Shown: positions 1-64,000 of the stretch, one piece after another | Layout of the letters: each line of letters opens with the position of its first letter | Numbering within the stretch: position 1 is the stretch's first letter | Assembly (NCBI GenBank): GCA_049515915.1 | Contig: JBEKTP010000006.1 | Span: 4,865-68,864, forward strand | Length of the DNA: 64,000 nucleotides | Direction of reading: 5' to 3' | From: Patescibacteria group bacterium | Lineage (GTDB): Bacteria; Patescibacteriota; UBA1384; UBA12157; JAENIV01 | The notes under the pieces: model-generated | What the model was told of the DNA's origin: nothing | Database searches by the model: none | The model's input: the letters and a program-made list of their open reading frames with translations, nothing else | Translations under genes and position numbers: made by a program

Positions 1-63
1 CAAATAAATATCTTTTCATATTCTCTTAAAAAATTTGTATTTCGTGGTGGAGCGAAGCGAATC

Positions 64-258
64 ATGAAACAAAAAACAGTTAAATCAGCTCAAAAAAGAA
101 TCTCAAAAACCGGCCGTAATAAACTGCTGCGCCGCAAAATGTCGGCGCAGCATTTGAGTGCCGGAAAATCAAAAAGGATCCGTAGTGATGCCAGTAAAAC
201 TATCGCCGTATCAAAAGCCGATCGGAAAAGAATTAAAAGATTAATTCCAAATAAATAG
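64..258 (+). CDS. rpmI: 50S ribosomal protein L35
   Basis: 64-aa very basic protein (MKQKTVKSAQKR...). Size and composition match L35. Immediately upstream of rplT, the conserved infC-rpmI-rplT order. Confidence 0.8.
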   Translation: MKQKTVKSAQKRISKTGRNKLLRRKMSAQHLSAGKSKRIRSDASKTIAVSKADRKRIKRLIPNK

Positions 259-265
259 GTTAAAT

Positions 266-613
266 ATGCCAAGAGTAAAACGAGGAATAACAACTAAAGC
301 CAAACACAAGAGTTTACTGGCCAAGACCAAAGGCTTTCGTCATGGTCGAAAAAACTTAGTAAAAATGGCCCGTCAGGCCGATATCAAAGCCGGTCAATAC
401 GCTTACCGTGATCGTCGCAATAAGAAGCGCGATTTTCGCCGCCTTTGGATTACTCAAATCAATGCTGCCTGCAAACTCAACGATATTAAATATAGCGTTT
501 TTATCAATGGGCTTAAAAATAAAAAAATCGAGTTGGATAGAAAAGTTCTCTCATCAATCGCTCGGGAAAATCCCGAAGAATTTACCAAGTTAGTTAAAAA
601 AGTTAGAGTCTAA
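266..613 (+). CDS. rplT: 50S ribosomal protein L20
   Basis: 115 aa. MPRVKRG...KHKSLLAKTKGFRHGRKN...AYRDRRNKKRDFRRLWI is the canonical L20 N-terminus. Confidence 0.9.
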   Translation: MPRVKRGITTKAKHKSLLAKTKGFRHGRKNLVKMARQADIKAGQYAYRDRRNKKRDFRRLWITQINAACKLNDIKYSVFINGLKNKKIELDRKVLSSIARENPEEFTKLVKKVRV

Positions 614-624
614 ATAATAAGAGT

Positions 625-660
625 AGGCGCCCCGGTTTCCCAGAGCGCCTGCTTTTGTTT
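625..660. terminator. Bidirectional rho-independent terminator between convergent rplT and purC
   Basis: AGGCGC...GCGCCT stem followed by GCTTTTGTTT. Lies between the two convergent gene ends. Confidence 0.45.
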
Positions 661-669
661 GATCGTCCG

Positions 670-1563
670 TTATGTTCCGGTCAGCATCCGCTGGGCAGTT
701 TGATACCGCGATGATGTGGCGGCCACCACTTCGTCCGGCAAAGGCGGCATTGGGGGCTGCTTGTCCCAGCCGGTGCTTTCGAGATAGTCTCGCAACGGCT
801 GCTTGTCGAAACTACGCTGCGCTCTTCCAGGCAGCCAATCATCGACTGGCCAGAACCGCGACGAGTCCGGCGTCAGGACCTCGTCTACCAGAATCAATCG
901 ACCGTCATACCAGCCGAACTCGAGCTTGGTGTCCGCGATAATGATACCCCTTGTCCGCGCATAGTCAGCCGCCATCTCATAGACGGCCAGACTGCGATCC
1001 TCCATGAAGAGATACTCATCTTCGCCGACAATCTCTTTGGCCCGCTCAGGACTGATGTTTTCGTCATGAAGGCCGACCATTGCCTTAGTTGCCGGCGTCA
1101 GAATCGGTTGCGGCAGCCGGTCTCCTTCCTTAAGACCTCCTGGCAGCTGAATTCCGCAGACAGTTCCTGACTGCTGATATTCCTTTAAGCCGGAGCCGGC
1201 AAGGTACCCGCGAACAACACACTCAATCGGGACAACCTCCGCCCGCTTGACGATCATACTCCGACCCTTAAGCAGTTCAAGACGCGGCCGGAATTCGGCG
1301 GGTAGACTACTCAAATCTCGAGTCAAGAAGTGGTTCTCGACCACCTCTTGAGTAAGGGCGAACCAGAAGAATGACATCTCGGTGAGCACCCGACCCTTAC
1401 TTGGCACGGCTTTCAGCGCGACAACATCGAAGGCCGAGATGCGGTCAGTCGCGACGATGAGCAGTCTGTTTCCTTCCAGCGGATAAGTCTCACGGACCTT
1501 GCCGCGGAGCGGCCTTTTCGGAAACCATTCATCCGTCGTGTACAGCGTTTCCAACTTCTCCAC
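670..1563 (-). CDS. purC: Phosphoribosylaminoimidazole-succinocarboxamide synthase (SAICAR synthetase)
   Basis: 297 aa. LLIVATDRISAFD and the overall PurC architecture are present. Coding DNA is conspicuously GC-rich relative to its neighbours. Confidence 0.85.
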   Translation of the reverse strand: MEKLETLYTTDEWFPKRPLRGKVRETYPLEGNRLLIVATDRISAFDVVALKAVPSKGRVLTEMSFFWFALTQEVVENHFLTRDLSSLPAEFRPRLELLKGRSMIVKRAEVVPIECVVRGYLAGSGLKEYQQSGTVCGIQLPGGLKEGDRLPQPILTPATKAMVGLHDENISPERAKEIVGEDEYLFMEDRSLAVYEMAADYARTRGIIIADTKLEFGWYDGRLILVDEVLTPDSSRFWPVDDWLPGRAQRSFDKQPLRDYLESTGWDKQPPMPPLPDEVVAATSSRYQTAQRMLTGT

Positions 1564-1643
1564 CTCCCTTTAGCGAAGTATCGCAAAACAGATATCCACC
1601 AGATATCAATATTTAAGCACAAGAGCGCTGATACTTCAAGGGT

Positions 1644-2327
1644 TCAGTCCTTGATTTCTAAACCGTCATAGGCCAGGGCAAAACGCTTGTCACCGAGTTC
1701 ATTAACTAATTTTGACATTTCTTGATGGGTTTTCCGCGTGTGGCCGTTATGAGTAAAATAAATTTTTGATAAATTTTTTAAGGGTTTAACCGACACGATA
1801 ATTTCGTTCACCGAAAGATGGCCGCCAAAAGAGCGGCCTAAACTTGAGCCGTCTAAAATGGCCACTTGGGCTTCTTTAAGATATTTCATGGCGGAAGAAA
1901 GGGAGGAACTATCGGGAATATAGAGAAAATTATCAATTTCTAAGCCTACCGTCGGTAAAACCCGCGAATGTTCAACCCGAAAAGCATAAAATTCAATGCC
2001 AAAAAGTTTGAAATGCTGACCCGGGTTAATTCGAATGATTCGAATGTTTCGATTGGCTCTTAAAACATGCTTAAGGCCGCCAACATGATCCTCGTGCTCA
2101 TGGGTGATAATAACCGAGTCGAGATTTAAAATTTGAGAATTTTTCAGTTGCTTTAAAATATCCGGACCGGCATCAATCAGAATTTTTTTGTTAATTAAAA
2201 TTGAGGAACGAAGCCTTTTATCATGAGAGTCTTTCGAGGCACATTGAGCGCAATCGCAATCTTCGCGGGGAATCGACTCTCCGCTCGAGGTGCCCAAAAA
2301 TCTAATAATGACTTTTTCTTTTTTCAT
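1644..2327 (-). CDS. MBL-fold metallo-hydrolase, PhnP-like phosphodiesterase family
   Basis: HxHxDH motif (ITHEHEDHVGG). N-terminal GTSSG...CDCAQCAS resembles the structural Cys cluster of PhnP-type MBL enzymes. Confidence 0.55.
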   Translation of the reverse strand: MKKEKVIIRFLGTSSGESIPREDCDCAQCASKDSHDKRLRSSILINKKILIDAGPDILKQLKNSQILNLDSVIITHEHEDHVGGLKHVLRANRNIRIIRINPGQHFKLFGIEFYAFRVEHSRVLPTVGLEIDNFLYIPDSSSLSSAMKYLKEAQVAILDGSSLGRSFGGHLSVNEIIVSVKPLKNLSKIYFTHNGHTRKTHQEMSKLVNELGDKRFALAYDGLEIKD

Positions 2328-2332
2328 TCAAG

Positions 2333-2689
2333 TTATCTTTTTTTCTTTTTAAATATTTTAGAAGCACACGTCACGCAAAGACCGGCGGAGGGATAAGCTT
2401 TTAAGCGGCCTGGTTCGATTTCCTCACTACACTCTTCGCAAACGCCATATGTTCCCTTGTCAATTTTAGTAAGCGCTTTTTTAGTGTCTTTAACTAAGTT
2501 CCTGATATTTTTTTGCAACGATAAATTTTCTTGAAATTTTGCCAACTCCTGGACATTTTCATCCTCAGAAGTCCCATATTCGGGAAATTTTCTTGTCAGC
2601 TTATACTGTTCTTCCAGACGTTTGAGCTCTTTTGTTAAAATCGATTTCTGCTTGACCAAGAAAAGTTTATCCGAGAATTTTTTAAACAT
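2333..2689 (-). CDS. DksA/TraR-family C4 zinc-finger protein
   Basis: 118 aa, coiled-coil N-terminus plus C-terminal CEEC...CVTC four-Cys finger. Confidence 0.6.
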   Translation of the reverse strand: MFKKFSDKLFLVKQKSILTKELKRLEEQYKLTRKFPEYGTSEDENVQELAKFQENLSLQKNIRNLVKDTKKALTKIDKGTYGVCEECSEEIEPGRLKAYPSAGLCVTCASKIFKKKKR

Positions 2690-2819
2690 GGCTCTCCTTC
2701 TTTGATTGGTGACCTTCCGCTTTCAGCTTGATTATCTTTTTAAATAATCCGATTGTCAACATATAATTGAAAAAGAAGTTAGATTAAGCTAAAATAAATA
2801 AGAGTTAGACGATTCTTTT

Positions 2820-2893
2820 GGCCACTTAGCTCAGTCGGTTAGAGCGTCGCGTTCACATCGCGAAGGTCGACCGTTCAAGTCGGTCAGTGGCCA
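2820..2893 (+). tRNA. tRNA-Val (anticodon CAC)
   Basis: Cloverleaf: acceptor GGCCACT/AGTGGCC, D-arm GCTC..GAGC, anticodon stem TCGCG/CGCGA with loop TTCACAT, T-arm GACCG TTCAAGT CGGTC. Discriminator A, CCA not encoded. Confidence 0.85.
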
Positions 2894-2920
2894 CGGCTAA
2901 AAATTCTAGAAGGAGAAATA

Positions 2921-3730
2921 TTGAAATATATTCTCATTGCTTTGCTGAATGCCATTTACGGATTAATGACCTTGCAAATGTTGACCAAAGATACGCCAGG
3001 TTATTATATTATCTTTGTCATCGCGATCGTTTTAGCCTTCCTGGGTTTAGCCGGCATCGTTTTATACATCATAATGCTCGTTTCCAACGCTCGTCATCAA
3101 CCCCCCAGTACCGAGTTAATTAAAAATTGGTTTCAGTTTACAAAAAACATCGATATTGTCTTAATCATTGGTCTCCTTTTTAGAGCTTTTATCCTGCAGC
3201 CATATATCGTCGATGGAAATTCGATGGAGACTAATTTCCACAACAACGAATACGTTTTAGTCGATCAAATCACTTATCATTTCAGAGCCCCCCAACACGA
3301 AGAAACGATCGTCTTTCATCCCCCCGTTGATCCAAGTCTAAATTATATTAAAAGAATCATTGGCTTACCTGGCGATACGGTCGCCATTTCAAACAACATC
3401 GTCACCGTTAATGGCCATGTGCTGACTGAGAACTATATTTACCCCGGCAGTACTACCGAGACTTCCCAACCAAACTTTAGCGTTACTTTAAAATCCAACC
3501 AATATTTTGTCATGGGTGATAACCGCGATCATTCTTCAGATTCCCGAGAATGGGGAGTGGTTCCTAAGGAAAATATTGTTGGCCGAGCCTGGTTTGTCGT
3601 TTACCCGACAAAATATTTTGGGCTGGTCAAAAACCCAACCTTTAATTTAATGACTATGTCTTCCCCTTCGGCTATCCTTAATTCAATTTCATCCCGGTTC
3701 TCTTTGAATGCCCTTGTAAAATATGCTTGA
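2921..3730 (+). CDS. lepB: Signal peptidase I
   Basis: N-terminal TM segments, catalytic Ser in VDGNSMETN, Lys in YIKRIIGLPGD, GDNRDHSSDSREWG box. Annotated start may be too far upstream and the 3' end overlaps the next gene. Confidence 0.8.
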   Translation: MKYILIALLNAIYGLMTLQMLTKDTPGYYIIFVIAIVLAFLGLAGIVLYIIMLVSNARHQPPSTELIKNWFQFTKNIDIVLIIGLLFRAFILQPYIVDGNSMETNFHNNEYVLVDQITYHFRAPQHEETIVFHPPVDPSLNYIKRIIGLPGDTVAISNNIVTVNGHVLTENYIYPGSTTETSQPNFSVTLKSNQYFVMGDNRDHSSDSREWGVVPKENIVGRAWFVVYPTKYFGLVKNPTFNLMTMSSPSAILNSISSRFSLNALVKYA

Positions 3731-4331
3731 CCTCATTATCGCTAATTTGCGGAAAATCTTTATAGAATTGTCCGACGGCATAAAATTTCGGCTCAACAAT
3801 CAAAGTGACCACGGCATCAACTTTTTTTTGTAATTGGGCTAAGGTTGAGGGCGAAATCGCCGGTGTGGCAACAATGATTTGACGCGGTTTCAAAGTTTTT
3901 AATTCCATCACCGCAACTTGAACAGTCAGACCGGTGGCCACACCGTCGTCAACTAAAAAAACAGTTTTTCCCACTAGCGGAATTGCTGGTTTCTTGCCCC
4001 CGTACAGATTCTTGCGGCGGATAATTTCTCTTCGCTCTTTAATGGCTTGGGTAGAAATATAATAAGGATTGAATTCTTCGTTTGGGTTCAAAATAATTTC
4101 ATGTTCTGAAACGGCGCCAATAGCATATTCCGGATTAGCCGGATGGCCAATTTTTCGGGTCACGATTATATCGAGCGGCAAACTAAGTTTTTCGGCAATT
4201 TCTGCCCCGACAACCACTCCTCCTCTTGGCAAAGCTAAAACTATTCCGTTTAATATTTTCGGCATTTTATTTTGAAGTTCTTCGGCCAGCTTGCGGCCGG
4301 CTTGAATTCGATCCCGAAACATTATGACCAT
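3678..4331 (-). CDS. Phosphoribosyltransferase-domain protein
   Basis: PRPP-binding motif VFLVDDGVATGLT, ~217 aa. Confidence 0.6.
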   Translation of the reverse strand: MVIMFRDRIQAGRKLAEELQNKMPKILNGIVLALPRGGVVVGAEIAEKLSLPLDIIVTRKIGHPANPEYAIGAVSEHEIILNPNEEFNPYYISTQAIKERREIIRRKNLYGGKKPAIPLVGKTVFLVDDGVATGLTVQVAVMELKTLKPRQIIVATPAISPSTLAQLQKKVDAVVTLIVEPKFYAVGQFYKDFPQISDNEVKHILQGHSKRTGMKLN

Positions 4332-4381
4332 AACGATAAATATTTTATCACTTCTGGTATAATAAGAATAGAGAAAAATAC

Positions 4382-6577
4382 ATGAAAGAATGTTATTTAT
4401 ACAAAAAGGCTGGCGATTATGCCGACTGCCAGGCCTGCAACCACCGCTGTCATATTTCGCCGTTTAGGCGGGGAATTTGCGGTGTTCGAGAAAATCACGA
4501 CGGCAAACTCTACACTTTAATTTACGGACGGATTATTGCGGAAAATATTGATCCCATCGAAAAAAAACCTTTATACCATTTTCTGCCTGGCACCAAAAGC
4601 CTCTCCATCGCCTCGGCCGGATGTAATTTAAAGTGCCCCTGGTGCTTTCCTCCGAAAACTAAAATCCTAACCAATCATGGATTAATGGATATTGAAAACA
4701 TTTGCAAAAATCCTCATAACATATCAGTTATCTCCCATACAGGTCAAAAAAGAAAGATTAAAACTGTCTTTCAAAGATCGTATAATGGCAAATTAATAAA
4801 AATTAAAGCTGGCTTCCTCCCTCTAACTCTAAATTGTACCCCTAATCATCAAATTTATTTTGCTGAAAAACCTTTTAAAGATAAGGTTAAAAAGATATCC
4901 GCCGAAAATCTCATAAGTAATCGACATTATCTAGCGATCCCTAAGAAACATTCATTTTCACAAAATATTGTTCTGGACAATAAAGCAATCTTAGAGCAAG
5001 TATCAAATAAATTTAGGATATCTCACAAAATATCTTTTGGAGATACCAAAAAAATTCTTGAACTTTCTAAAAATCAAACGTCAAAACAAATAGGACGAAT
5101 TTTTAATCTTCATCCTGCTTATGTTAGAACTTTACGATCCAAATTGAATAAAGAGAGTTTAACAAAAGAAGATTATTACTGGGCAAATAATGTTTTAATT
5201 GAAAAAGATTCGCGTATACATTTCAAAACCGAAAAAAAACCTTATCTATCACGTTTTTTTGAATTAGACGAAAATTTGGCTTTTCTTTTAGGTTACTATT
5301 GTGCTGAAGGAAATGTTACCCAATGTAAGAATCGTCCAAATTCATATTCTTTACATTTCTCTCCGGGCAAACACGAAATAAAAAATATACAAATTATTAA
5401 AGAAAAATTTATAAAAGTGTTTGGTTTACCGCTTAAAACAACTCAACGTCGCACTACTATAGAATTAAGTAACAGTAAAACTTCTATCGCTATTATCTTT
5501 AAAATTTTATGCGGCCATAATGCAAAATTTAAAAAAGTTCCTCAAGAACTTTTTCGAGTACATAAGACGGTACTTCAAGCATTCTTAGAAGGATATATTA
5601 TAGGCGATGGTTATCACGATAAGCAAGGATTAACTGTAAGCAATACTGTGTCTAAAGAATTGGCTTTAGGATTATATGCACTTTGGTCAAAATTAGGATA
5701 CTTGCCTAGATTTTATGAATGGCATCCAAAACCTTTCAAAATAATTGAAAACCGAAAAGTCAATCAATCTATCCTTTACTATGTAAAAGTCTGGCAAGGT
5801 AAAAGAAAAATAAAATCTCGATACTACGAAGATGATAAATTTTTTTATGTCCCAATATTAAACGTTAAAAGAAAACAATATTCAGGGCTAGTATATAATT
5901 TAGAAATCGAAAAAGACCATTCTTACTTGGCTAATTTTGTTAGTGTCGGTAATTGTCAAAACTGGGATATTTCTCAATGTACCAAAGGAAATATTGACCG
6001 GGCGGAGTTTACTAACACTCTTGGGATTGAAATGGAGCCGGAACAAATTATCGAACACGCCAAGAAAGCTAAAACTCCTTCGATTTCCTATACTTATACC
6101 GAACCAACTATTTTTTTGGAATTTGCTTTGGATACGATGAAACTGGCCAAAAAAGCTAAAATTAAAAATGTTTGGGTCTCGAATGGTTATATGACCAAAG
6201 AAACTTTAGATTTAATCAACCCATATTTAGATGCCATCAATGTCGACTTAAAAGGTTTCAGCGAAGAAAACTATTTAAAATATTCCGGCGGCAAACTTCA
6301 GCCGGTTTTAGATAATATTCGCGATATCTATAAACGCGGCATTCATCTTGAAGTAACAACCTTAATTATTCCCGGTATCAATGACGATAAAAAACAATTA
6401 TCCGATATCGCGGCATTCTTGGTCTCAATCTCGCCTAAAATCCCTTGGCATATTTCACGATTCTTCCCAGCTTATAAAATGACTGATACGCCGATCACGC
6501 CCATCGAGACTCTCAAACTCGCTGAGGCCCTTGGCAAAAAGGCTGGTTTAAAGTATATTCATTTGGGAAATATATGA
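4382..6577 (+). CDS. AmmeMemoRadiSam-system radical SAM enzyme interrupted by an intein
   Basis: N-extein ...SIASAGCNLKCPW and C-extein CQNWDISQ... splice to CNLKCPWCQNW, a Cx3Cx2C motif. The remainder matches PFL-activase-like rSAM. Followed in operon by AMMECR1 and a LigB/MEMO-type gene. Confidence 0.8.
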   Translation: MKECYLYKKAGDYADCQACNHRCHISPFRRGICGVRENHDGKLYTLIYGRIIAENIDPIEKKPLYHFLPGTKSLSIASAGCNLKCPWCFPPKTKILTNHGLMDIENICKNPHNISVISHTGQKRKIKTVFQRSYNGKLIKIKAGFLPLTLNCTPNHQIYFAEKPFKDKVKKISAENLISNRHYLAIPKKHSFSQNIVLDNKAILEQVSNKFRISHKISFGDTKKILELSKNQTSKQIGRIFNLHPAYVRTLRSKLNKESLTKEDYYWANNVLIEKDSRIHFKTEKKPYLSRFFELDENLAFLLGYYCAEGNVTQCKNRPNSYSLHFSPGKHEIKNIQIIKEKFIKVFGLPLKTTQRRTTIELSNSKTSIAIIFKILCGHNAKFKKVPQELFRVHKTVLQAFLEGYIIGDGYHDKQGLTVSNTVSKELALGLYALWSKLGYLPRFYEWHPKPFKIIENRKVNQSILYYVKVWQGKRKIKSRYYEDDKFFYVPILNVKRKQYSGLVYNLEIEKDHSYLANFVSVGNCQNWDISQCTKGNIDRAEFTNTLGIEMEPEQIIEHAKKAKTPSISYTYTEPTIFLEFALDTMKLAKKAKIKNVWVSNGYMTKETLDLINPYLDAINVDLKGFSEENYLKYSGGKLQPVLDNIRDIYKRGIHLEVTTLIIPGINDDKKQLSDIAAFLVSISPKIPWHISRFFPAYKMTDTPITPIETLKLAEALGKKAGLKYIHLGNI
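4643..5953 (+). mobile_element. Intein (437 aa) with LAGLIDADG-type homing endonuclease domain
   Basis: Block A CFPPKTKILTNHGL starts at Cys (nt 4643). LAGLIDADG-like motifs LLGYYCAEGN and LEGYIIGDGYHD are present. It ends ...FVSVGN (Asn, nt 5951-5953) followed by Cys+1. Length is a multiple of 3. Confidence 0.75.
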
Positions 6578-7404
6578 ACTTGAATACCCGTATCGGAAAG
6601 TTAAAATTAAAAAATCCGATTATTTTAGCTTCGGGTACTTTTGACCGTGGTATTACCACAAAAATTGACATCAATAAATTAGGCGGATTGGTCACGAAAA
6701 CCATTACCCTAAAACCACGTGAAGGTAACCCTCTCCCTCATATTTTTAAAACACGCTACGGCTGGTTAAATAGTGTGGGGTTAAAAAATATGGGGTTAAA
6801 AAAATACCTGACAGAAGAATTGCCATTTTGGAAAAAGTATAACACCCAGATTTTCACCAGTATCGGCGGCGAGAATACCAGAGAATATATCAAAATTGCC
6901 AAATCATTGGAGAGTTTAGTATCTTCTCTCGAAGTCAATGTTTCCTGCCCTAATGTTGATGGATTATTTTTTGGTGCCGATCCTAGAAAACTCAAGAATC
7001 TTATTTCAGCAATCCGTAAAAATTTTAAAGGATTTATCGCGGTTAAATTATCCCCTAATGTTTCGGATATTATCTTACCGGCAAAAGTGGCCATGGCTGG
7101 CGGAGCCGATGCGCTCATCATCGCCAATACTTATTTGGGCTTAGAGCTTATTAAGTCAAAACCGGTCTTCCAGCAAGTTTTCGCCGGATATTCCGGCGGA
7201 GCGGTCAAACCCTTAACCATGAGGCTCGTCTGGCAAACAAGCCACGTTCTAAAATGCCCAGTCATTGCCAGTGGCGGAGTGGAAAACACCCAAGACGTCA
7301 TTGATTATTTGACCGCTGGCGCCAAGGCTGTCCAAATCGGCTCCGCTAACTTTTTAAATCCAAAGGTTTCTGTTAAGATAGTTGATGAATTACGAAGGAG
7401 ATAA
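6574..7404 (+). CDS. Class-1 dihydroorotate dehydrogenase-family TIM-barrel flavoprotein (PyrD-like)
   Basis: LKNPIILASGTFDRG N-terminus, active-site NVSCPNV, GG..N motifs. ATGA overlaps the stop of the rSAM gene. Confidence 0.65.
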   Translation: MNLNTRIGKLKLKNPIILASGTFDRGITTKIDINKLGGLVTKTITLKPREGNPLPHIFKTRYGWLNSVGLKNMGLKKYLTEELPFWKKYNTQIFTSIGGENTREYIKIAKSLESLVSSLEVNVSCPNVDGLFFGADPRKLKNLISAIRKNFKGFIAVKLSPNVSDIILPAKVAMAGGADALIIANTYLGLELIKSKPVFQQVFAGYSGGAVKPLTMRLVWQTSHVLKCPVIASGGVENTQDVIDYLTAGAKAVQIGSANFLNPKVSVKIVDELRRR

Positions 7405-8202
7405 ATGTCTTTAAATTTTGCCGCTATTTCGCCTCACCCGCCCATCATTATTCCCGAAATCGGCAGTAAAGAAGATTTGCAAAAAGTGTCACAGACTATT
7501 TTCGGCATGAGAAAACTGGCCAATCATTTTAGAGAAGCGGAAATAGACACGTTGGTCGTAATTTCGCCGCACTCCCTGATTTATCCCGACCGATTCAATA
7601 TTTGCGGCATGAAAAAACTCTTCGGCACCTTCGCCTCGTTCGGCACCCCAGATTTAATGATGGAGTTCAGTAATGATATTGATTTCGCTATTGAGTTGGA
7701 TACGGCCGCCAAAAAAAATAGTGTGGAAACCCTGCTCTACAATAATGACGGTGAGTTCTACGAGCTTGATCACGGCACCATGGTGCCGCTTTACTACCTT
7801 ACTCAAAATCAAGAATCGCCTTTAAAAATCGTTCCGGTAACCTACTCCGATCTGCCGCGTGCGGATCACTTTTCGTTCGGTCAAATTATTCGCGATGTCG
7901 CCGTTAAATATAATGGCCGAGTGGGCGTTTTGGCCTCCGGCGATTTATCTCACCGGCTCATTCAAAGCCCAGCTGGAAAAGAATTTGACGATAAACTCAT
8001 TCAAAACATAAAGGCCAGTGATACCAAGACAATTCTTTATTACGATGAAGATTTCGTCGAAAAAGCCGGGGAATGTGGCTATCGTTCGATTTTGATTTTG
8101 CTTGGCCTCTTAGACGGGTTGAAAACGAAACCTGAGGTTATTTCCTACGAAGGGCCGTTCGGCGTCGGTTATTTAGTGGCTAATTATATTTTAAAGGATT
8201 AA
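7405..8202 (+). CDS. LigB/MEMO1-superfamily (class III extradiol dioxygenase-like) protein, putative AmmeMemoRadiSam partner B
   Basis: 265 aa, AISPHPP...SPHS...His-rich LigB-like signature. Zero-gap operon position between the rSAM/DHOD genes and AMMECR1. Confidence 0.5.
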   Translation: MSLNFAAISPHPPIIIPEIGSKEDLQKVSQTIFGMRKLANHFREAEIDTLVVISPHSLIYPDRFNICGMKKLFGTFASFGTPDLMMEFSNDIDFAIELDTAAKKNSVETLLYNNDGEFYELDHGTMVPLYYLTQNQESPLKIVPVTYSDLPRADHFSFGQIIRDVAVKYNGRVGVLASGDLSHRLIQSPAGKEFDDKLIQNIKASDTKTILYYDEDFVEKAGECGYRSILILLGLLDGLKTKPEVISYEGPFGVGYLVANYILKD

Positions 8203-8206
8203 AAAA

Positions 8207-8713
8207 ATGAACCCGCCTGTTTCAACGGCTAAAAAGGCTATCGAAAATTACGTCAATTCTGGCCAAATCATTACGGTCGAAAACCCAGATCACCATCGAG
8301 CCGGCTGTTTCGTTTCAATTCATAAAAAGTCTTCCGGCGAACTTCGCGGTTGTATTGGCACAATTTTACCGGCTTGTAAAAATTTGTCTTTGGAAATTAT
8401 CAACAATGCCATTTCGGCCTGCCAAGATCCGCGTTTCGAGCCCATTACCCAAAAAGAGCTTGACGATTTGAATATTTCAGTTGATATTTTATCCGAGCCC
8501 GAGCCAATTGAATCGACGAAATCACTCGATCCCAAAAAATACGGCGTCATTGTTAAATCAAAAGATGGCAGAACCGGCCTGTTATTACCCGACTTGGATG
8601 GAATCGATGACGCGATGTATCAAATTGCCATCGCCCGCGAAAAAGCCGGCATTAGCGTCAACGAACCAATTTATCTTTATCGATTTACCGTCGAAAGATT
8701 TAAGGAACTATAA
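8207..8713 (+). CDS. AMMECR1-domain protein (AmmeMemoRadiSam system protein A)
   Basis: Hallmark ELRGCIGT motif, 168 aa. Confidence 0.85.
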   Translation: MNPPVSTAKKAIENYVNSGQIITVENPDHHRAGCFVSIHKKSSGELRGCIGTILPACKNLSLEIINNAISACQDPRFEPITQKELDDLNISVDILSEPEPIESTKSLDPKKYGVIVKSKDGRTGLLLPDLDGIDDAMYQIAIAREKAGISVNEPIYLYRFTVERFKEL

Positions 8714-10555
8714 ATGCAGGTCGCTCAAATCGTTGTCAAAGTTCGGACGACTAAAGAGGATATTTTTGATTATAGTATTCCGCCGAATTTGTTGGCGATA
8801 GTAAAAATTGGAATTTTGGTGGAGGTAAATTTTCACGGACGAAAAGTGGAAGGAATTATTGTTAGCCTTAAAAGGTCATCTAAAATCGAGAAGCTTTTAC
8901 CAATACTTTCGATCACTGATCCAAATCCAGTGGTCGATGATATCCATATTCGGCTTGCTTTCTGGATGTCAGATTACTATTTAGCGCCAATGGGTAAAAC
9001 GCTGTTCGAAAATGTCGTGCCAGTCGCCAAAAGATCTCTAAAAATTGAGGGGGAATACTCTAATCTTCAATCAAATTATATTCGACCGAAAAATCCAGAG
9101 AAGAACTCGCTGGCGATCGCCGATTTTAAAACACGAATAAACTTTTATTTAAAGATGATCGAAAAAACTTTAGCCCAAAACCGATCCGTCATTATTTTAG
9201 TTCCCGATTTATCGATCATAAAATATTTCACATTCTCCAGGCTGAGAGGTAAAAAATTTAGCAAAAGCGATATTTCCATTCTACACGCCGGCTTAACTAA
9301 AACTGGACGCTGGACTGAATGGAGCAAAATCCGATCAGGTCAAACCAAAATAATTATTGGCTCTTTGTCGGCCTTGTTTGCGCCAGCAAAAAACCTCGGA
9401 TTAATTATCATCGATCAAGAGGAAAATGAAACATACAAGAACGATCGTCAGCCGCGCTTTAGTGCTGTGGGAGTAGCTCAAAAACTTGGTGATCTTTCCG
9501 GCGCTTCCTTGATTCTTGGCTCAGTCTCGCCCCGCGTCGAAACATATTGGCAAGCTAATCGCGAAAGATATAAAATATTTCGTAAAGCCGCTCTAGGTAA
9601 GTCAACCATTGTCAATATGGCCTTCGAAAAGGGAATAATTTCCCATCCTCTCGAACAAAAAATCACTGATACTCTTAAAAAAAATAATAAAATTTTACTG
9701 GTCCTTAATCGTAAGGGTGAAGGAACCAAATTTTCTTGCCCTGATTGCGGCTGGATCGCCATCTGCGAGAAGTGCGGCCTGCCGCTTATTCCGCAAAAAA
9801 GCGAGAACGTCTGCTACCATTGCGAGAGATCGTTTTTAAAGCCTTTATTTTGTCCCAAATGCAAAAGCCCCATTTTAAAACCCGCTGGACTTGGTACGAC
9901 CAGACTGAAAAAAATATTGGAAAAACTCTATCCCAAAACAAAAATTATTATTATCGAAAAAGATTCGCATCAAGAAAGCCAGGCTTGGAATATCGCAATT
10001 ATCACTTCATATGCCTTAAAATTGCAATTTCCAAAAATCGGTTTAGTCGGAATTATCGATGCGGATCAAACCTTGAGTCTGCCCGATTTTTCTACGACGG
10101 AAGAATTATTTGAAACATTTTACAAATTTTTAAGACTCGGTAATGAAAAGGTTATCCAAACTCATTTGATCGATCACTCGGTTATCAAAAGTCTCGCTGC
10201 GCTGGACTATCACCAATTTCTACGATCTGAACTGAGTGAACGAAAAAATGGCAATTTTCCACCCTTTAGACAATTGATCCGTCTCGAATATCAAAATCCT
10301 GATTTGAAAATTGCGGCAGAGGAATGTCGGCAAGTCTTTGAATTGATTAACAAATTAAATGACGATTCCACCACCCAAATCTCAGAACCGTACCAACCGT
10401 TTATCCAAAAAAAACGCCATAAATTTCGTTACCAAATCGTTATCAGGACCAAAAATATCTTTTTAAAAACAACTCTCGGTGAAAAGCTTAAGATGTTTCT
10501 TAAATCCCTGCCCAGGGGCTGGATCATTGACGTCGACCCGATCAGTTTACTTTGA
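8714..10555 (+). CDS. priA: Primosomal protein N' (PriA)-like, helicase motifs degenerate
   Basis: N-terminal 3'-DNA-binding-like domain and C-terminal Cys4x2 zinc module (CPDCGWIAICEKCG...CYHCER...CPKCKSP). No recognisable GKT Walker A. Confidence 0.5.
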   Translation: MQVAQIVVKVRTTKEDIFDYSIPPNLLAIVKIGILVEVNFHGRKVEGIIVSLKRSSKIEKLLPILSITDPNPVVDDIHIRLAFWMSDYYLAPMGKTLFENVVPVAKRSLKIEGEYSNLQSNYIRPKNPEKNSLAIADFKTRINFYLKMIEKTLAQNRSVIILVPDLSIIKYFTFSRLRGKKFSKSDISILHAGLTKTGRWTEWSKIRSGQTKIIIGSLSALFAPAKNLGLIIIDQEENETYKNDRQPRFSAVGVAQKLGDLSGASLILGSVSPRVETYWQANRERYKIFRKAALGKSTIVNMAFEKGIISHPLEQKITDTLKKNNKILLVLNRKGEGTKFSCPDCGWIAICEKCGLPLIPQKSENVCYHCERSFLKPLFCPKCKSPILKPAGLGTTRLKKILEKLYPKTKIIIIEKDSHQESQAWNIAIITSYALKLQFPKIGLVGIIDADQTLSLPDFSTTEELFETFYKFLRLGNEKVIQTHLIDHSVIKSLAALDYHQFLRSELSERKNGNFPPFRQLIRLEYQNPDLKIAAEECRQVFELINKLNDDSTTQISEPYQPFIQKKRHKFRYQIVIRTKNIFLKTTLGEKLKMFLKSLPRGWIIDVDPISLL

Positions 10556-10605
10556 ATAATATCGTCTCAATAAAAAATCTGCTAATATAGATACGAAGGA
10601 GTGGT

Positions 10606-11766
10606 ATGCGAATTGGTATTTTTAGTGAATGCTACAATCCCGTTCTCAATGGCGTCGTCGTTTCGATTAATACCTTCAAGGCCGAACTCGAAAAACGCGG
10701 TTACGAATTTTATATTTTTACCACGGCCAGTTTAAATAAACAAGAAAATGATCCTCGTATTATTCGATACCCCATCATGCTGCCGTTTAAATCTAAAGGT
10801 GGAAAATACCCGATTGCTTGGCCGCAAAACGCCAAAAAGACCGCTAAAAAGATTGCTCAGCTCAATTTAGATCTAATTCATAGTCAGCATTTATTGGGGC
10901 TGGGTCAAACCGGCCGAAAGACCGCTACAATTCTGGGAATTCCTAAAGTTTTAACCTATCACACCTTACTGGCGGAATACGCCCACTATGTGCCGCTTTT
11001 CCCCGGCCTCGCCAAGCGGTATTTAATCCGCCAAAGCCGTAATATTTGCAACCGCTACGATCAAATTATCACTCCTTCGCCCTCAATGGCTAAAGTTTTA
11101 AGCAAGTACGGCGTCGTCAAACCGATCGAATCTATTGCGACCGGCGTTAACTTAGATGAATATGACCAGCCGTTTAGCCGAGAAGAATTAAAAGCCCGAT
11201 GGTCAGTCCCCACGGATAAAAAATTACTTCTTTATGTCAGCCGAATTGCCAAAGAAAAAAATATTGATTTACTGTTGGAAGCGGTTAAATCATTGACCAA
11301 GAAACGCTCAGATTTTCATCTTTTAATGATCGGGGGTGGACCGGAGCTTAATACCTACAAAAAAATGGTTCAGAATAGCAATCTACGCTCGGTCGTAACT
11401 TTTACTAATATGCAGCCGAAAAACGAAACGGTTAAATATTTTGGCGCGGCGGACATTTTCACCTTTCCTTCCTACACTGAAACTCAAGGCATTGTGATCA
11501 CCGAAGCGATGGCCGCTGGCGTTCCAGCGGTCGCCATTAATAAAATGGGGCCTTCCAATATTATTAAAAACGGCGTGGACGGATATTTAACCGACTTGAA
11601 TGTTGACGAATTTACTGATAGAATTAATCGCTTGCTCAATAACGACGAACTTCGAAAAAAAATGGGGCAAGCGGCGAAAGCTAACGCCCAAGAATATTCA
11701 ACTAAAGCTTGTGCCGATAAAATGGAAGAGTTATATGTCAAAGTCACGCATCATCACCGTTCCTAA
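10606..11766 (+). CDS. Glycosyltransferase family 4
   Basis: GT-B fold with ETQGIVITEAMAAGVPAV (the E-X7-E region), 386 aa. Confidence 0.75.
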   Translation: MRIGIFSECYNPVLNGVVVSINTFKAELEKRGYEFYIFTTASLNKQENDPRIIRYPIMLPFKSKGGKYPIAWPQNAKKTAKKIAQLNLDLIHSQHLLGLGQTGRKTATILGIPKVLTYHTLLAEYAHYVPLFPGLAKRYLIRQSRNICNRYDQIITPSPSMAKVLSKYGVVKPIESIATGVNLDEYDQPFSREELKARWSVPTDKKLLLYVSRIAKEKNIDLLLEAVKSLTKKRSDFHLLMIGGGPELNTYKKMVQNSNLRSVVTFTNMQPKNETVKYFGAADIFTFPSYTETQGIVITEAMAAGVPAVAINKMGPSNIIKNGVDGYLTDLNVDEFTDRINRLLNNDELRKKMGQAAKANAQEYSTKACADKMEELYVKVTHHHRS

Positions 11767-13099
11767 CCCATTTCTTAAGGAAAAAACTGAGAAAATCAGT
11801 TCTCTTGACCGTGAAGTCCAAATTCAAATTAAAGAAATGATTGCCACCTTACGTCGCGAAGGCGGCATTGGCTTGGCCGCCAACCAGCTCGGTTACAAAA
11901 ACCAAGTTATTGTGATTGAATTTATCGACCCCGAAGAAAAAAATCACCTTCCCTTAACGATCTTTATTAACCCGGAAATTGTCAAATATTCCGGCGAAAC
12001 CGAATGTTTCGACGAGGGCTGTCTTTCGGTTCCCAAAATTGAATTTGAGCTCGAGCGGCCAGCCAAACTTAAACTCAAATATGAAGATGAGCACGGCCAC
12101 AAACTTAAAATCGCGCCTAAAGGACTTTTGGCCCGAATTTTGCAACACGAGATTGATCATTTAAATGGAATTTTATTTATCGAACGAGCGCGGGCTCAAC
12201 TTTTCAAAAATTACCCCGAGCTTAAAAACACTCAAATTGCTTTTTTGGGTTCGGGTGAATTCGGCGCGGTCATTTGCGAAGGTCTAATCCATTTGGGCGT
12301 AAATTTAAAAATTTATACCGAAGCGGCAAAAGCGGCCGGTCGAGGAAAACTTTTGCAATCAACGCCAGTCGCCGATCGGGCAAAAAAATTTGGCAAACAA
12401 TATACCGAAATTACCGACATCAAAAAGGCAGTGATAGACGATTGCGACCTTTTAATCTGCGCTGATTTTGGCCAAATATTACCCAAACAAATCTTAGAGA
12501 TTCCTACCATTAAGGCGATTAATATTCACCCCTCCTTGTTGCCGAAATATCAAGGACCTTCCCCGATTCAGACCGCTCTCCTACAAGGAGAAAAGGTTAC
12601 CGGAGTTTCGATTATTGAGATGACTGTAAAAATTGACGAAGGGCCAATTATCACTCAAACCGAGATTGATATTGCCGAAAACGACGATTATACCACTTTA
12701 AGAGATAAACTGGCCACCGTCGGCATTAAACTTCTGGCAAAAAATTTGGGCGAAATTGTTCGCGGCAACCTCGAAGGAAATCCTCAACCCAAAAACTTTA
12801 TGATCAAAACCCGTAAATTTGCTAAAGCGGACGGTGAAATTTCGTGGAATAAAACCCCTCCAGAAATCGAACGTCAAATCAGAGCTTTCCAACCATGGCC
12901 TGGCACATACACCCTCATTGACAACCAGAGACTGTTAATTCACGCCGTCCATATGGAAAAAAAACGGTTGGTTTTAGATTCCGTCCAGCTTGAAGGCAAA
13001 ACACCAACCGATTTCGGCAGTTTCCTTCGCGGCTGGCACGGTCAGAAACCGAAATGGTTAAGTAAAATCAAAATCAATAAAAATGTCTCCACTGGTTGA
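11735..13099 (+). CDS. Peptide deformylase fused to methionyl-tRNA formyltransferase (Def-Fmt single polypeptide)
   Basis: Def motifs GIGLAANQLG, EGCLSVP, QHEIDHLNG, followed in the same frame by Fmt motifs IAFLGSGEFG and NIHPSLLPKYQGPSPIQ. Start chosen at MSKSRIITVPNPF, since the ORF-track start at 11600 overlaps the GT4 gene. Confidence 0.75.
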   Translation: MSKSRIITVPNPFLKEKTEKISSLDREVQIQIKEMIATLRREGGIGLAANQLGYKNQVIVIEFIDPEEKNHLPLTIFINPEIVKYSGETECFDEGCLSVPKIEFELERPAKLKLKYEDEHGHKLKIAPKGLLARILQHEIDHLNGILFIERARAQLFKNYPELKNTQIAFLGSGEFGAVICEGLIHLGVNLKIYTEAAKAAGRGKLLQSTPVADRAKKFGKQYTEITDIKKAVIDDCDLLICADFGQILPKQILEIPTIKAINIHPSLLPKYQGPSPIQTALLQGEKVTGVSIIEMTVKIDEGPIITQTEIDIAENDDYTTLRDKLATVGIKLLAKNLGEIVRGNLEGNPQPKNFMIKTRKFAKADGEISWNKTPPEIERQIRAFQPWPGTYTLIDNQRLLIHAVHMEKKRLVLDSVQLEGKTPTDFGSFLRGWHGQKPKWLSKIKINKNVSTG

Positions 13100-13176
13100 C
13101 AGAATTAGAATTAAAAGTTATAATAATAACCTGAAGGGGTTTTTATTTAAAAATTTTCTTTAAGGATTTAAAATTA

Positions 13177-13716
13177 ATGTTAACCATCAGACTTCGCCGA
13201 ACAGGCAAAAAAGGACAACCTTTATACCGAATTGTCGTCGCCGATGAACGCACGTCGGTTTATGGTAATTATTTAGAAATGATTGGTACCTACAATCCAA
13301 AGACCAAAGCCGTCACTTTAGATAACGAGAAGGCACTTAAGTGGATGACCCATGGGGCCAAGCCGTCCAATACCGTCTCTAAAATTTTTCAGAAAGAAGG
13401 GGTAAAGCATAATTCAGTGGTCATCAAAAAATTCCGAGCCGTTTCTAAAAAGGAGCTCGAGGCTCAAAAGGTTCAGGAAGAAAAAGCCAAAGCCGAAGAA
13501 GCGGCCAAGAAAGAGAAAGCTAAAGAGGCTTTCGAGGCTCAAGTGGAAGCGGAAAAGGCAGCGGCGCCAAAAGAAGACAAGCTCCATGAAATGGCGGAGG
13601 AATCAATCGCCGATGTCAAGTCCATTGAGAGCGAAAAAGAAGCGGCCAAAGCCTCCCCCGATGCCAAAGCCGAGCCAGCATCTCAAGAACCGGCCCAAGA
13701 TACAAAAGAAAATTGA
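13177..13716 (+). CDS. rpsP: 30S ribosomal protein S16 with ~90-aa K/E/A-rich C-terminal extension
   Basis: MLTIRLRRTGKKGQPLYRIVVADERT... canonical S16 followed by a low-complexity charged tail. Confidence 0.85.
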   Translation: MLTIRLRRTGKKGQPLYRIVVADERTSVYGNYLEMIGTYNPKTKAVTLDNEKALKWMTHGAKPSNTVSKIFQKEGVKHNSVVIKKFRAVSKKELEAQKVQEEKAKAEEAAKKEKAKEAFEAQVEAEKAAAPKEDKLHEMAEESIADVKSIESEKEAAKASPDAKAEPASQEPAQDTKEN

Positions 13717-13825
13717 TATTTGATTTGAACACAAAAATACTTTTTGATAAAATATAAATGCATGATAAGCAAGAAAAACAGCAGTACGGTCGACTGCTCA
13801 AATCGTAGATAGAAATGGAGAAAAA

Positions 13826-14155
13826 ATGGCAGCAGAAGCAGACAAAGATTTTGTCGAAATGGTTGTCAAAGCGATTGTCGATCATCCGGAAGATGTCAAA
13901 ACCAAAAGATCAGTTGATGAAATGGGAGTTTTAATCGAACTGACCGTTCATCCTGAAGATATGGGGAAGATCATCGGCAAGGAAGGTCGCACCGCTAAAT
14001 CGATCCGCACCTTGCTCCGTGTCTTAGGGGCTAAAAACAACGCTCGGGTCAACTTAAAAATTGTTGAACCAGAAGGACGTGAAGCTAAAGTCTCAGAGAG
14101 CAATGAAGCCAAAGAGGAAAAGCTCGAAGAAGGCAAAGCCACCGAAGTTGTCTAA
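13826..14155 (+). CDS. KH-domain RNA-binding protein (YlqC/UPF0109-like)
   Basis: GKIIGKEGRTAKSIRTLLRV KH GXXG loop. Conserved position between rpsP and trmD. Confidence 0.7.
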   Translation: MAAEADKDFVEMVVKAIVDHPEDVKTKRSVDEMGVLIELTVHPEDMGKIIGKEGRTAKSIRTLLRVLGAKNNARVNLKIVEPEGREAKVSESNEAKEEKLEEGKATEVV

Positions 14156-14271
14156 GGCCACTTAAAAGATAAATAAAAAATATTCAAAGGATCGCCACAA
14201 TCCTCTGGCTCGTTGTCGAGTTCGGGAAAGGCGATTCTTTGTATCATCGAGTGTAATACCTAATAAATTAA

Positions 14272-14946
14272 ATGACTTATCATATCATCACAACTCAACC
14301 ATCAACTTTCGAATCCTTTTTAAAAACGGGTTTAATTGCGCGTGGAATCGAGAACAAAATCATCGATGTCAAAATTCATAGTCTTTACGATTTTGCGGCC
14401 GACAAACACCGTACCATCGACGACTCGCCCTATGGCGGCGGCCCCGGCATGGTTTTGCGAGTTGATATTATGGATAAAGCCTTATCCAAACTTAAAACTA
14501 AAAGCTTAAAACTAAAAACTATTTTATTAACACCGCAAGGAAAAAGATTCACTCAAAAAGATACCAAGAGACTATCGAAGGAGAGGGAATTAATTCTCGT
14601 TTCCGGCCGTTTCGAGGGATATGACGAAAGAATCCGCCAACTTATTGACGAGGAAATATCAATCGGCGATTACATTTTAACTTCCGGCGATTTGCCAGCG
14701 ATGGTGTTAATTGACGCTATTTCCCGCCATCTGCCAGGCTTTATTCAAGAAAAAGAATCTCTTAAAAACGAATCATTTAACAATAATTTGCTGGAATATC
14801 CTCAATACACTCGCCCACCCGAATATAAAAAACTAAAAGTGCCCGCCATACTCCTTTCGGGCGACCATGCCAAAATTAAAAGATGGCGCGAGACTGCCTC
14901 CGCCCAAAAAACCCGGCAAAAAAGACAAGATCTCCTAAATATTTGA
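14272..14946 (+). CDS. trmD: tRNA (guanine37-N1)-methyltransferase
   Basis: LVSGRFEGYDERI and GDYILTSGDLPAMVLIDAISR SPOUT-knot motifs. Confidence 0.85.
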   Translation: MTYHIITTQPSTFESFLKTGLIARGIENKIIDVKIHSLYDFAADKHRTIDDSPYGGGPGMVLRVDIMDKALSKLKTKSLKLKTILLTPQGKRFTQKDTKRLSKERELILVSGRFEGYDERIRQLIDEEISIGDYILTSGDLPAMVLIDAISRHLPGFIQEKESLKNESFNNNLLEYPQYTRPPEYKKLKVPAILLSGDHAKIKRWRETASAQKTRQKRQDLLNI

Positions 14947-15005
14947 CATTTCTCCTCGTGAGAGGTATAATACTACCAGAAAGATTGATAATTAAAGGAG
15001 GATTG

Positions 15006-15290
15006 ATGTCAAACATAAAAGAGATCATCAGACAAATATATCGAGACTTATTTTGTCCGGTCTGCGGGAAAAGTTACAAAATTGATCAATTAAATATCCG
15101 GGGGATCGTTGGTCAGACTTTGGCTGTTCAGACAACTTGCTCGAACGGCCACGCGACTTTGTTCATGACTTCCCTTGGCCAAATCGAACAGATTAAATCT
15201 GAACCGATTTCGGCCGACGACTGCATCGATATCCACTATAATTTAAAAAAGTTTAACGGAGATTTTGTGAATTTATGGAAATCGCATTAA
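15006..15290 (+). CDS. Small zinc-ribbon-like hypothetical protein
   Basis: RBS AAAGGAGG upstream of ATG 15006, CPVCG...C..H, 94 aa. Confidence 0.3.
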   Translation: MSNIKEIIRQIYRDLFCPVCGKSYKIDQLNIRGIVGQTLAVQTTCSNGHATLFMTSLGQIEQIKSEPISADDCIDIHYNLKKFNGDFVNLWKSH

Positions 15291-16009
15291 AAGCCGATCA
15301 GCGCGAAGTTCTAGGTAAAAAAGTTAAGAAATTAAGAAAGAACGGCCAAATCCCGGCGGTTTTGTATGGCCGAAAATCTGACCCAATTTCACTGGCGCTC
15401 AACCGCAAAGAGTTTTTTCAAGTTCAAAAAGTGGCCGGGGAAGCAACTTTAATTGATCTTCAAATCCCGGGCCAAAAAGAGACCAAAGCTTTAATTCGTC
15501 AAATTCAGCGTCATCCTGTCAGTGATAATATTTTACACGTTGATTTATATCGGGTTGATATGACCCAAGAAATCGAAACTGAAATCCCCTTTGAATTTAC
15601 CGGAGTTTCTCCGGCCGTTGAAGAACTCGAGGGCAATCTTATCACCAATAAGGACTCGGTCAAAGTTAAATGTTTACCAAATAAACTTGTTTCGGAAATT
15701 AAAGTGGATATTGGGACACTCAAAACTTTCGAAGATCTTATTCATTTAAGCGATATTAATGTGCCAGCCGGTATTGAGGTTTTAGATGATTCCGAAGAAA
15801 TCGTTGCTCAGGTCACGCCGCCTCGTTCCGAAGAAGAATTAGCCGAACTTGAAGCGGAAACAACGGCCGCCGCCGAGACCGAAAAAGCTCAAATTGAAAC
15901 GATGGAAACTCAAGCCGCCGCGGAGAAGGCGGAAAAAGAATCCGCTGAAGAAACTGAAGAAAACCAAGAAGCTGCTCCTCCAACGAAAGAAAAGGAATCA
16001 TCAAAGTAA
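15275..16009 (+). CDS. rplY: 50S ribosomal protein L25/general stress protein Ctc with acidic C-terminal tail
   Basis: MEIALKADQREVLGKKVKKLRKNGQIPAVLYG canonical L25 N-terminus. E/A-rich tail. Confidence 0.75.
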   Translation: MEIALKADQREVLGKKVKKLRKNGQIPAVLYGRKSDPISLALNRKEFFQVQKVAGEATLIDLQIPGQKETKALIRQIQRHPVSDNILHVDLYRVDMTQEIETEIPFEFTGVSPAVEELEGNLITNKDSVKVKCLPNKLVSEIKVDIGTLKTFEDLIHLSDINVPAGIEVLDDSEEIVAQVTPPRSEEELAELEAETTAAAETEKAQIETMETQAAAEKAEKESAEETEENQEAAPPTKEKESSK

Positions 16010-16022
16010 GATTTGGAAGGAT

Positions 16023-16045
16023 GCTCCTTAGGGAGCTTTCTTCTT
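16023..16045 (+). terminator. Rho-independent terminator after rplY
   Basis: GCTCC TTAG GGAGC followed by TTTCTTCTT. Confidence 0.45.
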
Positions 16046-16076
16046 AATATAGATGGACCAAGTCTCGAGGAGGTAA

Positions 16077-16388
16077 ATGACCATGGTCCAGACTGCGGCA
16101 GATAACGTCCTGTCGCCAAGCGAGTTTTGCAACCGAGTCGCGGCCGGCGTGACGGCTCAAATCATCACTGATACACACCCAGCCCAGCAAGATGACATTC
16201 ACCGCCTGATGGCCAGACAGTATGCCTTGAGTTTTGCGCTTGAATACTACAGGCAACACTCAGGCGAATTGGCGACCATCGAAGGCGACGAGAAGGAAAT
16301 CGCTGAAGCTATAAAGGCTTTCGTCGATGATGCCGTAAAAAAGATCAGCCCACGAGTCATCCAGCAACTCAGCAAAACTCGTGATTGA
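16077..16388 (+). CDS. Hypothetical protein on a short GC-rich cassette
   Basis: GGAGG RBS, 103 aa, no recognisable family. GC-rich DNA bounded by terminators on both sides. Confidence 0.4.
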   Translation: MTMVQTAADNVLSPSEFCNRVAAGVTAQIITDTHPAQQDDIHRLMARQYALSFALEYYRQHSGELATIEGDEKEIAEAIKAFVDDAVKKISPRVIQQLSKTRD

Positions 16389-16396
16389 AGAGATCC

Positions 16397-16430
16397 GGCG
16401 CCCCGCTTAGCGGGGCGCCGACTCATTTTA
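16397..16430 (+). terminator. Strong rho-independent terminator
   Basis: GGCGCCCCG CTTAG CGGGGCGCC perfect 9-bp stem followed by a T-rich tract. Confidence 0.6.
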
Positions 16431-16455
16431 AAATGAAATACTTTTTTGTAAGAAA

Positions 16456-17484
16456 ATGTATTATATTTTTACTTTAGGTTGTCAAATGAATCTCGCCGAC
16501 TCCGAACGAATCGCGGCGATTTTGGAACGACAGGGATATAAAGCGGCCACTGAAAAAGAGGCCGATTTGATCGTTGTCAATGCCTGCTCGGTTCGTCAAA
16601 AAGCCGTTGATCGTATTTGGGGCAAAATTAAAAAGTGGCAAGAAGCAGGCAAAAAGATAATCCTCACTGGTTGTGTTTTACCTTTAGATCGAAAAAAGTT
16701 TGCCCGAAAGGGAATAGAGTATACCGATTTTCGTAATGAGAATTTTTTCAATATTATCCCTCGTAACCTTTCCCCGATAACCTATATTCCTATTATGACC
16801 GGTTGCGATAATTTTTGTTCTTACTGCGCCGTGCCTTACACTCGCGGCCGGGAAGTCTCAAGACCTCTCAGCGATATTATGCGTGAAATTAAAATTGCCG
16901 TTGCCGGCGGGAATAAAGAAATTCTTCTTCTGGGTCAAAATGTGAATTCGTACAAAATTAAAAAATCAAAATACAAAATACAAAATGACAAATCAAAATG
17001 TAAAATTGATAATAGTGATTTTATTGAGTTATTAAAAAAGATCGATAATCTTCCTGGTGATTTTAAATTAAATTTTCTTTCATCCAATCCTCACGATATG
17101 AGCAATGAGCTAATTGAATGTTTGGCTGATTTAAAAAAATGGCCGCGAGAACTTCATCTGGCAATGCAGTCCGGCGACGATGAGATTTTAAAGAAAATGA
17201 ATCGGCGTTATAATAGCAGCCAATACTTGGCCTTAATCTCAAAACTCAAAACTCAAATCTCAAAATTAAGATTAAGCACAGATATAATCGTTGGATTCCC
17301 AGGCGAGACCAAAACGCAATTTAATAACACCGTCAAAATTTGCAAAAAAATCAATTTTGATAAGGCCTATATCGCCCAGTACTCTCCTCGTCCCGGCACC
17401 GCGGCGGCAAAATTGAAAGACGATGTCTCCCCCGCTGAAAAAAAACGCCGCTGGAAAATTTTAGAAAACTTAATAAACAAATAA
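16456..17484 (+). CDS. MiaB/RimO-family radical SAM methylthiotransferase, short form without TRAM domain
   Basis: N-terminal MTTase domain (LGCQMNLADSE, VVNACSVR) and rSAM CDNFCSYCAVPYTRG. 342 aa with an internal Lys-rich low-complexity insert. Confidence 0.75.
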   Translation: MYYIFTLGCQMNLADSERIAAILERQGYKAATEKEADLIVVNACSVRQKAVDRIWGKIKKWQEAGKKIILTGCVLPLDRKKFARKGIEYTDFRNENFFNIIPRNLSPITYIPIMTGCDNFCSYCAVPYTRGREVSRPLSDIMREIKIAVAGGNKEILLLGQNVNSYKIKKSKYKIQNDKSKCKIDNSDFIELLKKIDNLPGDFKLNFLSSNPHDMSNELIECLADLKKWPRELHLAMQSGDDEILKKMNRRYNSSQYLALISKLKTQISKLRLSTDIIVGFPGETKTQFNNTVKICKKINFDKAYIAQYSPRPGTAAAKLKDDVSPAEKKRRWKILENLINK

Positions 17485-17515
17485 TATCAAAATTTTTCCC
17501 AGTGATTTTTAGTTC

Positions 17516-17959
17516 TTAATCCAATGATGGTATTTTTAAATTCTCTCTTATTGTCTGTTCATCTTTATAAACGATTTCCGAGGAAGCACTTCCTGGCGGA
17601 CCAAAAACCAAATTCGAAAGTCTTATCAGTCTTCTCGCTGCGCCAGAAACTTGTTTTGGATAATCTTTACTAAAGTACCAATGAAATGGAAGTTGCTTAA
17701 AATTTGCTTCCAATTCGCATGATAAATTTCTGACTACGCGAGCACATTCGAGTTTTTCATTTCTAGGAATATTTTTATCACCTTGGCTACCAATTATATT
17801 AGCGTAAAATTTCAGTCTATTATCAATTCTTCCGATCGTTTTCTTGTATTCAAACATCGGTTTAAGAATAAAATTTTGTACAATCTGACCTATAACAAAA
17901 ACTAGAGTGCCAACGATAACAGTCTGAAAAACCTGATTATGGAAAATACTTATTACCAT
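17516..17959 (-). CDS. Hypothetical membrane-anchored protein
   Basis: N-terminal TM helix, no recognisable domain. Confidence 0.3.
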   Translation of the reverse strand: MVISIFHNQVFQTVIVGTLVFVIGQIVQNFILKPMFEYKKTIGRIDNRLKFYANIIGSQGDKNIPRNEKLECARVVRNLSCELEANFKQLPFHWYFSKDYPKQVSGAARRLIRLSNLVFGPPGSASSEIVYKDEQTIRENLKIPSLD

Positions 17960-17972
17960 TTCTATTTTCCGA

Positions 17973-18110
17973 TTATTTCGATTTCTTTTTTCTGCCAGCG
18001 GCTAAAGTTTGTGCCGCTTTTCGTTCTTTACTTTCGCGCGTATGCGGATTTTGGAGATCTCTTCCGGCTTTGCTCAATTGAGCCTTTGTCGGTTTTTTAT
18101 TTCTTGCCAT
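17973..18110 (-). CDS. Small highly basic hypothetical protein (45 aa), not in ORF track
   Basis: Manual translation of the minus strand: MARNKKPTKAQLSKAGRDLQNPHTRESKERKAAQTLAAGRKKKSK. Confidence 0.2.
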   Translation of the reverse strand: MARNKKPTKAQLSKAGRDLQNPHTRESKERKAAQTLAAGRKKKSK

Positions 18111-18111
18111 T

Positions 18112-18921
18112 TTACTCACCACTTTTCTGACCTTGATTTTTAATTAACTCTTCTTGGTCGTAGAGTCTTTCTCTTAAACTACAATTCGGACAATATTCCA
18201 GCTGTTTTAATTTCTCACCTGTAATTAACTGTTTCGCCTTGATTAGCAAGTTGTTGGTTAAATTCGGTTCAATCTCAAAAATTTTTGCGATAACGTTGAA
18301 ATCTAATTTGAATTTGTCATCGAAATCATTAATCGAATATGAAGTTTCCTCGGGTTTGTAACCAACGGGTTCGGTATAGACCAAAAATAACTTTGAGACC
18401 GGTTGAAAAATCCCAATCTTTTCAGCAATTTCCATATATGCGTGTAGCTGAGCTTTGTAGAGAGGCAACAAAGCGTCATGTGTGTCAGAGAAGCGAGCCG
18501 TTTTGTAGTCGCCTAAAGCATAAGAGCCGTCAGTTAGTTTGAATACAACATCCAGAGCCCCGGTCAATTTAATATCGTGTTCTGGAAAATAAGCATTAAA
18601 ATTTTGCCAACCTGGAGCGTTTTCGATAGACGCGATTTCAACACCCAAATCAGGAAACCAGCTTGGCATCTTTTTATTCTTTTCAAAATAGTCTTTTATG
18701 ACTTGTTTAGTATGAGAGTCTAAATTAGAAAAAACGCCCGGCATAGGCATTTGGAATGGAAGTCTCTTGCCGTCAATACTCGTCAATTGTTCTAGTTTAA
18801 TCTTTACTTTATAACAATCCGGGCAAACATCGGGCATTGCTAATTCAGCTAGAGTTTTACCAGACAACCTTATTGACATAAAAATCCTTTCTAATTTAGG
18901 AGCGCGGGCTGGCGTGGCCAT
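18112..18921 (-). CDS. PD-(D/E)xK nuclease-fold candidate with N- and C-terminal CxxC pairs (possible restriction endonuclease)
   Basis: ALD...ALGDYK resembles a D-(D/E)xK core. CPDC near the N-terminus and CPNC near the C-terminus. Located beside the MTase gene. Confidence 0.35.
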   Translation of the reverse strand: MATPARAPKLERIFMSIRLSGKTLAELAMPDVCPDCYKVKIKLEQLTSIDGKRLPFQMPMPGVFSNLDSHTKQVIKDYFEKNKKMPSWFPDLGVEIASIENAPGWQNFNAYFPEHDIKLTGALDVVFKLTDGSYALGDYKTARFSDTHDALLPLYKAQLHAYMEIAEKIGIFQPVSKLFLVYTEPVGYKPEETSYSINDFDDKFKLDFNVIAKIFEIEPNLTNNLLIKAKQLITGEKLKQLEYCPNCSLRERLYDQEELIKNQGQKSGE

Positions 18922-18939
18922 CGCCAGCCCCCTCCCAGT

Positions 18940-19233
18940 TTAAATTTGTCCACAAGGAAAACTGAAAGAAGATCGGATGCTTTTTTCTATGATCCTACGT
19001 TTTTCCTGATCCACTTCCAGTAAGGCATACACAAAAATCTTTCGATGTGCATTTCTCAACCAACAATCTCTCCGTTCATGTTTCGCTATCCTAGTCTTAA
19101 GAGTATCAGTTTCGCCTACGTCTAGATTCTTTCCAAGATCGTCTACGATCAGGTAAACAGCTGCGACATCGTTGAAATCGATCCTATCAAGAGAGTATGG
19201 ACCCTCAAAATTGTAACCTGCAATTGTAATCAT
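18940..19233 (-). CDS. GIY-YIG nuclease-domain protein
   Basis: AAVYLIVDD...VGETDTLKTRIAKHE fits the GIY..YIG..R..H pattern. 97 aa. Confidence 0.5.
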   Translation of the reverse strand: MITIAGYNFEGPYSLDRIDFNDVAAVYLIVDDLGKNLDVGETDTLKTRIAKHERRDCWLRNAHRKIFVYALLEVDQEKRRIIEKSIRSSFSFPCGQI

Positions 19234-19423
19234 TTTTTACTCCTGAACTATTTTTATAAAACCAGCTTTCCCCGATCGACACACCGTTCCCCTCCGCACC
19301 AACAGCCGGAGCTGATTTTTGACTTACGAAAATTATTTTTGCTATAATTAAAAAGCAAGAAGCGTAACTGGGCCGTCCAACCTTTTTACACTTCTTGCTT
19401 TTATTTTTAGACATAAATCCTCC

Positions 19424-19690
19424 TTACAAATTAAATTTTCTCTTTTCCTTTTTAGTAAACCTTAATCGCGCCGCGTCCATCTCTTCTTTGATGGTACTAA
19501 ATATCTTTTCAATATCCTTATCATCATAGTTATATGCTGATTTATTCGCACAGTGCGACAGTATTCTTAGACGATCGATAACAGATTGAGTCCTCGTTGT
19601 AGCTAATCTCAAAAATCTCTCTCTTTTTGCTTGAAGGGAAGTATCAAACTTTTTTTTGTCAGCATTTTCCATATATATCCTCTTCATCAT
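19424..19690 (-). CDS. Hypothetical protein
   Basis: 88-aa ORF with no recognisable motif, between the nuclease candidates and the MTase. Confidence 0.3.
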   Translation of the reverse strand: MMKRIYMENADKKKFDTSLQAKRERFLRLATTRTQSVIDRLRILSHCANKSAYNYDDKDIEKIFSTIKEEMDAARLRFTKKEKRKFNL

Positions 19691-19825
19691 TATAGAACAA
19701 GGAAATGAATTTTTTCAAGAGTCATTTTCAAAGGATTCTTTCTGCTTACAAAAAATAGGCCTTCTATGCCTATTTTTCTCTTATCTGAATACCGGGATGG
19801 ATTTTTAGCTAAATCCCATGATGGT

Positions 19826-21352
19826 TTACCGATTTTCGAATAATCCTTTCTGATTATCAATTTCTTCCGCTTCGGCTTCTTTGTGGTGCGAATGATACCA
19901 ACCGGTTGGCAATTTCGGCTGTTTGCCTAAAAGTAGTTCATTGATAGTTAAAATTTGAATTTTGGGAAATTCAGTTGGCAAATATTCGACAGAAAAATCT
20001 CCTACGGCAAATGCTTCCTCTTTCATTGGTTGGGTTGGCTCATCGAGAGTTATAAAGACGCCGGCGTCGGCGCGCTCTCTCTCAATATCGCCTTTTAGTG
20101 TGGCAATATCACCACGATTGATATGCCCACTTTTAACTTGAACAATTGCCTTGCCGATTTCCTGACTGTCGTGATTCAGTTTCTTATAAAAAGTAATTAT
20201 TCCGTCAACGCCTTTGTCAGCGCCGCCCATATTTTCTTGGGTTTTGTTTTGCGCCGGCATAGCGTTGACTAAACTTAAAGCCCAATATTCAAATTCGAAA
20301 CGATTTTTTCGCGCCAATTCTTTAGCACCCGACAAATCTTTCGGCAAACCGTCAACATTGATTTTGATATTCTTATTGGCAAACTTATTTTGTAAGCGAG
20401 ATTTGATTAGGTTAATTGCAAGTGTAGTGATATCAATTCCTATCCATCTACGATTTAATTTCTCCGCCACCGCGACGGTTGTCCCACAACCGCAAAACGG
20501 ATCCAAAACCCAATCACCTTCATTCGAAGAAGCTTTTATAATCCGTTCTAATAACGCCTCGGGTTTTTGCGTCGGGTAGCCGAGACGTTCTTTTGCCGTC
20601 GAACCAATTGGTGGCATTTGCCAAACATCACCGATTTTTACACCTCTGTTTTCGTCTTCCAAATAAACTTTGTATCTTTTTCCCTTTACCGTGTGCCAGC
20701 GCCATCTTTTCCCTTGATCGTCAACATATCTATAATCTTTCTTGATCCAATCTCCGTAAGGTTCCCACTGACTGTTAAAAGTAAAGGTATCAGATTTCGA
20801 ATAAAAAAGAATGATGTCGTGAAGCCGCTGGAATCTACCAGAAGACGCTGTCCAGCGTCTGTAATGCCATACGATTTCATTCTGAATATTTTCTTTTCCA
20901 AAAATAACATCCATTACAATTTTTAAATAATGGCTGGCAGTTGGGTCGCAATGAAGATAAATAGAACCGGTGGATTTTAAAACGCGTTTTAATTCAATCA
21001 GACGAATGGTCATCATCGTTAAATAGGCCAAAATATCGTTTTTGCCAACCATTTTTTCGAATGCCAGCATCAAATCCGAGATATTTTGATTGATTTTGGT
21101 TTGAGAAGTTTTAACTCCGACTAATTCTGCAAAAACATGTTCGGCTTCGTGCGTCCAATGCCAAGAATCTTCAAACGCTTGCACTTGCGCCGGACTATCA
21201 ACTAAGCCTTCTTTATAAAGAATGTTGTAGTTTCGATTGGAATTAAACGGCGGATCGAGATAAATTAAATCGATTGATTCGCTGGGAATTTTTTCGCGAA
21301 GAATCTCTAAATTATCACCGAAATACAAGGTTCGGTTGGTTAATTCATTCAT
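19826..21352 (-). CDS. Beta-class DNA methyltransferase (N4-cytosine/N6-adenine) with C-terminal Mrr-like PD-(D/E)xK domain
   Basis: Motif IV IYLDPPFNSN comes before motif I VLDPFCGCGTTVAVA, the beta-class order. C-terminal ~140 aa has ADKGVDGIITF...AIVQVKSGHI, resembling the Mrr catalytic signature. Confidence 0.8.
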   Translation of the reverse strand: MNELTNRTLYFGDNLEILREKIPSESIDLIYLDPPFNSNRNYNILYKEGLVDSPAQVQAFEDSWHWTHEAEHVFAELVGVKTSQTKINQNISDLMLAFEKMVGKNDILAYLTMMTIRLIELKRVLKSTGSIYLHCDPTASHYLKIVMDVIFGKENIQNEIVWHYRRWTASSGRFQRLHDIILFYSKSDTFTFNSQWEPYGDWIKKDYRYVDDQGKRWRWHTVKGKRYKVYLEDENRGVKIGDVWQMPPIGSTAKERLGYPTQKPEALLERIIKASSNEGDWVLDPFCGCGTTVAVAEKLNRRWIGIDITTLAINLIKSRLQNKFANKNIKINVDGLPKDLSGAKELARKNRFEFEYWALSLVNAMPAQNKTQENMGGADKGVDGIITFYKKLNHDSQEIGKAIVQVKSGHINRGDIATLKGDIERERADAGVFITLDEPTQPMKEEAFAVGDFSVEYLPTEFPKIQILTINELLLGKQPKLPTGWYHSHHKEAEAEEIDNQKGLFENR

Positions 21353-21592
21353 TTTCCTCCTGACTGGTTTTTCCTTTCGCTTGGTTTTTGGTCATATTAA
21401 AAATATTAATTTAACTTCAGCTTAATTCTACCCCAGTACCAGAAGGATATCAATCTTTTGCTACGGGGCAGGCCCCAGTTAATTAAAAGAGTCCAGAGAA
21501 ACAATAGTACAAAGTAAAAAGTATATCGATACTGGCGATCAGTATTAAGAAAAGGATCAAAAAAAGAAAGCGCAAAAAGAACAAGACGAGTT

Positions 21593-24500
21593 CTAATAAT
21601 TAGCGGTAGAGATATAGTAAATAATCGTCTGATAAGTACTCGCACTTTGAGCCGTCGGCGCCACAACTTTGTAAGTTAATGTATAAATATCATCGGCGTT
21701 GCCGGTCGAGCCATTGACGGCCGCTTCGTGGTCGGCAACAATATCGCCGGGTGCAGTTTGGGAAAAAGCGCAAAATTTGGTTGAGCTTGTCCATTTATCC
21801 ACCCCGCCGATATCGGGGTCGTTTGAAGTATAACCAAAACCTGTCCCGCTCCAAATCGATGGCGAAGCATATGAACTGGCATAGTTAGGAATTGTTAATG
21901 CGCCGTTGACAATCGAAGTTAATAAACCGTTGGCATAAGCTCGAACCGAATATCCGCCGGCGGCGTTAGTGACAGTGTGGACGGCCGTCGTTTTGGTATC
22001 GGTCCAGAAATTGCCGGCGTTGAGATTGGAAAATGTCACGGTATTGGAATCAAGGGAAAATGATAAAGTCGGCACCACCTGCTGAGCAGAGGCGCTAACG
22101 GCATTTCCGATATTGCCGGCATTATCAAAAGCTTTCACGGAAAAATAATAGTTAATACTTGTTTGTAAATTTAAGCCGGTGGCCGTGGCGGAAGTTCCCG
22201 TGCCGTTGTCGGTCCAAGAGGCGATATCAGAACCGCCAGCGGTGGTACCAACCGCATATTGATATTTCAAAAGCCCCGAAACCGTCGCATCAAAACCGCT
22301 CCAGGTCGCACCAAGCTGCGTTAGCGAGCCGGTGTTAGCACTATTAGTAACGCTGCCGCCGGTCGGGGCGGTGGCGTCAACTTTGAGATCAACCGTTGCT
22401 TGAACTCCAAAATAAGCTGGACTAGCTGATGTTGCACCATGGTTATCAATTCCATAGACTCGCCACCAATAACCGGTCGACGAGTCTGACAAAGTCATCG
22501 AAGCAGAACCAACCGCATAGGTTCCGCCACTTTGGCCGACTTGATAAGCAAAAGTTGTGCCTGAAGAGGAAAGTGTACCGTAGGTGTAATCCAAAACCAA
22601 ATGAGTAAAGTTGGAATCTGTATTGTCGATTTGGATTTCATATTTAACAGTGTCGCCGGTATCGGGATCGGTAATATTGAAGCCGAACCAAGGTTGGTTA
22701 ACATTGGTCCAAGCACTCTCGGCAATATTATTGGCTCCGGAAGTTGTTCCCTGGGTTAAACTTGTTGGCGTATTGGGCGGATGGTTGGTCACAAACCAAT
22801 TGGTATTGTTGCCGTCGTCGGTATAATGAGTGGGATTAATGGGAGAAGCGGCTTGATTGTTAGAATTTGCCGGCGTAACGTAATCAACGCTCCAAGCTGT
22901 CGGATTAATATTCCATTGACTCGAGCCTGAACCGCCATTCCGCCCTAAGGTAATGAGTTGTCCTGAAGCACCAGTACAGGTCCAAGTTCCGGAAACGGTT
23001 GTGGTTGAACCGGAATCAAAATTGATTGTTCTTGCTGTCGTCGCCGTAGCTGTAAAATTGTAAAAAGATGTATTGCCTGAAACAATCTGGGTCGAACCGC
23101 CAGCGCCAGTAAAAGTCACCGTGCCGCCGGAATTATTGGTAAAGGTGCCAGAATTTATCCAGTTACCGGCTAAATCAATACTATATTTATTGGTCGCGTT
23201 ATTATTTAAAGTGGCGTTAGTATTACTAAGAGTCAAAGTGCCGGTCATAGCCGCCGAATTAGCGGCCGTTAAATTACCGGTCAAAGAATAAGTTGTTGTC
23301 GAAGTCGGCGTCAAAGTTAAATTATTGTAGGCGGCTGTCGTAATATTGGTTCCTGTGCCCGAGCCGGTATAAACTACCGTTGAGCTGGTCGTCGTCAATG
23401 TGCCTGATTTAGTAAAAGGTGTGCCGGTGCCGGCAATAGTCAAAGTTTTACTAGTAATGTCTAAAGTATTGTTAATATAAAGATTCAGCGTCGTTAATTT
23501 CATATTAGTTTGAGCTGAAATCGCCATGCCGGACGAACCGTTAATTGCCACTGTACCGAGATCTTGAAGACTGGCAGTGTTATCGTAAAAATTATCCGTG
23601 CCGGCAGGACCATCGAAAGTCGTGGTGCCGCCTTTGGTAAAAGTAGTTCCCGAAGCTAACGTAAAAGAGCCGGCGTAAGTTTGATTTTGACTATTGCAGT
23701 TATAGATACCAGTCTGAAGATTAAAAGCACCATTGGTATCAACTTGACCGGTAATGGTTGCCGTATTGCCGCCACCAACATTAATGGTTAAATTATTAAA
23801 ATTAGTGACGCCGATTTGCGGCGCGACGCCGGTAAAAATCACCGTACCGGTGGCGGTAAAAGTGCCAGCAGATTTAACCCATGTCGAAGCGCCGGTGCCA
23901 GTTACCGTAATCGTATTGCCGTTATCGGCCAGAGTTCCACCTGATCCGGTTTGATTGTATTGGCCAATCGAAATCGGCGTCGATGATGTCAGTGTCGTCG
24001 TGCCACTGGTAGAAGAATAATTTAATGCGCCCGTCACAGTAAAAGCAGCATTAGATGTCATAGTTGCCGTACCAGAAACAGTTAAGCTGCTGCCGATGGC
24101 AGTTACGCCAGTCATGGTTTTAGCACTGGTACCGCTTAAAGTCAGATTATAATAAGAAGTTGGATTGACTGTTTGAACTCCGCTAGCATTATAGTTGACC
24201 GTATTACTTGCAGCTGATGCGGTAAAAGTGGCCACGCCAATCGAACTGCCGCCAAAATTTAAAGTGCCGGTCGTGCCGTTGCCATCTGTCCAAGTGCTAC
24301 CCGACCCGCCGGAAGCAAGTGTTGTGCTGATAGTTACCGTGCCGCTATTGGTGACTGATGCGCCCGCACCAATGGTTGTATTTGGCATCGTCGTTGTTGT
24401 TGAACCGCTAATTGTTTTTCCTGAACCGGTAAAAGTATGAATGCCGGTAGAACTGGTCCAAGTAGTGGCGTTATTAGTTAAACTGCCACCAAAGTTAATA

Positions 24501-26410
24501 GGCTGGGCCGCCGATTCGTTCCACACAGTTCCCGAGTTGAGCGTCACATCCCCGGTAAATGTCGCACTCCCAGAAGCACTACTAAAAGTTATATTTAGAC
24601 TAATCGATAAGGTACCACCCACCGAAAAAACATAGGCGCCGTTGCTTAAGCCGCCGCTGGAGATTGTGAGGTTTCCGCTGACCGACAAATTGTTGCCAGT
24701 GGTAAGTGTTCCACCGTTAATAGTTAAAGTACCGGCAGTCATCGATGCCGCAGTCGTCGCCGTACAAGTGCCACTAACCGTGAAAGTGCCGCTAATCGTC
24801 GAAACATTAGTTAAAGTTTTGGCACCGCTAGATTGAATCTTTAGATTGTAATAAGTGATGCTGGGGAAAACTGTTTGGGCTCCGGCATAGCCGTAAACAA
24901 CAGTGTTACCGGAAGCCGAGGCAGTTAAAGTGGTGATGCCCATCGCGCCAGTAAAGTTATCGTTTAGTATTCCGGTACCAGCATTAGTCCAACCGCCGGA
25001 ACCAGTTAGTGAGCTAGTAAAAGTGGCTGTCCCGTTGTTAGTAACGGTCACACCGGATGCGACTGTCGCGACACCACTGGCGCTGATCGGAACTGTTGTC
25101 GAGGCTCCAGAAGTGGAAATACTAAAACCGCTGGTATTATTAAAGTTAACCGTCACAAAAGCTAAAGTCGCTGTGCTGGTACCGGTAATTGATGTTGCCG
25201 CCGGCGACGCGGGAGTATTGAAGTTGATGGTGCTGCCAGTAAACGTGATCGGGGTTGCCGCAGTCGTGTTAATTACCCAGTTTCCGTAAAAATTATGCGT
25301 GTAAGAACCAGCCGTAAAGGTTGCCGCGCCACCAATCGTAAAATTACCGTTAACTGTTAGAGCACCGCCCGCTGATTTTGCCCCTGCCGTGCCATTAATC
25401 TGCAAGTTCCAATAGGCCGGGGTGTTTGAAACGGTTTGAGTCGTGTTGGCCGCATAATTAACCGTCGTTCCGTTAGCGATATTTCTCGTCGCAAAGGCTG
25501 GCCAGGTGGTCGCTCCCCCCGTCCCTCCGAGGGTAAATGTTCCGGAAGTTAAGTTGAGAGTTCCCGTGTCGGTTATTTGATAGCCGCCATCGGCAAAAAT
25601 ACTGCTTGACGTCACATCACCAATGGTTAAAGTTACAATCGTCGCCGTGCTGGTTAAGGTCACCCCGGCCGGATTGTTTGATTTTAAAACATTATAGGTG
25701 GTATAACCTCTTGCTGTTTCGGCCGAGGTGCCCTTAAAATTCATGACGCTTCCGGTTGTTGTTGTCAATACTCCGGCGATCGAACCGGAGCCAAAGTTGC
25801 CCGTAAGATTGACTGTCCCGGCGCCAGAAAAAACCAACTGGGCATTACCGGTCGTGCCACCAAAAGTGATATCACTGGACGCCCCGCCTGCCGCCCCAAC
25901 GTTCAGTGTGCCGGTGCTGATGCTCACCTGGCCGACTCTTGAAGATGTACCACCGTTAATGGTCACGGTCCCGGCAGCTGACGCAGAGCCCGTACTTAAC
26001 GTATACGCACCAATAGCAACCGCCGTTCCGGAGCTGGAGGTTGGTGCGGTTATGGTTATTGTACCGATTGGATTAGTAACGCTCGCGGTCAGTGTGACAG
26101 TTATATTGGCATTAATAACAACGTTATCAAAGTTTGAGCTTGACCAACCGGGATAAGCGGAGGTATTACTTTCACAAGCACTTCCCCAAGTTGCCGGGGC
26201 GTTCCAGTTGCCGCTGACCGAGGCAGTACAAGTATAAGTGGTCGCTTGAGCTTTAAAAAACGAGGTAAAATTAATCAGTGAAAAAACGAGAATACCCAAA
26301 ACAACTAAGGCAATCGTGCCCCAAGTGAGCCGCGTTTTATTTTTCGGCTTACGAAAAGTCTCACGAACTCTTAAATAGATTCCGTCAATTTTTCTTATCG
26401 GATTAGACAT
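21593..26410 (-). CDS. Giant (1605 aa) membrane-anchored Thr/Gly/Ser/Asn-rich surface protein with beta-helix-like repeats and C-terminal FN3/Ig-like domains
   Basis: N-terminal TM anchor LTWGTIALVVLGILVFSLI, then >1000 aa of degenerate TGT/SGT-rich repeats, then Ig/FN3-like segments. Almost no charged residues. Confidence 0.7.
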   Translation of the reverse strand: MSNPIRKIDGIYLRVRETFRKPKNKTRLTWGTIALVVLGILVFSLINFTSFFKAQATTYTCTASVSGNWNAPATWGSACESNTSAYPGWSSSNFDNVVINANITVTLTASVTNPIGTITITAPTSSSGTAVAIGAYTLSTGSASAAGTVTINGGTSSRVGQVSISTGTLNVGAAGGASSDITFGGTTGNAQLVFSGAGTVNLTGNFGSGSIAGVLTTTTGSVMNFKGTSAETARGYTTYNVLKSNNPAGVTLTSTATIVTLTIGDVTSSSIFADGGYQITDTGTLNLTSGTFTLGGTGGATTWPAFATRNIANGTTVNYAANTTQTVSNTPAYWNLQINGTAGAKSAGGALTVNGNFTIGGAATFTAGSYTHNFYGNWVINTTAATPITFTGSTINFNTPASPAATSITGTSTATLAFVTVNFNNTSGFSISTSGASTTVPISASGVATVASGVTVTNNGTATFTSSLTGSGGWTNAGTGILNDNFTGAMGITTLTASASGNTVVYGYAGAQTVFPSITYYNLKIQSSGAKTLTNVSTISGTFTVSGTCTATTAASMTAGTLTINGGTLTTGNNLSVSGNLTISSGGLSNGAYVFSVGGTLSISLNITFSSASGSATFTGDVTLNSGTVWNESAAQPINFGGSLTNNATTWTSSTGIHTFTGSGKTISGSTTTTMPNTTIGAGASVTNSGTVTISTTLASGGSGSTWTDGNGTTGTLNFGGSSIGVATFTASAASNTVNYNASGVQTVNPTSYYNLTLSGTSAKTMTGVTAIGSSLTVSGTATMTSNAAFTVTGALNYSSTSGTTTLTSSTPISIGQYNQTGSGGTLADNGNTITVTGTGASTWVKSAGTFTATGTVIFTGVAPQIGVTNFNNLTINVGGGNTATITGQVDTNGAFNLQTGIYNCNSQNQTYAGSFTLASGTTFTKGGTTTFDGPAGTDNFYDNTASLQDLGTVAINGSSGMAISAQTNMKLTTLNLYINNTLDITSKTLTIAGTGTPFTKSGTLTTTSSTVVYTGSGTGTNITTAAYNNLTLTPTSTTTYSLTGNLTAANSAAMTGTLTLSNTNATLNNNATNKYSIDLAGNWINSGTFTNNSGGTVTFTGAGGSTQIVSGNTSFYNFTATATTARTINFDSGSTTTVSGTWTCTGASGQLITLGRNGGSGSSQWNINPTAWSVDYVTPANSNNQAASPINPTHYTDDGNNTNWFVTNHPPNTPTSLTQGTTSGANNIAESAWTNVNQPWFGFNITDPDTGDTVKYEIQIDNTDSNFTHLVLDYTYGTLSSSGTTFAYQVGQSGGTYAVGSASMTLSDSSTGYWWRVYGIDNHGATSASPAYFGVQATVDLKVDATAPTGGSVTNSANTGSLTQLGATWSGFDATVSGLLKYQYAVGTTAGGSDIASWTDNGTGTSATATGLNLQTSINYYFSVKAFDNAGNIGNAVSASAQQVVPTLSFSLDSNTVTFSNLNAGNFWTDTKTTAVHTVTNAAGGYSVRAYANGLLTSIVNGALTIPNYASSYASPSIWSGTGFGYTSNDPDIGGVDKWTSSTKFCAFSQTAPGDIVADHEAAVNGSTGNADDIYTLTYKVVAPTAQSASTYQTIIYYISTANY

Positions 26411-26483
26411 ATATCTATACCAAAGATAGGCAGAAATGTCTTAAAATATCTAAACTGCCTTTCTTATTTTTTTGTTTTCTATC

Positions 26484-27272
26484 TTAACTTTGCCGATTAT
26501 AATTGGGCGGAAACATTTTTTGTAAAAGCTTAACTTGTTCACCTTCCATCCAGCGCATTCTTCTTAAATTGAGAAAATTCAAAATAATAAACAGCGGACA
26601 AAGTAAAATCAGTAAAGTGGGCCAAGCCAAAACCCAGAAAGAAATTTGGATTTTGGTACCGGTATTAACCAACTTTTGGGCCGCAATTTGCGCACCTGAT
26701 AATCCTTCATCTATTTGCTGTTTGGGAGAGTATAAAGTAATTTCTTTACCCGTAATTGGATTGGTCATCCCGACCGTCACATTGGTGGGAAAAGGCGGCG
26801 GATCAAAAGTGACTTTAATTGGGTTGAGAGTCACTAAGGTGTCGGCGACCACCGTAAAAACCGCCTCGCCAGGGATAAAACTGGTTACCCGAAACTGAAC
26901 TTGGCCGTTTTGATCGGTGGTGTCTTTTTGCATATCGCTGATATCGGCCGCCTGAACTTTACCCGGCCCAAGTTTGCTAACGGCTTCAATAATATCAACT
27001 TGGCCGCGGTTTGAAGTGACCACGACCGAAATGTTAGGCATCGGATTACCGTCCGCATCCTTTAATGTAATAGTCAACAAAATTGAGTGGCTGGCCGGAT
27101 CGGATAAGGTTTCTTGAGTGTTGGTGTCAACTGATGACTGGATTTTGGAAACTTTAGAATCAACTACCGCCGAAACGTTCACCTCGGCGCTGCTTTGCGC
27201 CAAAACCTTCAAAGCAAAAACCATATTAAAAATCAAGAAGATTAAACTGAAAAAAATTATCTTTCTTGTCAT
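26484..27272 (-). CDS. Secreted bacterial Ig-like (Big-1-type) domain protein with C-terminal TM anchor
   Basis: Signal peptide, SILLTITLKDADGNPMPNISVVVTSNRGQVD Ig-like domain, C-terminal hydrophobic helix plus basic tail. Confidence 0.5.
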   Translation of the reverse strand: MTRKIIFFSLIFLIFNMVFALKVLAQSSAEVNVSAVVDSKVSKIQSSVDTNTQETLSDPASHSILLTITLKDADGNPMPNISVVVTSNRGQVDIIEAVSKLGPGKVQAADISDMQKDTTDQNGQVQFRVTSFIPGEAVFTVVADTLVTLNPIKVTFDPPPFPTNVTVGMTNPITGKEITLYSPKQQIDEGLSGAQIAAQKLVNTGTKIQISFWVLAWPTLLILLCPLFIILNFLNLRRMRWMEGEQVKLLQKMFPPNYNRQS

Positions 27273-28243
27273 TGTAAAATTACTCTTTTTTTTCGATCAC
27301 TTCTTTTTTTCTTGGGTCTGATTAGAAAGAAGATAATCGCTGCGATAATTAGAACAATAATTGTAATGAGCCACCAAGGAATAATCCAAAAACTAAAACT
27401 GCCGGACAAAGGCTGATTACCGACACCGTAGGTCGCGGCTAAAGTAACATTAAATTTCCCGAACGAGTACCATTTGCCGGTAAATTTCAGTCCATCAAAC
27501 CGGCGAATGGAATTTGGCAAGACATTACCCTTCGTCGGATTAATATCTTGGGTGGACACCGTTTTACCCCAATTGGTCACCGTCGTTTGACCTTGAGGCG
27601 CAAAATGAACATTACCGGTGTTACCAATTCTTAAAGTAAAATTGACCGGCGGTTTGAGAAATAGATGACCTTCGCTTGAGAATTCAACAATACTGCCTTT
27701 TTCCACGATGTTACCCGAAACCGTGCCTAAAACCAAAGAGCCAACCATGCTGGCTAAGGCCACTTGGGTGGTTTCGCCGGTTGGCGAGGGCGGCTCGGAA
27801 GCAAACAAAACCGCTGCATAATGGCCGCCCGGTTCAGCATTAGCCGGTACAGTAATGGTATATTGAAATTCAATTTCTTGCTCCGGCGTCAAGGCCAGTT
27901 TCGTTTGGGAAAAACTAACCCAGGTCGCTAAGCCGTAAGTGGCATCTTGATTCGGACTTTCAATCGCCGGTACGCCAGTTTCACCTGAAGCCGTAAAATT
28001 TCTCGCGACCGGATAAACTGTGACCAGATCTTTAGTCGGATTATTAAGTTTAATTGTTTCTTTGTAAGTTTTTCCGGGATCAAAATTTAGTTCGGCAATC
28101 GGCGGTGAAATAGTTAATCCCTCGCCAGTTTGGGCCAAGGCCGGCGGCGAGGAAATAAGTAGATATGACGATGAGAAAATAAGGGCGATAAAGATATAAA
28201 ATTTTTTCAAAATTCTCCTTTTTTTAAAAATTCGCGGTCGCAA
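27269..28243 (-). CDS. Secreted cell-surface protein with C-terminal TM anchor and KKKR tail (DUF916/DUF3324-like topology)
   Basis: Signal peptide ...PPALAQT, beta-rich body, C-terminal IIPWWLITIIVLIIAAIIFFLIRPKKKRSDRKKR. Confidence 0.45.
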   Translation of the reverse strand: MRPRIFKKRRILKKFYIFIALIFSSSYLLISSPPALAQTGEGLTISPPIAELNFDPGKTYKETIKLNNPTKDLVTVYPVARNFTASGETGVPAIESPNQDATYGLATWVSFSQTKLALTPEQEIEFQYTITVPANAEPGGHYAAVLFASEPPSPTGETTQVALASMVGSLVLGTVSGNIVEKGSIVEFSSEGHLFLKPPVNFTLRIGNTGNVHFAPQGQTTVTNWGKTVSTQDINPTKGNVLPNSIRRFDGLKFTGKWYSFGKFNVTLAATYGVGNQPLSGSFSFWIIPWWLITIIVLIIAAIIFFLIRPKKKRSDRKKRVILQ

Positions 28244-29273
28244 CCACCGTGACGGTATCGGTATAACTTCCGGCCGGGGCCGAGCCTAAAACTTTAGCTT
28301 TAGAAGTAATGGTGACCGCCTGTGAATTGGCCACCCCATTAAAACTCGCTAAAGTTTGCGGCGTTCGGGTGTATCCACCAACCGTATCGCTTGATTGATT
28401 ATAATGCGCCGCGATGGTGGCCGTGGCCGAAGTTGCCTGAATCCCATAGCCAGCGACCGAATCCAAATTAGCTGAACTGTCATAACTGGCGTCAGCCGAA
28501 CCTAAAAGATAGCTCGAGACGGAATTGTATAATCCGGGATTGGTATTATTGCCTTGATCCTGAACCGAAATCGTATAACCGCTATTGGCATTGGTGGAAG
28601 TGGTGAAGGTAATATTGGGCGAAGAGGTTTTCACCGAAGTCGAAGTGATGGTGCCAAAATCCGTCGAAGTATGATCTAATGAAAAAGTAATCGTCGGATC
28701 AACGCTGGCCGTCACGGAAATTTGATCGCCGGTTAAAAGATAAACTGCGACCGAGCCGCTCTCTGAGGAAGAACCGGCTACGGCAATACTAATAACATAG
28801 GTAGCGTTTGAAGAGCCATTGACAGAATTGGTGTTGTCATAAGTAATAATAATTTTGTCCGAGGCCGCCACCGCCGCCGCGCCCACACCGTCAGTCGGGG
28901 CGGTTAAAGTGAAAATACGATCCTGAGTACCCGAAAAAGCCGCTCCCCAAGCTGAAGCTGAAGGCGTCGCTGCTAAAGTTTCCGTGTTTTCTAAACCAGT
29001 TGAAGCGCCATGAGTGAAAGTCACTGTTGAAATTGTTTTGGAGGTAAAGTTGAAATCAGAGGGGAAAGTGATCGTAATTGTGTCACCGGTAGTTTGGATG
29101 GCATTCTGCGTTGTAAATTTGATTATATGAGAAGAATTTTGAGAAACTTGCTGGCGGCTCATCGTATCGGAAGGGGCCGTCAGACCAGCCGCTTGAGCCC
29201 GTTTAACGATAATTAACGCCAAAAGTGCCAATATCAATACTCCAATAAATAACTTCTTTAAAGTCTTGAACAT
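28224..29273 (-). CDS. Secreted Thr/Ser-rich protein, paralog A of a tandem pair
   Basis: Signal peptide, conserved SDTMSRQQVSQNSSHIIKFTT...TITFPSDFNFTS N-block, C-terminal ...TVTVVATANF. Confidence 0.5.
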   Translation of the reverse strand: MFKTLKKLFIGVLILALLALIIVKRAQAAGLTAPSDTMSRQQVSQNSSHIIKFTTQNAIQTTGDTITITFPSDFNFTSKTISTVTFTHGASTGLENTETLAATPSASAWGAAFSGTQDRIFTLTAPTDGVGAAAVAASDKIIITYDNTNSVNGSSNATYVISIAVAGSSSESGSVAVYLLTGDQISVTASVDPTITFSLDHTSTDFGTITSTSVKTSSPNITFTTSTNANSGYTISVQDQGNNTNPGLYNSVSSYLLGSADASYDSSANLDSVAGYGIQATSATATIAAHYNQSSDTVGGYTRTPQTLASFNGVANSQAVTITSKAKVLGSAPAGSYTDTVTVVATANF

Positions 29274-29312
29274 ATTTTTACTGATTATTTCAAAAAATCA
29301 AATTAAATTTTA

Positions 29313-30425
29313 TTAGAAGTTTCCGGTACAAATGTAAGTTATAGTAGTTGAATAAGCGCCTGCGGGTGTAGTGGAAGCAACATTAGCGATGTATGAAACA
29401 GTAAAAGTATTGGAGGCGGTCGGCGCTGAAGCGCTGGCTAAAGGCGTGGCCGTATTAACAACATAACGGAAGCTATTGGCCGTACCGTAATCGGAAGCGG
29501 GAGTACCGCTACCCGAACCGGTTGGATTAGCTCCAGTTGAAGGTGTTGTATTGGCCTCTAAATTAATGCCAAATTGAGCGGTACCATAAGAAGAAGCCCC
29601 CGCCGAAGCCATGGCCGCAATGGAGTTGCTACCGCTTTTTAGCGTGTCACCGTTATAAGTAATCGTATAACCGCTAGTGCCATTGGTGCCGGCCGCTAAA
29701 GTATTAGCTGTGCTTTGATTATAACCGGTGCCGCCTGATTGGTAAGTCGGGTTGCCGCCGCCAGATTTAGTTAAACTTACCGATGTCGTGGTTAAGGTTA
29801 AAGTCAAATAAGGATCAATCGTCGTGGAAACGGTTACTTGATCATTGGTTAACAAAGTAATGGCATAGGAAGTCGGCCCGGCGGCACAATCTGTACCAGT
29901 CAGTTGAATGGTCGGTAGATAGGTTGTGGCCGTCGAACCATTTACCGCATGAGTGCTAGCATAGGAAATAATTAATTTATCATTGGCGGCAATCGGGTTT
30001 GGGTCAGCGGAAGTTGGAGCTGTCAAAGTTAAAGTCCGATTACTCGTACCAGAAAAAACCGCACCCCAGGTGGCAGACCCAGGGGCACCCGCTACTATAG
30101 TTGAGGTATGTTCCAAACCAGTAGAGGAACCATGAGTAAAGGTAAGGTCAGTGGAGACCGCGCTAGTAAAATTAAAATCGGAAGGAAAGACGATTGCAAT
30201 CGTATCACCTGATATTGCTATTGCGCCACCGGTTGTAAATTTAATCGCGTGACTGGAGTTTTGGGAAATCTGATCACGGCTCATCGTGTCAGAAATCGCC
30301 GTGATAGATGCCGTCGCACGGGTCAGTTGCGGATAACCAAAAGCCACAACTATGGCGAGAACTAAGAAATAGACCAAAAATCTCAAAAATTTTGAGCCTT
30401 CACCTTTACCTCGAGATAAAAACAT
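29313..30425 (-). CDS. Secreted Thr/Ser-rich protein, paralog B of a tandem pair
   Basis: Shares N-block SDTMSRDQISQNSSHAIKFTT...TIAIVFPSDFNFTS and the ...WGA.FSGT...TLTAPT block with paralog A. Ends ...TITYICTGNF. Confidence 0.5.
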   Translation of the reverse strand: MFLSRGKGEGSKFLRFLVYFLVLAIVVAFGYPQLTRATASITAISDTMSRDQISQNSSHAIKFTTGGAIAISGDTIAIVFPSDFNFTSAVSTDLTFTHGSSTGLEHTSTIVAGAPGSATWGAVFSGTSNRTLTLTAPTSADPNPIAANDKLIISYASTHAVNGSTATTYLPTIQLTGTDCAAGPTSYAITLLTNDQVTVSTTIDPYLTLTLTTTSVSLTKSGGGNPTYQSGGTGYNQSTANTLAAGTNGTSGYTITYNGDTLKSGSNSIAAMASAGASSYGTAQFGINLEANTTPSTGANPTGSGSGTPASDYGTANSFRYVVNTATPLASASAPTASNTFTVSYIANVASTTPAGAYSTTITYICTGNF

Positions 30426-30522
30426 AAACCCCTCCCTCTTTAGTCAAAGCCTTTTTGCTATCTATAATAAGTTTAAAACAATGTCATTATTTCGTCAATA
30501 TTGTCAATATATACAAGCTTTT

Positions 30523-31707
30523 TTATTTAAAGGAACTCAAAAAATCTTTAATTTCCTGGGATTTTATCTCTTTTGAACCGCGATTTCTGACCGAAATTTG
30601 GCCCTCTTTTTCTTCACGATCACCAACTACTATTATATAAGGCACTTTTTGAAGTTCGGCATCGCGGATTTTTTTATTAATCGATTCATTACGGTCGTCA
30701 ATTTCAAAACGAACTTCATTTATCTTTTCAGCCACCTTCTTCGCATAATCAAGATGCTTATCGGAGACAGTTAAAATCACCGTTTGCACAGGCGCTAGCC
30801 AAACCGGCAAATCGCCACGGGTGTGCTCAAGTAAAACGGCAACAAAGCGCTCAACTGAGCCCAAAATGGCGCGGTGAATAATGACCGGATTTTTCTTTTC
30901 GCCTTTTTCGTTGACATAGAAAGCCTCCAGTCGTTCGGCCATTGAAAAATCAAGTTGGATCGTACCCAGTTGCCAACTGCGATTCAGAGAATCTTTAACA
31001 TGAAAATCGATTTTCGGCCCGTAAAATGCACCTTCGCCTCTGTTTTCTTTATACTCAATTTTCGCATTTTTGAGCGCCTTGACCAAACCATTTTCTGCCT
31101 TTCGCCACTGCTCATTGGTACCGATCGATTTCTCCGGCCGAGTTGAAAGCTCAACCCGGATATCTTTGAAACCGTAAGATTTATATAATTCTTGAATAAA
31201 GTTAATCAGCTTGATAATTTCCGACTCAATTTGATCTTCAGTGCAAAAAATATGAGCGTCATCAATCGTCAACGCGCGAGCTCGAAACAAACCATTAACT
31301 TCACCTGGTTGTTCATAGCGGTAAACCATGCCGACTTCGGAAAATTTAATCGGTAAATCTTTATAAGAACGCATTTCCTCGTTAAAAATCATAATTCCAC
31401 CCGGACAGTTCATTGGTTTTAAACACCAATTAACACTCTCCGATTTCATTTCTTTCTCGTTGCCGGTGAAAAAAAGTTTTTCGCGATAGTTGTCGTAATG
31501 ACCACTTTTTTTTAAAGTTTCGGCTGAAATGATTGTCGAGGTTCGAATGTCATGATAACCCTCGTTCTTTAGTTTATTTTTTAAATTCTCGACAATTAAA
31601 TTAAAAAGAGTATTCCCTTTCGGCCACCAATAACAAGTCCCCGGAACATTGCGGGAAAAACTAAATAAGCCTAAACGACGTCCGATTTCTTTATGATCTT
31701 GTTCCAT
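30523..31707 (-). CDS. thrS: Threonyl-tRNA synthetase, minimal form (catalytic core + anticodon-binding domain only)
   Basis: Class II motifs (FRARALTIDDAHIFC, GTIQLDF) and C-terminal anticodon-binding domain. No N-terminal TGS or editing domains. Start set at MEQDHKE with AGGAG RBS. Confidence 0.8.
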   Translation of the reverse strand: MEQDHKEIGRRLGLFSFSRNVPGTCYWWPKGNTLFNLIVENLKNKLKNEGYHDIRTSTIISAETLKKSGHYDNYREKLFFTGNEKEMKSESVNWCLKPMNCPGGIMIFNEEMRSYKDLPIKFSEVGMVYRYEQPGEVNGLFRARALTIDDAHIFCTEDQIESEIIKLINFIQELYKSYGFKDIRVELSTRPEKSIGTNEQWRKAENGLVKALKNAKIEYKENRGEGAFYGPKIDFHVKDSLNRSWQLGTIQLDFSMAERLEAFYVNEKGEKKNPVIIHRAILGSVERFVAVLLEHTRGDLPVWLAPVQTVILTVSDKHLDYAKKVAEKINEVRFEIDDRNESINKKIRDAELQKVPYIIVVGDREEKEGQISVRNRGSKEIKSQEIKDFLSSFK

Positions 31708-31773
31708 ATTTATAACTCCTGGATTTATTTTACACCAGAGAGAAGAAGAGCGCAAGCTAAATTATGCGAACAA

Positions 31774-33006
31774 TCACTTAACAGGAAACTTTTTACAGAG
31801 TTTTAAGACTTTGGAGGCAATTTCTTTTTTCGATGCTGATTTTGAGAGCGTCGCCGCGACAAGTCCGGCCACAATTTCCATTTCTTTTTCCTTCATCCCA
31901 CGCGTGGTCAAGGCCGGCGTGCCGATGCGGATTCCCGAACCGATAAAGGGTTTTTGCGGATCGTTCGGGATGGTATTTTTGTTAACGATAATACCAATAT
32001 TTTCAAGGGCGATTTGGGCTTCTTTGCCAGTCGTTTTGATATCACGAAGATCAAGGAGCATTAAATGATTATCGGTCCCGCCGCTGACAATGCGCAGTCC
32101 CAACTTTTGTAACGATGTCGCTAAAGCCTTAGCGTTTTTCACAATTTGTTTAGCATAATTTTTAAAGTCGGGATCAAGCGCTTCGCCGAAACAAACCGCT
32201 TTGGCGGCAATTTGATGTTCGTGTGGTCCGCCCTGACTGCCCGGGAAAACGGCTTTATCAACTTGTTCGGCAAATTCTTTGCGGCAGATAATAATAGCGC
32301 CGCGCGGGCCGCGTAAAGTTTTATGAGTCGTGGCCATCGCTACATCAACATACGGAAAGCACGATGGATGCGCTCCGCCGACAATTAAGCCAGCAATATG
32401 AGCAATGTCGGCAAATAAATACGCCTTAACCGATTTAGCAATTTCTGATAATTTTTTAAAATTGATCGTCCGCGAATAAGCCGTCGCCCCGCAGACAATC
32501 ATTTTTGGTTTTTCGCGCTTGGCAATTTTGGCGATCTCGTCATAATCGAGTTGTTCGGTTTTAAGATCAACGCCGTAAGAAATAAATTTGTAAATTTTGC
32601 CAACTAAACTGATGGGCAAACCGTGGGTGATGTGTCCGCCTTGATCAAGCCGCATCCCCATAACTTTATCGCCTGGCTCTAAAAAAGCATGATAAATAGC
32701 AATGTTCGCTGGCGAGCCGGAATACGGCTGAACGTTGGCGTGCCATTTTTCGGGCGAGAGTTTAAATATTTTCAAGGCCCTGGCTTTGGCCACTTCCTCA
32801 ACTTGATCAATGTTAATTTGCCCAGCATAATAGCGTTTACCCGGATAACCTTCGGAATATTTGTTCGCCAAAACCGAGCCCATCGCTTCGCGTACTTCCG
32901 CACTGCAATAATTTTCTGATGGGATTAAATCCAGTGTTTCTTGCTGGCGCTTGGCTTCGGCCTCGATTAATTTGGCAATTTTCGGATCTTTTGATTTCAA
33001 TGACAT
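31774..33006 (-). CDS. glyA: Serine hydroxymethyltransferase
   Basis: GGHITHG and PLP-Lys region TTHKTLRGPRGA, 410 aa. Confidence 0.9.
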   Translation of the reverse strand: MSLKSKDPKIAKLIEAEAKRQQETLDLIPSENYCSAEVREAMGSVLANKYSEGYPGKRYYAGQINIDQVEEVAKARALKIFKLSPEKWHANVQPYSGSPANIAIYHAFLEPGDKVMGMRLDQGGHITHGLPISLVGKIYKFISYGVDLKTEQLDYDEIAKIAKREKPKMIVCGATAYSRTINFKKLSEIAKSVKAYLFADIAHIAGLIVGGAHPSCFPYVDVAMATTHKTLRGPRGAIIICRKEFAEQVDKAVFPGSQGGPHEHQIAAKAVCFGEALDPDFKNYAKQIVKNAKALATSLQKLGLRIVSGGTDNHLMLLDLRDIKTTGKEAQIALENIGIIVNKNTIPNDPQKPFIGSGIRIGTPALTTRGMKEKEMEIVAGLVAATLSKSASKKEIASKVLKLCKKFPVK

Positions 33007-33018
33007 TTTATTTCCTTA

Positions 33019-33510
33019 CTAGCGTTCGAGCTCGACATATCGATATTTCAAACCGTTTGATTCCTCTGGCTGCTCCGATACTATTTTAAATGATGAATAA
33101 TCGGGAAAAAATGTATCCGCCTCAAAATCCCCTTCTACTAGCGTTAAATATAATTTATCGGCCAAATCAATTGTTTGAGCATAAATCGAGCCGCCACCGA
33201 TAAAAAATATTTCGTTTTGATCTTTCTGGCTCGCTTGCTCGATAGCCTCGTCAATCGAATGACAAACAATACAATCATTAACTTTTAAGTTTAGATCTTT
33301 AGCTATAACAATATTTTCACGATTTGGCAATGGCCGACCAATCGATTCAAAAGTTTTTTGCCCCATAATCACCGGATGGTTTAAAGTAATTTTTTTAAAA
33401 TGCTCTAAATCCGCCGGAATATTCCAAAGCAGTTTATTATTTTTGCCGATCGCCCGATTCTTCTCGGCCACGGCACAAATTAGACTAATTTTTGGTTTTT
33501 TCTTTGACAT
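33019..33510 (-). CDS. folA: Dihydrofolate reductase
   Basis: ISLICAVAEKNRAIGKNNKLLWNIPADLEHFKKIT..GQKTFESIG, ~163 aa. Confidence 0.8.
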   Translation of the reverse strand: MSKKKPKISLICAVAEKNRAIGKNNKLLWNIPADLEHFKKITLNHPVIMGQKTFESIGRPLPNRENIVIAKDLNLKVNDCIVCHSIDEAIEQASQKDQNEIFFIGGGSIYAQTIDLADKLYLTLVEGDFEADTFFPDYSSFKIVSEQPEESNGLKYRYVELER

Positions 33511-34471
33511 ATTTGGTAAAAAATCCGCCAGAAACCGAAAGTTCTCCTTTAAGAGCAGGGTGAGGGTTATAGTTTTCTATAACGACGTTTTCCGGTCTAA
33601 AGTCATCGATATTGTTAAGCTTACCCTTTATTCGCACTGTTGGCAATGGCCGAGGAGCTCTTTTAAGTTGCTCTCTCGCTTGCGCCATATGATTTTCATA
33701 AATATGAACGTCCCCGTACGAATGAATAAATTCGCCGGGCTGATAGCCAGTTATTTTAGCCAGGATTATTGTCAGTAATGCATAACACGCGATGTTAAAC
33801 GGAACGCCCAGAAACATATCGCAAGTTCGCTGATAAAGGTGAAGGTTTAGCTTGCCGTTTTTCACGCTCACCTGATAAAAGATGTGACACAAAGGAAAGC
33901 GAGCGGCATCTTCTCTCTCGGCCATGGTGTATAGATATTCTGGATTCCAGGAGCTGACAATCGCATTCCGTGCATATGGATCATCCTTGATTTCATTTAT
34001 CATCCATTTTAGTTGGTCGATGGTTTGACCTTTGCGCGTCGGCCAATGACGCCAGAGCTCGCCGTAAATTTTTGGCAGAACACCATATTTTTTGGCATAA
34101 GCTTTGTTGGTCGCGATTTTTTCAATGAATTCTTCCTTCGTTATATCTGGTTCTTTGCCAGCTTCAACTTTCTCCCGATAAATTTTGTAAGGATAATCAT
34201 CCCAAATGTGAACGTTTTGATCGACTAAATATTTAATATTGTTTTGACCAGAAATAAACCAATAAAGCTCTTCAACAATTCCTCGCCAAAAAACTTTTTT
34301 AGTCGTGAGCAATGGAAAACCTTTTGATAAGTCAAAGCGAGCCTGACGACCAAAAAGACCGTAGGAAATATCGCCTGTGCCTCGATCGACGTTCTTAACG
34401 CCATGTTTATAAATTTCTTCAAGTAGATTTAGATACTGATATTCCGGATGATTTTTGGAAACTTGCGGCAT
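33485..34471 (-). CDS. thyA: Thymidylate synthase (ThyA type)
   Basis: Active-site FPLCHIFYQ (PxCH motif) and conserved WNPEY region. Overlaps the folA start. Confidence 0.85.
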   Translation of the reverse strand: MPQVSKNHPEYQYLNLLEEIYKHGVKNVDRGTGDISYGLFGRQARFDLSKGFPLLTTKKVFWRGIVEELYWFISGQNNIKYLVDQNVHIWDDYPYKIYREKVEAGKEPDITKEEFIEKIATNKAYAKKYGVLPKIYGELWRHWPTRKGQTIDQLKWMINEIKDDPYARNAIVSSWNPEYLYTMAEREDAARFPLCHIFYQVSVKNGKLNLHLYQRTCDMFLGVPFNIACYALLTIILAKITGYQPGEFIHSYGDVHIYENHMAQAREQLKRAPRPLPTVRIKGKLNNIDDFRPENVVIENYNPHPALKGELSVSGGFFTKYVKEKTKN

Positions 34472-34483
34472 GTCGACTCCTTT

Positions 34484-35071
34484 CTAGAAACGCTTTTCTT
34501 CTTTTTTATCTAATGTAACGTTTGTGATATTAGTTTTTGATGGTTTAGTCTTTTCCTCAAACCGGAACTGTTCGCAAATAATCCCGCGTTTAATCGCCAA
34601 CTCTCGCGCTTCCGGCTCGGCTTTTTTCTTTGTTCCGTCCGATCCGTCAAGAACGCGCAGATAGTCATCGAGATAAACAATCCGCTTGATACCCAAATTA
34701 TTGAGCGCTTTCATACAGTCGTAGCACGGAAAAACCGTAATATAGAGCGTCGCTCCTTTTAGTTTTGATGTATCGCCGGCATTAATAATCGCGTTCATTT
34801 CCGAATGAACACCGCGACATCTTTTGATCTCGCCGGTGATCGGATCGCCATGGACTTTAGCGCAACCGACTTCATTGCAGTGGTAGTCACCAACCGATGG
34901 GCCGTTGTAACCGATCGAAATAATTTTATGATTTTCGTCGACAAAAACGGAAGCGACTTTATGAAAAAGGCAGGCTACTCGCTCGGTCGCCGTGAGTGCA
35001 ATTTTCATAAAAAATTCGTCCCAAGAAGTTCGCGACCCTTTGATAAAATTATTTTTTTTCTGAGGCACCAA
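34484..35071 (-). CDS. dCMP deaminase (CMP/dCMP deaminase zinc-binding family)
   Basis: HSEMNAI and PCYDCMKAL zinc-ligand motifs. Confidence 0.75.
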   Translation of the reverse strand: MVPQKKNNFIKGSRTSWDEFFMKIALTATERVACLFHKVASVFVDENHKIISIGYNGPSVGDYHCNEVGCAKVHGDPITGEIKRCRGVHSEMNAIINAGDTSKLKGATLYITVFPCYDCMKALNNLGIKRIVYLDDYLRVLDGSDGTKKKAEPEARELAIKRGIICEQFRFEEKTKPSKTNITNVTLDKKEEKRF

Positions 35072-35086
35072 AACCTCCTTCGCCCC

Positions 35087-35626
35087 TTATATTTGTTTCT
35101 CTCTTTTTTTTGTCGTTACTCGGCCACCTTGCCATTGGCCGCGGTAAGCATTTGTTTTCCCCTTCACTTCCCAAAATAAAATATGAACAATGCGCGCTCC
35201 TAATTCAATTTCCATTTTAGCTTTTCCAGCATTATAAAAAAGAAAGGTTAATTCGCCTTGATAACCTGGGGGGACATTTCCGGCTGACATAATAATTCCC
35301 GAACGGTAAAGTGTACTACGCATCCACGTTTTTGCAGTCAAATTTTGTGGAAGATTCACTCTTTCCAACGTGGTTACTAAATAACTTTCGGCGGGTTTAA
35401 TGATTATTGATTTTTTCTTTTTTGGGTTATATTCAGCAACAAGTTTAGAATCAGCAGAATTTCTTTCGTCAATTCCTAGAAAACCCTTGCCGGAAATTTT
35501 ATGAACTTTACCCAACCGCAAATCAAAACCTGATCCTTCAGGATTTGTTAATTCCCGATCGCACAAACCTTCAACCAACTTTTTGCTTTTAACCAACTTT
35601 AGTAACTCATCAACACCCAAAACCAC
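35087..35626 (-). CDS. dcd: dCTP deaminase/dUTPase-superfamily protein (Dcd-like)
   Basis: FDLRLG...GNVPPGYQGELTFLFYNAG...IVHILFW pattern typical of the Dcd/Dut beta-barrel family. Confidence 0.55.
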   Translation of the reverse strand: MVLGVDELLKLVKSKKLVEGLCDRELTNPEGSGFDLRLGKVHKISGKGFLGIDERNSADSKLVAEYNPKKKKSIIIKPAESYLVTTLERVNLPQNLTAKTWMRSTLYRSGIIMSAGNVPPGYQGELTFLFYNAGKAKMEIELGARIVHILFWEVKGKTNAYRGQWQGGRVTTKKREKQI

Positions 35627-35703
35627 ATTTCCTCCTAATGTTAACTGTAACCATACTATAAGATGACCTGTAAAAATGTCAAACTTTCAGGTACAATATA
35701 GGT

Positions 35704-36123
35704 ATGCAAATTATCGCTTCAAACAAAAAAGCCCATTTAGAGTATGAACTAGAAGATCACTTTGAAGCCGGGCTTGTTTTGACCGGCCAAGAAATCAAAG
35801 CCATCCGCCATCATCGCGTCAATTTAGACGGGACATTTTGTCGTGTTCAAGGCGGCGAAGCGTGGGTTTTAAATATGCACATTGCCACGGTCAAAGAGCC
35901 GGAACGCTCGCGCAAACTCTTGCTTCACAAAGCCGAAATCCAATCGCTTATCGGCAAAACCCAACAAAAAAACTATACATTGATTCCCACAAAACTTTAT
36001 ATTAAAAAAGGCAAAGCGAAACTCGAAATCGCACTTGGTCGCGGCAAAAAACTTTATGACCATCGCGAGGATCTTAAAAAGCGCGATCTCAACCGTCAGG
36101 CCGTCCGCGAACTGGCCGAATAA
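35704..36123 (+). CDS. smpB: SsrA-binding protein
   Basis: KKAHLEYELEDHFEAGLVLTGQEIKAIRH...SRKLLLHKAEI canonical SmpB. TACAAT box 8 nt before the ATG suggests a leaderless transcript. Confidence 0.8.
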   Translation: MQIIASNKKAHLEYELEDHFEAGLVLTGQEIKAIRHHRVNLDGTFCRVQGGEAWVLNMHIATVKEPERSRKLLLHKAEIQSLIGKTQQKNYTLIPTKLYIKKGKAKLEIALGRGKKLYDHREDLKKRDLNRQAVRELAE

Positions 36124-36680
36124 ATATAGATCGTTTTATTAAAAAACTTTGTTTGAGATAATAATTTTAGACCCGGAACTAGGAAACTTATCGATATTAA
36201 TCGAGCGGATTTTTTGAGCTCTTTTTTAAATCTTGGTGCCAGTTTTTCTAAAAACTCCGGCAAAAGATAACAATAAACAATATCGGCTTTCGAAAGATCG
36301 ACTTTTTTAATGTTTCTAAAATAAATTCTGGGTAAACAGAATATTCTATTATTTCCGCTCGATCGAGAATGATAGAAACTATATAACATCATTCTGATTT
36401 TTGACCAAATATAATAGTAGGGCGAAATTTCAAACCCCATCGCTTCGGCGCCCCATTCGGCCGCAATGATTAAGCTCTCACCATTACCGCTGCCGAGATC
36501 GTAAAATTTTTCACCTTTACGAAGATTAGCGAGCTTGAGTGATTTTCTAATAACCTCTTTTCCGGCCCCGACCGATGGGCTGCCCCAAAAAGCCGAAATC
36601 AAATTTGAGCCTTGCCAGAAGAGCACAAACAAGGCAAGTACAAAAAGCAATAAAAATATTAAGCCAAATAAAATAACCAC
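36096..36680 (-). CDS. Class I SAM-dependent methyltransferase with N-terminal TM helix
   Basis: LGSGNGESLIIAAEWGAEAMGFEISP motif I. Confidence 0.5.
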   Translation of the reverse strand: MVILFGLIFLLLFVLALFVLFWQGSNLISAFWGSPSVGAGKEVIRKSLKLANLRKGEKFYDLGSGNGESLIIAAEWGAEAMGFEISPYYYIWSKIRMMLYSFYHSRSSGNNRIFCLPRIYFRNIKKVDLSKADIVYCYLLPEFLEKLAPRFKKELKKSARLISISFLVPGLKLLSQTKFFNKTIYIYSASSRTA

Positions 36681-36706
36681 AAATCCATTTTAAAACGGAT
36701 TTTCGA

Positions 36707-37477
36707 TTAGTAAATAAAGCCTTTAATCACCGGAGAATTGGCGGAGATAACCCTCGAAGAAATAATCCCGAAACCAAGGTAGTTCATTTCCGAAACGGTG
36801 ACCTGATCGCCGTTAACGGCCTCGACATAGGCCACATGACCGGCCGCGCCGCCTTCATAAGTGACCATAATCGCGCCGACTTGTGGCACCGAACCGGTGG
36901 CAAAACCGTACGCGCGAGCACCGGTAAGCCACGTACCGGCGTTCCCAAACCACGGGATCGGTCTTTTGGAAGCAACATAGTAAGTGCAATAGCCATACGG
37001 AAAGTGATTGCTGACCGAATCACCTGCCTGATATAATGAAACAGTTCGAGTGACAGTTTTGACCGCCATTGTTTTTTTAACAACCGGTTTCGGATCTTGA
37101 GTAATTGTTGTTTCAGCCACCAGCGGCTTAGCTAAGAATCCGTCGGGCGGAGTGACAGTGACATTTTGAGAATCAGCCACCGGCACACCAATAACCGGTA
37201 AATTATCTTGAATAATCGGCGCGGCATTCGAAATTGCTTGTTTGGCCAAATCTAATTGCGTCACGACCGGAATATTCGCTGCTTGAGCTTTGGAAATCGA
37301 AAACAAATTCGACCCAAGCTCAGAAAATCCGCCGGTCAAAATGAGAGCCACAATTCCCCCTACCCCAAGAAGGGATGTGGCGAGATTAAATTGTCTTTTT
37401 CTTATTAGAGACTTTTGTTTCGAATTTTTGCGAGATTCTTTAAAGCTTTTCCCCCGTTTCCCCTTGAGCGGTGACAT
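36707..37477 (-). CDS. CHAP-domain cell-wall hydrolase, membrane-anchored
   Basis: C-terminal CTYYVA...GHVAYVE Cys/His CHAP signature, N-terminal basic segment plus TM helix. Start set at MSPLKGKRG. Confidence 0.6.
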   Translation of the reverse strand: MSPLKGKRGKSFKESRKNSKQKSLIRKRQFNLATSLLGVGGIVALILTGGFSELGSNLFSISKAQAANIPVVTQLDLAKQAISNAAPIIQDNLPVIGVPVADSQNVTVTPPDGFLAKPLVAETTITQDPKPVVKKTMAVKTVTRTVSLYQAGDSVSNHFPYGYCTYYVASKRPIPWFGNAGTWLTGARAYGFATGSVPQVGAIMVTYEGGAAGHVAYVEAVNGDQVTVSEMNYLGFGIISSRVISANSPVIKGFIY

Positions 37478-37857
37478 CTGGTATAATTTGATTTCCAGAG
37501 CATCCGAGGCGGACGTACAAATAATGAACCTCCATGTTAAGAGAGTGATAACTGGATCCCGTCCTCTTAAGGTACTGCCGAATTTCGGCCTTGAATTCAA
37601 CTATCAACTCTCGATGCAAGTCAAGAAAGCGCTCTTCAGACAAGCTTTTTTGACAACACGATATAAATTTTATCATGAGTGTAAATTTTGTCAAGCCTCC
37701 AGCCCCCATCTGTTAAAATATTAGAAACCGAAGCCTGTGGATAACCTTTTACAAAAAATAGTGACAACCTTCCCCTTTGTTAGTTAAAGCCGATAACGCG
37801 GCCTTTTTTTACGAAAAATCACCCTCTAAAGGTAATTTGCGAATAGATACAAGTAAG

Positions 37858-37885
37858 GCGCGGATTTCTCCGCGCCTTACGCCCA
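37858..37885 (-). terminator. Hairpin terminator downstream of the 37899..38375 gene
   Basis: GGCGCGGA TTTC TCCGCGCC perfect inverted repeat. Confidence 0.4.
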
Positions 37886-37898
37886 CAAAGCGGGAAGG

Positions 37899-38375
37899 TT
37901 ACTTCAGAAGAGAGACTACGTGAGCTCTCTCCTTCTTGAGGCGTTCAGCCTCTTTACGGGCCATCTCTCGCTCCTCGCGCACCTGCTTCTCGTGCTTGGC
38001 CAGAAGCCGAGAAAACTCGGTCTTCTGCATGAAGAAGATGGTGCCGTTCGGAGCAGTTGTACCACCACCCTTTTCAAGGGTAGCGTACTCAACGAGGACT
38101 TTGTCCCCGTCAAACTTGATGACCTTGAGGATGCCGTTACACGAGATACAGGCTTCCTCACCGAAGGCAAAACGGCCATTGCAGTTCGAGATACCGTCGG
38201 GATTAGCGACGGTGACCCAATTAGGCCAGTCAGGCGACTCGTTCATCTGGTAGTACATGGACGGGTGGTCCTGTACCTTTACCGGAACGGTGCTGCCGAC
38301 CTTGACGGCTGCCAGAGCCGTGTTCGCGAACACTACAACCATTACGAGGATCAGGATACCGGCGAGACGCTTCAT
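37899..38375 (-). CDS. Secreted hypothetical protein (GC-rich gene)
   Basis: Signal peptide MKRLAGILILVMVVVFANTALA, Cys-containing body, basic coiled C-terminus. GC-rich coding DNA. Confidence 0.4.
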   Translation of the reverse strand: MKRLAGILILVMVVVFANTALAAVKVGSTVPVKVQDHPSMYYQMNESPDWPNWVTVANPDGISNCNGRFAFGEEACISCNGILKVIKFDGDKVLVEYATLEKGGGTTAPNGTIFFMQKTEFSRLLAKHEKQVREEREMARKEAERLKKERAHVVSLLK

Positions 38376-38480
38376 TTTGCTTCACCTCTCTCTTGGAGTT
38401 CTGTTCCACGAATTTCAAACCATATATTCTGATTGTGGAACCTTAATACTATAGCACAAAAAAGTTCAAATGTCAAGTCA

Positions 38481-38510
38481 TTAACAGGTTCAAATTTACC
38501 AACCTGTTAA
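38481..38510. promoter_or_regulatory. Perfect 10-bp inverted repeat with 10-bp spacer (candidate operator)
   Basis: TTAACAGGTT caaatttacc AACCTGTTAA. Tandem TTGACA boxes at 38595-38610 nearby. Confidence 0.3.
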
Positions 38511-38998
38511 CCTATAAGTATCAAAAAATGACCCAACGAGTGGATCATTTTTTGGTGGAGCTAGGGAGAATTGCACTCCCGTCCAAAAAACGATTTGACA
38601 ATCTTTGACAAGCATAGATACAGTCCTTGTTATCTTAAGAGTTATACCAGGACGATCTCTAACTCTCGAAGGTCAACTAATGTCGCCATTTCCGACCGGT
38701 CAACCAACGCATCGGAATGACGTGCTTAACCCCGGCTTACGCTAGAGCTAAGGCAGGTGCTAAATTTGGTTTAGCGTTTAGATTTTGCCACGATTTTTTA
38801 CGAGAATGCGTAGCCTACTCGACTTGAAATTGTCAAACGGGTTTTTTGTCGAATCTATATAGCCCCGTTACCTAAACCCTACCATATTTTCAGTCGGAAG
38901 TCAAGCAAATAAACATCAGCTTGACATTAAAGATAGGTTTTGATATTTTCAAATGCCTGACAGATCGTTGCTATTCTGATTCGTAAGGAGATTCGCCG

Positions 38999-39454
38999 AT
39001 GATGCCAGAGGAGACCACGCTGGTCCTGATCAAGCCCCACGATGTCTACCGCAGACAAATCACGCCTATCCTGAGTTTGCTCGATACTGACAATCTTCGA
39101 ATCACGGGCATCAAGATGATCCGACCGTCTCTTCAGATGGTCGAGGATCACTATCAGGAACATGCGGGTAAGGACTACTTTCCTTGGCTCTGCGAACAAC
39201 TCGATGATCAGCCAGTCGTCGCCATCGCCATCTCGGGCAAGAACGCCGTGAAAAGAATCCGCGGGATAGTCGGACCCACTAAGCCCGAAGATAACTCGTC
39301 GTACACCATCCGCGGAAAGTTCTCGGATGACACTTTCGAAGCTTCTCGCCGAGAGAAGCGCGCCGTCCGGAACGTCGTCCACGCTGTCTCAAGCCTTGAG
39401 GATGCCGAGCGCGAGCTCAAGATCTGGTTTCGGGCAGAAGAGCTACTTACGTAG
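38999..39454 (+). CDS. ndk: Nucleoside diphosphate kinase (GC-rich gene)
   Basis: LVLIKPHDV, HY.EH, SGKNAV..IRG, YTIRGKFS, NVVHAV NDK motifs. Confidence 0.75.
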   Translation: MMPEETTLVLIKPHDVYRRQITPILSLLDTDNLRITGIKMIRPSLQMVEDHYQEHAGKDYFPWLCEQLDDQPVVAIAISGKNAVKRIRGIVGPTKPEDNSSYTIRGKFSDDTFEASRREKRAVRNVVHAVSSLEDAERELKIWFRAEELLT

Positions 39455-39558
39455 CACAAATGATCCAGTAGGCAGGCCTTTTGGCCTGCCTACACTCATT
39501 TCATCAAAAATATCTTGACAAAATGTAAAGTTTCCTTTACAATTTTATTGGAGAAGAG

Positions 39559-40233
39559 ATGGTTAAAATTTATGTTCGAACTTTCTCAAATAAATTTAAA
39601 AATTTAAGAGAGGAAAAAAAATTAACTCAGGAAGAACTGGCTGAACGCTTGGGGATTTCGAGGCAGTCAGTGATTTCGGTTGAACGCGGTAAAAATCTCC
39701 CTTCCCTGCCCTTAGCCCTGCGCATCGCCGAGATTTTCGAGCAATCCTTTGATGAACTTTTCTTTAACAAGCAAAAAATTGAGAAAGGAGGTGAAAACAA
39801 AATGCCACGTTACATTATGCCTTGGTCGCCGTTGCGCGATTTAGACCGATTTTTTGAAGACGATGATCTAACTTCGTTACCCGGCTCGCGCGGTTGGCAA
39901 TTTCCAGCCGTTGACGTCAAGCAGTCCGAAAAAGACGTCACCATCACCGCCAATATCGCCGGTATCAAAGAAGAAGATATTAATGTCGAAGTCGGCGACA
40001 CCTATATCGATATTTCAGGTGAACGAAAAGCCGAAATCGAAGAAAAAGAGGAAGATTATTACCGCAAGGAAATTCGATACGGCTCTTTCGCCCGCCGAAT
40101 TCCTCTGCCGGCGGAGGTAAACGCCGACAAAGCCGAAGCCTCGATTAAAGACGGCCAGCTCAGAATTATTGCCCCTAAAATCGAACCGGAAAAACCCAAA
40201 ACGACCAAGATCAAAATCAAAAAAGAATCCTAA
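39559..40233 (+). CDS. XRE-family HTH domain fused in frame to an Hsp20/alpha-crystallin domain
   Basis: N-terminal LTQEELAERLGISRQSVISVERGKNLPSLPLALRIAEIF HTH. An internal AAAGGAGGTG RBS + ATG at 39802 opens MPRYIMPWSPLRDLDRFF, a complete alpha-crystallin domain. Confidence 0.7.
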   Translation: MVKIYVRTFSNKFKNLREEKKLTQEELAERLGISRQSVISVERGKNLPSLPLALRIAEIFEQSFDELFFNKQKIEKGGENKMPRYIMPWSPLRDLDRFFEDDDLTSLPGSRGWQFPAVDVKQSEKDVTITANIAGIKEEDINVEVGDTYIDISGERKAEIEEKEEDYYRKEIRYGSFARRIPLPAEVNADKAEASIKDGQLRIIAPKIEPEKPKTTKIKIKKES

Positions 40234-40341
40234 CCAAAATTCCCCCGCCTGGGGGATTTTTGGTTGCGAAAACTATAATTATCTGGTAAAATAATTTAGA
40301 AATGTACAAAAAAACATTTTATCAATGTTTAATTTACACAT

Positions 40342-40418
40342 GGGCTCGTAGCTCAGTTGGTTAGAGCGTCACGTTGACATCGTGAAGGTCACCCGTTCAA
40401 ATCGGGTCGGGCCCACCA
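40342..40418 (+). tRNA. tRNA-Val (anticodon GAC)
   Basis: Acceptor GGGCTCG/CGGGCCC, anticodon stem TCACG/CGTGA with loop TTGACAT, T-arm ACCCG TTCAAAT CGGGT, encoded CCA. Confidence 0.85.
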
Positions 40419-40482
40419 CTAAAAAATATCTCCGCTCTTTTGTTAGGAGATTTTTTTATAAAAAGTACTTATTTTAGTCGAT

Positions 40483-41493
40483 TTAAGAATATAACTTCCG
40501 AATTTCAGGCCATTCCTGGATCAAAACGGAAAGGGCCGCCGCGACCGGTACGGCAATGATAATTCCCAAAAGCCCCATCAACTCGGCGCCAACCAGCAAA
40601 GCCAAAATAATAATCACCGGCGAAAGACCGACCGCTTTACCCATAATTTTTGGGGCCAAAAAATTTGATTCGATCTGTTGAATAATAACAAAAGCAATCA
40701 AAACCAAGATGCCTTTGAGTGGCGAAAGACTAAAACTGATGGCGACCGCCGGAATTAATCCGAGCCACGGACCGATATAAGGCACAACTTCAATTAATCC
40801 TCCCCAAAGCGCCAAGGCCAGAGCATAAGGAACACCCAGCGAAATCAGAGCGATAAAATCAAGCGCCCCGATAATGAACATCAAAACAAATTGGCTGCGC
40901 AGCCAGCTACCCATCTTTTCACTAATTTTTTTGAGAATCGGGATAATTTTCTCTTTTTTTTCAGAAGGGATACTTTGATTTAAAAAATTCTTAATCGCAT
41001 TTTGTTCAAGGAGCATATAAAATGACAAGACCAAAATGGTCAAAAAACCCAAAAGACCGGTGATAAAACCGACGGTTGTCGAGTAAAGACCGCTGGAGAT
41101 TTTCCCAATTTGAGATGAAACATTGAATAATCCCTGCTGATAGTTCCCTAATGAATTTTGAATATGCTGATAAAGAGGGCCTAATTTTATGGCAATTGAT
41201 GGTAGATTGATGGCTAGTTGTTTGACTTCGGTTACCACCGGCGGCACGATTAAAAAACCAACCGCCGCCAAAATCCCCAAAACAACGATGCTTAAGATGA
41301 TTACCGCTAAAAGTCGGGGGATATATTTGGTCATACGATCAACTAACGGACCTAAGGCGGCCACAACCACCAAAACAATAAAAAATAAGAAAACGATATT
41401 ACGAACGGCAAAAAGAAGCCAAATGCCTAAAACGACAGCGGCGACTTTTAAAATCGTGACCGTGGAGATATCGAATTTAACTTTCTGTTCCAT
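40483..41493 (-). CDS. AI-2E family transporter (UPF0118/PerM-like) membrane protein
   Basis: 336 aa, ~8 TM helices, characteristic topology and Gly/Pro-rich TM motifs. Confidence 0.55.
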   Translation of the reverse strand: MEQKVKFDISTVTILKVAAVVLGIWLLFAVRNIVFLFFIVLVVVAALGPLVDRMTKYIPRLLAVIILSIVVLGILAAVGFLIVPPVVTEVKQLAINLPSIAIKLGPLYQHIQNSLGNYQQGLFNVSSQIGKISSGLYSTTVGFITGLLGFLTILVLSFYMLLEQNAIKNFLNQSIPSEKKEKIIPILKKISEKMGSWLRSQFVLMFIIGALDFIALISLGVPYALALALWGGLIEVVPYIGPWLGLIPAVAISFSLSPLKGILVLIAFVIIQQIESNFLAPKIMGKAVGLSPVIIILALLVGAELMGLLGIIIAVPVAAALSVLIQEWPEIRKLYS

Positions 41494-41551
41494 TTATCCT
41501 CCCATATATTTTAAGCTTTTTTGGAGTAAAAAACAAGAGAGAAGGTTGTCC

Positions 41552-41580
41552 TTGACTTTAATTAGGTTCTATGATATAAT
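41552..41580 (+). promoter_or_regulatory. Consensus sigma70 promoter (TTGACT-17-TATAAT)
   Basis: TTGACT 41552-41557, 17-bp spacer, TATAAT 41575-41580. Upstream of the TolB-like gene. Confidence 0.4.
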
Positions 41581-41633
41581 TTCAGGTTGTACATTGACAG
41601 GCGAAAAAGCCTGGGCCGATGCCCGGCTAAATA

Positions 41634-42629
41634 TTGTTGGATGCGTGGGAGGAGACGATGTTGCGGAGAATGGTAGCACTACTGGTTGCTCTAACTCTGA
41701 TGTTGGCGTTTACTACGGCGCTGTTCGCGGCGCCCCTCGTGCGGCCGGCGATGCCGTGGAGAGAGATCTCCACCTTCGCCTTCAGCGTTCAAGTGACAGA
41801 TGCAACTACTGGCGCTATCGTCAGTAAGAACATCTGGGGCTGGGATGGAAAAAAGTTCGTGATGCTTGTAAACGCCCAAGGCACCGAAGCCCACCAGCCG
41901 GCGTTTTCGCCGGATGGCCGGTTCATGGCGTATGCGGAGCGGTCGAACGGAGATCTCAACATCTGGGTGAAAGATCTCCGATCCGGCCGGTCCCATCGGG
42001 TAACTTTCGGGACGGAAGACCAGGAACCTGCCTGGAGCCCGGACGGGACCAAACTCGTCTTCAAACAAGGACCATGGCCAGCCAAGGTGGTCACGATCAA
42101 CGTGAGCAACCTGAATACGCCTGGCCAACCAGAGCGAGTGTCAGCCGCGCCAGAGTCGGCAGACGAAGGTCACCCCACGTGGGGTGACGGAGTCATCTGC
42201 TGGCAAGTCGATCTAACGGACAATGGCCATACCCAGATCTGGAAGAAGAATTTGGTCAACGGCGAGATCACGGCGGAGGTTCAGGTTGCCGATACTGATG
42301 CCGTTGAACCAGCACTTCTTGGCACGCGGCTAGTCTTCGCCACCCCATTCGGGATATTCGTCAAGACTCTCGGGGAAGCGAATCCCGAAACACCTTTACT
42401 CGATTTCGGGAACCTCCCGGCCTGGGCGCCGGACGGTAGTGGGTTCTATCTATCCGCTACCGAAACTAATCCGGTCGATGGGACATCAAAGACCAGTATC
42501 GTCTTCGCCAGCCTCAATGACGAAGGTGTCACCAGAGTCAGCTGGCTGACAGCCCAGTTCGACTGGGCTTCGGAGCCGACAGCGGCGTTCAGCCGCGACG
42601 TCGGCACCCATCGTTACCTTCCTATGTAA
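41634..42629 (+). CDS. Secreted TolB-like beta-propeller (PD40 repeat) protein (GC-rich gene)
   Basis: Signal/TM segment plus repeated PAFSPDGRFMAY, PAWSPDGTKLVF, PAWAPDGSGFYL PD40 motifs. Confidence 0.6.
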   Translation: MLDAWEETMLRRMVALLVALTLMLAFTTALFAAPLVRPAMPWREISTFAFSVQVTDATTGAIVSKNIWGWDGKKFVMLVNAQGTEAHQPAFSPDGRFMAYAERSNGDLNIWVKDLRSGRSHRVTFGTEDQEPAWSPDGTKLVFKQGPWPAKVVTINVSNLNTPGQPERVSAAPESADEGHPTWGDGVICWQVDLTDNGHTQIWKKNLVNGEITAEVQVADTDAVEPALLGTRLVFATPFGIFVKTLGEANPETPLLDFGNLPAWAPDGSGFYLSATETNPVDGTSKTSIVFASLNDEGVTRVSWLTAQFDWASEPTAAFSRDVGTHRYLPM

Positions 42630-42736
42630 GGGAATATCTGGGATGAAGGAAAAAGGAGGTGCGATCGGGACATTCCACCGGACCTGGGGACGGCGTGCTT
42701 GCGCGCCGTCCCTTTTTTATTCTCAAAATATTTGCC

Positions 42737-42765
42737 TTGACGCGAGTGTTCGGCTATGCTATAAT
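42737..42765 (+). promoter_or_regulatory. Consensus sigma70 promoter (TTGACG-17-TATAAT)
   Basis: TTGACG 42737-42742, 17-bp spacer, TATAAT 42760-42765. Upstream of the 42820 gene. Confidence 0.45.
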
Positions 42766-42819
42766 GCGTAGTTGTTCTTCGACAACTAAATAGAAAACCA
42801 AATGGCGAGGGAGATTGCA

Positions 42820-43695
42820 ATGAAGACCGTCGGATGGATATTCGTCGCACTGGTTGTTGCCCTGGTCCTCGTCTGCGGCAGGATGGGACCAAAATCCCAG
42901 AACCAGCCGGCCGTCAAGGTCATCGTCGATCTTAACGAAACGTCCGGCGGCGCTAACTTGCGCGTTGCCCGAACAGAATCCCTTGACGAAAGGACGACTC
43001 TCAAGCGCTGGGCCAGCCTCACGCCGATGAGTGGAAATCAAATCACTCTCGACACCACCGACTTACTTGAGAGTGATAAGGCCCCCCGTACGTATTGGTC
43101 TGACGATAACGGACTCCTCGCACTTTGGTCTTACGATGAAGAAAGCGACAGTCCCATCGGCGTCTTCGATGCGACTACTGGCCAACGAATTCATACTTTG
43201 CCAGTGCTCCGGAATCACCACGGACCGCTTACCATTTCAGCCGACAATCAATGGGCGGTGTGTGACTTTTTCTCCCACAACCTCAAGACCGGCCGGGACA
43301 CTCGACTGGACGGCTGGTACGTCGCGTATAAAGGCAACCAGCTTTGTAAGGTCGAAGTCGAGCCACTCTGGCTGGACTCGACTCACATTCTCATGGGCGG
43401 ATGGGTGCCGGGACTTCTCAAAGATGACGGCACAGCTGATCCGCCCAACTCGGGATTTCTGGCTATCTACGACGTTGAAAGCGGCCAGAAAGAAGATCTG
43501 ATGAGCCGATTACCCAAAGGTTCACTCATCGTCGGGATCATTAATGAGTTACCCAGATATGTCGATGTCGAGATTTCCGACAACCGCACCGGCGATGGCA
43601 ACGAGCCCATAAGAACGGCCACCTACCGATTCCGCATCCGTGTCAAAGTCGAACCGACGGCCACCAAAGTGGCCGTCGGCGAACCCGCTGAATAA
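42820..43695 (+). CDS. Membrane-anchored hypothetical protein (GC-rich gene)
   Basis: N-terminal TM MKTVGWIFVALVVALVLV, no recognisable domain. Confidence 0.4.
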   Translation: MKTVGWIFVALVVALVLVCGRMGPKSQNQPAVKVIVDLNETSGGANLRVARTESLDERTTLKRWASLTPMSGNQITLDTTDLLESDKAPRTYWSDDNGLLALWSYDEESDSPIGVFDATTGQRIHTLPVLRNHHGPLTISADNQWAVCDFFSHNLKTGRDTRLDGWYVAYKGNQLCKVEVEPLWLDSTHILMGGWVPGLLKDDGTADPPNSGFLAIYDVESGQKEDLMSRLPKGSLIVGIINELPRYVDVEISDNRTGDGNEPIRTATYRFRIRVKVEPTATKVAVGEPAE

Positions 43696-43708
43696 GAACG
43701 AGTCCTGC

Positions 43709-43737
43709 GAAGGCCTGGTCCTCTGGACCAGGCCTTC
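43709..43737. terminator. Bidirectional terminator hairpin
   Basis: GAAGGCCTGGTCC tct GGACCAGGCCTTC, a perfect 13-bp stem between convergent genes. Confidence 0.6.
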
Positions 43738-43753
43738 TCCTATTTAGAGTATT

Positions 43754-44851
43754 TTATTCGTCTGACAACCGAAATCGCCATATCGAGATAGCCAGCATCA
43801 CCACAATCCAAATGCCAACGATAATAATGTTGCTGGGATTACTCAAAGGCGAAATATTTTGGTTTCCGATTTGCCGAATCATTCGAAGCAGCGGCGACAA
43901 GGGAAGATATTGAACAATTTTAAAAAGCCAACTCGGCAACGAGTCGATGGGAAAAAAGACGCCAGCCAAAAACATCATCGGAATAGTAATGGCCACTGAC
44001 ATTCCTTGAGCGGCATCTTCGGTTTTGGAGACGCTCGCCACCGTAAAACCAATCGTTTGGAAAAGCAAACCGCCTAAAAGCGCAAATAAAAATAGTAAGA
44101 AAATGTTGCCGATAATATGGGCGTGAAAACCATAAACCCCAATTATCAAAATGAAGCTGACTTGAAACAAATTTAAAACCAACCGCGAGAGAACCTCGGC
44201 GAAGACAAATTTCCACGAGGCCAACGGCGTGGTCGTAATGCGTTTGAGGATTTTATCTTGGCGATATTTGGCCATGGCAATGGCAATGCCCTGAACGGCC
44301 GAGTTCATCAGAGCCAGACCGATTAAACCCATCAACACAAAATCAAAATAGTTTAAATTATTATTCGTCGATGTTTCGCTCTTAACCGAATAAATCGCTT
44401 TCGCTTTTTGAATTTGATAATTTACATTGGTCAGATATTGAGAAAGGAAACCTTCAATCGTCGCGTTGGCGGAAGCGTTGGCCGGGTCGTTGATAAAATT
44501 AATTTGCGTCGGCGCGCCCGGTTTTGACAAACCAAAATCAGCCGGTATTTCAACGATCGCCGCAATTTTGCCTTTTTGAAGTAAATCTTTGGCAGTCGCT
44601 AAATCAGTTTCCTTTTGAATGCTAAAAAGTCCGGCCGAGGTAGCCGCTTGCTCGAGATTGGTCGCTAGCGGACTTTGCGAATTATTAATCCAAGCCACCG
44701 TACCAACCGAAGTCTTTGTGCCGCCAAAGAAAAAGCCGAAGATAATCGTAAACATTAACGGAAAAGCCAGACTCCAAAAGAGAGCTTGGCGGCCGCGGAC
44801 CATCATTTTTAAATTGGCGATAAATAATTTAGCCATTGTCATTTTCCTCAT
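43754..44851 (-). CDS. ABC-2 type transporter permease
   Basis: 6-TM ABC-2 permease layout with N-terminal cytoplasmic segment and a large first extracellular loop. Confidence 0.7.
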   Translation of the reverse strand: MRKMTMAKLFIANLKMMVRGRQALFWSLAFPLMFTIIFGFFFGGTKTSVGTVAWINNSQSPLATNLEQAATSAGLFSIQKETDLATAKDLLQKGKIAAIVEIPADFGLSKPGAPTQINFINDPANASANATIEGFLSQYLTNVNYQIQKAKAIYSVKSETSTNNNLNYFDFVLMGLIGLALMNSAVQGIAIAMAKYRQDKILKRITTTPLASWKFVFAEVLSRLVLNLFQVSFILIIGVYGFHAHIIGNIFLLFLFALLGGLLFQTIGFTVASVSKTEDAAQGMSVAITIPMMFLAGVFFPIDSLPSWLFKIVQYLPLSPLLRMIRQIGNQNISPLSNPSNIIIVGIWIVVMLAISIWRFRLSDE

Positions 44852-45761
44852 CGGTAATCGTTTTGCCAGTTAATTCAATAAAAAGATCTTCCAGTGTGGA
44901 CCGGCCGACCGAAAAAGTATCGATGTTATATTGATCAAGAATTTTCATCGCCTTCGCTAAACTTTCTTTCGAGCGCAGGAAAACGGAAATGTTATTTTTC
45001 TTACCGCCGAGATTGGAAACTTGACCAATTTTAGCAAATTCGGCACAAGCTTTCGGATTTTCCTTTTCACAAATCGCTTCCACTCGATATGGAAATTCGG
45101 TTTTTTCAATCAATTTATGAGTTTCATCGAGAGCGATAATTTTTCCTTTATCCATAATGGCAATGCAATCGCAAAGAACCTCGGCTTCTTCCATATAGTG
45201 CGTCGTCAAAACAATTGTTTTGCCTTGGGCACGAATTTTAGTAATGACTTCCCATAAGTTGCGCCGCGCCACCGGGTCAAGACCGGTTGTCGGCTCGTCA
45301 AGAAAAATAATTTCGGGGTCGTTAATCAAGCTGGCAATAATGGAAAAACGTTGTTTTTGGCCGCCAGAAAGATTTCTGACATATTGGTCGACTTTACTTT
45401 CGAGTCCAACCATTTTTAATAAATCGTCCGGGTTTTGATTTTTATGATAAAAACTCGCAAATAAATTTAAAATCTCACGTAGTTTTAAAAAATCATAATA
45501 AGCCGAGGACTGCAACTGGACACCAATTTGTTCTTTAATTTTACGTAAATTCTTTTGCACATCGGTTCCCAACACTTCAATTCGGCCGGCCGTTGGTTTT
45601 CTTAAACCCTCAATCATTTCCAGCGTCGTTGTTTTACCGGCACCGTTTTCGCCGAGTAAACCAAAAACTTCTCCACGGTTTACTTCAAAAGAAATATTGT
45701 CGACGGCGGAAAGTGGACCATACTTTTTGATGAGATTTTTGACGATAATAACTTTTTCCAT
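44829..45761 (-). CDS. ABC transporter ATP-binding protein
   Basis: Walker A GENGAGKTT, signature LSGGQKQR, Walker B IIFLDEPTTGLD. Confidence 0.85.
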   Translation of the reverse strand: MEKVIIVKNLIKKYGPLSAVDNISFEVNRGEVFGLLGENGAGKTTTLEMIEGLRKPTAGRIEVLGTDVQKNLRKIKEQIGVQLQSSAYYDFLKLREILNLFASFYHKNQNPDDLLKMVGLESKVDQYVRNLSGGQKQRFSIIASLINDPEIIFLDEPTTGLDPVARRNLWEVITKIRAQGKTIVLTTHYMEEAEVLCDCIAIMDKGKIIALDETHKLIEKTEFPYRVEAICEKENPKACAEFAKIGQVSNLGGKKNNISVFLRSKESLAKAMKILDQYNIDTFSVGRSTLEDLFIELTGKTITDEENDNG

Positions 45762-45800
45762 GCCTTAATATTGTAAAAGAATTTGGCGATACAGTCAATT

Positions 45801-45876
45801 TGGCGCCCTCGGCAGGATTCGGACCTGCGACCTAGACGTTAGGAGTGTCTCGCTCTATCCCCTGAGCTACGAGGGC
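45801..45876 (-). tRNA. tRNA-Arg (anticodon CCT)
   Basis: Minus-strand cloverleaf: acceptor GCCCTCG/CGAGGGC, anticodon loop CTCCTAA, T-arm GCAGG TCCGAAT CCTGC, encoded CCA. Confidence 0.8.
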
Positions 45877-45985
45877 ATCGCTATCTCGATTTTACCATAA
45901 TGATAAGGTATAATAAAGTCGATTGGGGTGTAACGCAGTTACAAAGCATGTTAGCGCGTCTCCGACAAAGTCGGAGTAAAAGTTT

Positions 45986-46058
45986 CGGGGTGTAGCGCAG
46001 TTGGTAGCGCGCAGCGTTCGGGACGCTGAGGTCCGCGGTTCGAATCCGCGCACCCCGA
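45986..46058 (+). tRNA. tRNA-Pro (anticodon CGG)
   Basis: C1-G72 acceptor pair (CGGGGTG/CACCCCG) typical of bacterial tRNA-Pro, anticodon stem CAGCG/CGCTG with loop TTCGGGA, T-arm CGCGG TTCGAAT CCGCG. Confidence 0.8.
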
Positions 46059-46338
46059 CTTTTTAGTGATTAAAAACATAGAAATCATCAGCCCCGCTCT
46101 ATAATAAATTAAATTTCGACATCGCCTTAAAATGACTCTTAAAATAGTTATTGGGGAAGATTCTATCAAATTAGTCCTTTCTTCTTGATTTATTAATGAC
46201 GATGTGCTATACTAAAAGCGAAGTTTGAAGAGTGCTCGTGCGTATTTCGACCCCTCGAGGGTAGAATACCCCGAGAAACGTCAGACGGGGTCGAAAAGTA
46301 TTGTCCAACCGATTAACTGGTTGGAAAAGAAAGAGAAA

Positions 46339-46605
46339 ATGGAAGAACAAAAAAACAAGTTGTACGTAGGCAATTTGCCCTATTCTACGACTGACGAGTC
46401 TTTGAAAGATCTCTTTGCCGGCGCTGGTGAAGTTGTTGAAGCGAAAGTTATCACCGACAAATTCAGCGGACGATCAAAGGGATTTGGCTTTGTTACCATG
46501 AAAGACGATGCAGCTGCGGAAGCAGCGATCGCAGCCATGGATGGCAAGGAAATCGAAGGCCGACAGATCAAGGTCAATGTTGCCCGTCCAATGCGCGAAC
46601 GGTAA
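46339..46605 (+). CDS. RRM (RNA recognition motif) RNA-binding protein
   Basis: RNP-2 LYVGNL and RNP-1 KGFGFVTM. Start set at MEEQKNK. Confidence 0.75.
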   Translation: MEEQKNKLYVGNLPYSTTDESLKDLFAGAGEVVEAKVITDKFSGRSKGFGFVTMKDDAAAEAAIAAMDGKEIEGRQIKVNVARPMRER

Positions 46606-46630
46606 ACTCTAAGTTTATCATAAGCAAGCA

Positions 46631-46658
46631 AAAACCCGCCTTAAAGCGGGTTTTTGCG
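46631..46658 (+). terminator. Rho-independent terminator
   Basis: AAAACCCGC cttaa GCGGGTTTTT. Confidence 0.6.
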
Positions 46659-46811
46659 TATATTTAGATTTTAAAGATAAGGACAATCACTTCGGTATGT
46701 TTAAAAAAATTCACCCAGTCCGACCGACTGTCAAGATAGTGGTTTGAAAAAAGTGTTCAAATTAGTTAGAATGAGAATGGATACATTTGTTCTATCTTAG
46801 AAAGAAAGGAG

Positions 46812-47021
46812 GTGATGGCGATGAAAATGAATGTCCTAGATTGGATTGTGATCGTTTTGGTGGTGATTGGCGCTCTCAACTGGGGACTAGTTGGTATTTT
46901 CCGATATGACGTTGTAAAATCTATTTTTGGCGACATGACGACGCTTACAAGAATCATCTATACCCTCGTCGGCCTCTCCGGTCTCTACCTGATCTTTACG
47001 GTCGGTAAATACAACAAATAG
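46812..47021 (+). CDS. DUF378-family small membrane protein
   Basis: LDWIVIVLVVIGALNWGLVGIF...TLVGLSGLYLIF two-TM pattern typical of DUF378. Confidence 0.5.
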   Translation: MMAMKMNVLDWIVIVLVVIGALNWGLVGIFRYDVVKSIFGDMTTLTRIIYTLVGLSGLYLIFTVGKYNK

Positions 47022-47146
47022 AGATTCTAAAACAAAATCCACCCTTGATTTTTCAGACGGGTTTTATCATTTAAAATAAATTGCTCCACCCAGAAGTACT
47101 GGCAGGATTTTATTCGAAAAGTCCATTAATGATGTAAAATAGATTT

Positions 47147-47632
47147 ATGACCTATCTAATTTTAGTTATGGTCTTTAGTCTTTTGATTTTAGTGGGCGCG
47201 GCTAGCTTCTTACTGATGATTTTTCCGGCCCATCTTTATTTACTTGCCATCACTTTAGTTTTTGGCTTTATTGATCATTTCCAACATCTTAAATTTTGGG
47301 AGTGGGGGATTTTAGCCGGAGTAGTAGTCATCATGACGCTGGTCGATTGGCTTGCCGGACTTTTAGGCGCCCAATTTTCCGGCGCTTCGAAAAAATCACT
47401 TTGGTGGGGATTGATCGGCATGATTATCGGCCTTTTAGTCTTTCCCCCATTCGGCAGTTTAATTGGATTATTTTTAGGTGTTTTAATCGTCGAATTAATT
47501 TATTATAAAGAATACCGCCGCGCTTTTCGCGCCGCCGCCGGCAGTTTGCTCGGTAAAATAAGTGGAACAATTTTAAACTTAATTTTGGCCATATTATTCT
47601 TGATTTTATTCATCTTTTTTGCTTTAAAATAA
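47147..47632 (+). CDS. DUF456-family membrane protein
   Basis: Four TM helices with GLLGAQFSGAS...GSLIGLFLGVLIVE pattern. Confidence 0.45.
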   Translation: MTYLILVMVFSLLILVGAASFLLMIFPAHLYLLAITLVFGFIDHFQHLKFWEWGILAGVVVIMTLVDWLAGLLGAQFSGASKKSLWWGLIGMIIGLLVFPPFGSLIGLFLGVLIVELIYYKEYRRAFRAAAGSLLGKISGTILNLILAILFLILFIFFALK

Positions 47633-47655
47633 ATGTTTTCAAAACGAAAGGAAAA

Positions 47656-47796
47656 AATGGCTAAAGTGTCAAAAGTCGGAGAGAAATTTATCTGTCTTGT
47701 CTGCGGCAACGAAGTCGAAGTTACCAAAGCCGGCGGTGGTGAACTTACCTGCTGTAACCGACCGATGTCTCAAACTTCTTAATTTACTCTTCTTGA
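47656..47796 (+). CDS. Desulforedoxin-like small metal-binding protein (46 aa), not in ORF track
   Basis: Manual translation: MAKVSKVGEKFICLVCGNEVEVTKAGGGELTCCNRTDVSNFLIYSS. The CxxC...GGG..CC pattern matches the desulforedoxin/Dfx N-domain. Confidence 0.45.
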
Positions 47797-47865
47797 CCTG
47801 ACGCGACGCTAAAGACCGTCTGCCTTTTGATTTTTAAATATAGTAAAATGAAAGTGGGAGGATGA

Positions 47866-48174
47866 GTGAATTTATCAATGTTTATTGGTCTTATTTTGCT
47901 ACTTTTGGGCGTGGCCGGTGTTTGGGCTTCAAGAATTAAATTTCCTCATGCGCCGCAATACTTTCCCTCAGGAACAGTTTTAAAATACGAACGCACCGGT
48001 TACTTTCTTGGCCTCCTCGGCGTTTTTTTAATTGGCTGGGGAATTTTTTCCAACATTTCCAATTTTACTTTAAGAACGATTCTAAAAATATTGCTTGTCA
48101 TTATTGTTCTCTGGATAGGCTATCAGTTTTACCACACAAACGTTTGGGACTGGCACCGATTTGTAAAATTCTAA
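47866..48174 (+). CDS. Hypothetical small membrane protein
   Basis: Three predicted TM helices. Confidence 0.3.
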   Translation: MNLSMFIGLILLLLGVAGVWASRIKFPHAPQYFPSGTVLKYERTGYFLGLLGVFLIGWGIFSNISNFTLRTILKILLVIIVLWIGYQFYHTNVWDWHRFVKF

Positions 48175-48185
48175 AAAGGAGAAAA

Positions 48186-48671
48186 ATGATTCAGGAAATT
48201 AAAAACCGCCGCAGTATTCGCCAATTCAAAAATGAGCCGGTTCCGGACGAAACAATCAAAGAAATTATTAAAGCCGCCCATTTTGCGCCGTCAGGCCGAG
48301 GCATTCGAGCCTGGGAATTTTTCGTGATTAAAGACAACCTCACTAAAAAGAAAATTGCCGAAATTGGCCAGCAAGAATTTTTAGCTCGGGCCCCCGTTTT
48401 AATTTTGCCGGTCGTCGACAAGACAAAAACTAATTTAGCCGTTCAAGATCTCGCCTTGGCTTCCGGCTATCTTTTTTTGGCCGCTCAAGAGCAGGGTTTG
48501 GGGACTGTTTGGAAAAATCTAAACTCCGAGCAGGCTAAGATGATTAAAAAACTTTTAGAAATTCCGGAAAATTTCTTAGCGATCAATATTATTCCGGTCG
48601 GCCGACCGGCCAAGAAGATACCGCCGCATCAAGATAAAGATTTTGATGAAAAAATAATTCATTTTCGATAA
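48186..48671 (+). CDS. Nitroreductase-family protein
   Basis: IKNRRSIRQF...AAHFAPSGRG..WEF FMN-nitroreductase N-terminus. RBS AAAGGAG. Confidence 0.7.
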   Translation: MIQEIKNRRSIRQFKNEPVPDETIKEIIKAAHFAPSGRGIRAWEFFVIKDNLTKKKIAEIGQQEFLARAPVLILPVVDKTKTNLAVQDLALASGYLFLAAQEQGLGTVWKNLNSEQAKMIKKLLEIPENFLAINIIPVGRPAKKIPPHQDKDFDEKIIHFR

Positions 48672-48790
48672 TTGTACTTTGTAGTTGACTATGATATTTT
48701 TGAAAAGTTCATGGCTTTTTAAAGATTTTGATTTTAATATCAGCTTTATTTTATGATGGATTTTCTTATGGCTAAGAAATTGGAGGATTA

Positions 48791-49282
48791 ATGGAAGAAA
48801 ATATTTCCGTCCCGCGCCGAATCGAGCAGATTGAAACTTTTGAAAAAGAAAATAAAGAAGCTCGGTTAATGCTTAAAGAATCATTGGAAAACGACCCCGC
48901 TTATTTAGAATCAGTTGAAGAGGTTCGTTCGGCCACAGCCGAACGCCAGAAAATTAAAACGGAAATATTAAATAAAACGGAAAACCAAAAAATTCAAGCG
49001 GAAATAAAAGAAAATAAAGTGGAGCTTGAAACTTTGCGGGAAATTTTATCGACCGAATTAATCAAAATTTATCAAGAAAAACAAACTGATGAAGTTGTCG
49101 ATCAATACGGCGAGTCTCGCAAGTTTAAAATTATCGTTAAATTACTCCCTAGAAAAAAGAGATACGACGAAAGAGACGAGGAGGGAAAATTTTCGAAATC
49201 CGAGGGAGAAATGATTCCCGAAGGAACAGTGATGCGCGAACTGCCTGAAATAAATGCTGATTTGAAAAATGAAAAAGAATAA
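48791..49282 (+). CDS. Hypothetical coiled-coil protein
   Basis: Charged, heptad-like, 163 aa. Confidence 0.3.
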   Translation: MEENISVPRRIEQIETFEKENKEARLMLKESLENDPAYLESVEEVRSATAERQKIKTEILNKTENQKIQAEIKENKVELETLREILSTELIKIYQEKQTDEVVDQYGESRKFKIIVKLLPRKKRYDERDEEGKFSKSEGEMIPEGTVMRELPEINADLKNEKE

Positions 49283-50000
49283 TTTTTGGTTTGAAAAAAT
49301 TCCCAAACCGATTATTGGACTGGCACCAATGCATGGTTTCACCAAAAGCGATTTTCGATTAAAATGCCGCTGGTTTGGGGCCGACGTGGTTTATTCGGAA
49401 ATGATTGCCGCCGAAGCGGTCATTCGGCGCGTTGATAAAGCGTTTGAAATGATCAAATTTAACAAGGCTGAGCGACCGATTGTTATCCAGATTTTTGGTT
49501 CGAATCCCAAAACGATGGCTAAAGCGGTAACAATTATTGAAAAAGAATTTTCGCCCGACGGGATTGATATCAACTTTGGCTGTCCGGTCCAAAAGGCAGC
49601 TAAACAAAACTTTGGCGCCGTGCAGTTGAGCAATCCAGATAGCGCCGTCAAGATTACTAAAGCGATAAAAAATGCGCTCGATCACACTCCTATTTCGGCG
49701 AAGATGCGATTACCGAATACTGATATCAAAAGCGCCATTAATTTTGTCAGCGCCATCAAAAACGCTGGTATCAAACTCATCGCCGTTCATGGCCGCACCG
49801 CCACCCAAAAATATCGAGGGCAAGCCGATTGGCAACCGATTTATGAAATCAAAAAGAAATTTCCAGATCTTTATGTTTTAGGCAACGGTGATATTAAATC
49901 CAAAAAAGATTTTGATAATAAAGTCGGTAATCTCGATGGCGTTCTCATCGGCCGTGCCGCCAAAAATAATCCGGAGATATTTTTAGAACTCAACAAGTAG
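49269..50000 (+). CDS. tRNA-dihydrouridine synthase (Dus family)
   Basis: LAPMHGFTKSDFRL, IDINFGCPVQKAAKQNFGA (catalytic Cys region), HGRTATQKYRGQADW. Confidence 0.7.
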   Translation: MKKNNFWFEKIPKPIIGLAPMHGFTKSDFRLKCRWFGADVVYSEMIAAEAVIRRVDKAFEMIKFNKAERPIVIQIFGSNPKTMAKAVTIIEKEFSPDGIDINFGCPVQKAAKQNFGAVQLSNPDSAVKITKAIKNALDHTPISAKMRLPNTDIKSAINFVSAIKNAGIKLIAVHGRTATQKYRGQADWQPIYEIKKKFPDLYVLGNGDIKSKKDFDNKVGNLDGVLIGRAAKNNPEIFLELNK

Positions 50001-50036
50001 AAACTCAATCTTGGCATTGATTGAATCAACAAAGTC

Positions 50037-51107
50037 CTAATTATATTCGACAATTAATCGATTATATTGATCGACTTGATTATTATAGGCCGAAATCTCG
50101 CTTTGAACTTTGGCCAATAAACTATTGTAAGCCGGAACGTTGGCGTTATAAGTCGCGATATCACCGATGGACTTATAACCATCAAGTGCCGTACCGAGAT
50201 TTTTAAGATTTGCCTCATCAGTATTAATTTGGGTATTTTCTTGGTTTAAACTCTGTTTTAAAGCCGTAATTTGATTGGATAACTCAATGGTCGCGACAAT
50301 CCCGCCGTAAGTTATACCATTAGTCTTAGCGATAATCTGTGGGTTGGAAAGTTCTTGGCCCGAAGCGACACTTTGATTTGTATTATAAGCAGGTAAAGCT
50401 TCCAGGGCACTCGCCTGGGAATTGTCTTTTAGCTCGGGGATTAAGCCAATTTTATTACCCGAAGTTGTTGTCTCGGCAAAACAATAGCCCGAATTATAAG
50501 AAGAATATTGAGCCGAGCACTCGACCCCCACTGCCATATGCTCATCTTGCGGAAAAAGAAAAACCGCCGTGCCAAAACCTTCTTGGCGGATTAAAGCGTC
50601 ATAGAGCAGGCTTTTATCGCTACAAATCCCCAAGTCTTCATAAAGCGTTTCGTAGGGATATCTTGGATGGGTCAAATCGGTTTGGGCCCGCGTCACATCA
50701 TAAGGAATAGCTTGGACAAAAGTTAGAGTCATTTCCGCCATCTGATCTTGGGTAAGGTTTTTCGCTCTTCCTAAAACTTCAAGATTAGTCGCCACTTGGC
50801 TGATGGTCTGATCCTTTTTGGGAAAGTTCAGATATTTATCAATTGAACTTTCTTCTTGACCGGTTAAAATCCCTTTTTCTTGATGGGCATAATATTGGTC
50901 AATGCTAAGATAAAGAGTTTCATCAAATGTATAATTTTGATGTTGATATTCCCACTGATAAGTCATTTCTTTGGGACCTTGCGGCGTGGGAAATCGACCC
51001 TGCCATACCAAATAAAATTCAAGAGCACTTAAAATAAAACCGATGAGTAAAACGGTTTTTAAAAGGCTCCAAAAATAGTTCTTGGGTGATTTTAAATTTT
51101 TTTCCAT
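50037..51107 (-). CDS. Membrane-anchored transglutaminase-like (papain-fold) domain protein
   Basis: N-terminal TM. GICSDKSLLYDALIRQEGFG...HMAVGVE resembles the TGase-like Cys/His core. Start set at MEKNLKSPK to abut HU. Confidence 0.35.
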   Translation of the reverse strand: MEKNLKSPKNYFWSLLKTVLLIGFILSALEFYLVWQGRFPTPQGPKEMTYQWEYQHQNYTFDETLYLSIDQYYAHQEKGILTGQEESSIDKYLNFPKKDQTISQVATNLEVLGRAKNLTQDQMAEMTLTFVQAIPYDVTRAQTDLTHPRYPYETLYEDLGICSDKSLLYDALIRQEGFGTAVFLFPQDEHMAVGVECSAQYSSYNSGYCFAETTTSGNKIGLIPELKDNSQASALEALPAYNTNQSVASGQELSNPQIIAKTNGITYGGIVATIELSNQITALKQSLNQENTQINTDEANLKNLGTALDGYKSIGDIATYNANVPAYNSLLAKVQSEISAYNNQVDQYNRLIVEYN

Positions 51108-51108
51108 T

Positions 51109-51372
51109 TTAAGCTCGGAAGTCCGATCCCGCTTTAAAATGTGGCAAAAATTTTTCAGGAATTTCGTGAGCTCTTTGAGTTTTGGGATTAATAAATGTTT
51201 TGGCTTTTCGTTTTGAAAGCAAAAATGTCCCAAAGCCCGAGATGGTCACTTTTTCGCCGCGGAGCAACCCTTCTTTAATTGTTTCAACGAAAGCATCAAT
51301 GATACGAATGGCCTCGTCTTCCGAAATGCCCGTATTTTTAGAAATGACTGCCACTAGCTCTGGTTTTTCCAT
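51109..51372 (-). CDS. DNA-binding protein HU
   Basis: ISGFGTF..R..R.GRNP.T arm motif, 87 aa. Confidence 0.8.
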   Translation of the reverse strand: MEKPELVAVISKNTGISEDEAIRIIDAFVETIKEGLLRGEKVTISGFGTFLLSKRKAKTFINPKTQRAHEIPEKFLPHFKAGSDFRA

Positions 51373-51389
51373 TTTTCCTCCTTAAAAAC

Positions 51390-52880
51390 CTATTTGGCAA
51401 ATTCAATCGCCCTGGTTTCGCGAATAACATTAACTTTAATCATCCCCGGATATTGCAGATCGTCTTCAATTTTTTTGGCGATATTTTTCGAAAGTTTAAT
51501 CGCTTCCAAATCATCGATGGCCTCCGGTTTTACCAGAATTCGCACTTCTCGGCCGGCTTGGATGGCGTAAGATTTTTCCACACCCGGAAAAGCATTAGCA
51601 ATATTTTCCAATTCCTCCAAACGCTTGACGTAGTTTTCCAAAGTTTCACGGCGGGCGCCAGGCCGCGAGGAAGAAATGGCATCAGCCGCTTTAACAATGA
51701 TCGCTTCTACCGATTTGGCCTCAATATCGTCGTGATGAGCCATAATCGCGTGAACAATATCTTCCGAAAGACCGTATTTTTTAGCAATGTCGCCGCTGAT
51801 GTGATGATGGGGACCGGGAATATCGTGATCAACCGCTTTGCCGATATCGTGCAAAAGAGCGGCCTTTTTGGCCAAATTCACGTCCGCGCCCAGTTCCGAA
51901 GCGAGCATCCCCGCAATATAAGCCGATTCAATCGAATGCTGCAAAACATTTTGGCCGTAGGAAGTTCGAAATTTCAACCGTCCTAAAATTTTCAATAAAT
52001 CGGGATGCAAACCCGCGACGCCGACTTCGTAAGCGGCTTGCTCGCCGGCTTCCTTGACTTGCTGACCAATTTCTTCTTTGGCTTTTTTGACCACTTCCTC
52101 AATGCGCGTCGGATGAATTCGGCCATCGGCAATCAGTTTTTCCAGAGCAACCTTAGCAATATTTCGCCGGATAGGATCAAAGGCAGAAATAACCACCGTG
52201 TCGGGCGTGTCATCGATAATTAAATCAGTGCCCGTTTCCTTTTCAAAAATTTGGATATTGCGACCTTCGCGCCCGATAATTCGTCCCTTCATTTCATCGG
52301 ACGGCAAACTGACCGCCGTCGTCGTCGTCTCGACCGTATGCTCGGAAGCTAACCGCTGAATCACCGACGAAAGAATCTCACGGGCCATTAATTGAGCTTC
52401 TTCTTTGGCGATCTCTTTCTGCTCTTTGATTTTCTTAATCAAATCGTCTTTATATTCTTTCTCGACTTGCCGCAGCAATAGATCCAATGCCTCTTCCCTT
52501 TTTAATTTGCTAATTTTTTCAAGGGCTTCTTCGTGTTTTTCTCTAACAGCCGTAATTTCAGTTTTAATCACCTCGATTTCTTTTTCTTTTTCGAGAACTT
52601 TGTTTCGTTCGACATCGACTGATTCCGACCGATTATCAAGTGACTCCTCGCGCCGGCGAAGATTTTTTTCGAGCTCTTGGAGATCTTTTTTTAAATCTTC
52701 TTCTTCTTTTTTCGCTTGTTCTTTAATCTTTAAAGCTTCGTCTTTAGCTTCAAGTAAAATTTCTTTTTGTTTTTGGAAAACTTGATCTTTTTGTCTTTTG
52801 GCGATATAGATTCGTCCCATATAACCAACCGCCCCACCGCCCACGGCCGTGGCTATTAAATACAATATTAAATTGACCAT
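51390..52880 (-). CDS. rny: Ribonuclease Y
   Basis: N-terminal TM, long coiled coil, KH ([12 protein letters not shown]), HD domain (LLHDIGK...HH.S). Confidence 0.85.
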
Positions 52881-52979
52881 TGCCTGCTCCGATCATTGAA
52901 CCTTCCTTTTAAGATAGAAAAACCAGTCTAATTATATAACATCTAGGTGGGAATGTCAAAAAATGTGAGTTCATGATTT

Positions 52980-54039
52980 CTACTCTCTTAGCCAAAACCA
53001 ATATTGATTTTCTAACTCTTGGTGAAGTTCATAAGTATTAGCGTGAGACAAAACGCCAAGATATGAATTTAAGGACTGTTTTATTGTCTCTTCGCTAATT
53101 AATCCTGTTTTATATTCCTTTACTCCTAGCTTTAACTTCTGGAAAATTCTTCTTTTTGTCTTAGTCCTTAAAAGCCGATGCTTTGGAAAGACGACAAAGC
53201 CCAAAAAATCAATTCCCTGACGAAATTTTCTAATCAAGATTTTGTTCGGATGAATTTCTAATTTGAGTTTTGTGGTTAAAAAAGCTTTTATTTTAGGGAT
53301 TAAATTCAACAAACATCTTTCGTTATCTGACACAATCACAAAATCGTCGGTATATCGAACGTAATACTTTACTTTTAAGCTGTGTTTTATAAAATAATCA
53401 AATTCATTAAGATAAATATTGGCAAAAAGCTGGCTGGTTAAGTTGCCGATGGGTATTCCCCGGCCGAAGGCCGTCTCTCTCTCTCTCTCTCGATTCGAAC
53501 GGGAAACTTTCAATAATTTCTCTTAGAAGCCAAATAGTGTTATCATCTTTAATTTTTTTGGTGATAATCGAAAGTAAAATTTTATGATCAGTTGAATCAA
53601 AAAATTTCTTAATGTCACATTTTAAAACGAAACAAGATTTTTGGCTATTTTTGCTGACTTTATTTAATGCATAAGCTAAATAATTTACCCCTTTATGAGT
53701 TCCTTTCTTAACCCGACAGGAAAAGGAGTGGGCGATAAACGTAGGCTCAAAAAGCGGATTTAGAACCCGAAAAACCGCATGGTGTAAAATCCGGTCTCGA
53801 ACAGCTGCCTTATGAATTTTTCGCTGTTTAGGATCGCAAATGGTAAATGAGGTATAGACACCATGTTTATATCTGTGATACTTTAAGTCGCGGTGAAGCT
53901 TTAAGATATTTGATTCTAAATTCCACTCGAATTCCAAAACATCTTTTTTCTTGAGCTTGTCTACCTTAAACTCTTCCCAAGCAAGAAAAAGATTTTCAAG
54001 TGAAATAATTTCGTCAAAAATATCAGTATAAAATTTCAT
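52980..54039 (-). pseudogene. DGR-type reverse transcriptase split into two overlapping frames at a (GA)n tract
   Basis: ORF 53407..54039 carries RT motifs 1-3 (RKIHKAAVRDRILHHAV, CDIKKFFDSTDHKIL). ORF 52980..53513 carries the DGR hallmark IGNLTSQ (IGxxxSQ) and YxDD (YVRYTDDFVIV). The frames differ by +1 and meet at the tract. Confidence 0.65.
53474..53490. repeat. (TC)8.5/(GA)8.5 dinucleotide microsatellite at the RT frameshift site
   Basis: tctctctctctctctct on the + strand, coding RERERE in both RT frames. Confidence 0.9.
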
Positions 54040-54053
54040 CGAAAGTAAAACCG

Positions 54054-54401
54054 ATGCAAGAATTCGATATTCCCATCTTTAAGAAAACTTATGAACTTTA
54101 CAAAAATTTTCATTTCGTTAGAAACACAGCGCCCAAACAAGAACGCTACACTATTTTTCTAAAATGTGAAAATATTATCCTTGAAATTATCGAAGGGATT
54201 TTAGAAGCGAGCGAGCTTTACAAAAATGAAAAAATGCCAGTTTTGAGAAAAACCAGCCGGAAACTGAATTTACTGAGAGTTTTCGTGCGTTTAATGAAAG
54301 ATACGGAATCGATTAAATTGAAAGACTACACCGTAATGGAAGAAGAGATTGACGAAATTGGCCGCATGCTCGGCGGCTGGATCAAGTCTACTAAGGAATA
54401 A
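54054..54401 (+). CDS. avd: Four-helix-bundle protein (23S rRNA IVS protein family), Avd-like accessory variability determinant
   Basis: 115 aa. ...YELYKNF..NTAPKQERYTIFLKCENIILEIIEG......IDEIGRMLGGWIKS matches the PF05635/TIGR02436 pattern. Divergent from the RT with a 14-bp gap. Confidence 0.75.
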   Translation: MQEFDIPIFKKTYELYKNFHFVRNTAPKQERYTIFLKCENIILEIIEGILEASELYKNEKMPVLRKTSRKLNLLRVFVRLMKDTESIKLKDYTVMEEEIDEIGRMLGGWIKSTKE

Positions 54402-54412
54402 AAGAAAAACGC

Positions 54413-55363
54413 CTACTTTCGCAAGCGTCTTTCTTTTACAAGGAGAGACTTCGGGAGGAAGCCAGATGCAGAGCCATAGCACCCGCTGGCATCGTCAATC
54501 CAGCGGGAGCCGAACCAGACCTCATCGTCGCGGAAGCGGAAGCACGGCGCGCCGTCGAACTGGCCACCGGCTCCCGAACTGAATTCGTCTCCGGCACAAT
54601 CGATCCAGAGGTCGTCATAGCGCTGAAGGCGTACCGGATTGGTCAGGATCATGACCCCAACCACGAAGGCTCCTAGACCAAATTCGCCCGTCGTGCATTC
54701 AATGACGACACGAGCTCGGCGAACGCTGCGGCCCCGATGGCGAATGCCGAACTGGGCCGGGACGACCAGAATGTCGGGGTTGCCCTGAACTTCGGCAAGT
54801 TCCTTCCAGAACTTCTTGGAACGAGCCGACTGGCGCAGGTGCTTTTCGTCAATCTGGCCCTCACGGTAGTTATAGAACCTACCGTCGCGAGCCTTCTTGA
54901 TTGCGTTGAGCACGGTCTGCACCGCCTGGCTGTAGGTCGAGCCGAAGGTCCCAGGATTCTTCATCCAGTTGGGGATGGCAAACCATCCCTCGGCACCCAC
55001 AGGCAGTTCGACCTCACCCTTCTCGATCTGCTGGAGCAGATCATGATTGGCGTAGCCGACGCCCGGGAACACTGCGCGGAGCTGGTTGCACTGTTCAGTG
55101 AGCCCGGCCGGCTTGCTGTAGCCGGAGAGGTAGCCGTACTTTGACGGCACTTCCTCGTCGCTGAATTCGTTTCTGACGCGATGCTCAGCGATGAAGTTAC
55201 CGATCAAGTCGGCAAGGCCCGGCGTCTCGTTGACGCGCTGGGCCTCGTCTTCGGAGAGTGCCGCATTGTTGTATGCGGCTTCGACCACCGAGATGAACTT
55301 GAGACCCTTGGGGTCTCGGGTGGTAACAGACGGAGCCAATGCTTTCCTAGACATCGGAGCCAT
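54413..55363 (-). CDS. GC-rich hypothetical protein, candidate DGR target
   Basis: 316 aa, no family recognised. C-terminal Gly/Trp/Cys-containing segment (...VWFGSRWIDDASGCYGSASGF) abuts Avd and ends in a hairpin (54401-54436). Confidence 0.3.
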   Translation of the reverse strand: MAPMSRKALAPSVTTRDPKGLKFISVVEAAYNNAALSEDEAQRVNETPGLADLIGNFIAEHRVRNEFSDEEVPSKYGYLSGYSKPAGLTEQCNQLRAVFPGVGYANHDLLQQIEKGEVELPVGAEGWFAIPNWMKNPGTFGSTYSQAVQTVLNAIKKARDGRFYNYREGQIDEKHLRQSARSKKFWKELAEVQGNPDILVVPAQFGIRHRGRSVRRARVVIECTTGEFGLGAFVVGVMILTNPVRLQRYDDLWIDCAGDEFSSGAGGQFDGAPCFRFRDDEVWFGSRWIDDASGCYGSASGFLPKSLLVKERRLRK

Positions 55364-55514
55364 CCTCCTCGGATGTGATATGGCTATCTCCCTAATGGGA
55401 TAAGCACTCTATAAACCACCATTTTTACCTGATAAATGATTTACAAAGCGCTTACCCCATGTATGTTTTAAGGTTCAAAGTAACAACATATAATAACATG
55501 AATCAGATTAAAAA

Positions 55515-56258
55515 TCAAGTCTTTCGGCCGGAAATTATCATCGCTTTGCGGCCGGAATCGATATTATCTTGGCGGCCGGCCCAATCGTGAATGGCGTTAT
55601 ACAAAATGGTCGCATTGAACTGATAATGATCGCCGTGTTTGGTGCCCACATCTTGGACGATAAAATTATTTTGGTTATAGCCGATGATTAAAAGCATGTG
55701 ATAAACCGGCCCGGGCGCCGTGTAATAAGGGTTGCCCAATAACTGCCCCGCCGCCGGCACAATCACCGGATGATTTTGGGCAATTTCGCGTTTGATGCTT
55801 TCGATACTGACGTTATAATTGACAGTCAAGTCATTAATTTGATAATAATCTTTGGCGACCAAAACCAGTTGGGCTGAGGTCAAATCTTGAGGATAACCGT
55901 TGGCATTTTCCCACGCGACAATGGCTTGAATTTGGTTTTCCATTGTTTGGGCCGAAAGACTGGCGCCCGTTTGCCAATATTTAAATAGAATCAAAGTCGC
56001 TTCTTCACAAGCCTCTTCGTGGAGGGTGTCCCAATTGCCGAGTGGTGCTTGAGTTTGAAAAGGAAAACCTGAAATTAAATAAGAACTGGGAAGAGAAGAA
56101 GATGTTGATTGCTCCGGCGTCGGCGTGGGTGAAGAAAGTAATACTGGACTGGGCGAAGCCGCAAAATTTGAATTTGAATGCCCATACTTATAATTGATTA
56201 CCAAACCAACGGCCAAAATAACGACTAGAGCTAAAAATAAAAAAATGACTTTTTTCAC
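55515..56258 (-). CDS. Secreted C39-like peptidase-domain protein
   Basis: Signal peptide, Pro/Ser linker, QAPLGNWDTLHEEACEEA (Cys) and YHMLLIIGYNQNNFIVQD (His) resembling the Peptidase_C39_2 fold. Confidence 0.45.
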   Translation of the reverse strand: MKKVIFLFLALVVILAVGLVINYKYGHSNSNFAASPSPVLLSSPTPTPEQSTSSSLPSSYLISGFPFQTQAPLGNWDTLHEEACEEATLILFKYWQTGASLSAQTMENQIQAIVAWENANGYPQDLTSAQLVLVAKDYYQINDLTVNYNVSIESIKREIAQNHPVIVPAAGQLLGNPYYTAPGPVYHMLLIIGYNQNNFIVQDVGTKHGDHYQFNATILYNAIHDWAGRQDNIDSGRKAMIISGRKT

Positions 56259-56344
56259 TCATATATTTTAGCATTTTTCTTTATTCTTTTAAAAGGACTT
56301 TGACGTTTTTTGAATATTAAAACTAAAAGATTTAAAATAAAAAC

Positions 56345-57385
56345 ATGGGGATAACGTTTTTGATTATTTTATTTTTAATTTCATCCGCCGTGATTTGGTA
56401 CGCCGGTGTTTATTTGGCTAAAGCAACCGATACAATTGATACCCGATTTAATTTAGGCGACGCGTTAGGCGGCTTAATTTTACTGGGTATTGCCGGCAGT
56501 CTGCCTGAAATTGCCGTTGTCGTAAGCGCCGCTTTAAAAGGAAATTATGACGTTATCATTGGCAATTTAATCGGCGGCATTTCGATCCAAACGCTGGTGA
56601 TCATTATTTTTGACGCCATTGTCAAAGGCAAAAAACCCCTCTCGTACTTAGCCGGTTCAGCCATGCTGGCTTTAGAAGGACTTTTTGCCATTGTCATTAT
56701 TGCCATGACGATCGTGGGCGCCAAACTGCCAGCCAATGTTCATTTCGCCGGCATTAGCCCGATTTCAATTCTAATCGTTTTGGCCTGGATTTTAGGTTTA
56801 TTTTTAATCGATAAAGTCAGACAAATAAAAGCTTTTAATACAGTTTTGCCGGACGCAGATCCCGGCCGTCGGCATAAAGAGCGACGAGCGGTTGAAAATC
56901 ACGTTTTTTTCAAAGGCCGCTCAAATTCCTTCGTTTTTTTAATTTTTGGCTTGGGTGCTTTGGCCACTTTGATCGCGGGGGTAGTGCTTGAGAGAACCGG
57001 CAATTCCATTGCTACCACCTTCGGCATTTCCTCCGGCATCTTTGCCGCCACCTTCATGGGGCTGGCCACGTCCCTTCCAGAAATCAGCACGGGCGTGGAA
57101 TCCATCCTTATCGGCGATAATCAACTTTCCATCAGCGATATTTTTGGCGGCAATGCTTTTATGCCGGTCATTTTTATTTTAGCCGATATTTTATCCAAAA
57201 AACCAGTCATGACTTTCTCGACCGGACAGGATATCGGTTTTGCCATTTTGGGTATTCTTTTAACGGCTATTTACTCAATCGCCTACATTTTTAAACCGCA
57301 ACGAAGATTTTTGCGTTTGGGAATAGATTCAATTTTAGTTCTAATCTTTTATATTCTTGGACTGGCTTTAATTTTTACCCACTAA
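56345..57385 (+). CDS. Ca2+/cation antiporter (CaCA family, YrbG-like)
   Basis: Two alpha-repeats GSLPEIAVVVSA and TSLPEISTGVES, ~10 TM helices. Confidence 0.7.
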   Translation: MGITFLIILFLISSAVIWYAGVYLAKATDTIDTRFNLGDALGGLILLGIAGSLPEIAVVVSAALKGNYDVIIGNLIGGISIQTLVIIIFDAIVKGKKPLSYLAGSAMLALEGLFAIVIIAMTIVGAKLPANVHFAGISPISILIVLAWILGLFLIDKVRQIKAFNTVLPDADPGRRHKERRAVENHVFFKGRSNSFVFLIFGLGALATLIAGVVLERTGNSIATTFGISSGIFAATFMGLATSLPEISTGVESILIGDNQLSISDIFGGNAFMPVIFILADILSKKPVMTFSTGQDIGFAILGILLTAIYSIAYIFKPQRRFLRLGIDSILVLIFYILGLALIFTH

Positions 57386-57449
57386 CTCTTGATATTTGGC
57401 GAAACTAAAATATAATTTAGTTAAACATTTAACTATAAAGAGGATACAG

Positions 57450-58193
57450 ATGAAATTTCGAATTTTTAAATCAAAGAAAAAAAAGGAACGGCTTTTAGAT
57501 GTGCTGGCGGGTTTGGCCTTGGGTATTATTTTGACATTTATTTTTATTAAGTACGTTTCACCGGCGATCAAATCAAGTGAAAACAAACAAAATAATGCTA
57601 ATGGTAACGCCGCCGTTCAAACGGGGACGACGACCATCAGCGATTCGCCTTATTTGGGTGACAAGACCAAAGCGAAAGTGGCCATTGTTGAATTTAGCGA
57701 CTTCGAATGCCCTTATTGCCAAGCATTTTATCAGCAAACTTTTGACCAAATCGTCAGCCAGTATGTCAATACTAATAAAATAATTTTTGTTTATCGGGAT
57801 TTTCTTGGTGTTGGTCAGCCGGCCGCCGAAGTCGATGCCAATGCCGCCTTATGTGTGAAGAGTCTTGCTGACAATCAAACATATTTTCAAATGGCCAAGC
57901 TAATTTATCAAAATACTGGTCTTGAAGGTCAGGGAATTGCCACCGATAAAATGGTAACCCTGGCGAGCGGTCTCGGCGTCAGTAAGGATAAGTTTACACA
58001 ATGCCTAAGTTCCGACCAGTTTAAAAATACCATCCAAAAAGATACTGACGACGGCAATAAAATTGGCGTGACCGGCACGCCCAGTTTTGTCATCGGAAAG
58101 TTAAAAAGCAACGGTGAAGTTGACGGTGAATTAATCGTCGGCGCCGAGCCATTTTCTTCTTTTCAAACAACGATTGATAAATATCTCAAATAA
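57450..58193 (+). CDS. DsbA-like thiol:disulfide oxidoreductase, membrane-anchored
   Basis: N-terminal TM, CPYC active site (FSDFECPYCQAF), thioredoxin fold. RBS AAAGAGGA. Confidence 0.7.
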   Translation: MKFRIFKSKKKKERLLDVLAGLALGIILTFIFIKYVSPAIKSSENKQNNANGNAAVQTGTTTISDSPYLGDKTKAKVAIVEFSDFECPYCQAFYQQTFDQIVSQYVNTNKIIFVYRDFLGVGQPAAEVDANAALCVKSLADNQTYFQMAKLIYQNTGLEGQGIATDKMVTLASGLGVSKDKFTQCLSSDQFKNTIQKDTDDGNKIGVTGTPSFVIGKLKSNGEVDGELIVGAEPFSSFQTTIDKYLK

Positions 58194-58308
58194 ATTTGAA
58201 AATCGGATGATTTACAAAAACCGACTAATTTAGTCGGTTTTTGTAGTAGACTTAATGCGATTTCTTTCAAACGCCTTTTAAGCTGGCTGAACCAGCTGAT
58301 ATCCTCAT

Positions 58309-59199
58309 TTATTGGCCACCTTTATAATTACCAGCGATTTTCCAAATGCCTCGTTCGCGAAAAGCCGGAATTGACTGACGACGAGCGGAGTTAAAAACTG
58401 CTGGCGCTTTTAAGTTATTTTTTCTGACATAATCTGAAAGATTAATAATTTCCGATCCTTCAAAATAGGTTATCCTTTTATTAAGCGATTCAATCAGAGC
58501 AAGGGCGATAACTTTTTCCATTAGTTTTAAGTTCTTGCTCAATTGATATTCTTCGAATGCCCGATAATAATCAGCTTTCTCCTTGTTCCTGATAATTATC
58601 CGAGGAAAACCAAGTCGCAAAAGCTGAAAATTAGTAATAACCCGGCCAATCCGGCCGTTACCGTCTAAGAAAGGATGGATCCACTCAAATTCGAGATGAA
58701 ATTTAGCAATTTTATCGGCAAAATAAAGCCTGTGATCGCTTGAATAATCGATCAAAATATTATCAATTAATCGCTCGACCTGTTCAGGAGCCGGAGCAAT
58801 GTGAGCACCGACTCTAACATACTCGCCGCTCTGGCGAAAACGACCAGCAATACGATCGTCGATGCCGCCGATTAGCATCTGGTGAATAAGTAAAATTAAT
58901 TCTTTCGATAGTTCTTCCGTCTGTGCCTTATTTCTTGTGTAATCAACGACTCTGGCAAGATTTTTAGCCTCGTAGACCTCGCGGAGAGAAACATCTCGGA
59001 AAAGCTCCTGCTCGAGAAGAATTTTTTCTGTTTCTTTGAGAGTTAGAGTTGAGTTTTCGATGGCGTTGGAGTTGTAAACGCTTTCCGGCACTTCGGCTTG
59101 ATCAATAATCGTCAAAAGAGCATCTTTGCCCTGTTTAAAAAGATTGTATTTTTCTTTTAGGTCTTTTAATTTATCTCGATAAGGTTTTGTTAATGCCAT
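58309..59199 (-). CDS. Fic/DOC family protein
   Basis: Canonical HPFLDGNGRIGR motif. Confidence 0.8.
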   Translation of the reverse strand: MALTKPYRDKLKDLKEKYNLFKQGKDALLTIIDQAEVPESVYNSNAIENSTLTLKETEKILLEQELFRDVSLREVYEAKNLARVVDYTRNKAQTEELSKELILLIHQMLIGGIDDRIAGRFRQSGEYVRVGAHIAPAPEQVERLIDNILIDYSSDHRLYFADKIAKFHLEFEWIHPFLDGNGRIGRVITNFQLLRLGFPRIIIRNKEKADYYRAFEEYQLSKNLKLMEKVIALALIESLNKRITYFEGSEIINLSDYVRKNNLKAPAVFNSARRQSIPAFRERGIWKIAGNYKGGQ

Positions 59200-59215
59200 A
59201 CTCTAATTATAATAT

Positions 59216-59246
59216 ATTCACTAATATTTGTCAATAGTTAGTGAAT
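59216..59246. promoter_or_regulatory. Perfect 9-bp inverted repeat in the fic promoter region (candidate operator)
   Basis: ATTCACTAA-13 nt-TTAGTGAAT immediately upstream of fic, overlapping a TATAAT-like box. Confidence 0.3.
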
Positions 59247-59395
59247 AATTACCTTTTTTAATAAATATTCACGCTTTTTCTTGAAATATCTCAAGGGGAG
59301 TCGAACCCGTCTACCTTGTGAGTTAACATGGGAAAACAAAAAAGAGCCTAATTTTTAGACTATTTTTGTGCCTCCAAACCTGTTAGCATCCCTTT

Positions 59396-59470
59396 TGGTA
59401 GCCTGTAGGGGAGTTGAACCCCTCTTTCCAGCTTGAAAAGCTGATGTCCTAACCGATAGACGAACAGGCC
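59396..59470 (-). tRNA. tRNA-Glu (anticodon TTC)
   Basis: Minus-strand cloverleaf GGCCTGT..TCGTCTA..GGACA, anticodon loop TTTTCAA, T-arm AGGGG TTCAACT CCCCT, acceptor with G1-U72 wobble, encoded CCA. Confidence 0.7.
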
Positions 59471-59717
59471 ATATTTATTCATATTTTGTACCAACCAAGT
59501 TGTTTTACACTACCCAAGCCAGAAACCCTGACAAATCAGGAACTCTGGCTTGAGGAACATTCGGATCTAGAACTCTTAGCCCTTTTAAGACCCTTTATCT
59601 CTTTCTAATAGTAGAATATCAGGTTTAAGAGTAAATTTCAAGCAAATTTTGAAAAATATATCGCTTTAAGCGATTTTTTACTTGACTTCTACCCTAAGAG
59701 GGGTTATAACAAAAGCG

Positions 59718-59822
59718 AAAAGAAAATATGCAAGCTTTAAGATTAACCTTCGCTATCACCGCCGTCATTGTTTATATTTTAGTTTTTCCTCACGTCATCA
59801 ATCGCTACAAATTTTTTATTAA
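59718..59822 (+). CDS. Small hydrophobic peptide (34 aa) behind a consensus promoter
   Basis: TTGACT-17-TATAAC at 59681-59712, then ATG 59718: MQALRLTFAITAVIVYILVFPHVINRYKFFINRE. Confidence 0.2.
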   Translation, partial: KRKYASFKINLRYHRRHCLYFSFSSRHQSLQIFY

Positions 59823-59979
59823 CCGAGAATAAACTCTGATCCAACAATTAACAGGCAATAGTGGTTAAAATTTAAGATTTTTTCTTTGTTAAATCCCACT
59901 CGCGTTAACCCGCAACCCCTTTACCCGCAGGTGGTTTTTTAGTATTATTAAATTAAAGAAAAAAATAATAGGAGGCCAA

Positions 59980-60336
59980 ATGGACGTAAAAAAATCATTG
60001 TTAGATGTTATTTCTGGCACTGGCGAAGCCGGGAAAACTGTTGTTTCGGTCAGTGGCGACATCATTAAGGAAGGTGAGGCAACTGTGGGCGATCTAATTC
60101 ATGTGACTTTTGAAATCGCTAAGGAAACTGGTAAAGATACGGTTGAACTAGTGAAAGATGTCGTTATTGGTGCAGTCAAAGCGACCACTGAAACAGCCGC
60201 CGTTGGCGAAGAAGGAACGGCCAATGTGATTGTTGAAGCCGAAAAAGCGGCAGGTGAAATTACTGAAGAAGGCGGCGAGGATGTTCGCAAAGGCATTGAC
60301 GAAGCAAAAAAGATTGTCAAAGAACCACTCAAATAG
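59980..60336 (+). CDS. Hypothetical acidic Gly/Glu/Thr-rich protein
   Basis: GGAGG RBS, 118 aa, repeated G-E-x-T-x-x-G-like units. Confidence 0.35.
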   Translation: MDVKKSLLDVISGTGEAGKTVVSVSGDIIKEGEATVGDLIHVTFEIAKETGKDTVELVKDVVIGAVKATTETAAVGEEGTANVIVEAEKAAGEITEEGGEDVRKGIDEAKKIVKEPLK

Positions 60337-60397
60337 ACCTCTTTAACAAAACGGCTCCGCCGAGTGGGCAGAGCCGTCCAAGACGAGGTCGAAAGGA

Positions 60398-60967
60398 CTA
60401 CGGGCAGCGGAAGGCCCATCGACAGTTAGCGGGCCAAAAATCGCTCCAGAAATCGTCTGAAAAGGCAAAAGAGCTGCAGAGCCAGCGTTTACCAAAGACG
60501 CTGGCAAGATTGAAAACCCCGGGGTAGCCGTTGGAGTCGATGATGGGCTCCATGCCGATAAGCAGCCATTCCCCCTTGGGTTGATCGCGGTATTGAAGTC
60601 GCATCGCCGGACCGACTTCGGCGGCGCAAAGCTGCAAGCCCAACGAAAGCGCCTTTTGGTAAATCTGGATGCGGGTGGCGCCGTCGGGAAAGCCCAACTC
60701 CGCGACAGTGACGATCTTGATCTTAACGGCCGTTGGCTTCGAGGCGACTTTGACTCGCTTTAGGATATCATCGCCCCATCGGCCAATCCTGAATCCGGCA
60801 CCAATAAGCGCCTGGCGCAGAGCTTCATTCGACACGTACGTACCGAGTTTAACCGTCATAGACGGCGGCCACTCAGTGACGGCCGAATCAGATGTCGATA
60901 CGAAGGCGCAGCCAGCCAGAATAACGACTAACAACAAAACAGATAATAGCCATCCAGCCTTTCTCAT
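60398..60967 (-). CDS. Putative lipoprotein (GC-rich gene)
   Basis: MRKAGWLLSVLLLVVILAGC lipobox, GGAGAAG RBS. Start trimmed from the ORF-track 61138. Confidence 0.4.
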   Translation of the reverse strand: MRKAGWLLSVLLLVVILAGCAFVSTSDSAVTEWPPSMTVKLGTYVSNEALRQALIGAGFRIGRWGDDILKRVKVASKPTAVKIKIVTVAELGFPDGATRIQIYQKALSLGLQLCAAEVGPAMRLQYRDQPKGEWLLIGMEPIIDSNGYPGVFNLASVFGKRWLCSSFAFSDDFWSDFWPANCRWAFRCP

Positions 60968-61319
60968 GCGGCTTCTCCTCTTAATGCGGATGTCGCGATC
61001 GGGAAGGTCGTCCGAGGCATCTCGGATGTTCCTCCTTGCGTTTTTTTGGTCTTCGCCTGACGATGTAAATATACAGTCGAACCTTAAGGAGTAACACTCC
61101 AAAACTACCGATTCGACTATCTGATGATGATAGCACAATTTGTGCTAAAAAATCAAGTCCTGGAACAAATTTCCAAGGTTAGAAAAATAATTCGAATCCC
61201 AAGTAAGGTTATTTAAAATAGGGCTGTTTAACAACAAAAAAGACCCAAAAGTCTTTTGCATCTTTTCCTACCCCTTATACTCTTTTCTCTCCTCTTAAAA
61301 AGTTCCACTTTCTAACCTG

Positions 61320-61391
61320 AGGGCCACCAGGGACTCGAACCCTGAACCATTTCCTTAAGAGGGAAATGCTCTACCATTGAGCTAGTGGCCC
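61320..61391 (-). tRNA. tRNA-Lys (anticodon CTT)
   Basis: Acceptor GGGCCAC/GTGGCCC, anticodon stem TTTCC/GGAAA with loop CTCTTAA, T-arm CAGGG TTCGAGT CCCTG. Confidence 0.8.
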
Positions 61392-62080
61392 ATATCAATT
61401 TTTTTTGAAGCTTCCTCAATCCACCCCAAAATTCTGTGCCTAAGATTTTCACTGCAAAACCTAATTTTTATTGTTCCGTTGTATAGTATGTTTTTCCTGT
61501 GGCCTGTTCCTTCTGGTTTAATATAACTTTTGCAAAAATTATTTAAAGGAATTCCAGTTAACACCGACCAGTATTTCTTCATTCTAACTTCATCTTGTCC
61601 GGAATGTACATGAAGTTGAGCTTTTAACTTAATTGGTTTGACTGAACAGAATTTCTCAAACCATTTCACCATGAATTTGATGATTTTAGGATCAGAGTTT
61701 GAAACTTCAGCATTTTTTGTTTTACTACCTTCGGCCCAATAAAGTGCAATACCCATTAATTTAAATTCTTGATTCGATATATTTCCTATTTCTTTTTTTG
61801 CCAATGTTCTAATTCTTTTTATCTCTGCTTGTCTATTCCGATGATTTGCCTCTGCGCCATAATTTTTTATTGGACGTTTGGTGCTTAAACGCATCAGTTG
61901 AGAATTAGTTAAACAAATGTCTTTACACCATAAGCTCAAGCTGCTTTTTGAAACTTTAACTTGCTCCAAAATTTCTCTGTAGCTCGAACCTTCTTTCCTC
62001 AGTTTTCGAACTAATTTTTTTTGAACAATTTTAGTTTTCAACCGAACCTCTGACTTGATGATACAGTAACAATGTGCCAT
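61382..62080 (-). CDS. Free-standing LAGLIDADG-like homing endonuclease-like protein with N-terminal HTH
   Basis: SSYREILEQVKVSKSSLSLW HTH-like segment. GIALYWAEGSK resembles the LLGYYCAEGN block of the intein endonuclease in this window. 3' end overlaps tRNA-Lys by ~10 nt. Confidence 0.4.
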   Translation of the reverse strand: MAHCYCIIKSEVRLKTKIVQKKLVRKLRKEGSSYREILEQVKVSKSSLSLWCKDICLTNSQLMRLSTKRPIKNYGAEANHRNRQAEIKRIRTLAKKEIGNISNQEFKLMGIALYWAEGSKTKNAEVSNSDPKIIKFMVKWFEKFCSVKPIKLKAQLHVHSGQDEVRMKKYWSVLTGIPLNNFCKSYIKPEGTGHRKNILYNGTIKIRFCSENLRHRILGWIEEASKKIDMGH

Positions 62081-62099
62081 GAGTCAAATTATTAAGGAT

Positions 62100-62172
62100 C
62101 GCCCCTGGAGGGAATCGAACCCCCAACCTTGACGTTAGAATCGTCCTGCTCTATCCGTTGAGCTACAGGGGC
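62100..62172 (-). tRNA. tRNA-Arg (anticodon TCT)
   Basis: Acceptor GCCCCTG/CAGGGGC, anticodon loop ATTCTAA, T-arm GGGGG TTCGATT CCCTC. Confidence 0.75.
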
Positions 62173-62271
62173 ATAAAATAAAAAAAGTTTACGCTACAAA
62201 AATTATAGCATATTTTACCCTTAAAAGACAGAGGCCCGCTGGCGGTTCAAATTTGTTATAATAAAAGTACT

Positions 62272-64000
62272 ATGAAAGTAAATCATTCCGCCGCTCAAAG
62301 TCAACTCGAGGCAAAAGATTTTTCTAACCAGCCAGTCGAGAAGGTTTTAAGTGACCTTAAAAGCCGAGCCAGTGGTCTGACTAGTCAAGAAGCGGCTAAA
62401 TTTTTAGCCATTTATGGCCCAAATGAAGTCAGAACCAAAGATGAAAAAAGTGCATTTTCACTGTTCCTTAGTAAGTTTTACAATCCGCTGGTAATTATGC
62501 TTTTTATTGTCGCTATTTTTTCCATCTTTTTCGGCGAAAAAGTAAGCGCCATTATTATCATTGCCATTGCGTTCTTAAGCGTCATTTTGTCATTCATTCA
62601 GGAGCACAGCGCTTCTAAAAATGCCAAAAAACTTCAGGAAATGGTTAAAGTGAGCGCTACAGTACAACGTGACGGCATAAAAAAAGAGGTAGCTTTAAGC
62701 GAAATTGTGCCAGGCGATATCGTCGAGCTTTCGGCCGGCAAACTCGTGCCCGCTGATTTAAGAATCATCCAAAGCAAAGATTTGTTTGTTAACCAGTCTT
62801 CACTGAACGGTGAGTCTTTCCCTGTTGAAAAAGATTCTGCCTCTCAAACAACAAAAACCACTTCCATTTTTGATGCTCAGAATCTTCTTTTTATGGGCTC
62901 GAGCATCGCGTCGGGCAGCGGTCAAGGGGTGGCCATAATTACTGGCCGCCAAACGGAATTTGGCAAAATAACTGGCGAACTAACCGCCGCCAAAACCGAA
63001 ACGGCTTTTGACCAAGGCATTAAAAAATTAACGTGGCTTTTAATCCGATTTATTGTTGTTTTAGCCCTTTTCATTTTTTTGGTCAACGCCCTCTTTAAGG
63101 GCAATTTCGTGGAATCCTTACTTTTTGCCTTGGCTATCGCGGTCGGACTAACACCCGAAATGCTCCCTATGATTGTGACGGTTAATCTGTCCAAAGGGGC
63201 TATTAATATGGCTAAGAAAAAAGTGATCATCAAAGAGCTTGATTCCATTCAAAACTTCGGGGCAATGGACGTGCTTTGCACCGACAAAACCGGCACGTTG
63301 ACTCTTAACGACATCACTTTAGTTGAATATACCGATTTTGCCGGTCATAAAGATGATGAAATTTTAAGACTCGCCTTTATTAACAGCAACTTTCAAACCG
63401 GGCTGACCAATCTTTTAGAGCAAGCAATTTTTGATTATAAAAAATTCGATCTAAAAAATATTCGAAAAATCGATGAAGTGCCCTTCGATTTTTCGCGGCG
63501 GATCTTATCGGTGGTGATTGACGATCAAGGCAAAGATAAGCTCATTGCCAAAGGGGCCCCGGAAGAAATTTTAGCGAGATCGAATTTTTATTACCTCGGT
63601 GGACAGATTCTAAAATTGGAAGAAGCTCAAATCGAAAAGCTAAACCAAGAGTATGATAATTTTAGCCGCGAAGGCTTCCGCGTTTTAGCAGTGGCTTACC
63701 AAGAAGTGGAGAAAAAACCAAGTTATTCTCAAAAAGACGAGGCCAATTTGATTTTTGTGGGGTTTATTTCTTTCCTAGATCCGCCGAAGCCGGACGCCGC
63801 TCAAGCGATTAAAAATCTTGAATCGCTGGGTATTACATTGAAAGTTCTTTCCGGTGACAACGAGTTGGTAACCGAAAAAATTTGTCGTGAAGTTGGCCTT
63901 AACACCGAAGGCATTCTGACCGGCACCGATTTAGAAAAATTAAACGATGACGAAGTTAAGCACAAAGTTGAAACGGTCAATGTTTTTGTGCGGCTAGATC
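62272..64000 (+). CDS. Mg2+/cation-transporting P-type ATPase (MgtA-like), 5' partial at the window end
   Basis: ATG 62272, open to the end of the window. Contains LAIYGPNEV N-terminus, TM helices, phosphorylation site CTDKTGTLT. Absent from the ORF track because no stop lies in the window. Confidence 0.8.
   Translation, partial: MKVNHSAAQSQLEAKDFSNQPVEKVLSDLKSRASGLTSQEAAKFLAIYGPNEVRTKDEKSAFSLFLSKFYNPLVIMLFIVAIFSIFFGEKVSAIIIIAIAFLSVILSFIQEHSASKNAKKLQEMVKVSATVQRDGIKKEVALSEIVPGDIVELSAGKLVPADLRIIQSKDLFVNQSSLNGESFPVEKDSASQTTKTTSIFDAQNLLFMGSSIASGSGQGVAIITGRQTEFGKITGELTAAKTETAFDQGIKKLTWLLIRFIVVLALFIFLVNALFKGNFVESLLFALAIAVGLTPEMLPMIVTVNLSKGAINMAKKKVIIKELDSIQNFGAMDVLCTDKTGTLTLNDITLVEYTDFAGHKDDEILRLAFINSNFQTGLTNLLEQAIFDYKKFDLKNIRKIDEVPFDFSRRILSVVIDDQGKDKLIAKGAPEEILARSNFYYLGGQILKLEEAQIEKLNQEYDNFSREGFRVLAVAYQEVEKKPSYSQKDEANLIFVGFISFLDPPKPDAAQAIKNLESLGITLKVLSGDNELVTEKICREVGLNTEGILTGTDLEKLNDDEVKHKVETVNVFVRLD

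Follow-up and report, generated by a model that had tools for sequence, protein, structure and literature searches.

The stretch analyzed here, 64,000 nucleotides from a Patescibacteria (CPR) bacterium and hereafter called the window, carries on its forward strand an ORF of 731 residues (4382..6577), whose frame is open over 2.2 kb. Its product is named merely "radical SAM protein" in the NCBI entry MGA2667019.1. An earlier note on this DNA had reported that the ORF is interrupted by a 437-residue insert; both the ORF and the boundary residues were located, and the coordinates are exact to the base (Table 1). The insert runs from CFPPKTK at residue 88 through FVSVGN at residue 524, and its in silico removal joins the flanks as ...AGCNLKCPW/CQNWDIS..., the slash marking the insertion site here and below. 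Two cysteines at the end of the N-extein, C81 and C85, are the first two of the CX3CX2C cluster motif, while the +1 residue Cys525 is the third. The N-extein also contains a group of four cysteines (C16/C19/C23/C33, nt 4427-4480) that form invariant columns in the homolog alignment. Foldseek analysis of the exteins reports a match with the PFL-activating enzyme (3cb8, E = 3e-9). Downstream, the start of a dihydroorotate dehydrogenase-like gene overlaps the radical SAM stop codon, and both partners of the host enzyme, AMMECR1 and the Memo-like protein, are encoded less than 2 kb away, so that the operon is complete.

Table 1. Features of the interrupted radical SAM gene and of the genes that follow it (window coordinates).
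Feature	Coordinates	Strand	Evidence and remarks
N-extein, residues 1-87	4382..4642	+	Ends ...C81-N-L-K-C85-P-W87; TIGR04337 match, gap-free ortholog alignment
Intein, residues 88-524 (437 aa)	4643..5953	+	Hint splicing domain, HTH-like insert and LAGLIDADG homing endonuclease
Splicing block A, CFPPKTKILTNHG	4643..4681	+	TIGR01445 match to intein residues 1-72
Splicing block B, LNCTPNHQIYF	4829..4861	+	TxxH = T153-P-N-H156
HTH-like three-helix segment, residues 219-255, ...TSKQIGRIFNLHPAYVRTLRSKL	5036..5146	+	AF2 model; Pfam HTH matches of homologs
LAGLIDADG motif 1 (block C), AFLLGYYCAEGN	5279..5314	+	Acidic residue E309; PF14528; LLGYYCAEG conserved
Endonuclease block D, KKVP	5531..5542	+	K384 and P387 invariant
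LAGLIDADG motif 2 (block E), FLEGYIIGDGYHD	5582..5620	+	Acidic residue D409 (YIIGD409G); PF14528, PF05204; GDG conserved
Splicing block F, LVYNLEIEKDHSYLAN	5888..5935	+	H513 conserved; N506 where KlbA and PI-PkoII have Asp
Splicing block G plus +1 residue, FVSVGN/C	5936..5956	+	TIGR01443 match to residues 504-525
C-extein, residues 525-731, and stop codon	5954..6577	+	Remainder of the radical SAM partial TIM barrel; PF04055, TIGR04337 profile 84-286
Dihydroorotate dehydrogenase-like gene	6574..7404	+	NF005574, 301 bits (cut-off 269); context, outside the intein
AmmeMemoRadiSam system protein B (Memo/LigB-like)	7405..8202	+	TIGR04336, 37.3 bits (cut-off 26)
AmmeMemoRadiSam system protein A (AMMECR1)	8207..8713	+	TIGR04335, 118.7 bits (cut-off 99)

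The host had been assigned to the AmmeMemoRadiSam radical SAM family, and TIGR04337 agrees, scoring 279.1 bits for the spliced protein and 257.4 bits for the precursor (cut-off 220). The unspliced protein matches this profile in two stretches, and the spliced sequence matches it in a single one, as the earlier note had expected (residues 9-294 to profile positions 7-286). Positions 287-349 of the profile are left unmatched by the spliced protein, and the C-terminal Cys-rich tail of most other TIGR04337 members is absent from the 294-residue lineage. A decaying or truncated host gene, which the match ending at position 286 might suggest, was considered and rejected, since more than 100 intein-less orthologs are of equal length (293-295 residues). 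With these orthologs the exteins align without a gap across the CPWC junction, with identity up to 84%. The CX3CX2C motif after splicing (C81, C85, C525) has the same form as theirs, which bears out the proposed position directly before the third cysteine and the role of Cys+1 as that ligand. An alternative parse, CPWC/FPPK...VGNC/QNW, gives the same spliced product but has neither an N-terminal nucleophile nor a C-terminal Asn, and is thus chemically impossible.

Close relatives exist both with and without the intein. The locus L001 is a syntenic empty site with a 294-residue intein-less radical SAM gene, and shares with the window the gene order S26 peptidase, PRTase (minus strand), radical SAM, DHODH, Memo, AMMECR1, and PriA. 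Its radical SAM coding sequence aligns ungapped with the spliced one of the window (885 nt to 885 nt, 77% identical). For annotation, the length of the window protein and its split Pfam matches could mislead family assignment, and recognizing the intein restores an ordinary 294-residue AmmeMemoRadiSam enzyme.

Profile searches identify the insert as an intein, with hits for TIGR01445 intein_Nterm (24.7, cut-off 24.5), TIGR01443 intein_Cterm (20.5, cut-off 15.6) and PF14528 LAGLIDADG_3 (39.2, cut-off 22.5). PF14890 Intein_splicing scores 32.2, under the Pfam gathering threshold of 35.8, and the PF14528 and PF05204 scores are modest. At the sequence level, the PDB matches are PI-PkoII, VMA inteins and the KlbA intein. 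The AF2 model of the protein has a mean pLDDT of 90.6, and Foldseek finds as its best match PI-PkoII (2cw7, E = 6e-21), far beyond chance, followed by 7qsu, 7qss, 7qst, PI-SceI, and PI-PfuI, the solved inteins spanning E = 6e-21 to 4e-11. The predicted structure thus has the Hint fold. These solved inteins (PI-PkoII, the Tli/Pho VMA inteins 7qss, 7qsu and 7qst, PI-SceI and PI-PfuI) share with the window intein a plan of Hint domain, LAGLIDADG endonuclease and extra DNA-binding region. They differ from it in their hosts (DNA polymerase, V-ATPase, RNR) and are only 10-18% identical to it.

Within the Hint domain, Cys88 is Cys1 of the intein and is invariant in homologs; it and F2 show no variation in an alignment of 12 inteins and are conserved among 112. 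In block B, T153 and H156 do not vary among 64 homologs and are also conserved in the set of 112 inteins. Across the 64 homologs, C88, T153, H156, K384, N524, and C525 are all invariant, E309, D409, and H513 being at least 90% conserved, and the homolog alignment shows N524, C525, Q526, and N527 as invariant. The LAGLIDADG-like strings described by the earlier note correspond to residues 302-311 and 402-413. An HTH-like segment, also mentioned there, is modeled as three helices (residues 219-228, 234-241 and 245-255), with the pattern TS.EIG...HP.YVR.LR conserved in the intein alignment. Pfam search returns no HTH match for the segment of the window itself, while homologs have HTH_28, HTH_38, and HTH_23 matches at the same place. 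The segment is a probable DNA-recognition insert between the N-terminal half of the Hint domain and the endonuclease. The GC content of the intein (29.7%) departs from that of its exteins (45.6% and 38.0%), giving it a foreign-looking composition, and the relative L002 has a like contrast.

Taken together, these features make it very probable that the AmmeMemoRadiSam gene of this Patescibacteria bacterium harbors a canonical class-1 intein, equipped with a LAGLIDADG homing endonuclease, between W87 and the third cysteine of CX3CX2C. Motif conservation points to both splicing and homing, and the conserved residues, read with established intein chemistry, suggest how splicing would proceed. An N-to-S acyl shift at Cys88 would be followed by trans-thioesterification, passing the N-extein to Cys525 (+1). 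Cyclization of Asn524 would then free the 437-residue intein, and an S-to-N shift would make the W87-Cys peptide bond. The product would be a 294-residue enzyme with a whole CNLKCPWC motif, able to hold the SAM-cleaving 4Fe-4S cluster. As the earlier note proposed, the precursor may be unable to bind this cluster, since the actual third ligand and the remainder of the barrel lie 437 residues away. However, the precursor still reads C81-x3-C85-x2-C88, with Cys1 of the intein as the third cysteine, and metal, cluster or disulfide chemistry may take place at the unspliced junction. Regarding homing, the endonuclease and the HTH-like insert would cut intein-less alleles at the highly conserved C-x-W/CQNWDISQ coding sequence, and repair of the cut allele would then copy the intein in. 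A candidate target, taken from the empty site of L001, is ...TGTAATTTTAGATGTTTGTGG/TGTCAAAACTGGGATATCTCG...

Judging from the alignments, two auxiliary catalytic residues are non-canonical: the penultimate His is replaced by Gly523, and the block F Asp of KlbA and PI-PkoII by Asn. Class 1 inteins often have a penultimate His but do not require it. In the 112 family members counted, the penultimate residue is G in 42, S in 32, A in 21, and C in 12, and HN endings occur at 7 of the 73 genome loci. Both substitutions are family-wide and are thus probably tolerated, although splicing could be slow or conditional as a result.

The interruption is not unusual: hundreds of genomes harbor members of this large intein family, for which such an insertion is the norm. 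An intein occupies the same site in 119 of the 120 top homologs (all 119 full-length ones) and in each of the 73 testable genome loci, complete or cultured genomes included. The carriers span CPR, DPANN, Asgard, Chloroflexota, and Acidobacteriota, together with two cultured bacteria, Peristeroidobacter soli JW-3 and Ca. Fervidibacter sacchari PD1, and hence two domains. Homing by the endonuclease would account for the occupation of one site in such distant lineages. In radical SAM enzymes of the B12-binding and SPASM types, related inteins hold the same site. On sequence grounds, related inteins recur at the radical SAM cluster motif in several subfamilies and in both prokaryotic domains, a parallel to the P-loop of ATPases, which is an intein hot spot. 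The case exemplifies a general rule, namely that inteins insert where codons are most conserved and essential to catalysis, the +1 nucleophile doubling here as a cluster ligand. No evidence for viral carriers was obtained: the 242 viral stretches retrieved are distant LAGLIDADG inteins, with at most 31% identity. Thirteen of the viral inteins have a full-length match; they reside in other hosts, none at a CX3CX2/C site, and all 13 end in HN, in contrast to the [G/S/A/C]N endings of the window family.

With a dN/dS of ~0.05 against L001 and 0.06 against the locus L083, the host gene is under strong purifying selection. The intein has a dN/dS of 0.21, indicating that the whole element is still constrained. 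Against L083, synonymous divergence is 0.066 for the intein and 0.31 for its own exteins, about five-fold lower (Fisher p = 1.5e-8), in line with a recent transfer or with gene conversion. In many LAGLIDADG inteins the motifs outlast the activity, and the endonuclease activity may have been lost here despite intact motifs. What remains would be a splicing-competent intein, a fixed passenger handed down vertically without further homing. The modest PF14528 and PF05204 scores are compatible with this reading, and its presence or absence among close relatives could also mean loss rather than gain. We nevertheless regard it as unlikely in view of the family-wide conservation of E309, D409, and K384, the constraint and low synonymous divergence just described, and the occupation of the site across phyla and two domains.

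Much less credible is a non-splicing insertion that inactivates the radical SAM gene or is kept in the mature protein. Splicing is deduced from sequence and two auxiliary residues are non-canonical, which leaves this reading some room, but the essential nucleophilic residues C88, N524, and C525 are all invariant, the 2.2-kb frame is unbroken, the exteins are under strong purifying selection, and the partner genes are intact. Moreover, the radical SAM fold is incompatible with a 437-residue insert in its cluster-binding loop. An assembly or binning chimera of an intein gene with a radical SAM gene has in its favor nothing more specific than the source being a metagenome-assembled genome, and its probability is negligible. 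The identical protein is found on 19 contigs across four sources (NCBI, JGI, ENA, Logan), a 96.6%-identical allele lies in the same gene context on a 542-kb contig, and the architecture is repeated in 73 independent genomes, complete or cultured ones among them.

A further proposal adds to the canonical intein rather than replacing it, namely that splicing is conditional. With Cys81, the CPWC pair formed by Cys85 (position -3) and Cys88 imitates the cluster motif. The first splicing step would be prevented if Cys88 were tied up in a disulfide with Cys85 or served as a metal or Fe-S ligand, so that the oxygen-labile enzyme would be completed only under reducing conditions. The junction C81-NLK-C85-PW-C88 is present in the window, the nature of the site gives every family member both Cys-3 and Cys1, and an intein that lacks the block F Asp and a penultimate His could splice more slowly and be easier to regulate. 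The closest precedent comes from MoaA, whose cluster motif is CX3CX2C. The Pyrococcus abyssi MoaA intein, for which the primary paper is reportedly that of Callahan et al. 2011 in NSMB, presumably sits at the equivalent CX3CX2/C position, given its Cys-3 and the motif. Like the window intein with its C85-P-W-C88 redox-trap feature (a Cys-3/Cys1 CxxC), it interrupts a radical SAM enzyme and combines a catalytic Cys1 with a Cys-3 in the N-extein. As summarized in two reviews, its native Cys-3:Cys1 disulfide controls splicing, blocking it until reduction (PMC3922620; PMC10663303). It differs in belonging to MoaA instead of AmmeMemoRadiSam and to an archaeal hyperthermophile, and homolog searches with the window intein do not retrieve it.

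Against such gating, Cys-3 is obligatory for any intein at a CX3CX2/C site, and its presence is therefore no evidence of selection for regulation. An oxygen switch is also less obviously useful to Patescibacteria, which are mostly anaerobic or fermentative. We consider conditional splicing in the window intein doubtful. Slightly more doubtful still is its extension to the superfamily, in which CX3CX2/C would be the landing site of one intein lineage in AmmeMemoRadiSam, PflX-like, B12-binding, and SPASM enzymes. Cys1 would there complete a decoy CX3CX2C, and through a disulfide or metal/Fe-S ligation at this decoy, splicing of the precursor would wait for reducing, iron-replete conditions in the cell. 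If true, this would constitute a built-in post-translational oxygen and iron checkpoint for oxygen-labile radical enzymes, and the intein would be retained through selection and not by selfish homing alone. The two cultured carriers make redox- or iron-conditional splicing directly testable.

Returning to the canonical intein, inteins in radical SAM enzymes are already known, and the present case is a good example of them that involves no new mechanism. The searchable literature on inteins, radical SAM, AmmeMemoRadiSam, Tes, and the molybdenum cofactor contains no description of the present intein, nor was the recurrence of related inteins at the cluster motif found described in it. Co-mentions in articles on a Campylobacter phage, a Nanoarchaeota genome and T. 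kodakarensis were discarded as coincidental. The SufB intein of Mycobacterium tuberculosis, whose splicing is reported to respond to oxidative stress (PMC8891592), likewise has a host in Fe-S metabolism. However, SufB is a cluster-assembly scaffold and not a cluster-using radical SAM enzyme, and its intein is not at a CX3CX2C ligand. The curated NCBIfam model NF045703, "tetraether lipid synthase Tes, intein-containing", also describes an intein-bearing radical SAM enzyme, although the host differs and the window protein has no match at the level of the model. Alignment coordinates putatively place the insertion site in Tes: the intein part of NF045703 is matched by inteins of other radical SAM hosts that are related to the window intein, and in all of these the +1 Cys aligns with profile position 611.

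The radical SAM gene of the window is a single ORF of 731 codons interrupted by an intein of 437 residues, CFPPKTK starting at residue 88 and FVSVGN ending at residue 524 of the unspliced precursor. Its size and position, proposed in the earlier note, are exact. Removal of the insert joins ...AGCNLKCPW to CQNWDIS..., and an NCBIfam profile search matches the resulting 294-residue sequence to TIGR04337 (AmmeMemoRadiSam system radical SAM enzyme; 279.1 bits, cut-off 220) without a break (residues 9-294, profile positions 7-286), while the unspliced 731-residue protein matches in two pieces. MAFFT alignment with ten intein-less orthologs is free of gaps at the junction (the slash marks the splice point), CNLKCPW/CQNWDISQC standing against CNLRCLWCQNWDISQC. 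The one-piece profile match and this junction bear out the contiguity of the exteins; the intein at the third cysteine of the CX3CX2C motif is real and was correctly interpreted. The best full-length database matches of the joined sequence are all intein-less (293-295 aa, identity at most 84%). The gene order of the window recurs on the 161-kb contig that encodes one of these orthologs, P0122. The P0122 CDS (885 nt) and the joined CDS align over every base without a gap (77% identity), and the locus is an orthologous empty site. The database entry for the 731-residue protein is MGA2667019.1 ("MAG: radical SAM protein [Patescibacteria group bacterium]"); 19 contigs from four sources encode the identical protein, which excludes an assembly artefact.

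Downstream of the radical SAM gene are a pyrD-like gene and the genes of AmmeMemoRadiSam proteins B (Memo-like) and A (AMMECR1), each exceeding its profile cut-offs; with A and B above theirs, the three-component system is complete. The start of the pyrD-like dihydroorotate dehydrogenase gene overlaps the radical SAM stop codon (ATGA); the gene is present at that place in the syntenic intein-less locus L001 and in the intein-bearing close relative L083, and absent in L002, another intein-bearing relative. Substitution rates in the exteins (dN 0.105 with saturated dS against L001; dN/dS 0.06 against a 95%-identical relative) indicate strong purifying selection. The host enzyme is evidently needed, and we infer that the intein must therefore be removed. 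The intein is much richer in AT than its exteins (29.7% GC against 45.6% and 38.0%), and L002, an intein-bearing relative, has a like contrast (30.7% against 46.1%). In the lineage of the window the enzyme ends at 294 residues, profile positions 287-349 being missing; at these positions the consensus of a 64-homolog alignment gives most other intein-bearing homologs a zinc-ribbon-like tail, CPxCG...GxCxxCG. All 64 aligned homologs share, without exception, an N-terminal group, C16-x2-C19-x3-C23-x9-C33, which in AmmeMemoRadiSam enzymes is likely an auxiliary site for a metal or an Fe-S cluster.

Profile searches with the insert return TIGR01445 (intein N-terminal region, 24.7, cut-off 24.5), TIGR01443 (C-terminal intein region, 20.5, cut-off 15.6) and PF14528 (LAGLIDADG_3, 39.2, cut-off 22.5), with PF14890 (Intein_splicing) at 32.2, slightly under its cut-off of 35.8. 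By sequence, the nearest solved structures are PI-PkoII, two V-ATPase inteins and the M. jannaschii KlbA mini-intein. The AlphaFold2 model of the whole precursor, built from 64 homologs, has a mean pLDDT of 90.6 that drops only near the two junctions. In Foldseek it comes closest to the intein homing endonucleases 2cw7 (E = 6e-21), 7qsu, 7qss, 7qst, PI-SceI and PI-PfuI, and its extein part resembles the pyruvate formate-lyase activating enzyme 3cb8 (E = 3e-9). In alignments of 112 family inteins and 64 full-length proteins, the splicing residues Cys1 (C88), block B T153-x-x-H156, block F H513, N524 and C525 are invariant or nearly so, as are the endonuclease motif 1 LLGYYCAE309G, block D K384-x-V-P and motif 2 GD409G; together with PF14528, these motifs confirm the LAGLIDADG blocks. 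The HTH-like segment noticed earlier (residues 219-255) also stands, as three helices in the model with a TS.EIG...HP.YVR.LR pattern conserved in family inteins; homologs match Pfam HTH_28, HTH_38 or HTH_23 there, and the window intein reaches none of the Pfam HTH models. The penultimate residue is Gly, and G, S, A or C in 107 of 112 family members, unlike in distant viral LAGLIDADG inteins, of which 13 of 13 end in HN. In block F, Asn506 occupies the column of the Asp found in KlbA and PI-PkoII. Both departures belong to the family as a whole and are not signs of local decay.

Standard class-1 protein splicing is the best-supported account of the intein. An acyl shift at Cys88 would be followed by trans-thioesterification to Cys525, cyclisation of Asn524 and an S-to-N shift, re-forming CNLKCPWC. 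With the third ligand and the helix after it shifted 437 residues away, the statement of the earlier note that no cluster can bind until splicing has occurred is plausible. The precursor keeps C81-x3-C85-x2-C88, the third place being taken by Cys1 of the intein, and the N-extein/intein junction, CPWC, is a CxxC pair. In the P. abyssi MoaA intein, a native Cys-3:Cys1 disulfide stops splicing until it is reduced (PMC3922620, PMC10663303); by analogy, redox or metal gating of splicing is a reasonable hypothesis.

The best 120 matches to the full-length protein all contain inteins (~660-860 aa) and come from Patescibacteria, DPANN archaea, Promethearchaeota, MSBL1 and Syntrophomonadaceae. The intein follows CxxxCxx in 119 of them, the exception (P0086) being cut off at its N-terminus, and ends in ...N/CQN in 110. 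A scan of one genome per GTDB species gives 278 stretches encoding relatives; among the best 80, all 73 loci whose match starts at intein residue 1 have CX3CX2/C...N/C. Their hosts include Omnitrophota, Anaerolineae, Acidobacteriota, Rokubacteria, Bipolaricaulota, Steroidobacteraceae, Usitatibacter, Thermoproteota and Heimdallarchaeota. Two cultured hosts with the same site, Peristeroidobacter soli JW-3 (NZ_RYEV01000003.1, L070) and Ca. Fervidibacter sacchari PD1 (NZ_CP130454.1, L073), are tractable native hosts for questions of splicing, hot spot and gating. When the intein alone is the query, an exhaustive HMMER search retrieves 5852 representatives at E <= 1e-3 (63 at E <= 1e-30), and among the best 150 of these matches, 36 of 141 newly retrieved proteins have the CX3CX2/C context. 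Because related inteins also sit at this motif in B12-binding (P0316, P0318, P0331, P0341, P0400) and SPASM-domain (P0307, P0382) radical SAM proteins, the distribution points to the cluster motif as a recurrent insertion site of one broad intein lineage across the superfamily. Some hosts of this set carry more than one intein. The superfamily-wide hot spot, with the idea of gating by a decoy motif, is a more interesting lead than the single case.

At the DNA level, the intein most likely spreads by homing, its LAGLIDADG endonuclease targeting the conserved sequence that encodes the motif. L083 (3001-5196) has flanks 95% identical to those of the window, and the two inteins (97.6% DNA identity, dS 0.066) differ less than their exteins (93.2%, dS 0.31); this roughly five-fold lower dS (Fisher p = 1.5e-8, synonymous counts) suggests that the host gene copy is the older of the two and that the intein copy came in by recent homing or gene conversion. 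The low dS might instead reflect an effect of composition, and divergence from L083 is uneven across the neighbourhood. Beyond this pair, repeated gain and loss of the intein would fit the sequences, since the closest extein relatives are intein-less (84% identity) and the closest intein-bearing relatives have inteins merely 53-60% identical to that of the window.

The P. abyssi MoaA intein is a precedent for inteins in radical SAM enzymes. The MoaA cluster motif is CX3CX2C, and from this and the "Cys-3/Cys1" numbering we infer an equivalent site. NCBI also curates an "intein-containing" model, NF045703, of the radical SAM tetraether lipid synthase Tes, and JGI automatic names for some homologs already read "intein/homing endonuclease". 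No intein of an AmmeMemoRadiSam enzyme, and no intein hot spot at the cluster motif, was found described in the searchable literature. The family is large and visible in databases; the window intein is a well-preserved member of it, and its site has a published precedent.

Coordinates of the intein-bearing gene and of other features in the window
Feature	Position	Strand	Remarks
Signal peptidase I ORF	2921-3730	+	
Phosphoribosyltransferase ORF	3678-4331	-	
Radical SAM ORF	4382-6577	+	731 codons
Exteins	4382-4642, 5954-6574	+	
N-terminal Cys group	4427-4480	+	C16/C19/C23/C33
Intein	4643-5953	+	437 aa
ORF C-terminus	6455-6577	+	profile 287-349 missing
Dihydroorotate dehydrogenase gene	6574-7404		class-1-type; between radical SAM and Memo/AMMECR1 partners
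Peptide deformylase/methionyl-tRNA formyltransferase fusion	11600-13099	+	499 aa, single ORF; Pep_deformylase + Formyl_trans_N/C
N6/N4 DNA methyltransferase domain fused to Mrr-type restriction endonuclease domain	19826-21352	-	one ORF
1605-aa ORF	21593-26410	-	no Pfam match at E <= 1e-5
tmRNA gene	38553-38866	-	tag peptide AKPNLAPALALA
Gene order common to window and P0122 contig			S26 signal peptidase, phosphoribosyltransferase (opposite strand), radical SAM, DHODH, Memo-like, AMMECR1, PriA

Seven tRNA genes are spread over the window. The deformylase-formyltransferase fusion is also called in L002, and the convergent 53-nt overlap of the signal peptidase I and phosphoribosyltransferase ORFs (3678-3730) recurs in L001 and L083.

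Follow-up and report, generated by a model that had tools for sequence, protein, structure and literature searches.

We suggest that the dihydroorotate dehydrogenase (DHOD) gene in the AmmeMemoRadiSam locus of a Berkelbacteria-like, tiny-genome bacterium of the Patescibacteria (CPR) is a pyrD that rides as a passenger in an operon of mixed housekeeping genes, dispensable and specific to this lineage; we lean towards this reading rather than hold it firmly. As judged from sequence comparison, the LigB-type/AMMECR1/radical-SAM triad does not have DHOD as a conserved partner, and the linkage of the two is lineage-restricted. The window, that is the whole stretch of DNA analysed, spans 64 kb and has the following features at the locus.

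3678..4331, minus strand: TT1426-type phosphoribosyltransferase (PF00156; PDB match 1WD5 (TT1426), 132 bits)
4355..4363, plus strand: extended -10 promoter-like element TGgTATAAT, read from the sequence, 18 nt 5' of the radical-SAM start codon
4382..6577, plus strand: AmmeMemoRadiSam radical-SAM gene (rSAM, amrS-type) with an intein (TIGR04337, 257 bits against a cutoff of 220)
4643..5953, plus strand: 437-aa intein with a LAGLIDADG homing endonuclease (Pfam LAGLIDADG_3, Intein_splicing and Hom_end; intein ends TIGR01445/TIGR01443)
6574..7404, plus strand: class-1B-type DHOD catalytic subunit, PyrD-like, 276 aa (PF01180, 216 bits; NF005574, 301 bits against 269)
7405..8202, plus strand: LigB/TK2203-type system protein B, 265 aa (PF02900, 134 bits; TIGR04336, 37 bits against a cutoff of 26)
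8207..8713, plus strand: AMMECR1, system protein A, 168 aa (TIGR04335, 119 bits against 99; PF01871, 144 bits)
8714..10555, plus strand: PriA-like protein, 613 aa (TIGR00595, 305 bits against 230)
10606..11766, plus strand: GT4 glycosyltransferase (Pfam Glycos_transf_1 and Glyco_transf_4), in the same candidate transcription unit and outside the triad
11735..13099, plus strand: peptide deformylase-methionyl-tRNA formyltransferase fusion, def-fmt (Pfam Pep_deformylase, Formyl_trans_N and Formyl_trans_C), its start taken from a 454-aa gene call on an identical contig (L169)

The five co-directional, tightly packed genes proposed by the sequence-only reading are confirmed as plus-strand ORFs (4382-6577, 6574-7404, 7405-8202, 8207-8713 and 8714-10555), and its family calls for rSAM, DHOD, AMMECR1 and the PriA-like protein hold. 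All four junctions are just as that reading gave them: an ATGA overlap of rSAM and DHOD at 6574-6577, TAA followed directly by ATG between DHOD and LigB (7404/7405, 0 nt), a 4-nt gap between LigB and AMMECR1 (8203-8206), and again TAA and ATG between AMMECR1 and PriA (8713/8714, 0 nt). Gaps of 5 nt or less occur in only 12 of the 46 same-strand neighbour pairs of the window, four of these 12 here; with a median same-strand gap of 70 nt, the five-gene packing is tighter than the window norm. The tight, terminator-free run extends past PriA through the GT4 gene and def-fmt to 13099. A consensus scan of the plus strand found no strong terminator or consensus promoter between 4382 and ~13096, and a 12/12 consensus promoter at 13096-13124, after def-fmt. 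The TGgTATAAT element at 4355..4363 is likely the putative start of the transcription unit, and the run would be transcribed together. The TT1426-type phosphoribosyltransferase is divergent from rSAM and lies upstream of it in many related loci, not universally (it is absent there in loci L166, L168 and L171). A solitary purC is found at 670-1563 of the window.

From its sequence, the DHOD is identified as a canonical class-1B PyrD catalytic subunit. It carries the NVSCPNV motif, and among solved structures it matches 1EP1, the PyrD subunit of L. lactis DHOD B, best (201 bits; class 1A reaches 87 bits). Its active site (K, N, C, N, K, N) and its FMN motifs line up one-for-one with those of 1EP1/1EP3. 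No variation is seen at K42, N66, N72, C125, N127, K158 and N185 in 35 CPR relatives; both Lys and the catalytic Cys are conserved throughout, as are three of the four Asn, with the fourth, N122, replaced by Asp in 7 sequences. The C-terminus is ~20-30 residues shorter than in 1EP1 and many clade members. The protein would thus be an FMN-dependent class-1B-type subunit, most likely interconverting dihydroorotate and orotate. Its GC content (0.409) matches that of its neighbours, hence the gene is not a recent transfer.

Unlike L. lactis PyrD, this DHOD sits in a non-pyr operon, with no PyrK electron-transfer subunit or pyr operon nearby. No PyrK, PyrB, PyrC, PyrE or PyrF turned up, either across the 64 kb of the window or within ±10 kb at the CPR loci, whereas ordinary class-1B pyrD loci have PyrK nearby in 52 of 80 cases and at least one other pyr gene in 57 of 80. 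We count this against a passenger pyrD. Many CPR genomes are reported to lack de novo nucleotide synthesis; in such a genome a canonical PyrD would have no pathway to serve, which also speaks against it. The missing pyr neighbours favour an alternative that we consider possible but rather doubtful, namely that DHOD serves the triad as a functional accessory, with the triad acting on a pyrimidine-like ring. The flavoenzyme would then oxidise or reduce the C5-C6 bond of the triad's substrate or product, and the TT1426-type phosphoribosyltransferase and, in some genomes, CTP synthase would share the pyrimidine theme. However, the orotate-binding residues are the same as in true PyrD and give no sign of a new substrate.

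The sequence-only reading had allowed for a pyrD embedded by chance, its linkage shared by no related locus. The rSAM-DHOD-LigB-AMMECR1-PriA order does recur in relatives, where DHOD identity is only 46-77%, and is found in the complete Berkelbacteria genome CP011213.1. The 4-bp rSAM/DHOD overlap, proposed as a check, is kept in several of them (L004/L103, L117). For a DHOD gene of the CPR clade this location is close to obligatory: counting near-identical loci once, 17 of the 18 whose gene map could be read lie at the rSAM/LigB junction, the sole exception being L002. The DHOD-LigB spacing is always tight (-4 to +42 nt). The near-obligate position and the tight spacing count against a passenger, and together with the overlaps they support an accessory role.

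The unbiased sample drawn from the LigB side gives the opposite picture. Of 44 homologous loci whose junction could be read, only 8 carry a DHOD; in the other 36 rSAM lies upstream of LigB without one, and 14 more loci are probably negative too. Some 80% of the homologous loci keep the triad without DHOD. More distant systems, in which a LigB-AMMECR1 fusion and rSAM stand among unrelated neighbours, lack it, and the triad is found at none of 80 ordinary class-1B pyrD loci. The operon-like string is real, as claimed, but DHOD as a conserved partner of the triad is not upheld. Insertions occur only upstream of DHOD: in at least 5 loci opposite-strand mobile genes split rSAM from DHOD, which again argues against an accessory. 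In other genomes the spot just downstream of rSAM holds unrelated cargo, namely a PaaX-like gene, a Y1 transposase, secreted proteins and, by sequence inspection only, a toxin-antitoxin-like pair and a 4-helix-bundle protein.

CTP synthase (PyrG) is among the inserted genes, directly after LigB in L126, L128-130, L135/L144 and L166. This second pyrimidine enzyme inside the same operon counts against a passenger pyrD, and because of it a true pyrimidine link is still entertained; the two are the sole recognisable biosynthetic cargo enzymes of the operon. Memo/AMMECR1/rSAM contexts are reportedly tied to nucleotide-base modification in the 2019 work of Burroughs et al., which would fit an accessory role. 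Nevertheless, the argument from a pyrimidine theme is post hoc, and DHOD and PyrG each seem to have been inserted once or twice, within sub-clades. On the LigB tree, DHOD-bearing loci are interspersed among DHOD-free ones. For the passenger pyrD we suggest that the gene entered the amrS/amrB slot once in this lineage, was inherited in place and was lost repeatedly. The solitary purC counts in its favour, since it indicates that in this genome genes for biosynthesis stand alone at dispersed sites.

The radical-SAM gene differs from what was first read. Its family was called correctly, but the 731-aa ORF is not an uninterrupted enzyme: it is this long because an overlooked 437-aa LAGLIDADG intein interrupts the CX3CX2C motif. 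The N-extein (4382-4642) and C-extein (5954-6577) would join into a product of 294 aa. The intein is inserted before the third Cys of the [4Fe-4S] motif (…GCNLKCPW/CFPPK…VSVGN/CQNWDIS…, slashes at the junctions), and intein-free orthologues run uninterrupted across this point: GCNFRCLWCQNWDISQ. Spliced in silico, the extein aligns in one piece with intein-free orthologues of 293-294 aa (84% identity to L001, 69% to L004). Cys1, a TxxH block B (TPNH), two LAGLIDADG motifs, a terminal Asn and a +1 Cys are present. GC is 0.297 and GC3 0.204 in the intein, versus 0.38-0.46 in the exteins and 0.424 in the window. A search of 5.8 billion proteins found about 40 homologues, almost all of them inside this same radical-SAM enzyme, and the insertion site is identical in 10 of 10 sequences read across both junctions. 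The intein is a selfish element inside the radical-SAM gene; the enzyme would be functional only after protein splicing removes it and restores the CX3CX2C cluster motif. It resembles LAGLIDADG inteins in catalytic motifs of essential enzymes in choosing the host's most conserved motif. However, the host is an AmmeMemoRadiSam radical-SAM enzyme, the +1 nucleophile doubles as the third Fe-S-ligand Cys, and in the sequences compared the penultimate position holds G, S, C, K or A but in no case His. A literature search found no paper describing this intein allele.

The radical-SAM protein carries an extra N-terminal CX2CX3CX9C motif. With the ATGA overlap and a class-1B type lacking PyrK, it brings up another role for DHOD, which we regard as very unlikely: DHOD could replace a missing reductant, passing FMN electrons to the radical-SAM enzyme, adjacent and translationally coupled, at either its [4Fe-4S] cluster or its Cys-rich N-terminus, by analogy with transfer from PyrD FMN to the PyrK Fe-S cluster in class 1B. 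Yet most related radical-SAM genes have no adjacent DHOD, and insertions uncouple these two genes in several genomes while DHOD and LigB are never split. Moreover, FMN/FMNH2 potentials in DHODs are generally too high for reducing radical-SAM clusters.

All three system models (TIGR04335 for A, TIGR04336 for B, TIGR04337 for rSAM) score above their curated cutoffs, and the three genes are co-directional and grouped together. The locus departs from the AmmeMemoRadiSam system in the DHOD gene wedged between the rSAM and B genes, in the intein, and in a B protein that is far more LigB than Memo. The earlier LigB/MEMO-type call stands in its LigB half only. The Pfam scores are 134 bits for LigB and 31 bits for Memo, and the folds closest to the AF2 model (pLDDT 85) are those of TK2203 (5HEE, TM 0.79) and extradiol dioxygenases, MEMO1 appearing only from rank 33 down; a Memo-like identity was rejected on these grounds. 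The predicted fold is shared with TK2203 and class III extradiol dioxygenases (LigB, HPCD, aminophenol dioxygenase; TM 0.70-0.79), and the His/His/Glu metal-ligand positions and catalytic His are kept, although identity is only ~20%. H11, H56, H183 and E223-C224 are conserved; unlike in TK2203 and extradiol dioxygenases, an invariant Cys follows the Glu, a Memo trait. Ring-cleaving dioxygenase chemistry is doubtful because the host is presumably anaerobic and the protein is partnered with AMMECR1, to which it is fused elsewhere, and with a radical-SAM enzyme, which is sensitive to oxygen. AMMECR1 has the ELRGCIGT motif, and its closest solved structure is PH0010 (1VAJ). No experimental paper on the AmmeMemoRadiSam system was found in a literature search.

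The PriA-like protein aligns with E. coli and K. pneumoniae PriA (6DCR, 4NL4; 222 bits) in the 3'-DNA-binding domain, both helicase-lobe scaffolds, the Cys-rich zinc region and the C-terminal domain, and Pfam detects only PriA_3primeBD, PriA_C and the zinc ribbon. However, Walker A GxxGSGKT has become IADFKTRI-like, DEEH has become DQEE, and the winged-helix segment is largely missing, leaving a shortened linker; alignment to E. coli PriA begins just past the P-loop. The same degeneracy of Walker A and DExH, together with the loss of most of the winged-helix segment, is found in 35 CPR PriA orthologues. A protein with no predicted ATPase activity might be a functional member of the system that links the triad to DNA, rather than a replication-restart protein. 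PriA follows AMMECR1 in nearly all sampled loci, down to ~40% LigB identity, at junctions of 0-14 nt. We give this the least credence, as the DNA-binding, zinc and C-terminal parts are intact, the fusion-type systems L150, L152 and L156 lack PriA, and helicase-dead E. coli PriA K230R still assembles primosomes. GT4, syntenic in nearly all related loci, and def-fmt come after PriA, in the widespread housekeeping order priA-def-fmt, as in the B. subtilis genome. Since def-fmt follows, PriA is better read as a neighbour than as the extension of the AmmeMemoRadiSam operon that had been supposed: the gene belongs to the run and probably to the priA/def/fmt string. Conserved order is weak evidence of shared function here, because PriA-GT4-def/fmt is equally conserved though functionally unrelated.

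We suggest, therefore, a long, mixed housekeeping transcription unit of amrS, pyrD, LigB-type amrB, amrA (AMMECR1), priA-like, GT4 and def-fmt. The position of the triad, upstream of a conserved priA-def-fmt string, would explain why priA adjoins it. The functional core would be the LigB-type/AMMECR1/radical-SAM triad, since the three stay together in distant genomes, LigB and AMMECR1 being even fused in L150 and L165. DHOD would be co-expressed with the triad and is probably translationally coupled to amrB, but the triad could do without it.

The five genes that the sequence-only reading described as a packed AmmeMemoRadiSam operon, extended by a DHOD-family (DHOD) and a PriA-like gene, are all found as plus-strand ORFs at the claimed place:

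4382-6577, plus strand, radical-SAM gene (rSAM, amrS)
6574-7404, plus strand, DHOD gene
7405-8202, plus strand, LigB-type gene (protein B, amrB)
8207-8713, plus strand, AMMECR1 gene (protein A, amrA)
8714-10555, plus strand, PriA-like gene

All the claimed junctions agree with the sequence: an ATGA overlap at 6574-6577, TAA abutting ATG at 7404/7405 and again at 8713/8714, and a spacer of 4 nt at 8203-8206. Gaps of 5 nt or less occur in 12/46 same-strand neighbour pairs of the window, four of the 12 within the cluster, and the median same-strand gap is 70 nt. The run of four tight junctions is denser than the local norm, yet it is not unique in the window, where 8/42 same-strand pairs outside the cluster are equally tight. 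We discount such junctions as functional proof, since the same tightness runs on into priA and the GT4 gene overlaps def-fmt. The elements that bear on the extent of the transcription unit are the following:

4355-4363, plus strand, extended -10 element TGgTATAAT (sequence reading)
10606-11766, plus strand, GT4 glycosyltransferase, in the candidate transcription unit
~11735-13099, plus strand, def-fmt fusion, in the candidate transcription unit
13096-13124, plus strand, 12/12 promoter (consensus scan)
16396-16420, plus strand, strong terminator (11 bp, all GC), 3' of a 103-aa ORF (16077-16388)

The consensus scan detected neither a plus-strand consensus promoter nor a strong terminator after the extended -10 element until 13096-13124; therefore, the unit likely extends past the PriA-like gene through GT4 and def-fmt. 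A second perfect 12/12 sigma-70 consensus promoter lies at 14943-14971 (plus strand), and the S16 gene and the L25-containing gene string are each preceded by one of the two (13096-13124, 14943-14971). Peptide deformylase and methionyl-tRNA formyltransferase form a single ORF of ~437-462 aa throughout the lineage (the window and the related loci L001, L004 and L166-L173), and in the window this ORF overlaps the 3' end of the GT4 gene.

The rSAM product is assigned by TIGR04337 (257.4 bits against a cutoff of 220), and the match is split into two stretches because an intein interrupts it. The 731-aa ORF carries the intein at residues 88-524 (437 aa; nt 4643-5953, plus strand), which matches Pfam LAGLIDADG_3, Intein_splicing and Hom_end, with TIGR01445 and TIGR01443 at its two ends, and has two LAGLIDADG motifs, LLGYYCAEGN and FLEGYIIGDGY. 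The insertion context is …GCNLKCPW/CFPPK…FVSVGN/CQNWDISQ…, so that the third Cys of CX3CX2C is at the same time the +1 residue of the C-extein. The [4Fe-4S]/SAM motif is thus broken in the gene; only the predicted spliced product has it restored, as GCNLKCPWCQNW. In-silico excision of residues 88-524 gives a 294-aa protein that can be aligned without a break to intein-free orthologues (293-294 aa; 84% and 69% identity); these read uninterrupted GCNFRCLWCQNWDISQ across the junction. The intein DNA has a GC of 0.297 and a GC3 of 0.204; the exteins have 0.456 and 0.380, and the window GC is 0.424. The splicing residues C88, TPNH of block B (TxxH), N524 and +1 C525 are present. The penultimate His is absent, being Gly in the window and G, S, C, K or A in 11 homologues read; some active inteins are known to lack this His. 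No intein match was found in the related loci compared, and a search of 5.8 billion proteins returned ~40 relatives from Patescibacteria (CPR), Micrarchaeota and Anaerolineae, nearly all with PFL-activase-like/AmmeMemoRadiSam radical-SAM hosts. The insertion site is identical in 10/10 sequences read across both junctions. This is an intein family specific to the AmmeMemoRadiSam radical-SAM enzyme, seated on an Fe-S-ligand Cys and common to CPR bacteria, DPANN archaea and Anaerolineae.

Whether the 276-aa DHOD is a bona fide pyrD can be judged from sequence and from context. By its sequence it is one: it scores 301.1 bits with NF005574 (cutoff 269) and falls narrowly short of the subfamily model TIGR01037 (257.6 against 270). 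Among solved structures it matches the PyrD subunit of L. lactis DHOD B best (1EP1, 201 bits; class 1A reaches 87 bits). The 1EP1 alignment already places every functional residue, with K42, N66, N72, N122, C125, N127, K158 and N185 of DHOD corresponding to K48, N72, N78, N132, C135, N137, K170 and N197. Across 35 CPR sequences these active-site residues do not vary, apart from N122, replaced by Asp in seven; we rejected a decaying relic on this invariance across 47-77% identity. The source is a bacterium of the Patescibacteria (CPR), and the protein is 100% identical to the NCBI entry 'MAG: dihydroorotate dehydrogenase [Patescibacteria group bacterium]'. Recent horizontal transfer was rejected as well, since the GC and GC3 of the gene are like those of its neighbours, and it is further opposed by the identity of DHOD homologues to the window, which declines in parallel with that of LigB. 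Judged by sequence, then, DHOD is a canonical PyrD catalytic subunit. That it relays electrons to the radical-SAM cluster instead we hold to be very improbable.

The genomic context is more ambiguous. Neither PyrK nor PyrB, PyrC, PyrE or PyrF was detected by tblastn, with queries from control loci, in the 64-kb window or in the related loci L001-L005, and Pfam annotation of most remaining window ORFs of at least 70 aa gave no pyrB, pyrC, pyrE, pyrF or carAB. The control set consisted of 80 ordinary non-CPR class-1B pyrD loci (36-45% identity), taken among the matches listed in a genome-collection scan with the CPR DHOD alignment. Within 10 kb of these pyrD genes, among the matches listed, PyrK is present in 52/80 loci and at least one other pyr gene in 57/80, and rSAM, LigB or AMMECR1 in 0/80. 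Besides DHOD, the window does contain Dus and the following nucleotide genes:

670-1563, minus strand, solitary purC
31774-35626, minus strand, tightly packed operon of SHMT, DHFR, thymidylate synthase (ThyA), dCMP deaminase and a dCTP deaminase/dUTPase-like gene (thymidylate cycle)
38999-39454, NDK

From this set it follows that the organism keeps nucleotide-interconversion genes and that biosynthetic genes occur singly.

The sequence-only reading saw in DHOD, as a co-transcribed flavin oxidoreductase, a possible pointer to the redox chemistry or substrate of the triad of rSAM, LigB-type protein and AMMECR1. The linkage itself recurs. The CPR DHOD clade comprises ~78 proteins of 47-77% identity, the next tier being ordinary bacterial PyrD at no more than 46%. 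Gene maps were drawn for ten members of the clade, and in nine of them, including the complete Berkelbacteria genome CP011213.1, DHOD lies at the rSAM/LigB junction; the tenth (L002) carries it beside a BcrAD/DUF2229 gene and pentose-phosphate genes. With the window and seven further distinct loci from the LigB-side sample added, 17/18 DHOD loci are at this junction. For many further clade members the contig is equal in length to one with a LigB-family hit. The distances between the genes vary on the rSAM side:

Caption: Gaps between neighbouring genes in DHOD-bearing loci (handles denote related loci)
rSAM-DHOD, -4 nt: window, L004/L103, L117
rSAM-DHOD, -8 nt: L100
rSAM-DHOD, 0 nt: L166
rSAM-DHOD, +2 nt: L168
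rSAM-DHOD, ~1300-1400 nt with opposite-strand genes: L001, L090, L107, L111/L167
DHOD-LigB, -4 to +42 nt: all DHOD-bearing loci

The slot directly 3' of rSAM differs from genome to genome and holds a PaaX-like gene, small acidic proteins, a Y1 transposase or proteins of 433-477 aa, and, by sequence reading, a 4-helix-bundle protein or a toxin-antitoxin-like pair. A recurring opposite-strand insert of ~1.3-1.4 kb between rSAM and DHOD (L090, L107, L111, L167, L172, L173) contains a Y1 (IS200/RAYT-like) transposase and a small acidic protein; large secreted proteins also occur at the rSAM/DHOD spot in other genomes.

Seen from the LigB side, the partnership does not hold as a rule. A metagenome scan with the LigB alignment gave 80 loci of 39-79% identity, onto which the window proteins were mapped. 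DHOD lies directly upstream of LigB in eight of them, against 36 with rSAM 5' of LigB and no DHOD; 14 more show no DHOD in an available upstream stretch of 1.2 kb or more. In a neighbour-joining LigB tree the loci with DHOD are dispersed among those without it, and L134 and L166 form two deeper branches that carry it. This scatter would fit an old gain of DHOD with repeated loss, and repeated gain is also possible.

The AMMECR1 assignment is borne out by TIGR04335 (118.7 bits against 99) and the LRGCIG motif. The 'LigB/MEMO-type' label of protein B is right as to the LigB/Memo superfamily, but the protein is not Memo proper. It scores 134 bits with PF02900 (LigB) and 31 bits with PF01875 (Memo), and TIGR04336, whose cutoff is a low 26, gives 37.3 bits over residues 96-248 only, in the C-terminal half. 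The nearest folds to its AF2 model (pLDDT 85, pTM 0.88) are TK2203 (5HEE, TM 0.79) and extradiol dioxygenases, with MEMO1 at rank 33 and below. In the family H56, H183, E223 and C224 are invariant and H11 nearly so. A separate true Memo gene was looked for by Pfam annotation of most remaining window ORFs of at least 70 aa, and none was found.

Most of the 80 sampled loci contain all three genes. Moreover, LigB and AMMECR1 are fused in two distant related loci, L150 (9983-11338, 451 aa), where the rSAM gene follows 3' of the fusion, and L165 (1818-3305, 495 aa); neither has DHOD or a pyrimidine-related neighbour. These Rosetta-stone fusions show that, in these organisms, AMMECR1 has its true partner in the LigB-type protein. 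In L141, likewise distant, the two genes are separated by four unrelated genes. Literature searches on AmmeMemoRadiSam, AMMECR1 and TK2203 returned nothing functional.

The PriA-like call stands (TIGR00595, 305 bits against 230); its proposed role as an extension of the operon is doubtful. The protein matches Pfam PriA_3primeBD, PriA_C and a zinc ribbon, thus keeping the 3'BD, the Cys-rich zinc region and the C-terminal domain. Walker A and DExH are lost, with IADFKTRI in place of the P-loop GxxGSGKT and DQEE in place of DEEH; there is no Pfam match to DEAD, ResIII or Helicase_C in the protein, and most of the winged-helix segment is missing. As this pattern is kept in 35 CPR orthologues (L001, L004 and L088-L148 among the related loci), it suggests a naturally helicase-dead PriA. 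PriA comes after AMMECR1 in nearly every sampled locus, with GT4 and def-fmt next in line; the arrangement priA-def-fmt is common among bacteria, as in the B. subtilis genome. Fusion-type systems lack PriA. That the PriA-like protein belongs to the system is hence scarcely plausible to us, and we read priA as a neighbour rather than a member.

On balance, we favour a mixed housekeeping operon, in which the LigB-type/AMMECR1/radical-SAM triad would be the functional unit and DHOD a canonical PyrD catalytic subunit, lineage-specific, dispensable and presumably co-expressed with it. Alternatively, DHOD, perhaps together with a phosphoribosyltransferase and CTP synthase, reflects a pyrimidine-related chemistry of the triad, a possibility that we take seriously but consider unlikely. 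The link to pyrimidines is kept alive by CTP synthase (PyrG) inserted in the operon, between LigB and AMMECR1 in L166 (9845-11464) and immediately 3' of LigB in L126, L128-130 and L135/L144; AMMECR1 was not detected between PyrG and PriA in L128-L130. Often, rSAM also has a divergently transcribed TT1426-type phosphoribosyltransferase gene beside it. This reading is also consistent with a prediction reportedly made in the abstract of the comparative paper of Burroughs et al. 2019 on Memo/AMMECR1/rSAM contexts.

Several other features of the window, whose contig has been assembled from many samples, are recorded here as side observations:

19826-21352, minus strand, a 508-aa protein joining N6/N4 DNA methylase and Mrr-type restriction-endonuclease domains
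21593-30425, minus strand, a 1605-aa ORF without any Pfam match and, downstream of it, a 262-aa ORF whose bacterial Ig-like matches are weak and under Pfam cutoffs; three more ORFs (324-370 aa) are likewise without a Pfam match
35704-36123, plus strand, SmpB gene, ~2.4 kb from the tmRNA
38553-38866, minus strand, tmRNA with the tag AKPNLAPALALA
39559-40233, plus strand, a 224-aa fusion of HTH_3 (XRE-type) and Hsp20/alpha-crystallin
53407-54039, minus strand, a 210-aa ORF with a weak RVT_1 match, which could be a retroelement fragment

Seven tRNA genes are also present.

Last, the triad, class-1B PyrD, PriA and LAGLIDADG inteins are all of known kinds. New as variants are a pyrD that lacks PyrK and is fixed between amrS and amrB in one CPR lineage, a partner of LigB type instead of Memo type, which its fusion to AMMECR1 confirms, the intein allele on the Fe-S-ligand Cys of the AmmeMemoRadiSam rSAM and the lineage-wide PriA without ATPase motifs; none of them overturns current understanding. 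The AMMECR1/Memo(LigB)/radical-SAM triad, for which no substrate is known, occurs widely and has human homologues linked to disease; any enzyme reliably co-inherited with it would be a rare clue. DHOD is a weak one: the linkage is real, but it is confined to one CPR lineage, is dispensable there and involves an enzyme that looks like ordinary PyrD. At its boldest, one may picture the triad of Berkelbacteria-like CPR working in pyrimidine-ring chemistry, where the PyrK-less DHOD, in every case translationally abutting the LigB-type gene, acts on the substrate or product of the triad and, with the TT1426-type phosphoribosyltransferase and CTP synthase, could make or modify an orotate/uracil-like base in organisms otherwise devoid of de novo pyrimidine synthesis. 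We regard this as quite improbable; if true, it would be the first clue to what substrate the AMMECR1/Memo/radical-SAM system acts on.

Follow-up and report, generated by a model that had tools for sequence, protein, structure and literature searches.

The Pam pilus is a thin attachment filament of ultrasmall CPR bacteria that was first described in 2026 (Troman et al., bioRxiv 10.64898/2026.03.03.709456) and solved by cryo-EM in one cultured species, Ca. Mycosynbacter amalyticus. Its components are the pilins PamA, PamB and PamE, the chaperones PamC and PamD, PamR and PamT (see also NCBIfam models NF058581 and NF058579). The pilins consist of a nine-strand beta-sandwich N-terminal domain (NTD), a single linker strand and a truncated-Ig C-terminal domain (CTD), and the chaperones are PapD/FimC-like and anchored by a transmembrane (TM) segment. 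In the terminator PamR, RbmA-like tandem FnIII domains stand between a donor strand at the N-terminus and a TM helix at the C-terminus; PamT is a small, CTD-only, single-domain tip pilin. Assembly proceeds by donor-strand exchange on a single membrane, without usher or sortase. ATP synthase belongs to the conserved pamA neighbourhood, and a co-localised "tail fibre-like protein" was mentioned in the same preprint without a pilus role (bioRxiv 10.64898/2026.03.03.709456).

The five-gene locus described here (genes A to E) is very probably a Pam-type pilus operon. Its reading as a whole, i.e. a compact Pam pilus operon working by the mechanism proposed below, is considered likely. A previous sequence-only reading had suggested an uncharacterised adhesion or appendage system. 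The module was upheld by its co-conservation and by the Pam pilin A, the filament itself being predicted from homology; the term "uncharacterised" no longer applied, since homologous filaments have been solved in Ca. M. amalyticus and NCBIfam models exist.

Like the Pam system, the locus is restricted to CPR bacteria, all its components carry signals for Sec export, and it combines two paralogous major pilins with a Pam CTD, a two-Ig chaperone with a C-terminal TM helix and a TM-anchored protein whose N-terminus adds a linker-like strand, without usher, sortase or retraction ATPase. Its genes number five, against at least seven in the Pam system; it also differs by a single chaperone instead of the PamC and PamD of Ca. 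M. amalyticus, and by a candidate anchor (D) of Big_1/intimin-type Ig fold instead of the RbmA-like pair of FnIII domains in PamR. No PamE equivalent was identified, and the acceptor-only CTD is borne by a hypervariable protein of 1605 aa (E) instead of a small PamT. An HMM scan of all ORFs of the window (the whole 64-kb stretch of DNA that was analysed) likewise revealed no small CTD-only ORF. The neighbourhood is also devoid of ATP synthase, CorB and MFS genes; a motif search for the Walker signature of ATP synthase alpha/beta was negative in every frame of the window. Finally, among named relatives a Berkelbacteria MAG comes closest, whereas the preprint highlights Saccharimonadia and Microgenomatia.

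Two other systems deserve comparison. The WxL/WxLIP (DUF916-DUF3324) clusters of Firmicutes (Siezen 2006; Hassan and Williamson, PMC9772566, PMC10599100; PDB 9i1y and 9i25) encode WxLIP proteins that were reported to donate a strand completing the WxL beta-sandwich. Completion of a partner beta-sandwich by a donated strand would be a shared trait. C and WxLIP also agree in having a signal peptide, a pair of Ig domains, a TM helix and a basic tail, and both types of cluster show the coexistence of small, mostly-CTD proteins with one large adhesin-type protein bearing the CTD at its extreme C-terminus (PMC10599100, PMC9772566). WxL proteins, however, are thought to be peptidoglycan-binding monomers for which polymerisation is not known, whereas the pilins of the present locus add an N-terminal domain and a linker, and the cluster has no LPXTG protein. 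In chaperone-usher pili (Pap/Fim, CFA/I, archaic Csu), too, a donor strand fills in the incomplete Ig-like domain of the pilin, and the chaperone has two Ig domains (CfaA, CsuC, Caf1M and FimC being strong Foldseek matches to C). FimH and PapG likewise provide a tip where a binding region precedes an acceptor-only pilin domain. In contrast to these pili, the present system has neither outer membrane nor usher (no usher-sized gene occurred in the locus), its chaperone is membrane-tethered and without significant sequence similarity to PapD_N, and its donor strand lies inside the pilin, linking the two domains, instead of extending the N-terminus; the Pam fibre, moreover, is extended and not a coiled rod (bioRxiv 10.64898/2026.03.03.709456). 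Weak matches to SCPU, the archaic chaperone-usher pilin domain, were found in 3 of 16 CTDs.

Organization and conservation of the locus

All five genes lie on the minus strand of the window, as do all features given below, and the ORF coordinates of the sequence-only reading were recovered exactly. Its "tiny or overlapping junctions" were only partly retained. Genes C and D do overlap by 4 nt (27269-27272), in agreement with public gene calls, whereas the overlap between B and C (28243/28224) was an artefact of choosing the longest ORF for C (27269-28243, 324 aa). A Shine-Dalgarno sequence AAGGAG (28214-28219) stands three nucleotides (AAT) before a TTG codon at 28210. Starting there, C is 313 aa long and separated from the stop of B by a 13-nt gap, which agrees with homolog P0001 and with every public gene call. 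In promoter and terminator scans, the numbers obtained for the locus did not differ from those of shuffled sequence, so that spacing and synteny are the grounds for the operon structure. The locus is flanked by ThrRS, SHMT, DHFR and ThyA genes on one side and by a DNA methylase gene on the other, and in relatives its place between the housekeeping genes ThrRS and SHMT is conserved.

Among 85 related loci, each anchored on a C homolog, 77 contained a Pam-CTD protein; in 69 loci, the gene of such a protein lay immediately upstream of that homolog. A gene set that is syntenic in many independent MAGs reflects more than chance, and the earlier proposal of a co-functional, co-conserved module was thereby borne out. 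The order A-B-C-D-E was kept in loci L004, L007 and L008, as well as in L001 up to the contig end (where only the N-terminus of E is present), and in L003 and L011 the order was likewise kept, with one pilin instead of two. B orthologs at the same position were 75% identical in L001 (Berkelbacteria) and 48% in L003.

Pilins, chaperone-like protein and anchor candidate

Gene A (29313-30425, 370 aa) matched NCBIfam model NF058581, "CPR_Pam_pilin_C", with 141.7 bits (1.8e-41, cutoff 55) and, judged by this curated model, is a bona fide Pam pilin. Its family reached 933 cluster representatives (50% identity clusters) at E-values up to 1e-3. Gene B (28224-29273, 349 aa) aligned to the same model over its full length but below threshold (19-21.4 bits, cutoff 55). 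Both proteins had been described as secreted paralogs devoid of charge; paralogy was evident (41% identity, E-value 1e-56), but D, E, K and R account for 21 of 332 residues in mature A and 29 of 321 in mature B. Predicted signal peptides are cleaved at about TRATA|S in A and at KRAQA|AG in B. The linker motif is DQVTVSTTID in A (residues 195-204, nt 29814-29843), where it follows the N-terminal domain, and DQISVTASVD in B (residues 183-192, nt 28698-28727). Both CTDs are C-terminal and end in ICTGNF and VATANF, respectively; the pilin C-termini of the locus were NF or NY, without TM segment or charged tail. The lengths of A and B and the conserved linker between their NTD and CTD regions would fit a two-domain pilin plan.

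No meaningful match came out of PDB sequence searches with A, B, E or the CTD profile; the PamA/PamB structures are either missing from the searched PDB set or too divergent to match. A also matched the NCBIfam PamT model (1.1e-25), in an alignment that spans its DQVTVSTTID segment as well. A PamT-like protein of locus L006 begins with a degenerate segment of this type, which makes the exact position of the donor strand in A and B uncertain. The many genes of about 200 aa in L006 were initially taken for PamT copies and turned out to be cytoplasmic V4R-like paralogs. Likewise, L088 was discarded as a strain variant with shorter pilins, its DNA being identical and its gene calls truncated.

Linkers were scored with a 10-mer PSSM trained on 120 independent pilins. 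Class medians were 16.4 bits for pilin-size proteins, 12.4 for the D family, 6.5 for giant CTD proteins, 3.5 for small CTD-only proteins and -1.2 for other proteins. Both A and B scored 23.6 bits and the mature N-terminus of D 14.3, while no linker motif was detected by the PSSM next to the CTD of E. Among all ORFs of the window, the strict motif occurred in B and D only.

Of the four proteins seen earlier as accessory to the giant, the two with TM helices could be assigned distinct putative roles, chaperone for C and anchor for D. The C-terminal TM segment and basic tail noted on both were recovered in the AF2 models (helices at residues 290-308 in C and 212-253 in D). Gene C (27269-28210; residue numbers refer to the 324-aa ORF) encodes a signal peptide, two Ig-like beta-sandwich domains (AF2 pLDDT 87.1, pTM 0.72), the TM helix (nt 27320-27376) and, after it, the basic tail RPKKKRSDRKKR. 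A low-confidence loop and strand, TQVALASMVGSLVLG (residues 150-175, nt 27719-27796), is the candidate donor strand. Foldseek placed WxLIP (9i1y) first among PDB matches (6.5e-12, TM-score 0.41-0.50), followed by 9i25 (WxLIP bound to a long WxL protein) and then by CfaA, CsuC, Caf1M and FimC; these matches ranged from 6.5e-12 to 1e-6, and several of the matched proteins were solved in complex with subunits. At the sequence level, PF06030 (WxLIP_PGBD) was matched by 47 of 58 members of the C family (up to 6.9e-7), C itself remaining under the gathering score (E-value 0.0058) and without reported DUF3324 match. No match of C was found in NCBIfam or with Pfam PapD_N. C is thus a distant DUF916/WxLIP homolog, both by sequence and by fold, and the DUF916-like label it had been given was confirmed. 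According to its model, C has the two Ig domains and the C-terminal TM helix of the membrane-anchored, PapD/FimC-like protein that a Pam operon contains, and this architecture, which sets it beside PamC and PamD, makes a chaperone function fairly likely.

The resemblance of the locus to WxL/DUF916 loci, also pointed out before, therefore held by sequence, fold and cluster logic with respect to DUF916/WxLIP. So did the reported lack of WxL motifs: no Pfam WxL match was obtained in 16 CTDs at E-values up to 10, nor in A, B or E, and a CTD-profile search of the PDB, including the WxL chain of 9i25, gave no match.

In the product of gene D (26484-27272, 262 aa), a predicted signal peptide (cleavage VLA|QS) precedes the unstructured N-terminal extension, AEVNVSAVVD (residues 29-38, nt 27159-27188). 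An Ig domain of Big_1/intimin type (about residues 47-157), a small beta domain (164-210) and a TM helix (212-235, nt 26568-26639) come next, and the cytoplasmic tail is helical. Pfam Big_1 was matched at 5.7e-8, and Foldseek matches comprised intimin and invasin Ig domains, RbmA not being among them. In the AF2 model (pLDDT 83), residues 26-46 were coil with pLDDT of 58-66. The extension is nearly invariant in the family, which was present in only 12 of the 85 loci, and echoes the pilin linker consensus VxVSAxVD. Since its conserved mature N-terminus copies the pilin linker motif, D may well be the base anchor and terminator of the fibre, an analogy that we judge slightly more probable than the contrary; with regard to PamR, D would be a functional analog at best.

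The giant subunit, proposed assembly and alternative readings

Gene E (21593-26410, 1605 aa) is rich in T, G, S, A and N, and with 19.8% T and 12.5% G it is indeed the T/G-rich giant reported earlier. It starts with an extended signal peptide (residues 1-55, nt 26246-26410) that has a conserved n-region KIDGIY...KPKNK. A hypervariable T/G/S/N-rich region follows (about residues 101-1100, nt 23111-26110), and the conserved C-terminal module (residues 1101-1605, nt 21596-23110) contains Ig/Fn3-like segments and the Pam pilin CTD (about residues 1441-1605, nt 21596-22090), ending in ISTANY. Residues 101-1100 were only 19-41% identical to the L004 ortholog, in a locus where A to D are 92-97% identical. 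The N-terminal 1200 residues had no matches in Pfam, NCBIfam or PHROGs, E had none in the PDB, and self-BLAST revealed no significant internal repeats, the six recurring YxNL-type module motifs alone being seen.

The CTD was missed with full-length E, owing to HMMER bias filters, and was matched using isolated CTDs, HMMER --max and hhalign. The last 150 aa aligned to the full NF058581 model (positions 3-148 of 148, E-value 2.8e-4), below its cutoff at about 21 bits; orthologs P0151 (1.3e-7) and P0167 (3e-10) scored better than E. Comparison of the pilin-CTD profile with that of the E family by hhalign gave 98.4% probability (E-value 1e-14, 155 columns). E had been regarded as a separate, N-terminally anchored protein. 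Its C-terminal pilin domain, common to A and B, argues instead for a pilus subunit, and a cleaved signal peptide appears more likely than an anchor because a signal-peptidase-type site, KAQA|TT, follows the hydrophobic segment.

We propose that Sec exports all five products, whose signal peptides were seen in sequence, and that C is held in the membrane by its C-terminal helix. Its two Ig-like domains would cap the incomplete Ig-like CTD of newly exported subunits, the capping strand probably being the loop and strand at residues 150-175, as suggested by the fold and by WxLIP and PapD precedents. E displays a CTD without linker motif and should therefore act as strand acceptor only. It may nucleate the fibre, end up at the distal tip and show about 1000 hypervariable residues as a host-binding adhesin. 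A and B hold both a linker (donor) and a CTD (acceptor) and would therefore polymerise as the shaft; their homology comes from the present analysis and the assembly mode is borrowed from the PamA/PamB cryo-EM structures. At the base, the linker-like N-terminal strand of D would plug the last CTD, end growth and tether the fibre to the membrane, in analogy to PamR.

Other positions of E may be considered. E might be a stalk anchored in the membrane by its N-terminus, with its CTD resting on the chaperone, or else a surface adhesin in its own right that shares the domain; either would suit its long (about 30 residues) conserved n-region before the hydrophobic segment, its last position in this operon (small PamT-like genes come first) and the fact that the preprint gave the co-localised "tail fibre-like protein" no pilus role (bioRxiv 10.64898/2026.03.03.709456). 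Yet the AQA|T site comes after that segment, the CTD, like that of pilins, is conserved as far as its terminal aromatic residue, the linker motif is missing, and in many loci of other clades giants, which reach about 2600 aa, hold the first-gene position used elsewhere by small PamT-like genes. A small CTD-only protein was found in 27 of the 85 loci and a giant CTD protein in 17, but never both (0/85, hypergeometric P = 6e-4). This mutual exclusion of giants and small PamT-like CTD proteins makes E the probable tip adhesin, a role towards which we lean with restraint, while a Pam pilus with E elsewhere than at the tip appears rather unlikely.

Polymerisation itself may be questioned, since C could dock A, B and E by strand complementation in a non-filamentous display of WxL type, with E as an envelope-held adhesin. 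WxLIP as top PDB match of C (including the WxLIP-WxL complex 9i25), PF06030 in most of the C family and the small/large C-terminal-domain logic of WxL clusters, for which no filament was reported, all point this way. On the other hand, A is a strong member of a family with cryo-EM-solved filaments, no CTD matched Pfam WxL, and the linker copied at the N-terminus of D suits chain assembly and termination better than docking; such a display is thus improbable. A Gram-positive pilus of sortase type, or a tail-fibre module of phage origin, is scarcely credible in place of a donor-strand pilus: the monoderm envelope, Ig-like domains, large fibre-like protein and adjoining restriction-modification-type gene would be compatible with it, but neither LPXTG nor the sortase motif TLxTC occurred in any frame of the 64-kb window, E lacked PHROG matches, relatives keep the locus in synteny between ThrRS and SHMT, and no phage genes flank the present locus.

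Lineage distribution and wider relations

CPR bacteria, which may make up a considerable part of bacterial diversity, live in attachment to host cells, yet little is known of how they recognise these hosts. Read as a Pam pilus operon, the locus suggests a minimal five-gene version of the system in another lineage; provided that the roles assigned to its genes are correct, this version might lend itself to reconstitution. A further suggestion concerns the carrier of specificity, which would be the giant, putative tip protein: over its first ~1000 residues, genomes that are nearly identical elsewhere diverge sharply.

Through C, the Pam chaperone is linked to the DUF916/WxLIP proteins of Firmicutes; no such link was found in the preprint text (bioRxiv 10.64898/2026.03.03.709456) when this was searched for WxL and DUF916. 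The link connects two monoderm surface systems, both still poorly understood, in evolution and in mechanism, and is open to testing. Much more tentatively, Pam and WxL/WxLIP could be branches of one ancient donor-strand system of single-membrane bacteria with membrane-tethered chaperones, in which giant hypervariable CTD proteins would serve as swappable tip adhesins and set the host range of CPR episymbionts. Such a reading would also predict that WxL proteins are, or once were, able to polymerise.

Homologs of C numbered 338, and a scan of species-representative genomes with the C alignment as query recovered 336 relatives, nearly all from CPR bacteria; with A as sole query, the genome scan produced 171 pattern matches and zero relatives. 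The lineages concerned were Berkelbacteria, Woykebacteria, Saccharimonadia, Parcubacteria and others, and a database protein identical to D carries the label "Patescibacteria group bacterium". A few relative MAGs were labelled outside CPR and are probably mis-assigned.

Gene layout and Pam-type pilins

The five minus-strand genes at 21593-30425 form a real, co-conserved operon, for which the best explanation is a compact version of the CPR Pam pilus described recently. The ORF listing agreed with the sequence-only reading on five co-oriented genes, coding for the pilins A (29313-30425, 370 aa) and B (28224-29273, 349 aa), the chaperone-like C (27269-28243, 324 aa as longest ORF), the anchor-like D (26484-27272, 262 aa) and the giant protein E (21593-26410, 1605 aa). 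The 27272/27269 junction proved to be a 4-nt overlap of C and D; the overlap previously claimed between B and C was a product of choosing the longest ORF for C. On the minus strand upstream of C (...AATTTTTAA AAAAAGGAGAAT TTG AAA AAA TTT...), a strong Shine-Dalgarno site precedes the TTG at 28210, a start yielding 313 aa with the N-terminus MKKFYIF, which matches a 93%-identical homolog (P0001) and every public gene call. Since C starts at this TTG, the B-to-C gap is 13 nt. In each of the five proteins, an AxA-type site comes after the N-terminal hydrophobic segment.

One flank of the locus is composed of housekeeping genes (ThrRS, SHMT, DHFR, ThyA and dCMP deaminase) and the other of a DNA methylase-Mrr fusion. 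The latter (19826-21352, minus strand) joins an N6/N4 DNA methylase to an Mrr-type restriction endonuclease domain; it lies immediately downstream of the pilus operon and is accompanied by small ORFs (18940-19690). It has the appearance of a small defence islet inserted here, because the closest related locus (L004) carries a radical SAM gene at this position instead.

A and B displayed 41% identity (E 1e-56) and are paralogs, as had been proposed. Their description as devoid of charged residues was too strong: such residues are scarce yet present, making up 6% of mature A and 9% of mature B. A falls into NCBIfam NF058581 ("CPR_Pam_pilin_C, Pam pilus system pilin subunit"; 141.7 bits, cutoff 55) and likewise matched the NCBIfam PamT model. 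An exhaustive phmmer search with A as query, counted at E<=1e-3 as 50%-identity cluster representatives, gave a family of 933 representatives, most of them 340-380 aa long.

The NCBIfam Pam models originate from a 2026 preprint (10.64898/2026.03.03.709456) which gives cryo-EM structures of thin filaments from the CPR parasite Ca. Mycosynbacter amalyticus. These filaments are composed of PamA and PamB. In each, a single linker strand joins an N-terminal beta-sandwich to a truncated Ig-like C-terminal domain (CTD), which the adjacent subunit completes with its own linker. The same operon codes for PamC/D, which are PapD/FimC-like chaperones with a C-terminal TM helix, for the CTD-only tip pilin PamT, and for PamR, a TM-anchored RbmA-like protein predicted to plug the final pilin with an additional N-terminal strand (10.64898/2026.03.03.709456). 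The system can no longer be called uncharacterised, its kind being already known from that work. At the sequence level, A, B and the CTD of E are homologous to the Pam pilins.

Giant, chaperone-like and anchor-like proteins

The first ~1200 residues of E matched no family in Pfam, NCBIfam or PHROGs. Its last ~150 residues aligned with positions 3-148 of 148 of NF058581 (E 2.8e-4), a match that improved in the orthologs P0151 (1.3e-7) and P0167 (3e-10). Profile-profile comparison of pilin and E-family CTDs gave 98.4% probability (E 1e-14, 155 columns) and extended to a conserved C-terminal aromatic residue (A, ...TGNF; B, ...TANF; E, ...TANY). In the joint CTD alignment, the E family displayed a 5-residue deletion exactly at the VSA of the pilins' linker motif, and a linker PSSM found no match near the CTD of E. 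No small CTD-only ORF was detected by HMM scan of all window ORFs. Between L004 and the window, A-D were 92-97% identical and residues 1101-1605 of E 72-89% identical, against only 19-41%, with 402 gap columns, for residues 101-1100.

E had been described as N-terminally anchored; its hydrophobic segment is followed by KAQA|TT, an AxA-type site which, as read from sequence only, favours a cleaved signal peptide over an anchor. Within the N-terminus of E (26246-26410, minus strand), upstream of this segment, lies a conserved cytoplasmic n-region of ~30 residues, K(K/R)IDGIYxxVKxxLxKPKxK, common to the giant Pam-CTD proteins of the clade (also in L003, L004, L007 and L008). It may be an extended signal peptide dedicated to the secretion of very large substrates.

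Homologs of C numbered 338 in the protein database, and 336 relatives occurred in species-representative genomes, nearly all labelled as CPR lineages. The AF2 model, built from a 58-sequence alignment (pLDDT 87.1), predicts a signal helix, two beta-sandwich domains and a TM helix (290-308), with a low-confidence loop (residues 150-165) followed by a strand (TQVALASMVGSLVLG). The top Foldseek match in the PDB was Enterococcus faecium WxLIP (9i1y, E 6.5e-12), together with 9i25, WxLIP "bound to long WxL". The chaperone-usher chaperones CfaA, CsuC, Caf1M, FimC, DraB and EcpB followed, many of them solved in complex with their pilins, and RbmA was also among the matches. The "DUF916-like" label given to C is therefore correct, since Pfam PF06030 (WxLIP_PGBD, formerly DUF916) matched 47 of the 58 family members (best E 6.9e-7). 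In AlphaFold models of WxLIP, a disordered hairpin turns into a strand completing the WxL beta-sandwich (PMC10599100); PapD-type chaperones act by the same principle, donor-strand complementation. From this precedent, its modelled fold and architecture, and synteny, we infer that C is a membrane-tethered chaperone.

D had only 30 homologs, one of which adjoins a C homolog in Berkelbacteria RBG_13_40_8. In its AF2 model (pLDDT 83), an unstructured segment (26-46) is followed by a Big_1-type Ig domain and a small beta domain, and a long helix makes up the TM and cytoplasmic parts; Foldseek matches included intimin and invasin Ig domains, RbmA being absent from them. The unstructured N-terminal segment is nearly invariant across the family (xVNVSAxVDSKVSK) and mirrors DQVtVSATVdPtLTF, the consensus that 122 pilins share between their N- and C-terminal regions. 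The 10-mer linker PSSM, trained on 120 independent pilins, scored 23.6 bits in both A and B and 14.3 bits in D (residues 29-38). Medians were 16.4 bits for pilin-size CTD proteins, 12.4 for the D family, 6.5 for giant CTD proteins, 3.5 for small CTD-only proteins and -1.2 for all other proteins. A strict regular expression for the motif, applied to all window ORFs, retained B and D only. Such a pattern would be expected of a membrane-anchored terminator that only donates a strand. With its linker-like motif and TM anchor, D would at most be analogous in function to PamR, homology to which is not demonstrable. The donor segment proper could lie a few residues upstream of the motif (SVAVYLL in B); the PamT model aligns over the DQVTVSTTID segment of A too, and a degenerate segment of this type opens one PamT-like protein.

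Related loci and proposed assembly

Co-occurrence was followed in 85 loci anchored on C homologs (six from exact-protein look-ups, 79 from a genome scan); C, D and CTD HMMs were run on all of their ORFs. Many loci were cut by contig ends, and counts are per locus, not per genome. A protein ending in a Pam CTD occurred in 77/85 loci, directly upstream of C on the same strand in 69. Pilin-size CTD proteins (295-460 aa) were found in 72 loci, small CTD-only, PamT-like proteins (<295 aa) in 27, giant ones (741-2588 aa) in 17 and D-family proteins in 12, seven of these with a giant. Small and giant CTD proteins never occurred together (0/85, ~5.4 expected by chance; hypergeometric P = 6e-4), and in several clades the giant takes the first-gene slot held elsewhere by PamT-like genes. 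Across loci, the giant behaves like a substitute for the small tip pilin. The A-B-C-D-E order was repeated in L004, L007 and L008, in L001 up to the contig end (only the N-terminus of E being present), and in L003 and L011 with a single pilin. Co-occurrence across CPR genomes was the check suggested with the sequence-only reading; by these counts and the recurring order, the module is co-conserved.

Three tandem C-type chaperone genes follow the pilin genes in L010, L023, L033, L034, L047 and L060, so that lineages differ in their number of chaperones, from one to three. In the metagenomic contig L006, about ten tandem cytoplasmic paralogs of ~200 aa (1740-8000 and 11781-13006) flank pam-like genes; all begin with MAKVKLTKKE... 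and finish with ...DPYDEFKITW, and one matches Pfam V4R.

The window locus is a member of the Pam kind, with departures from the operon as described. It displays one chaperone instead of two, a Big_1-type anchor instead of an RbmA-like one and a giant CTD fusion instead of PamT, and it lacks the ATP-synthase neighbourhood (motif search, 64-kb window). Among named relatives, a Berkelbacteria MAG is the closest. The locus also closely parallels WxL clusters, which contain small WxL proteins, large ones with N-terminal adhesin domains (some beta-helical) and WxLIP, the WxL domain being always C-terminal. The proposed WxL/DUF916-like layout stood on the chaperone side, by sequence and structure, and found no evidence on the CTD side: none of 16 CTDs matched Pfam WxL, and three gave weak matches to SCPU, the archaic chaperone-usher pilin domain. 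A sortase pilus was excluded by the absence of LPXTG and sortase TLxTC motifs in all frames of the 64-kb window, and a phage module by the absence of phage signatures in a PHROG search of E. The text of the Pam preprint (10.64898/2026.03.03.709456) mentions neither WxL, DUF916 nor adhesin, and only in passing a co-localised "tail fibre-like protein". New to this kind, and testable, are the giant-tip architecture, the anchor that mimics the linker and the connection to WxLIP.

As a Pam pilus, the system would work as follows. Sec would export A-E, and C would cap the CTDs of the exported subunits. E, a strand acceptor only, would nucleate the fibre and end up at the tip, showing its hypervariable ~1000-residue region; it is a probable giant tip adhesin. 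A and B, both donors and acceptors, would build the shaft, and D, a donor only with a TM helix, would end and tether the fibre. We infer this polarity, and likewise which strand is the donor, the action of the chaperone and host binding.

Other features of the window

A 731-aa radical SAM protein (4382-6577, plus strand) is split by an intein with a LAGLIDADG homing-endonuclease domain (Pfam Intein_splicing 104-520, LAGLIDADG_3 398-452, Radical_SAM 530-670). Seven tRNA genes (2820, 40342, 45801, 45986, 59396, 61319 and 62099) and no rRNA occurred in the window, together with a tmRNA (38553-38866, minus strand; tag peptide AKPNLAPALALA). A local G+C peak at 42001-44000 (0.54 vs ~0.41 elsewhere) spans a PD40-repeat protein (41634-42629) and a 297-aa ORF without Pfam family (42802-43695). 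A single 499-aa ORF (11600-13099, plus strand) combines peptide deformylase (50-199) and methionyl-tRNA formyltransferase (213-454), an apparent def-fmt gene fusion.
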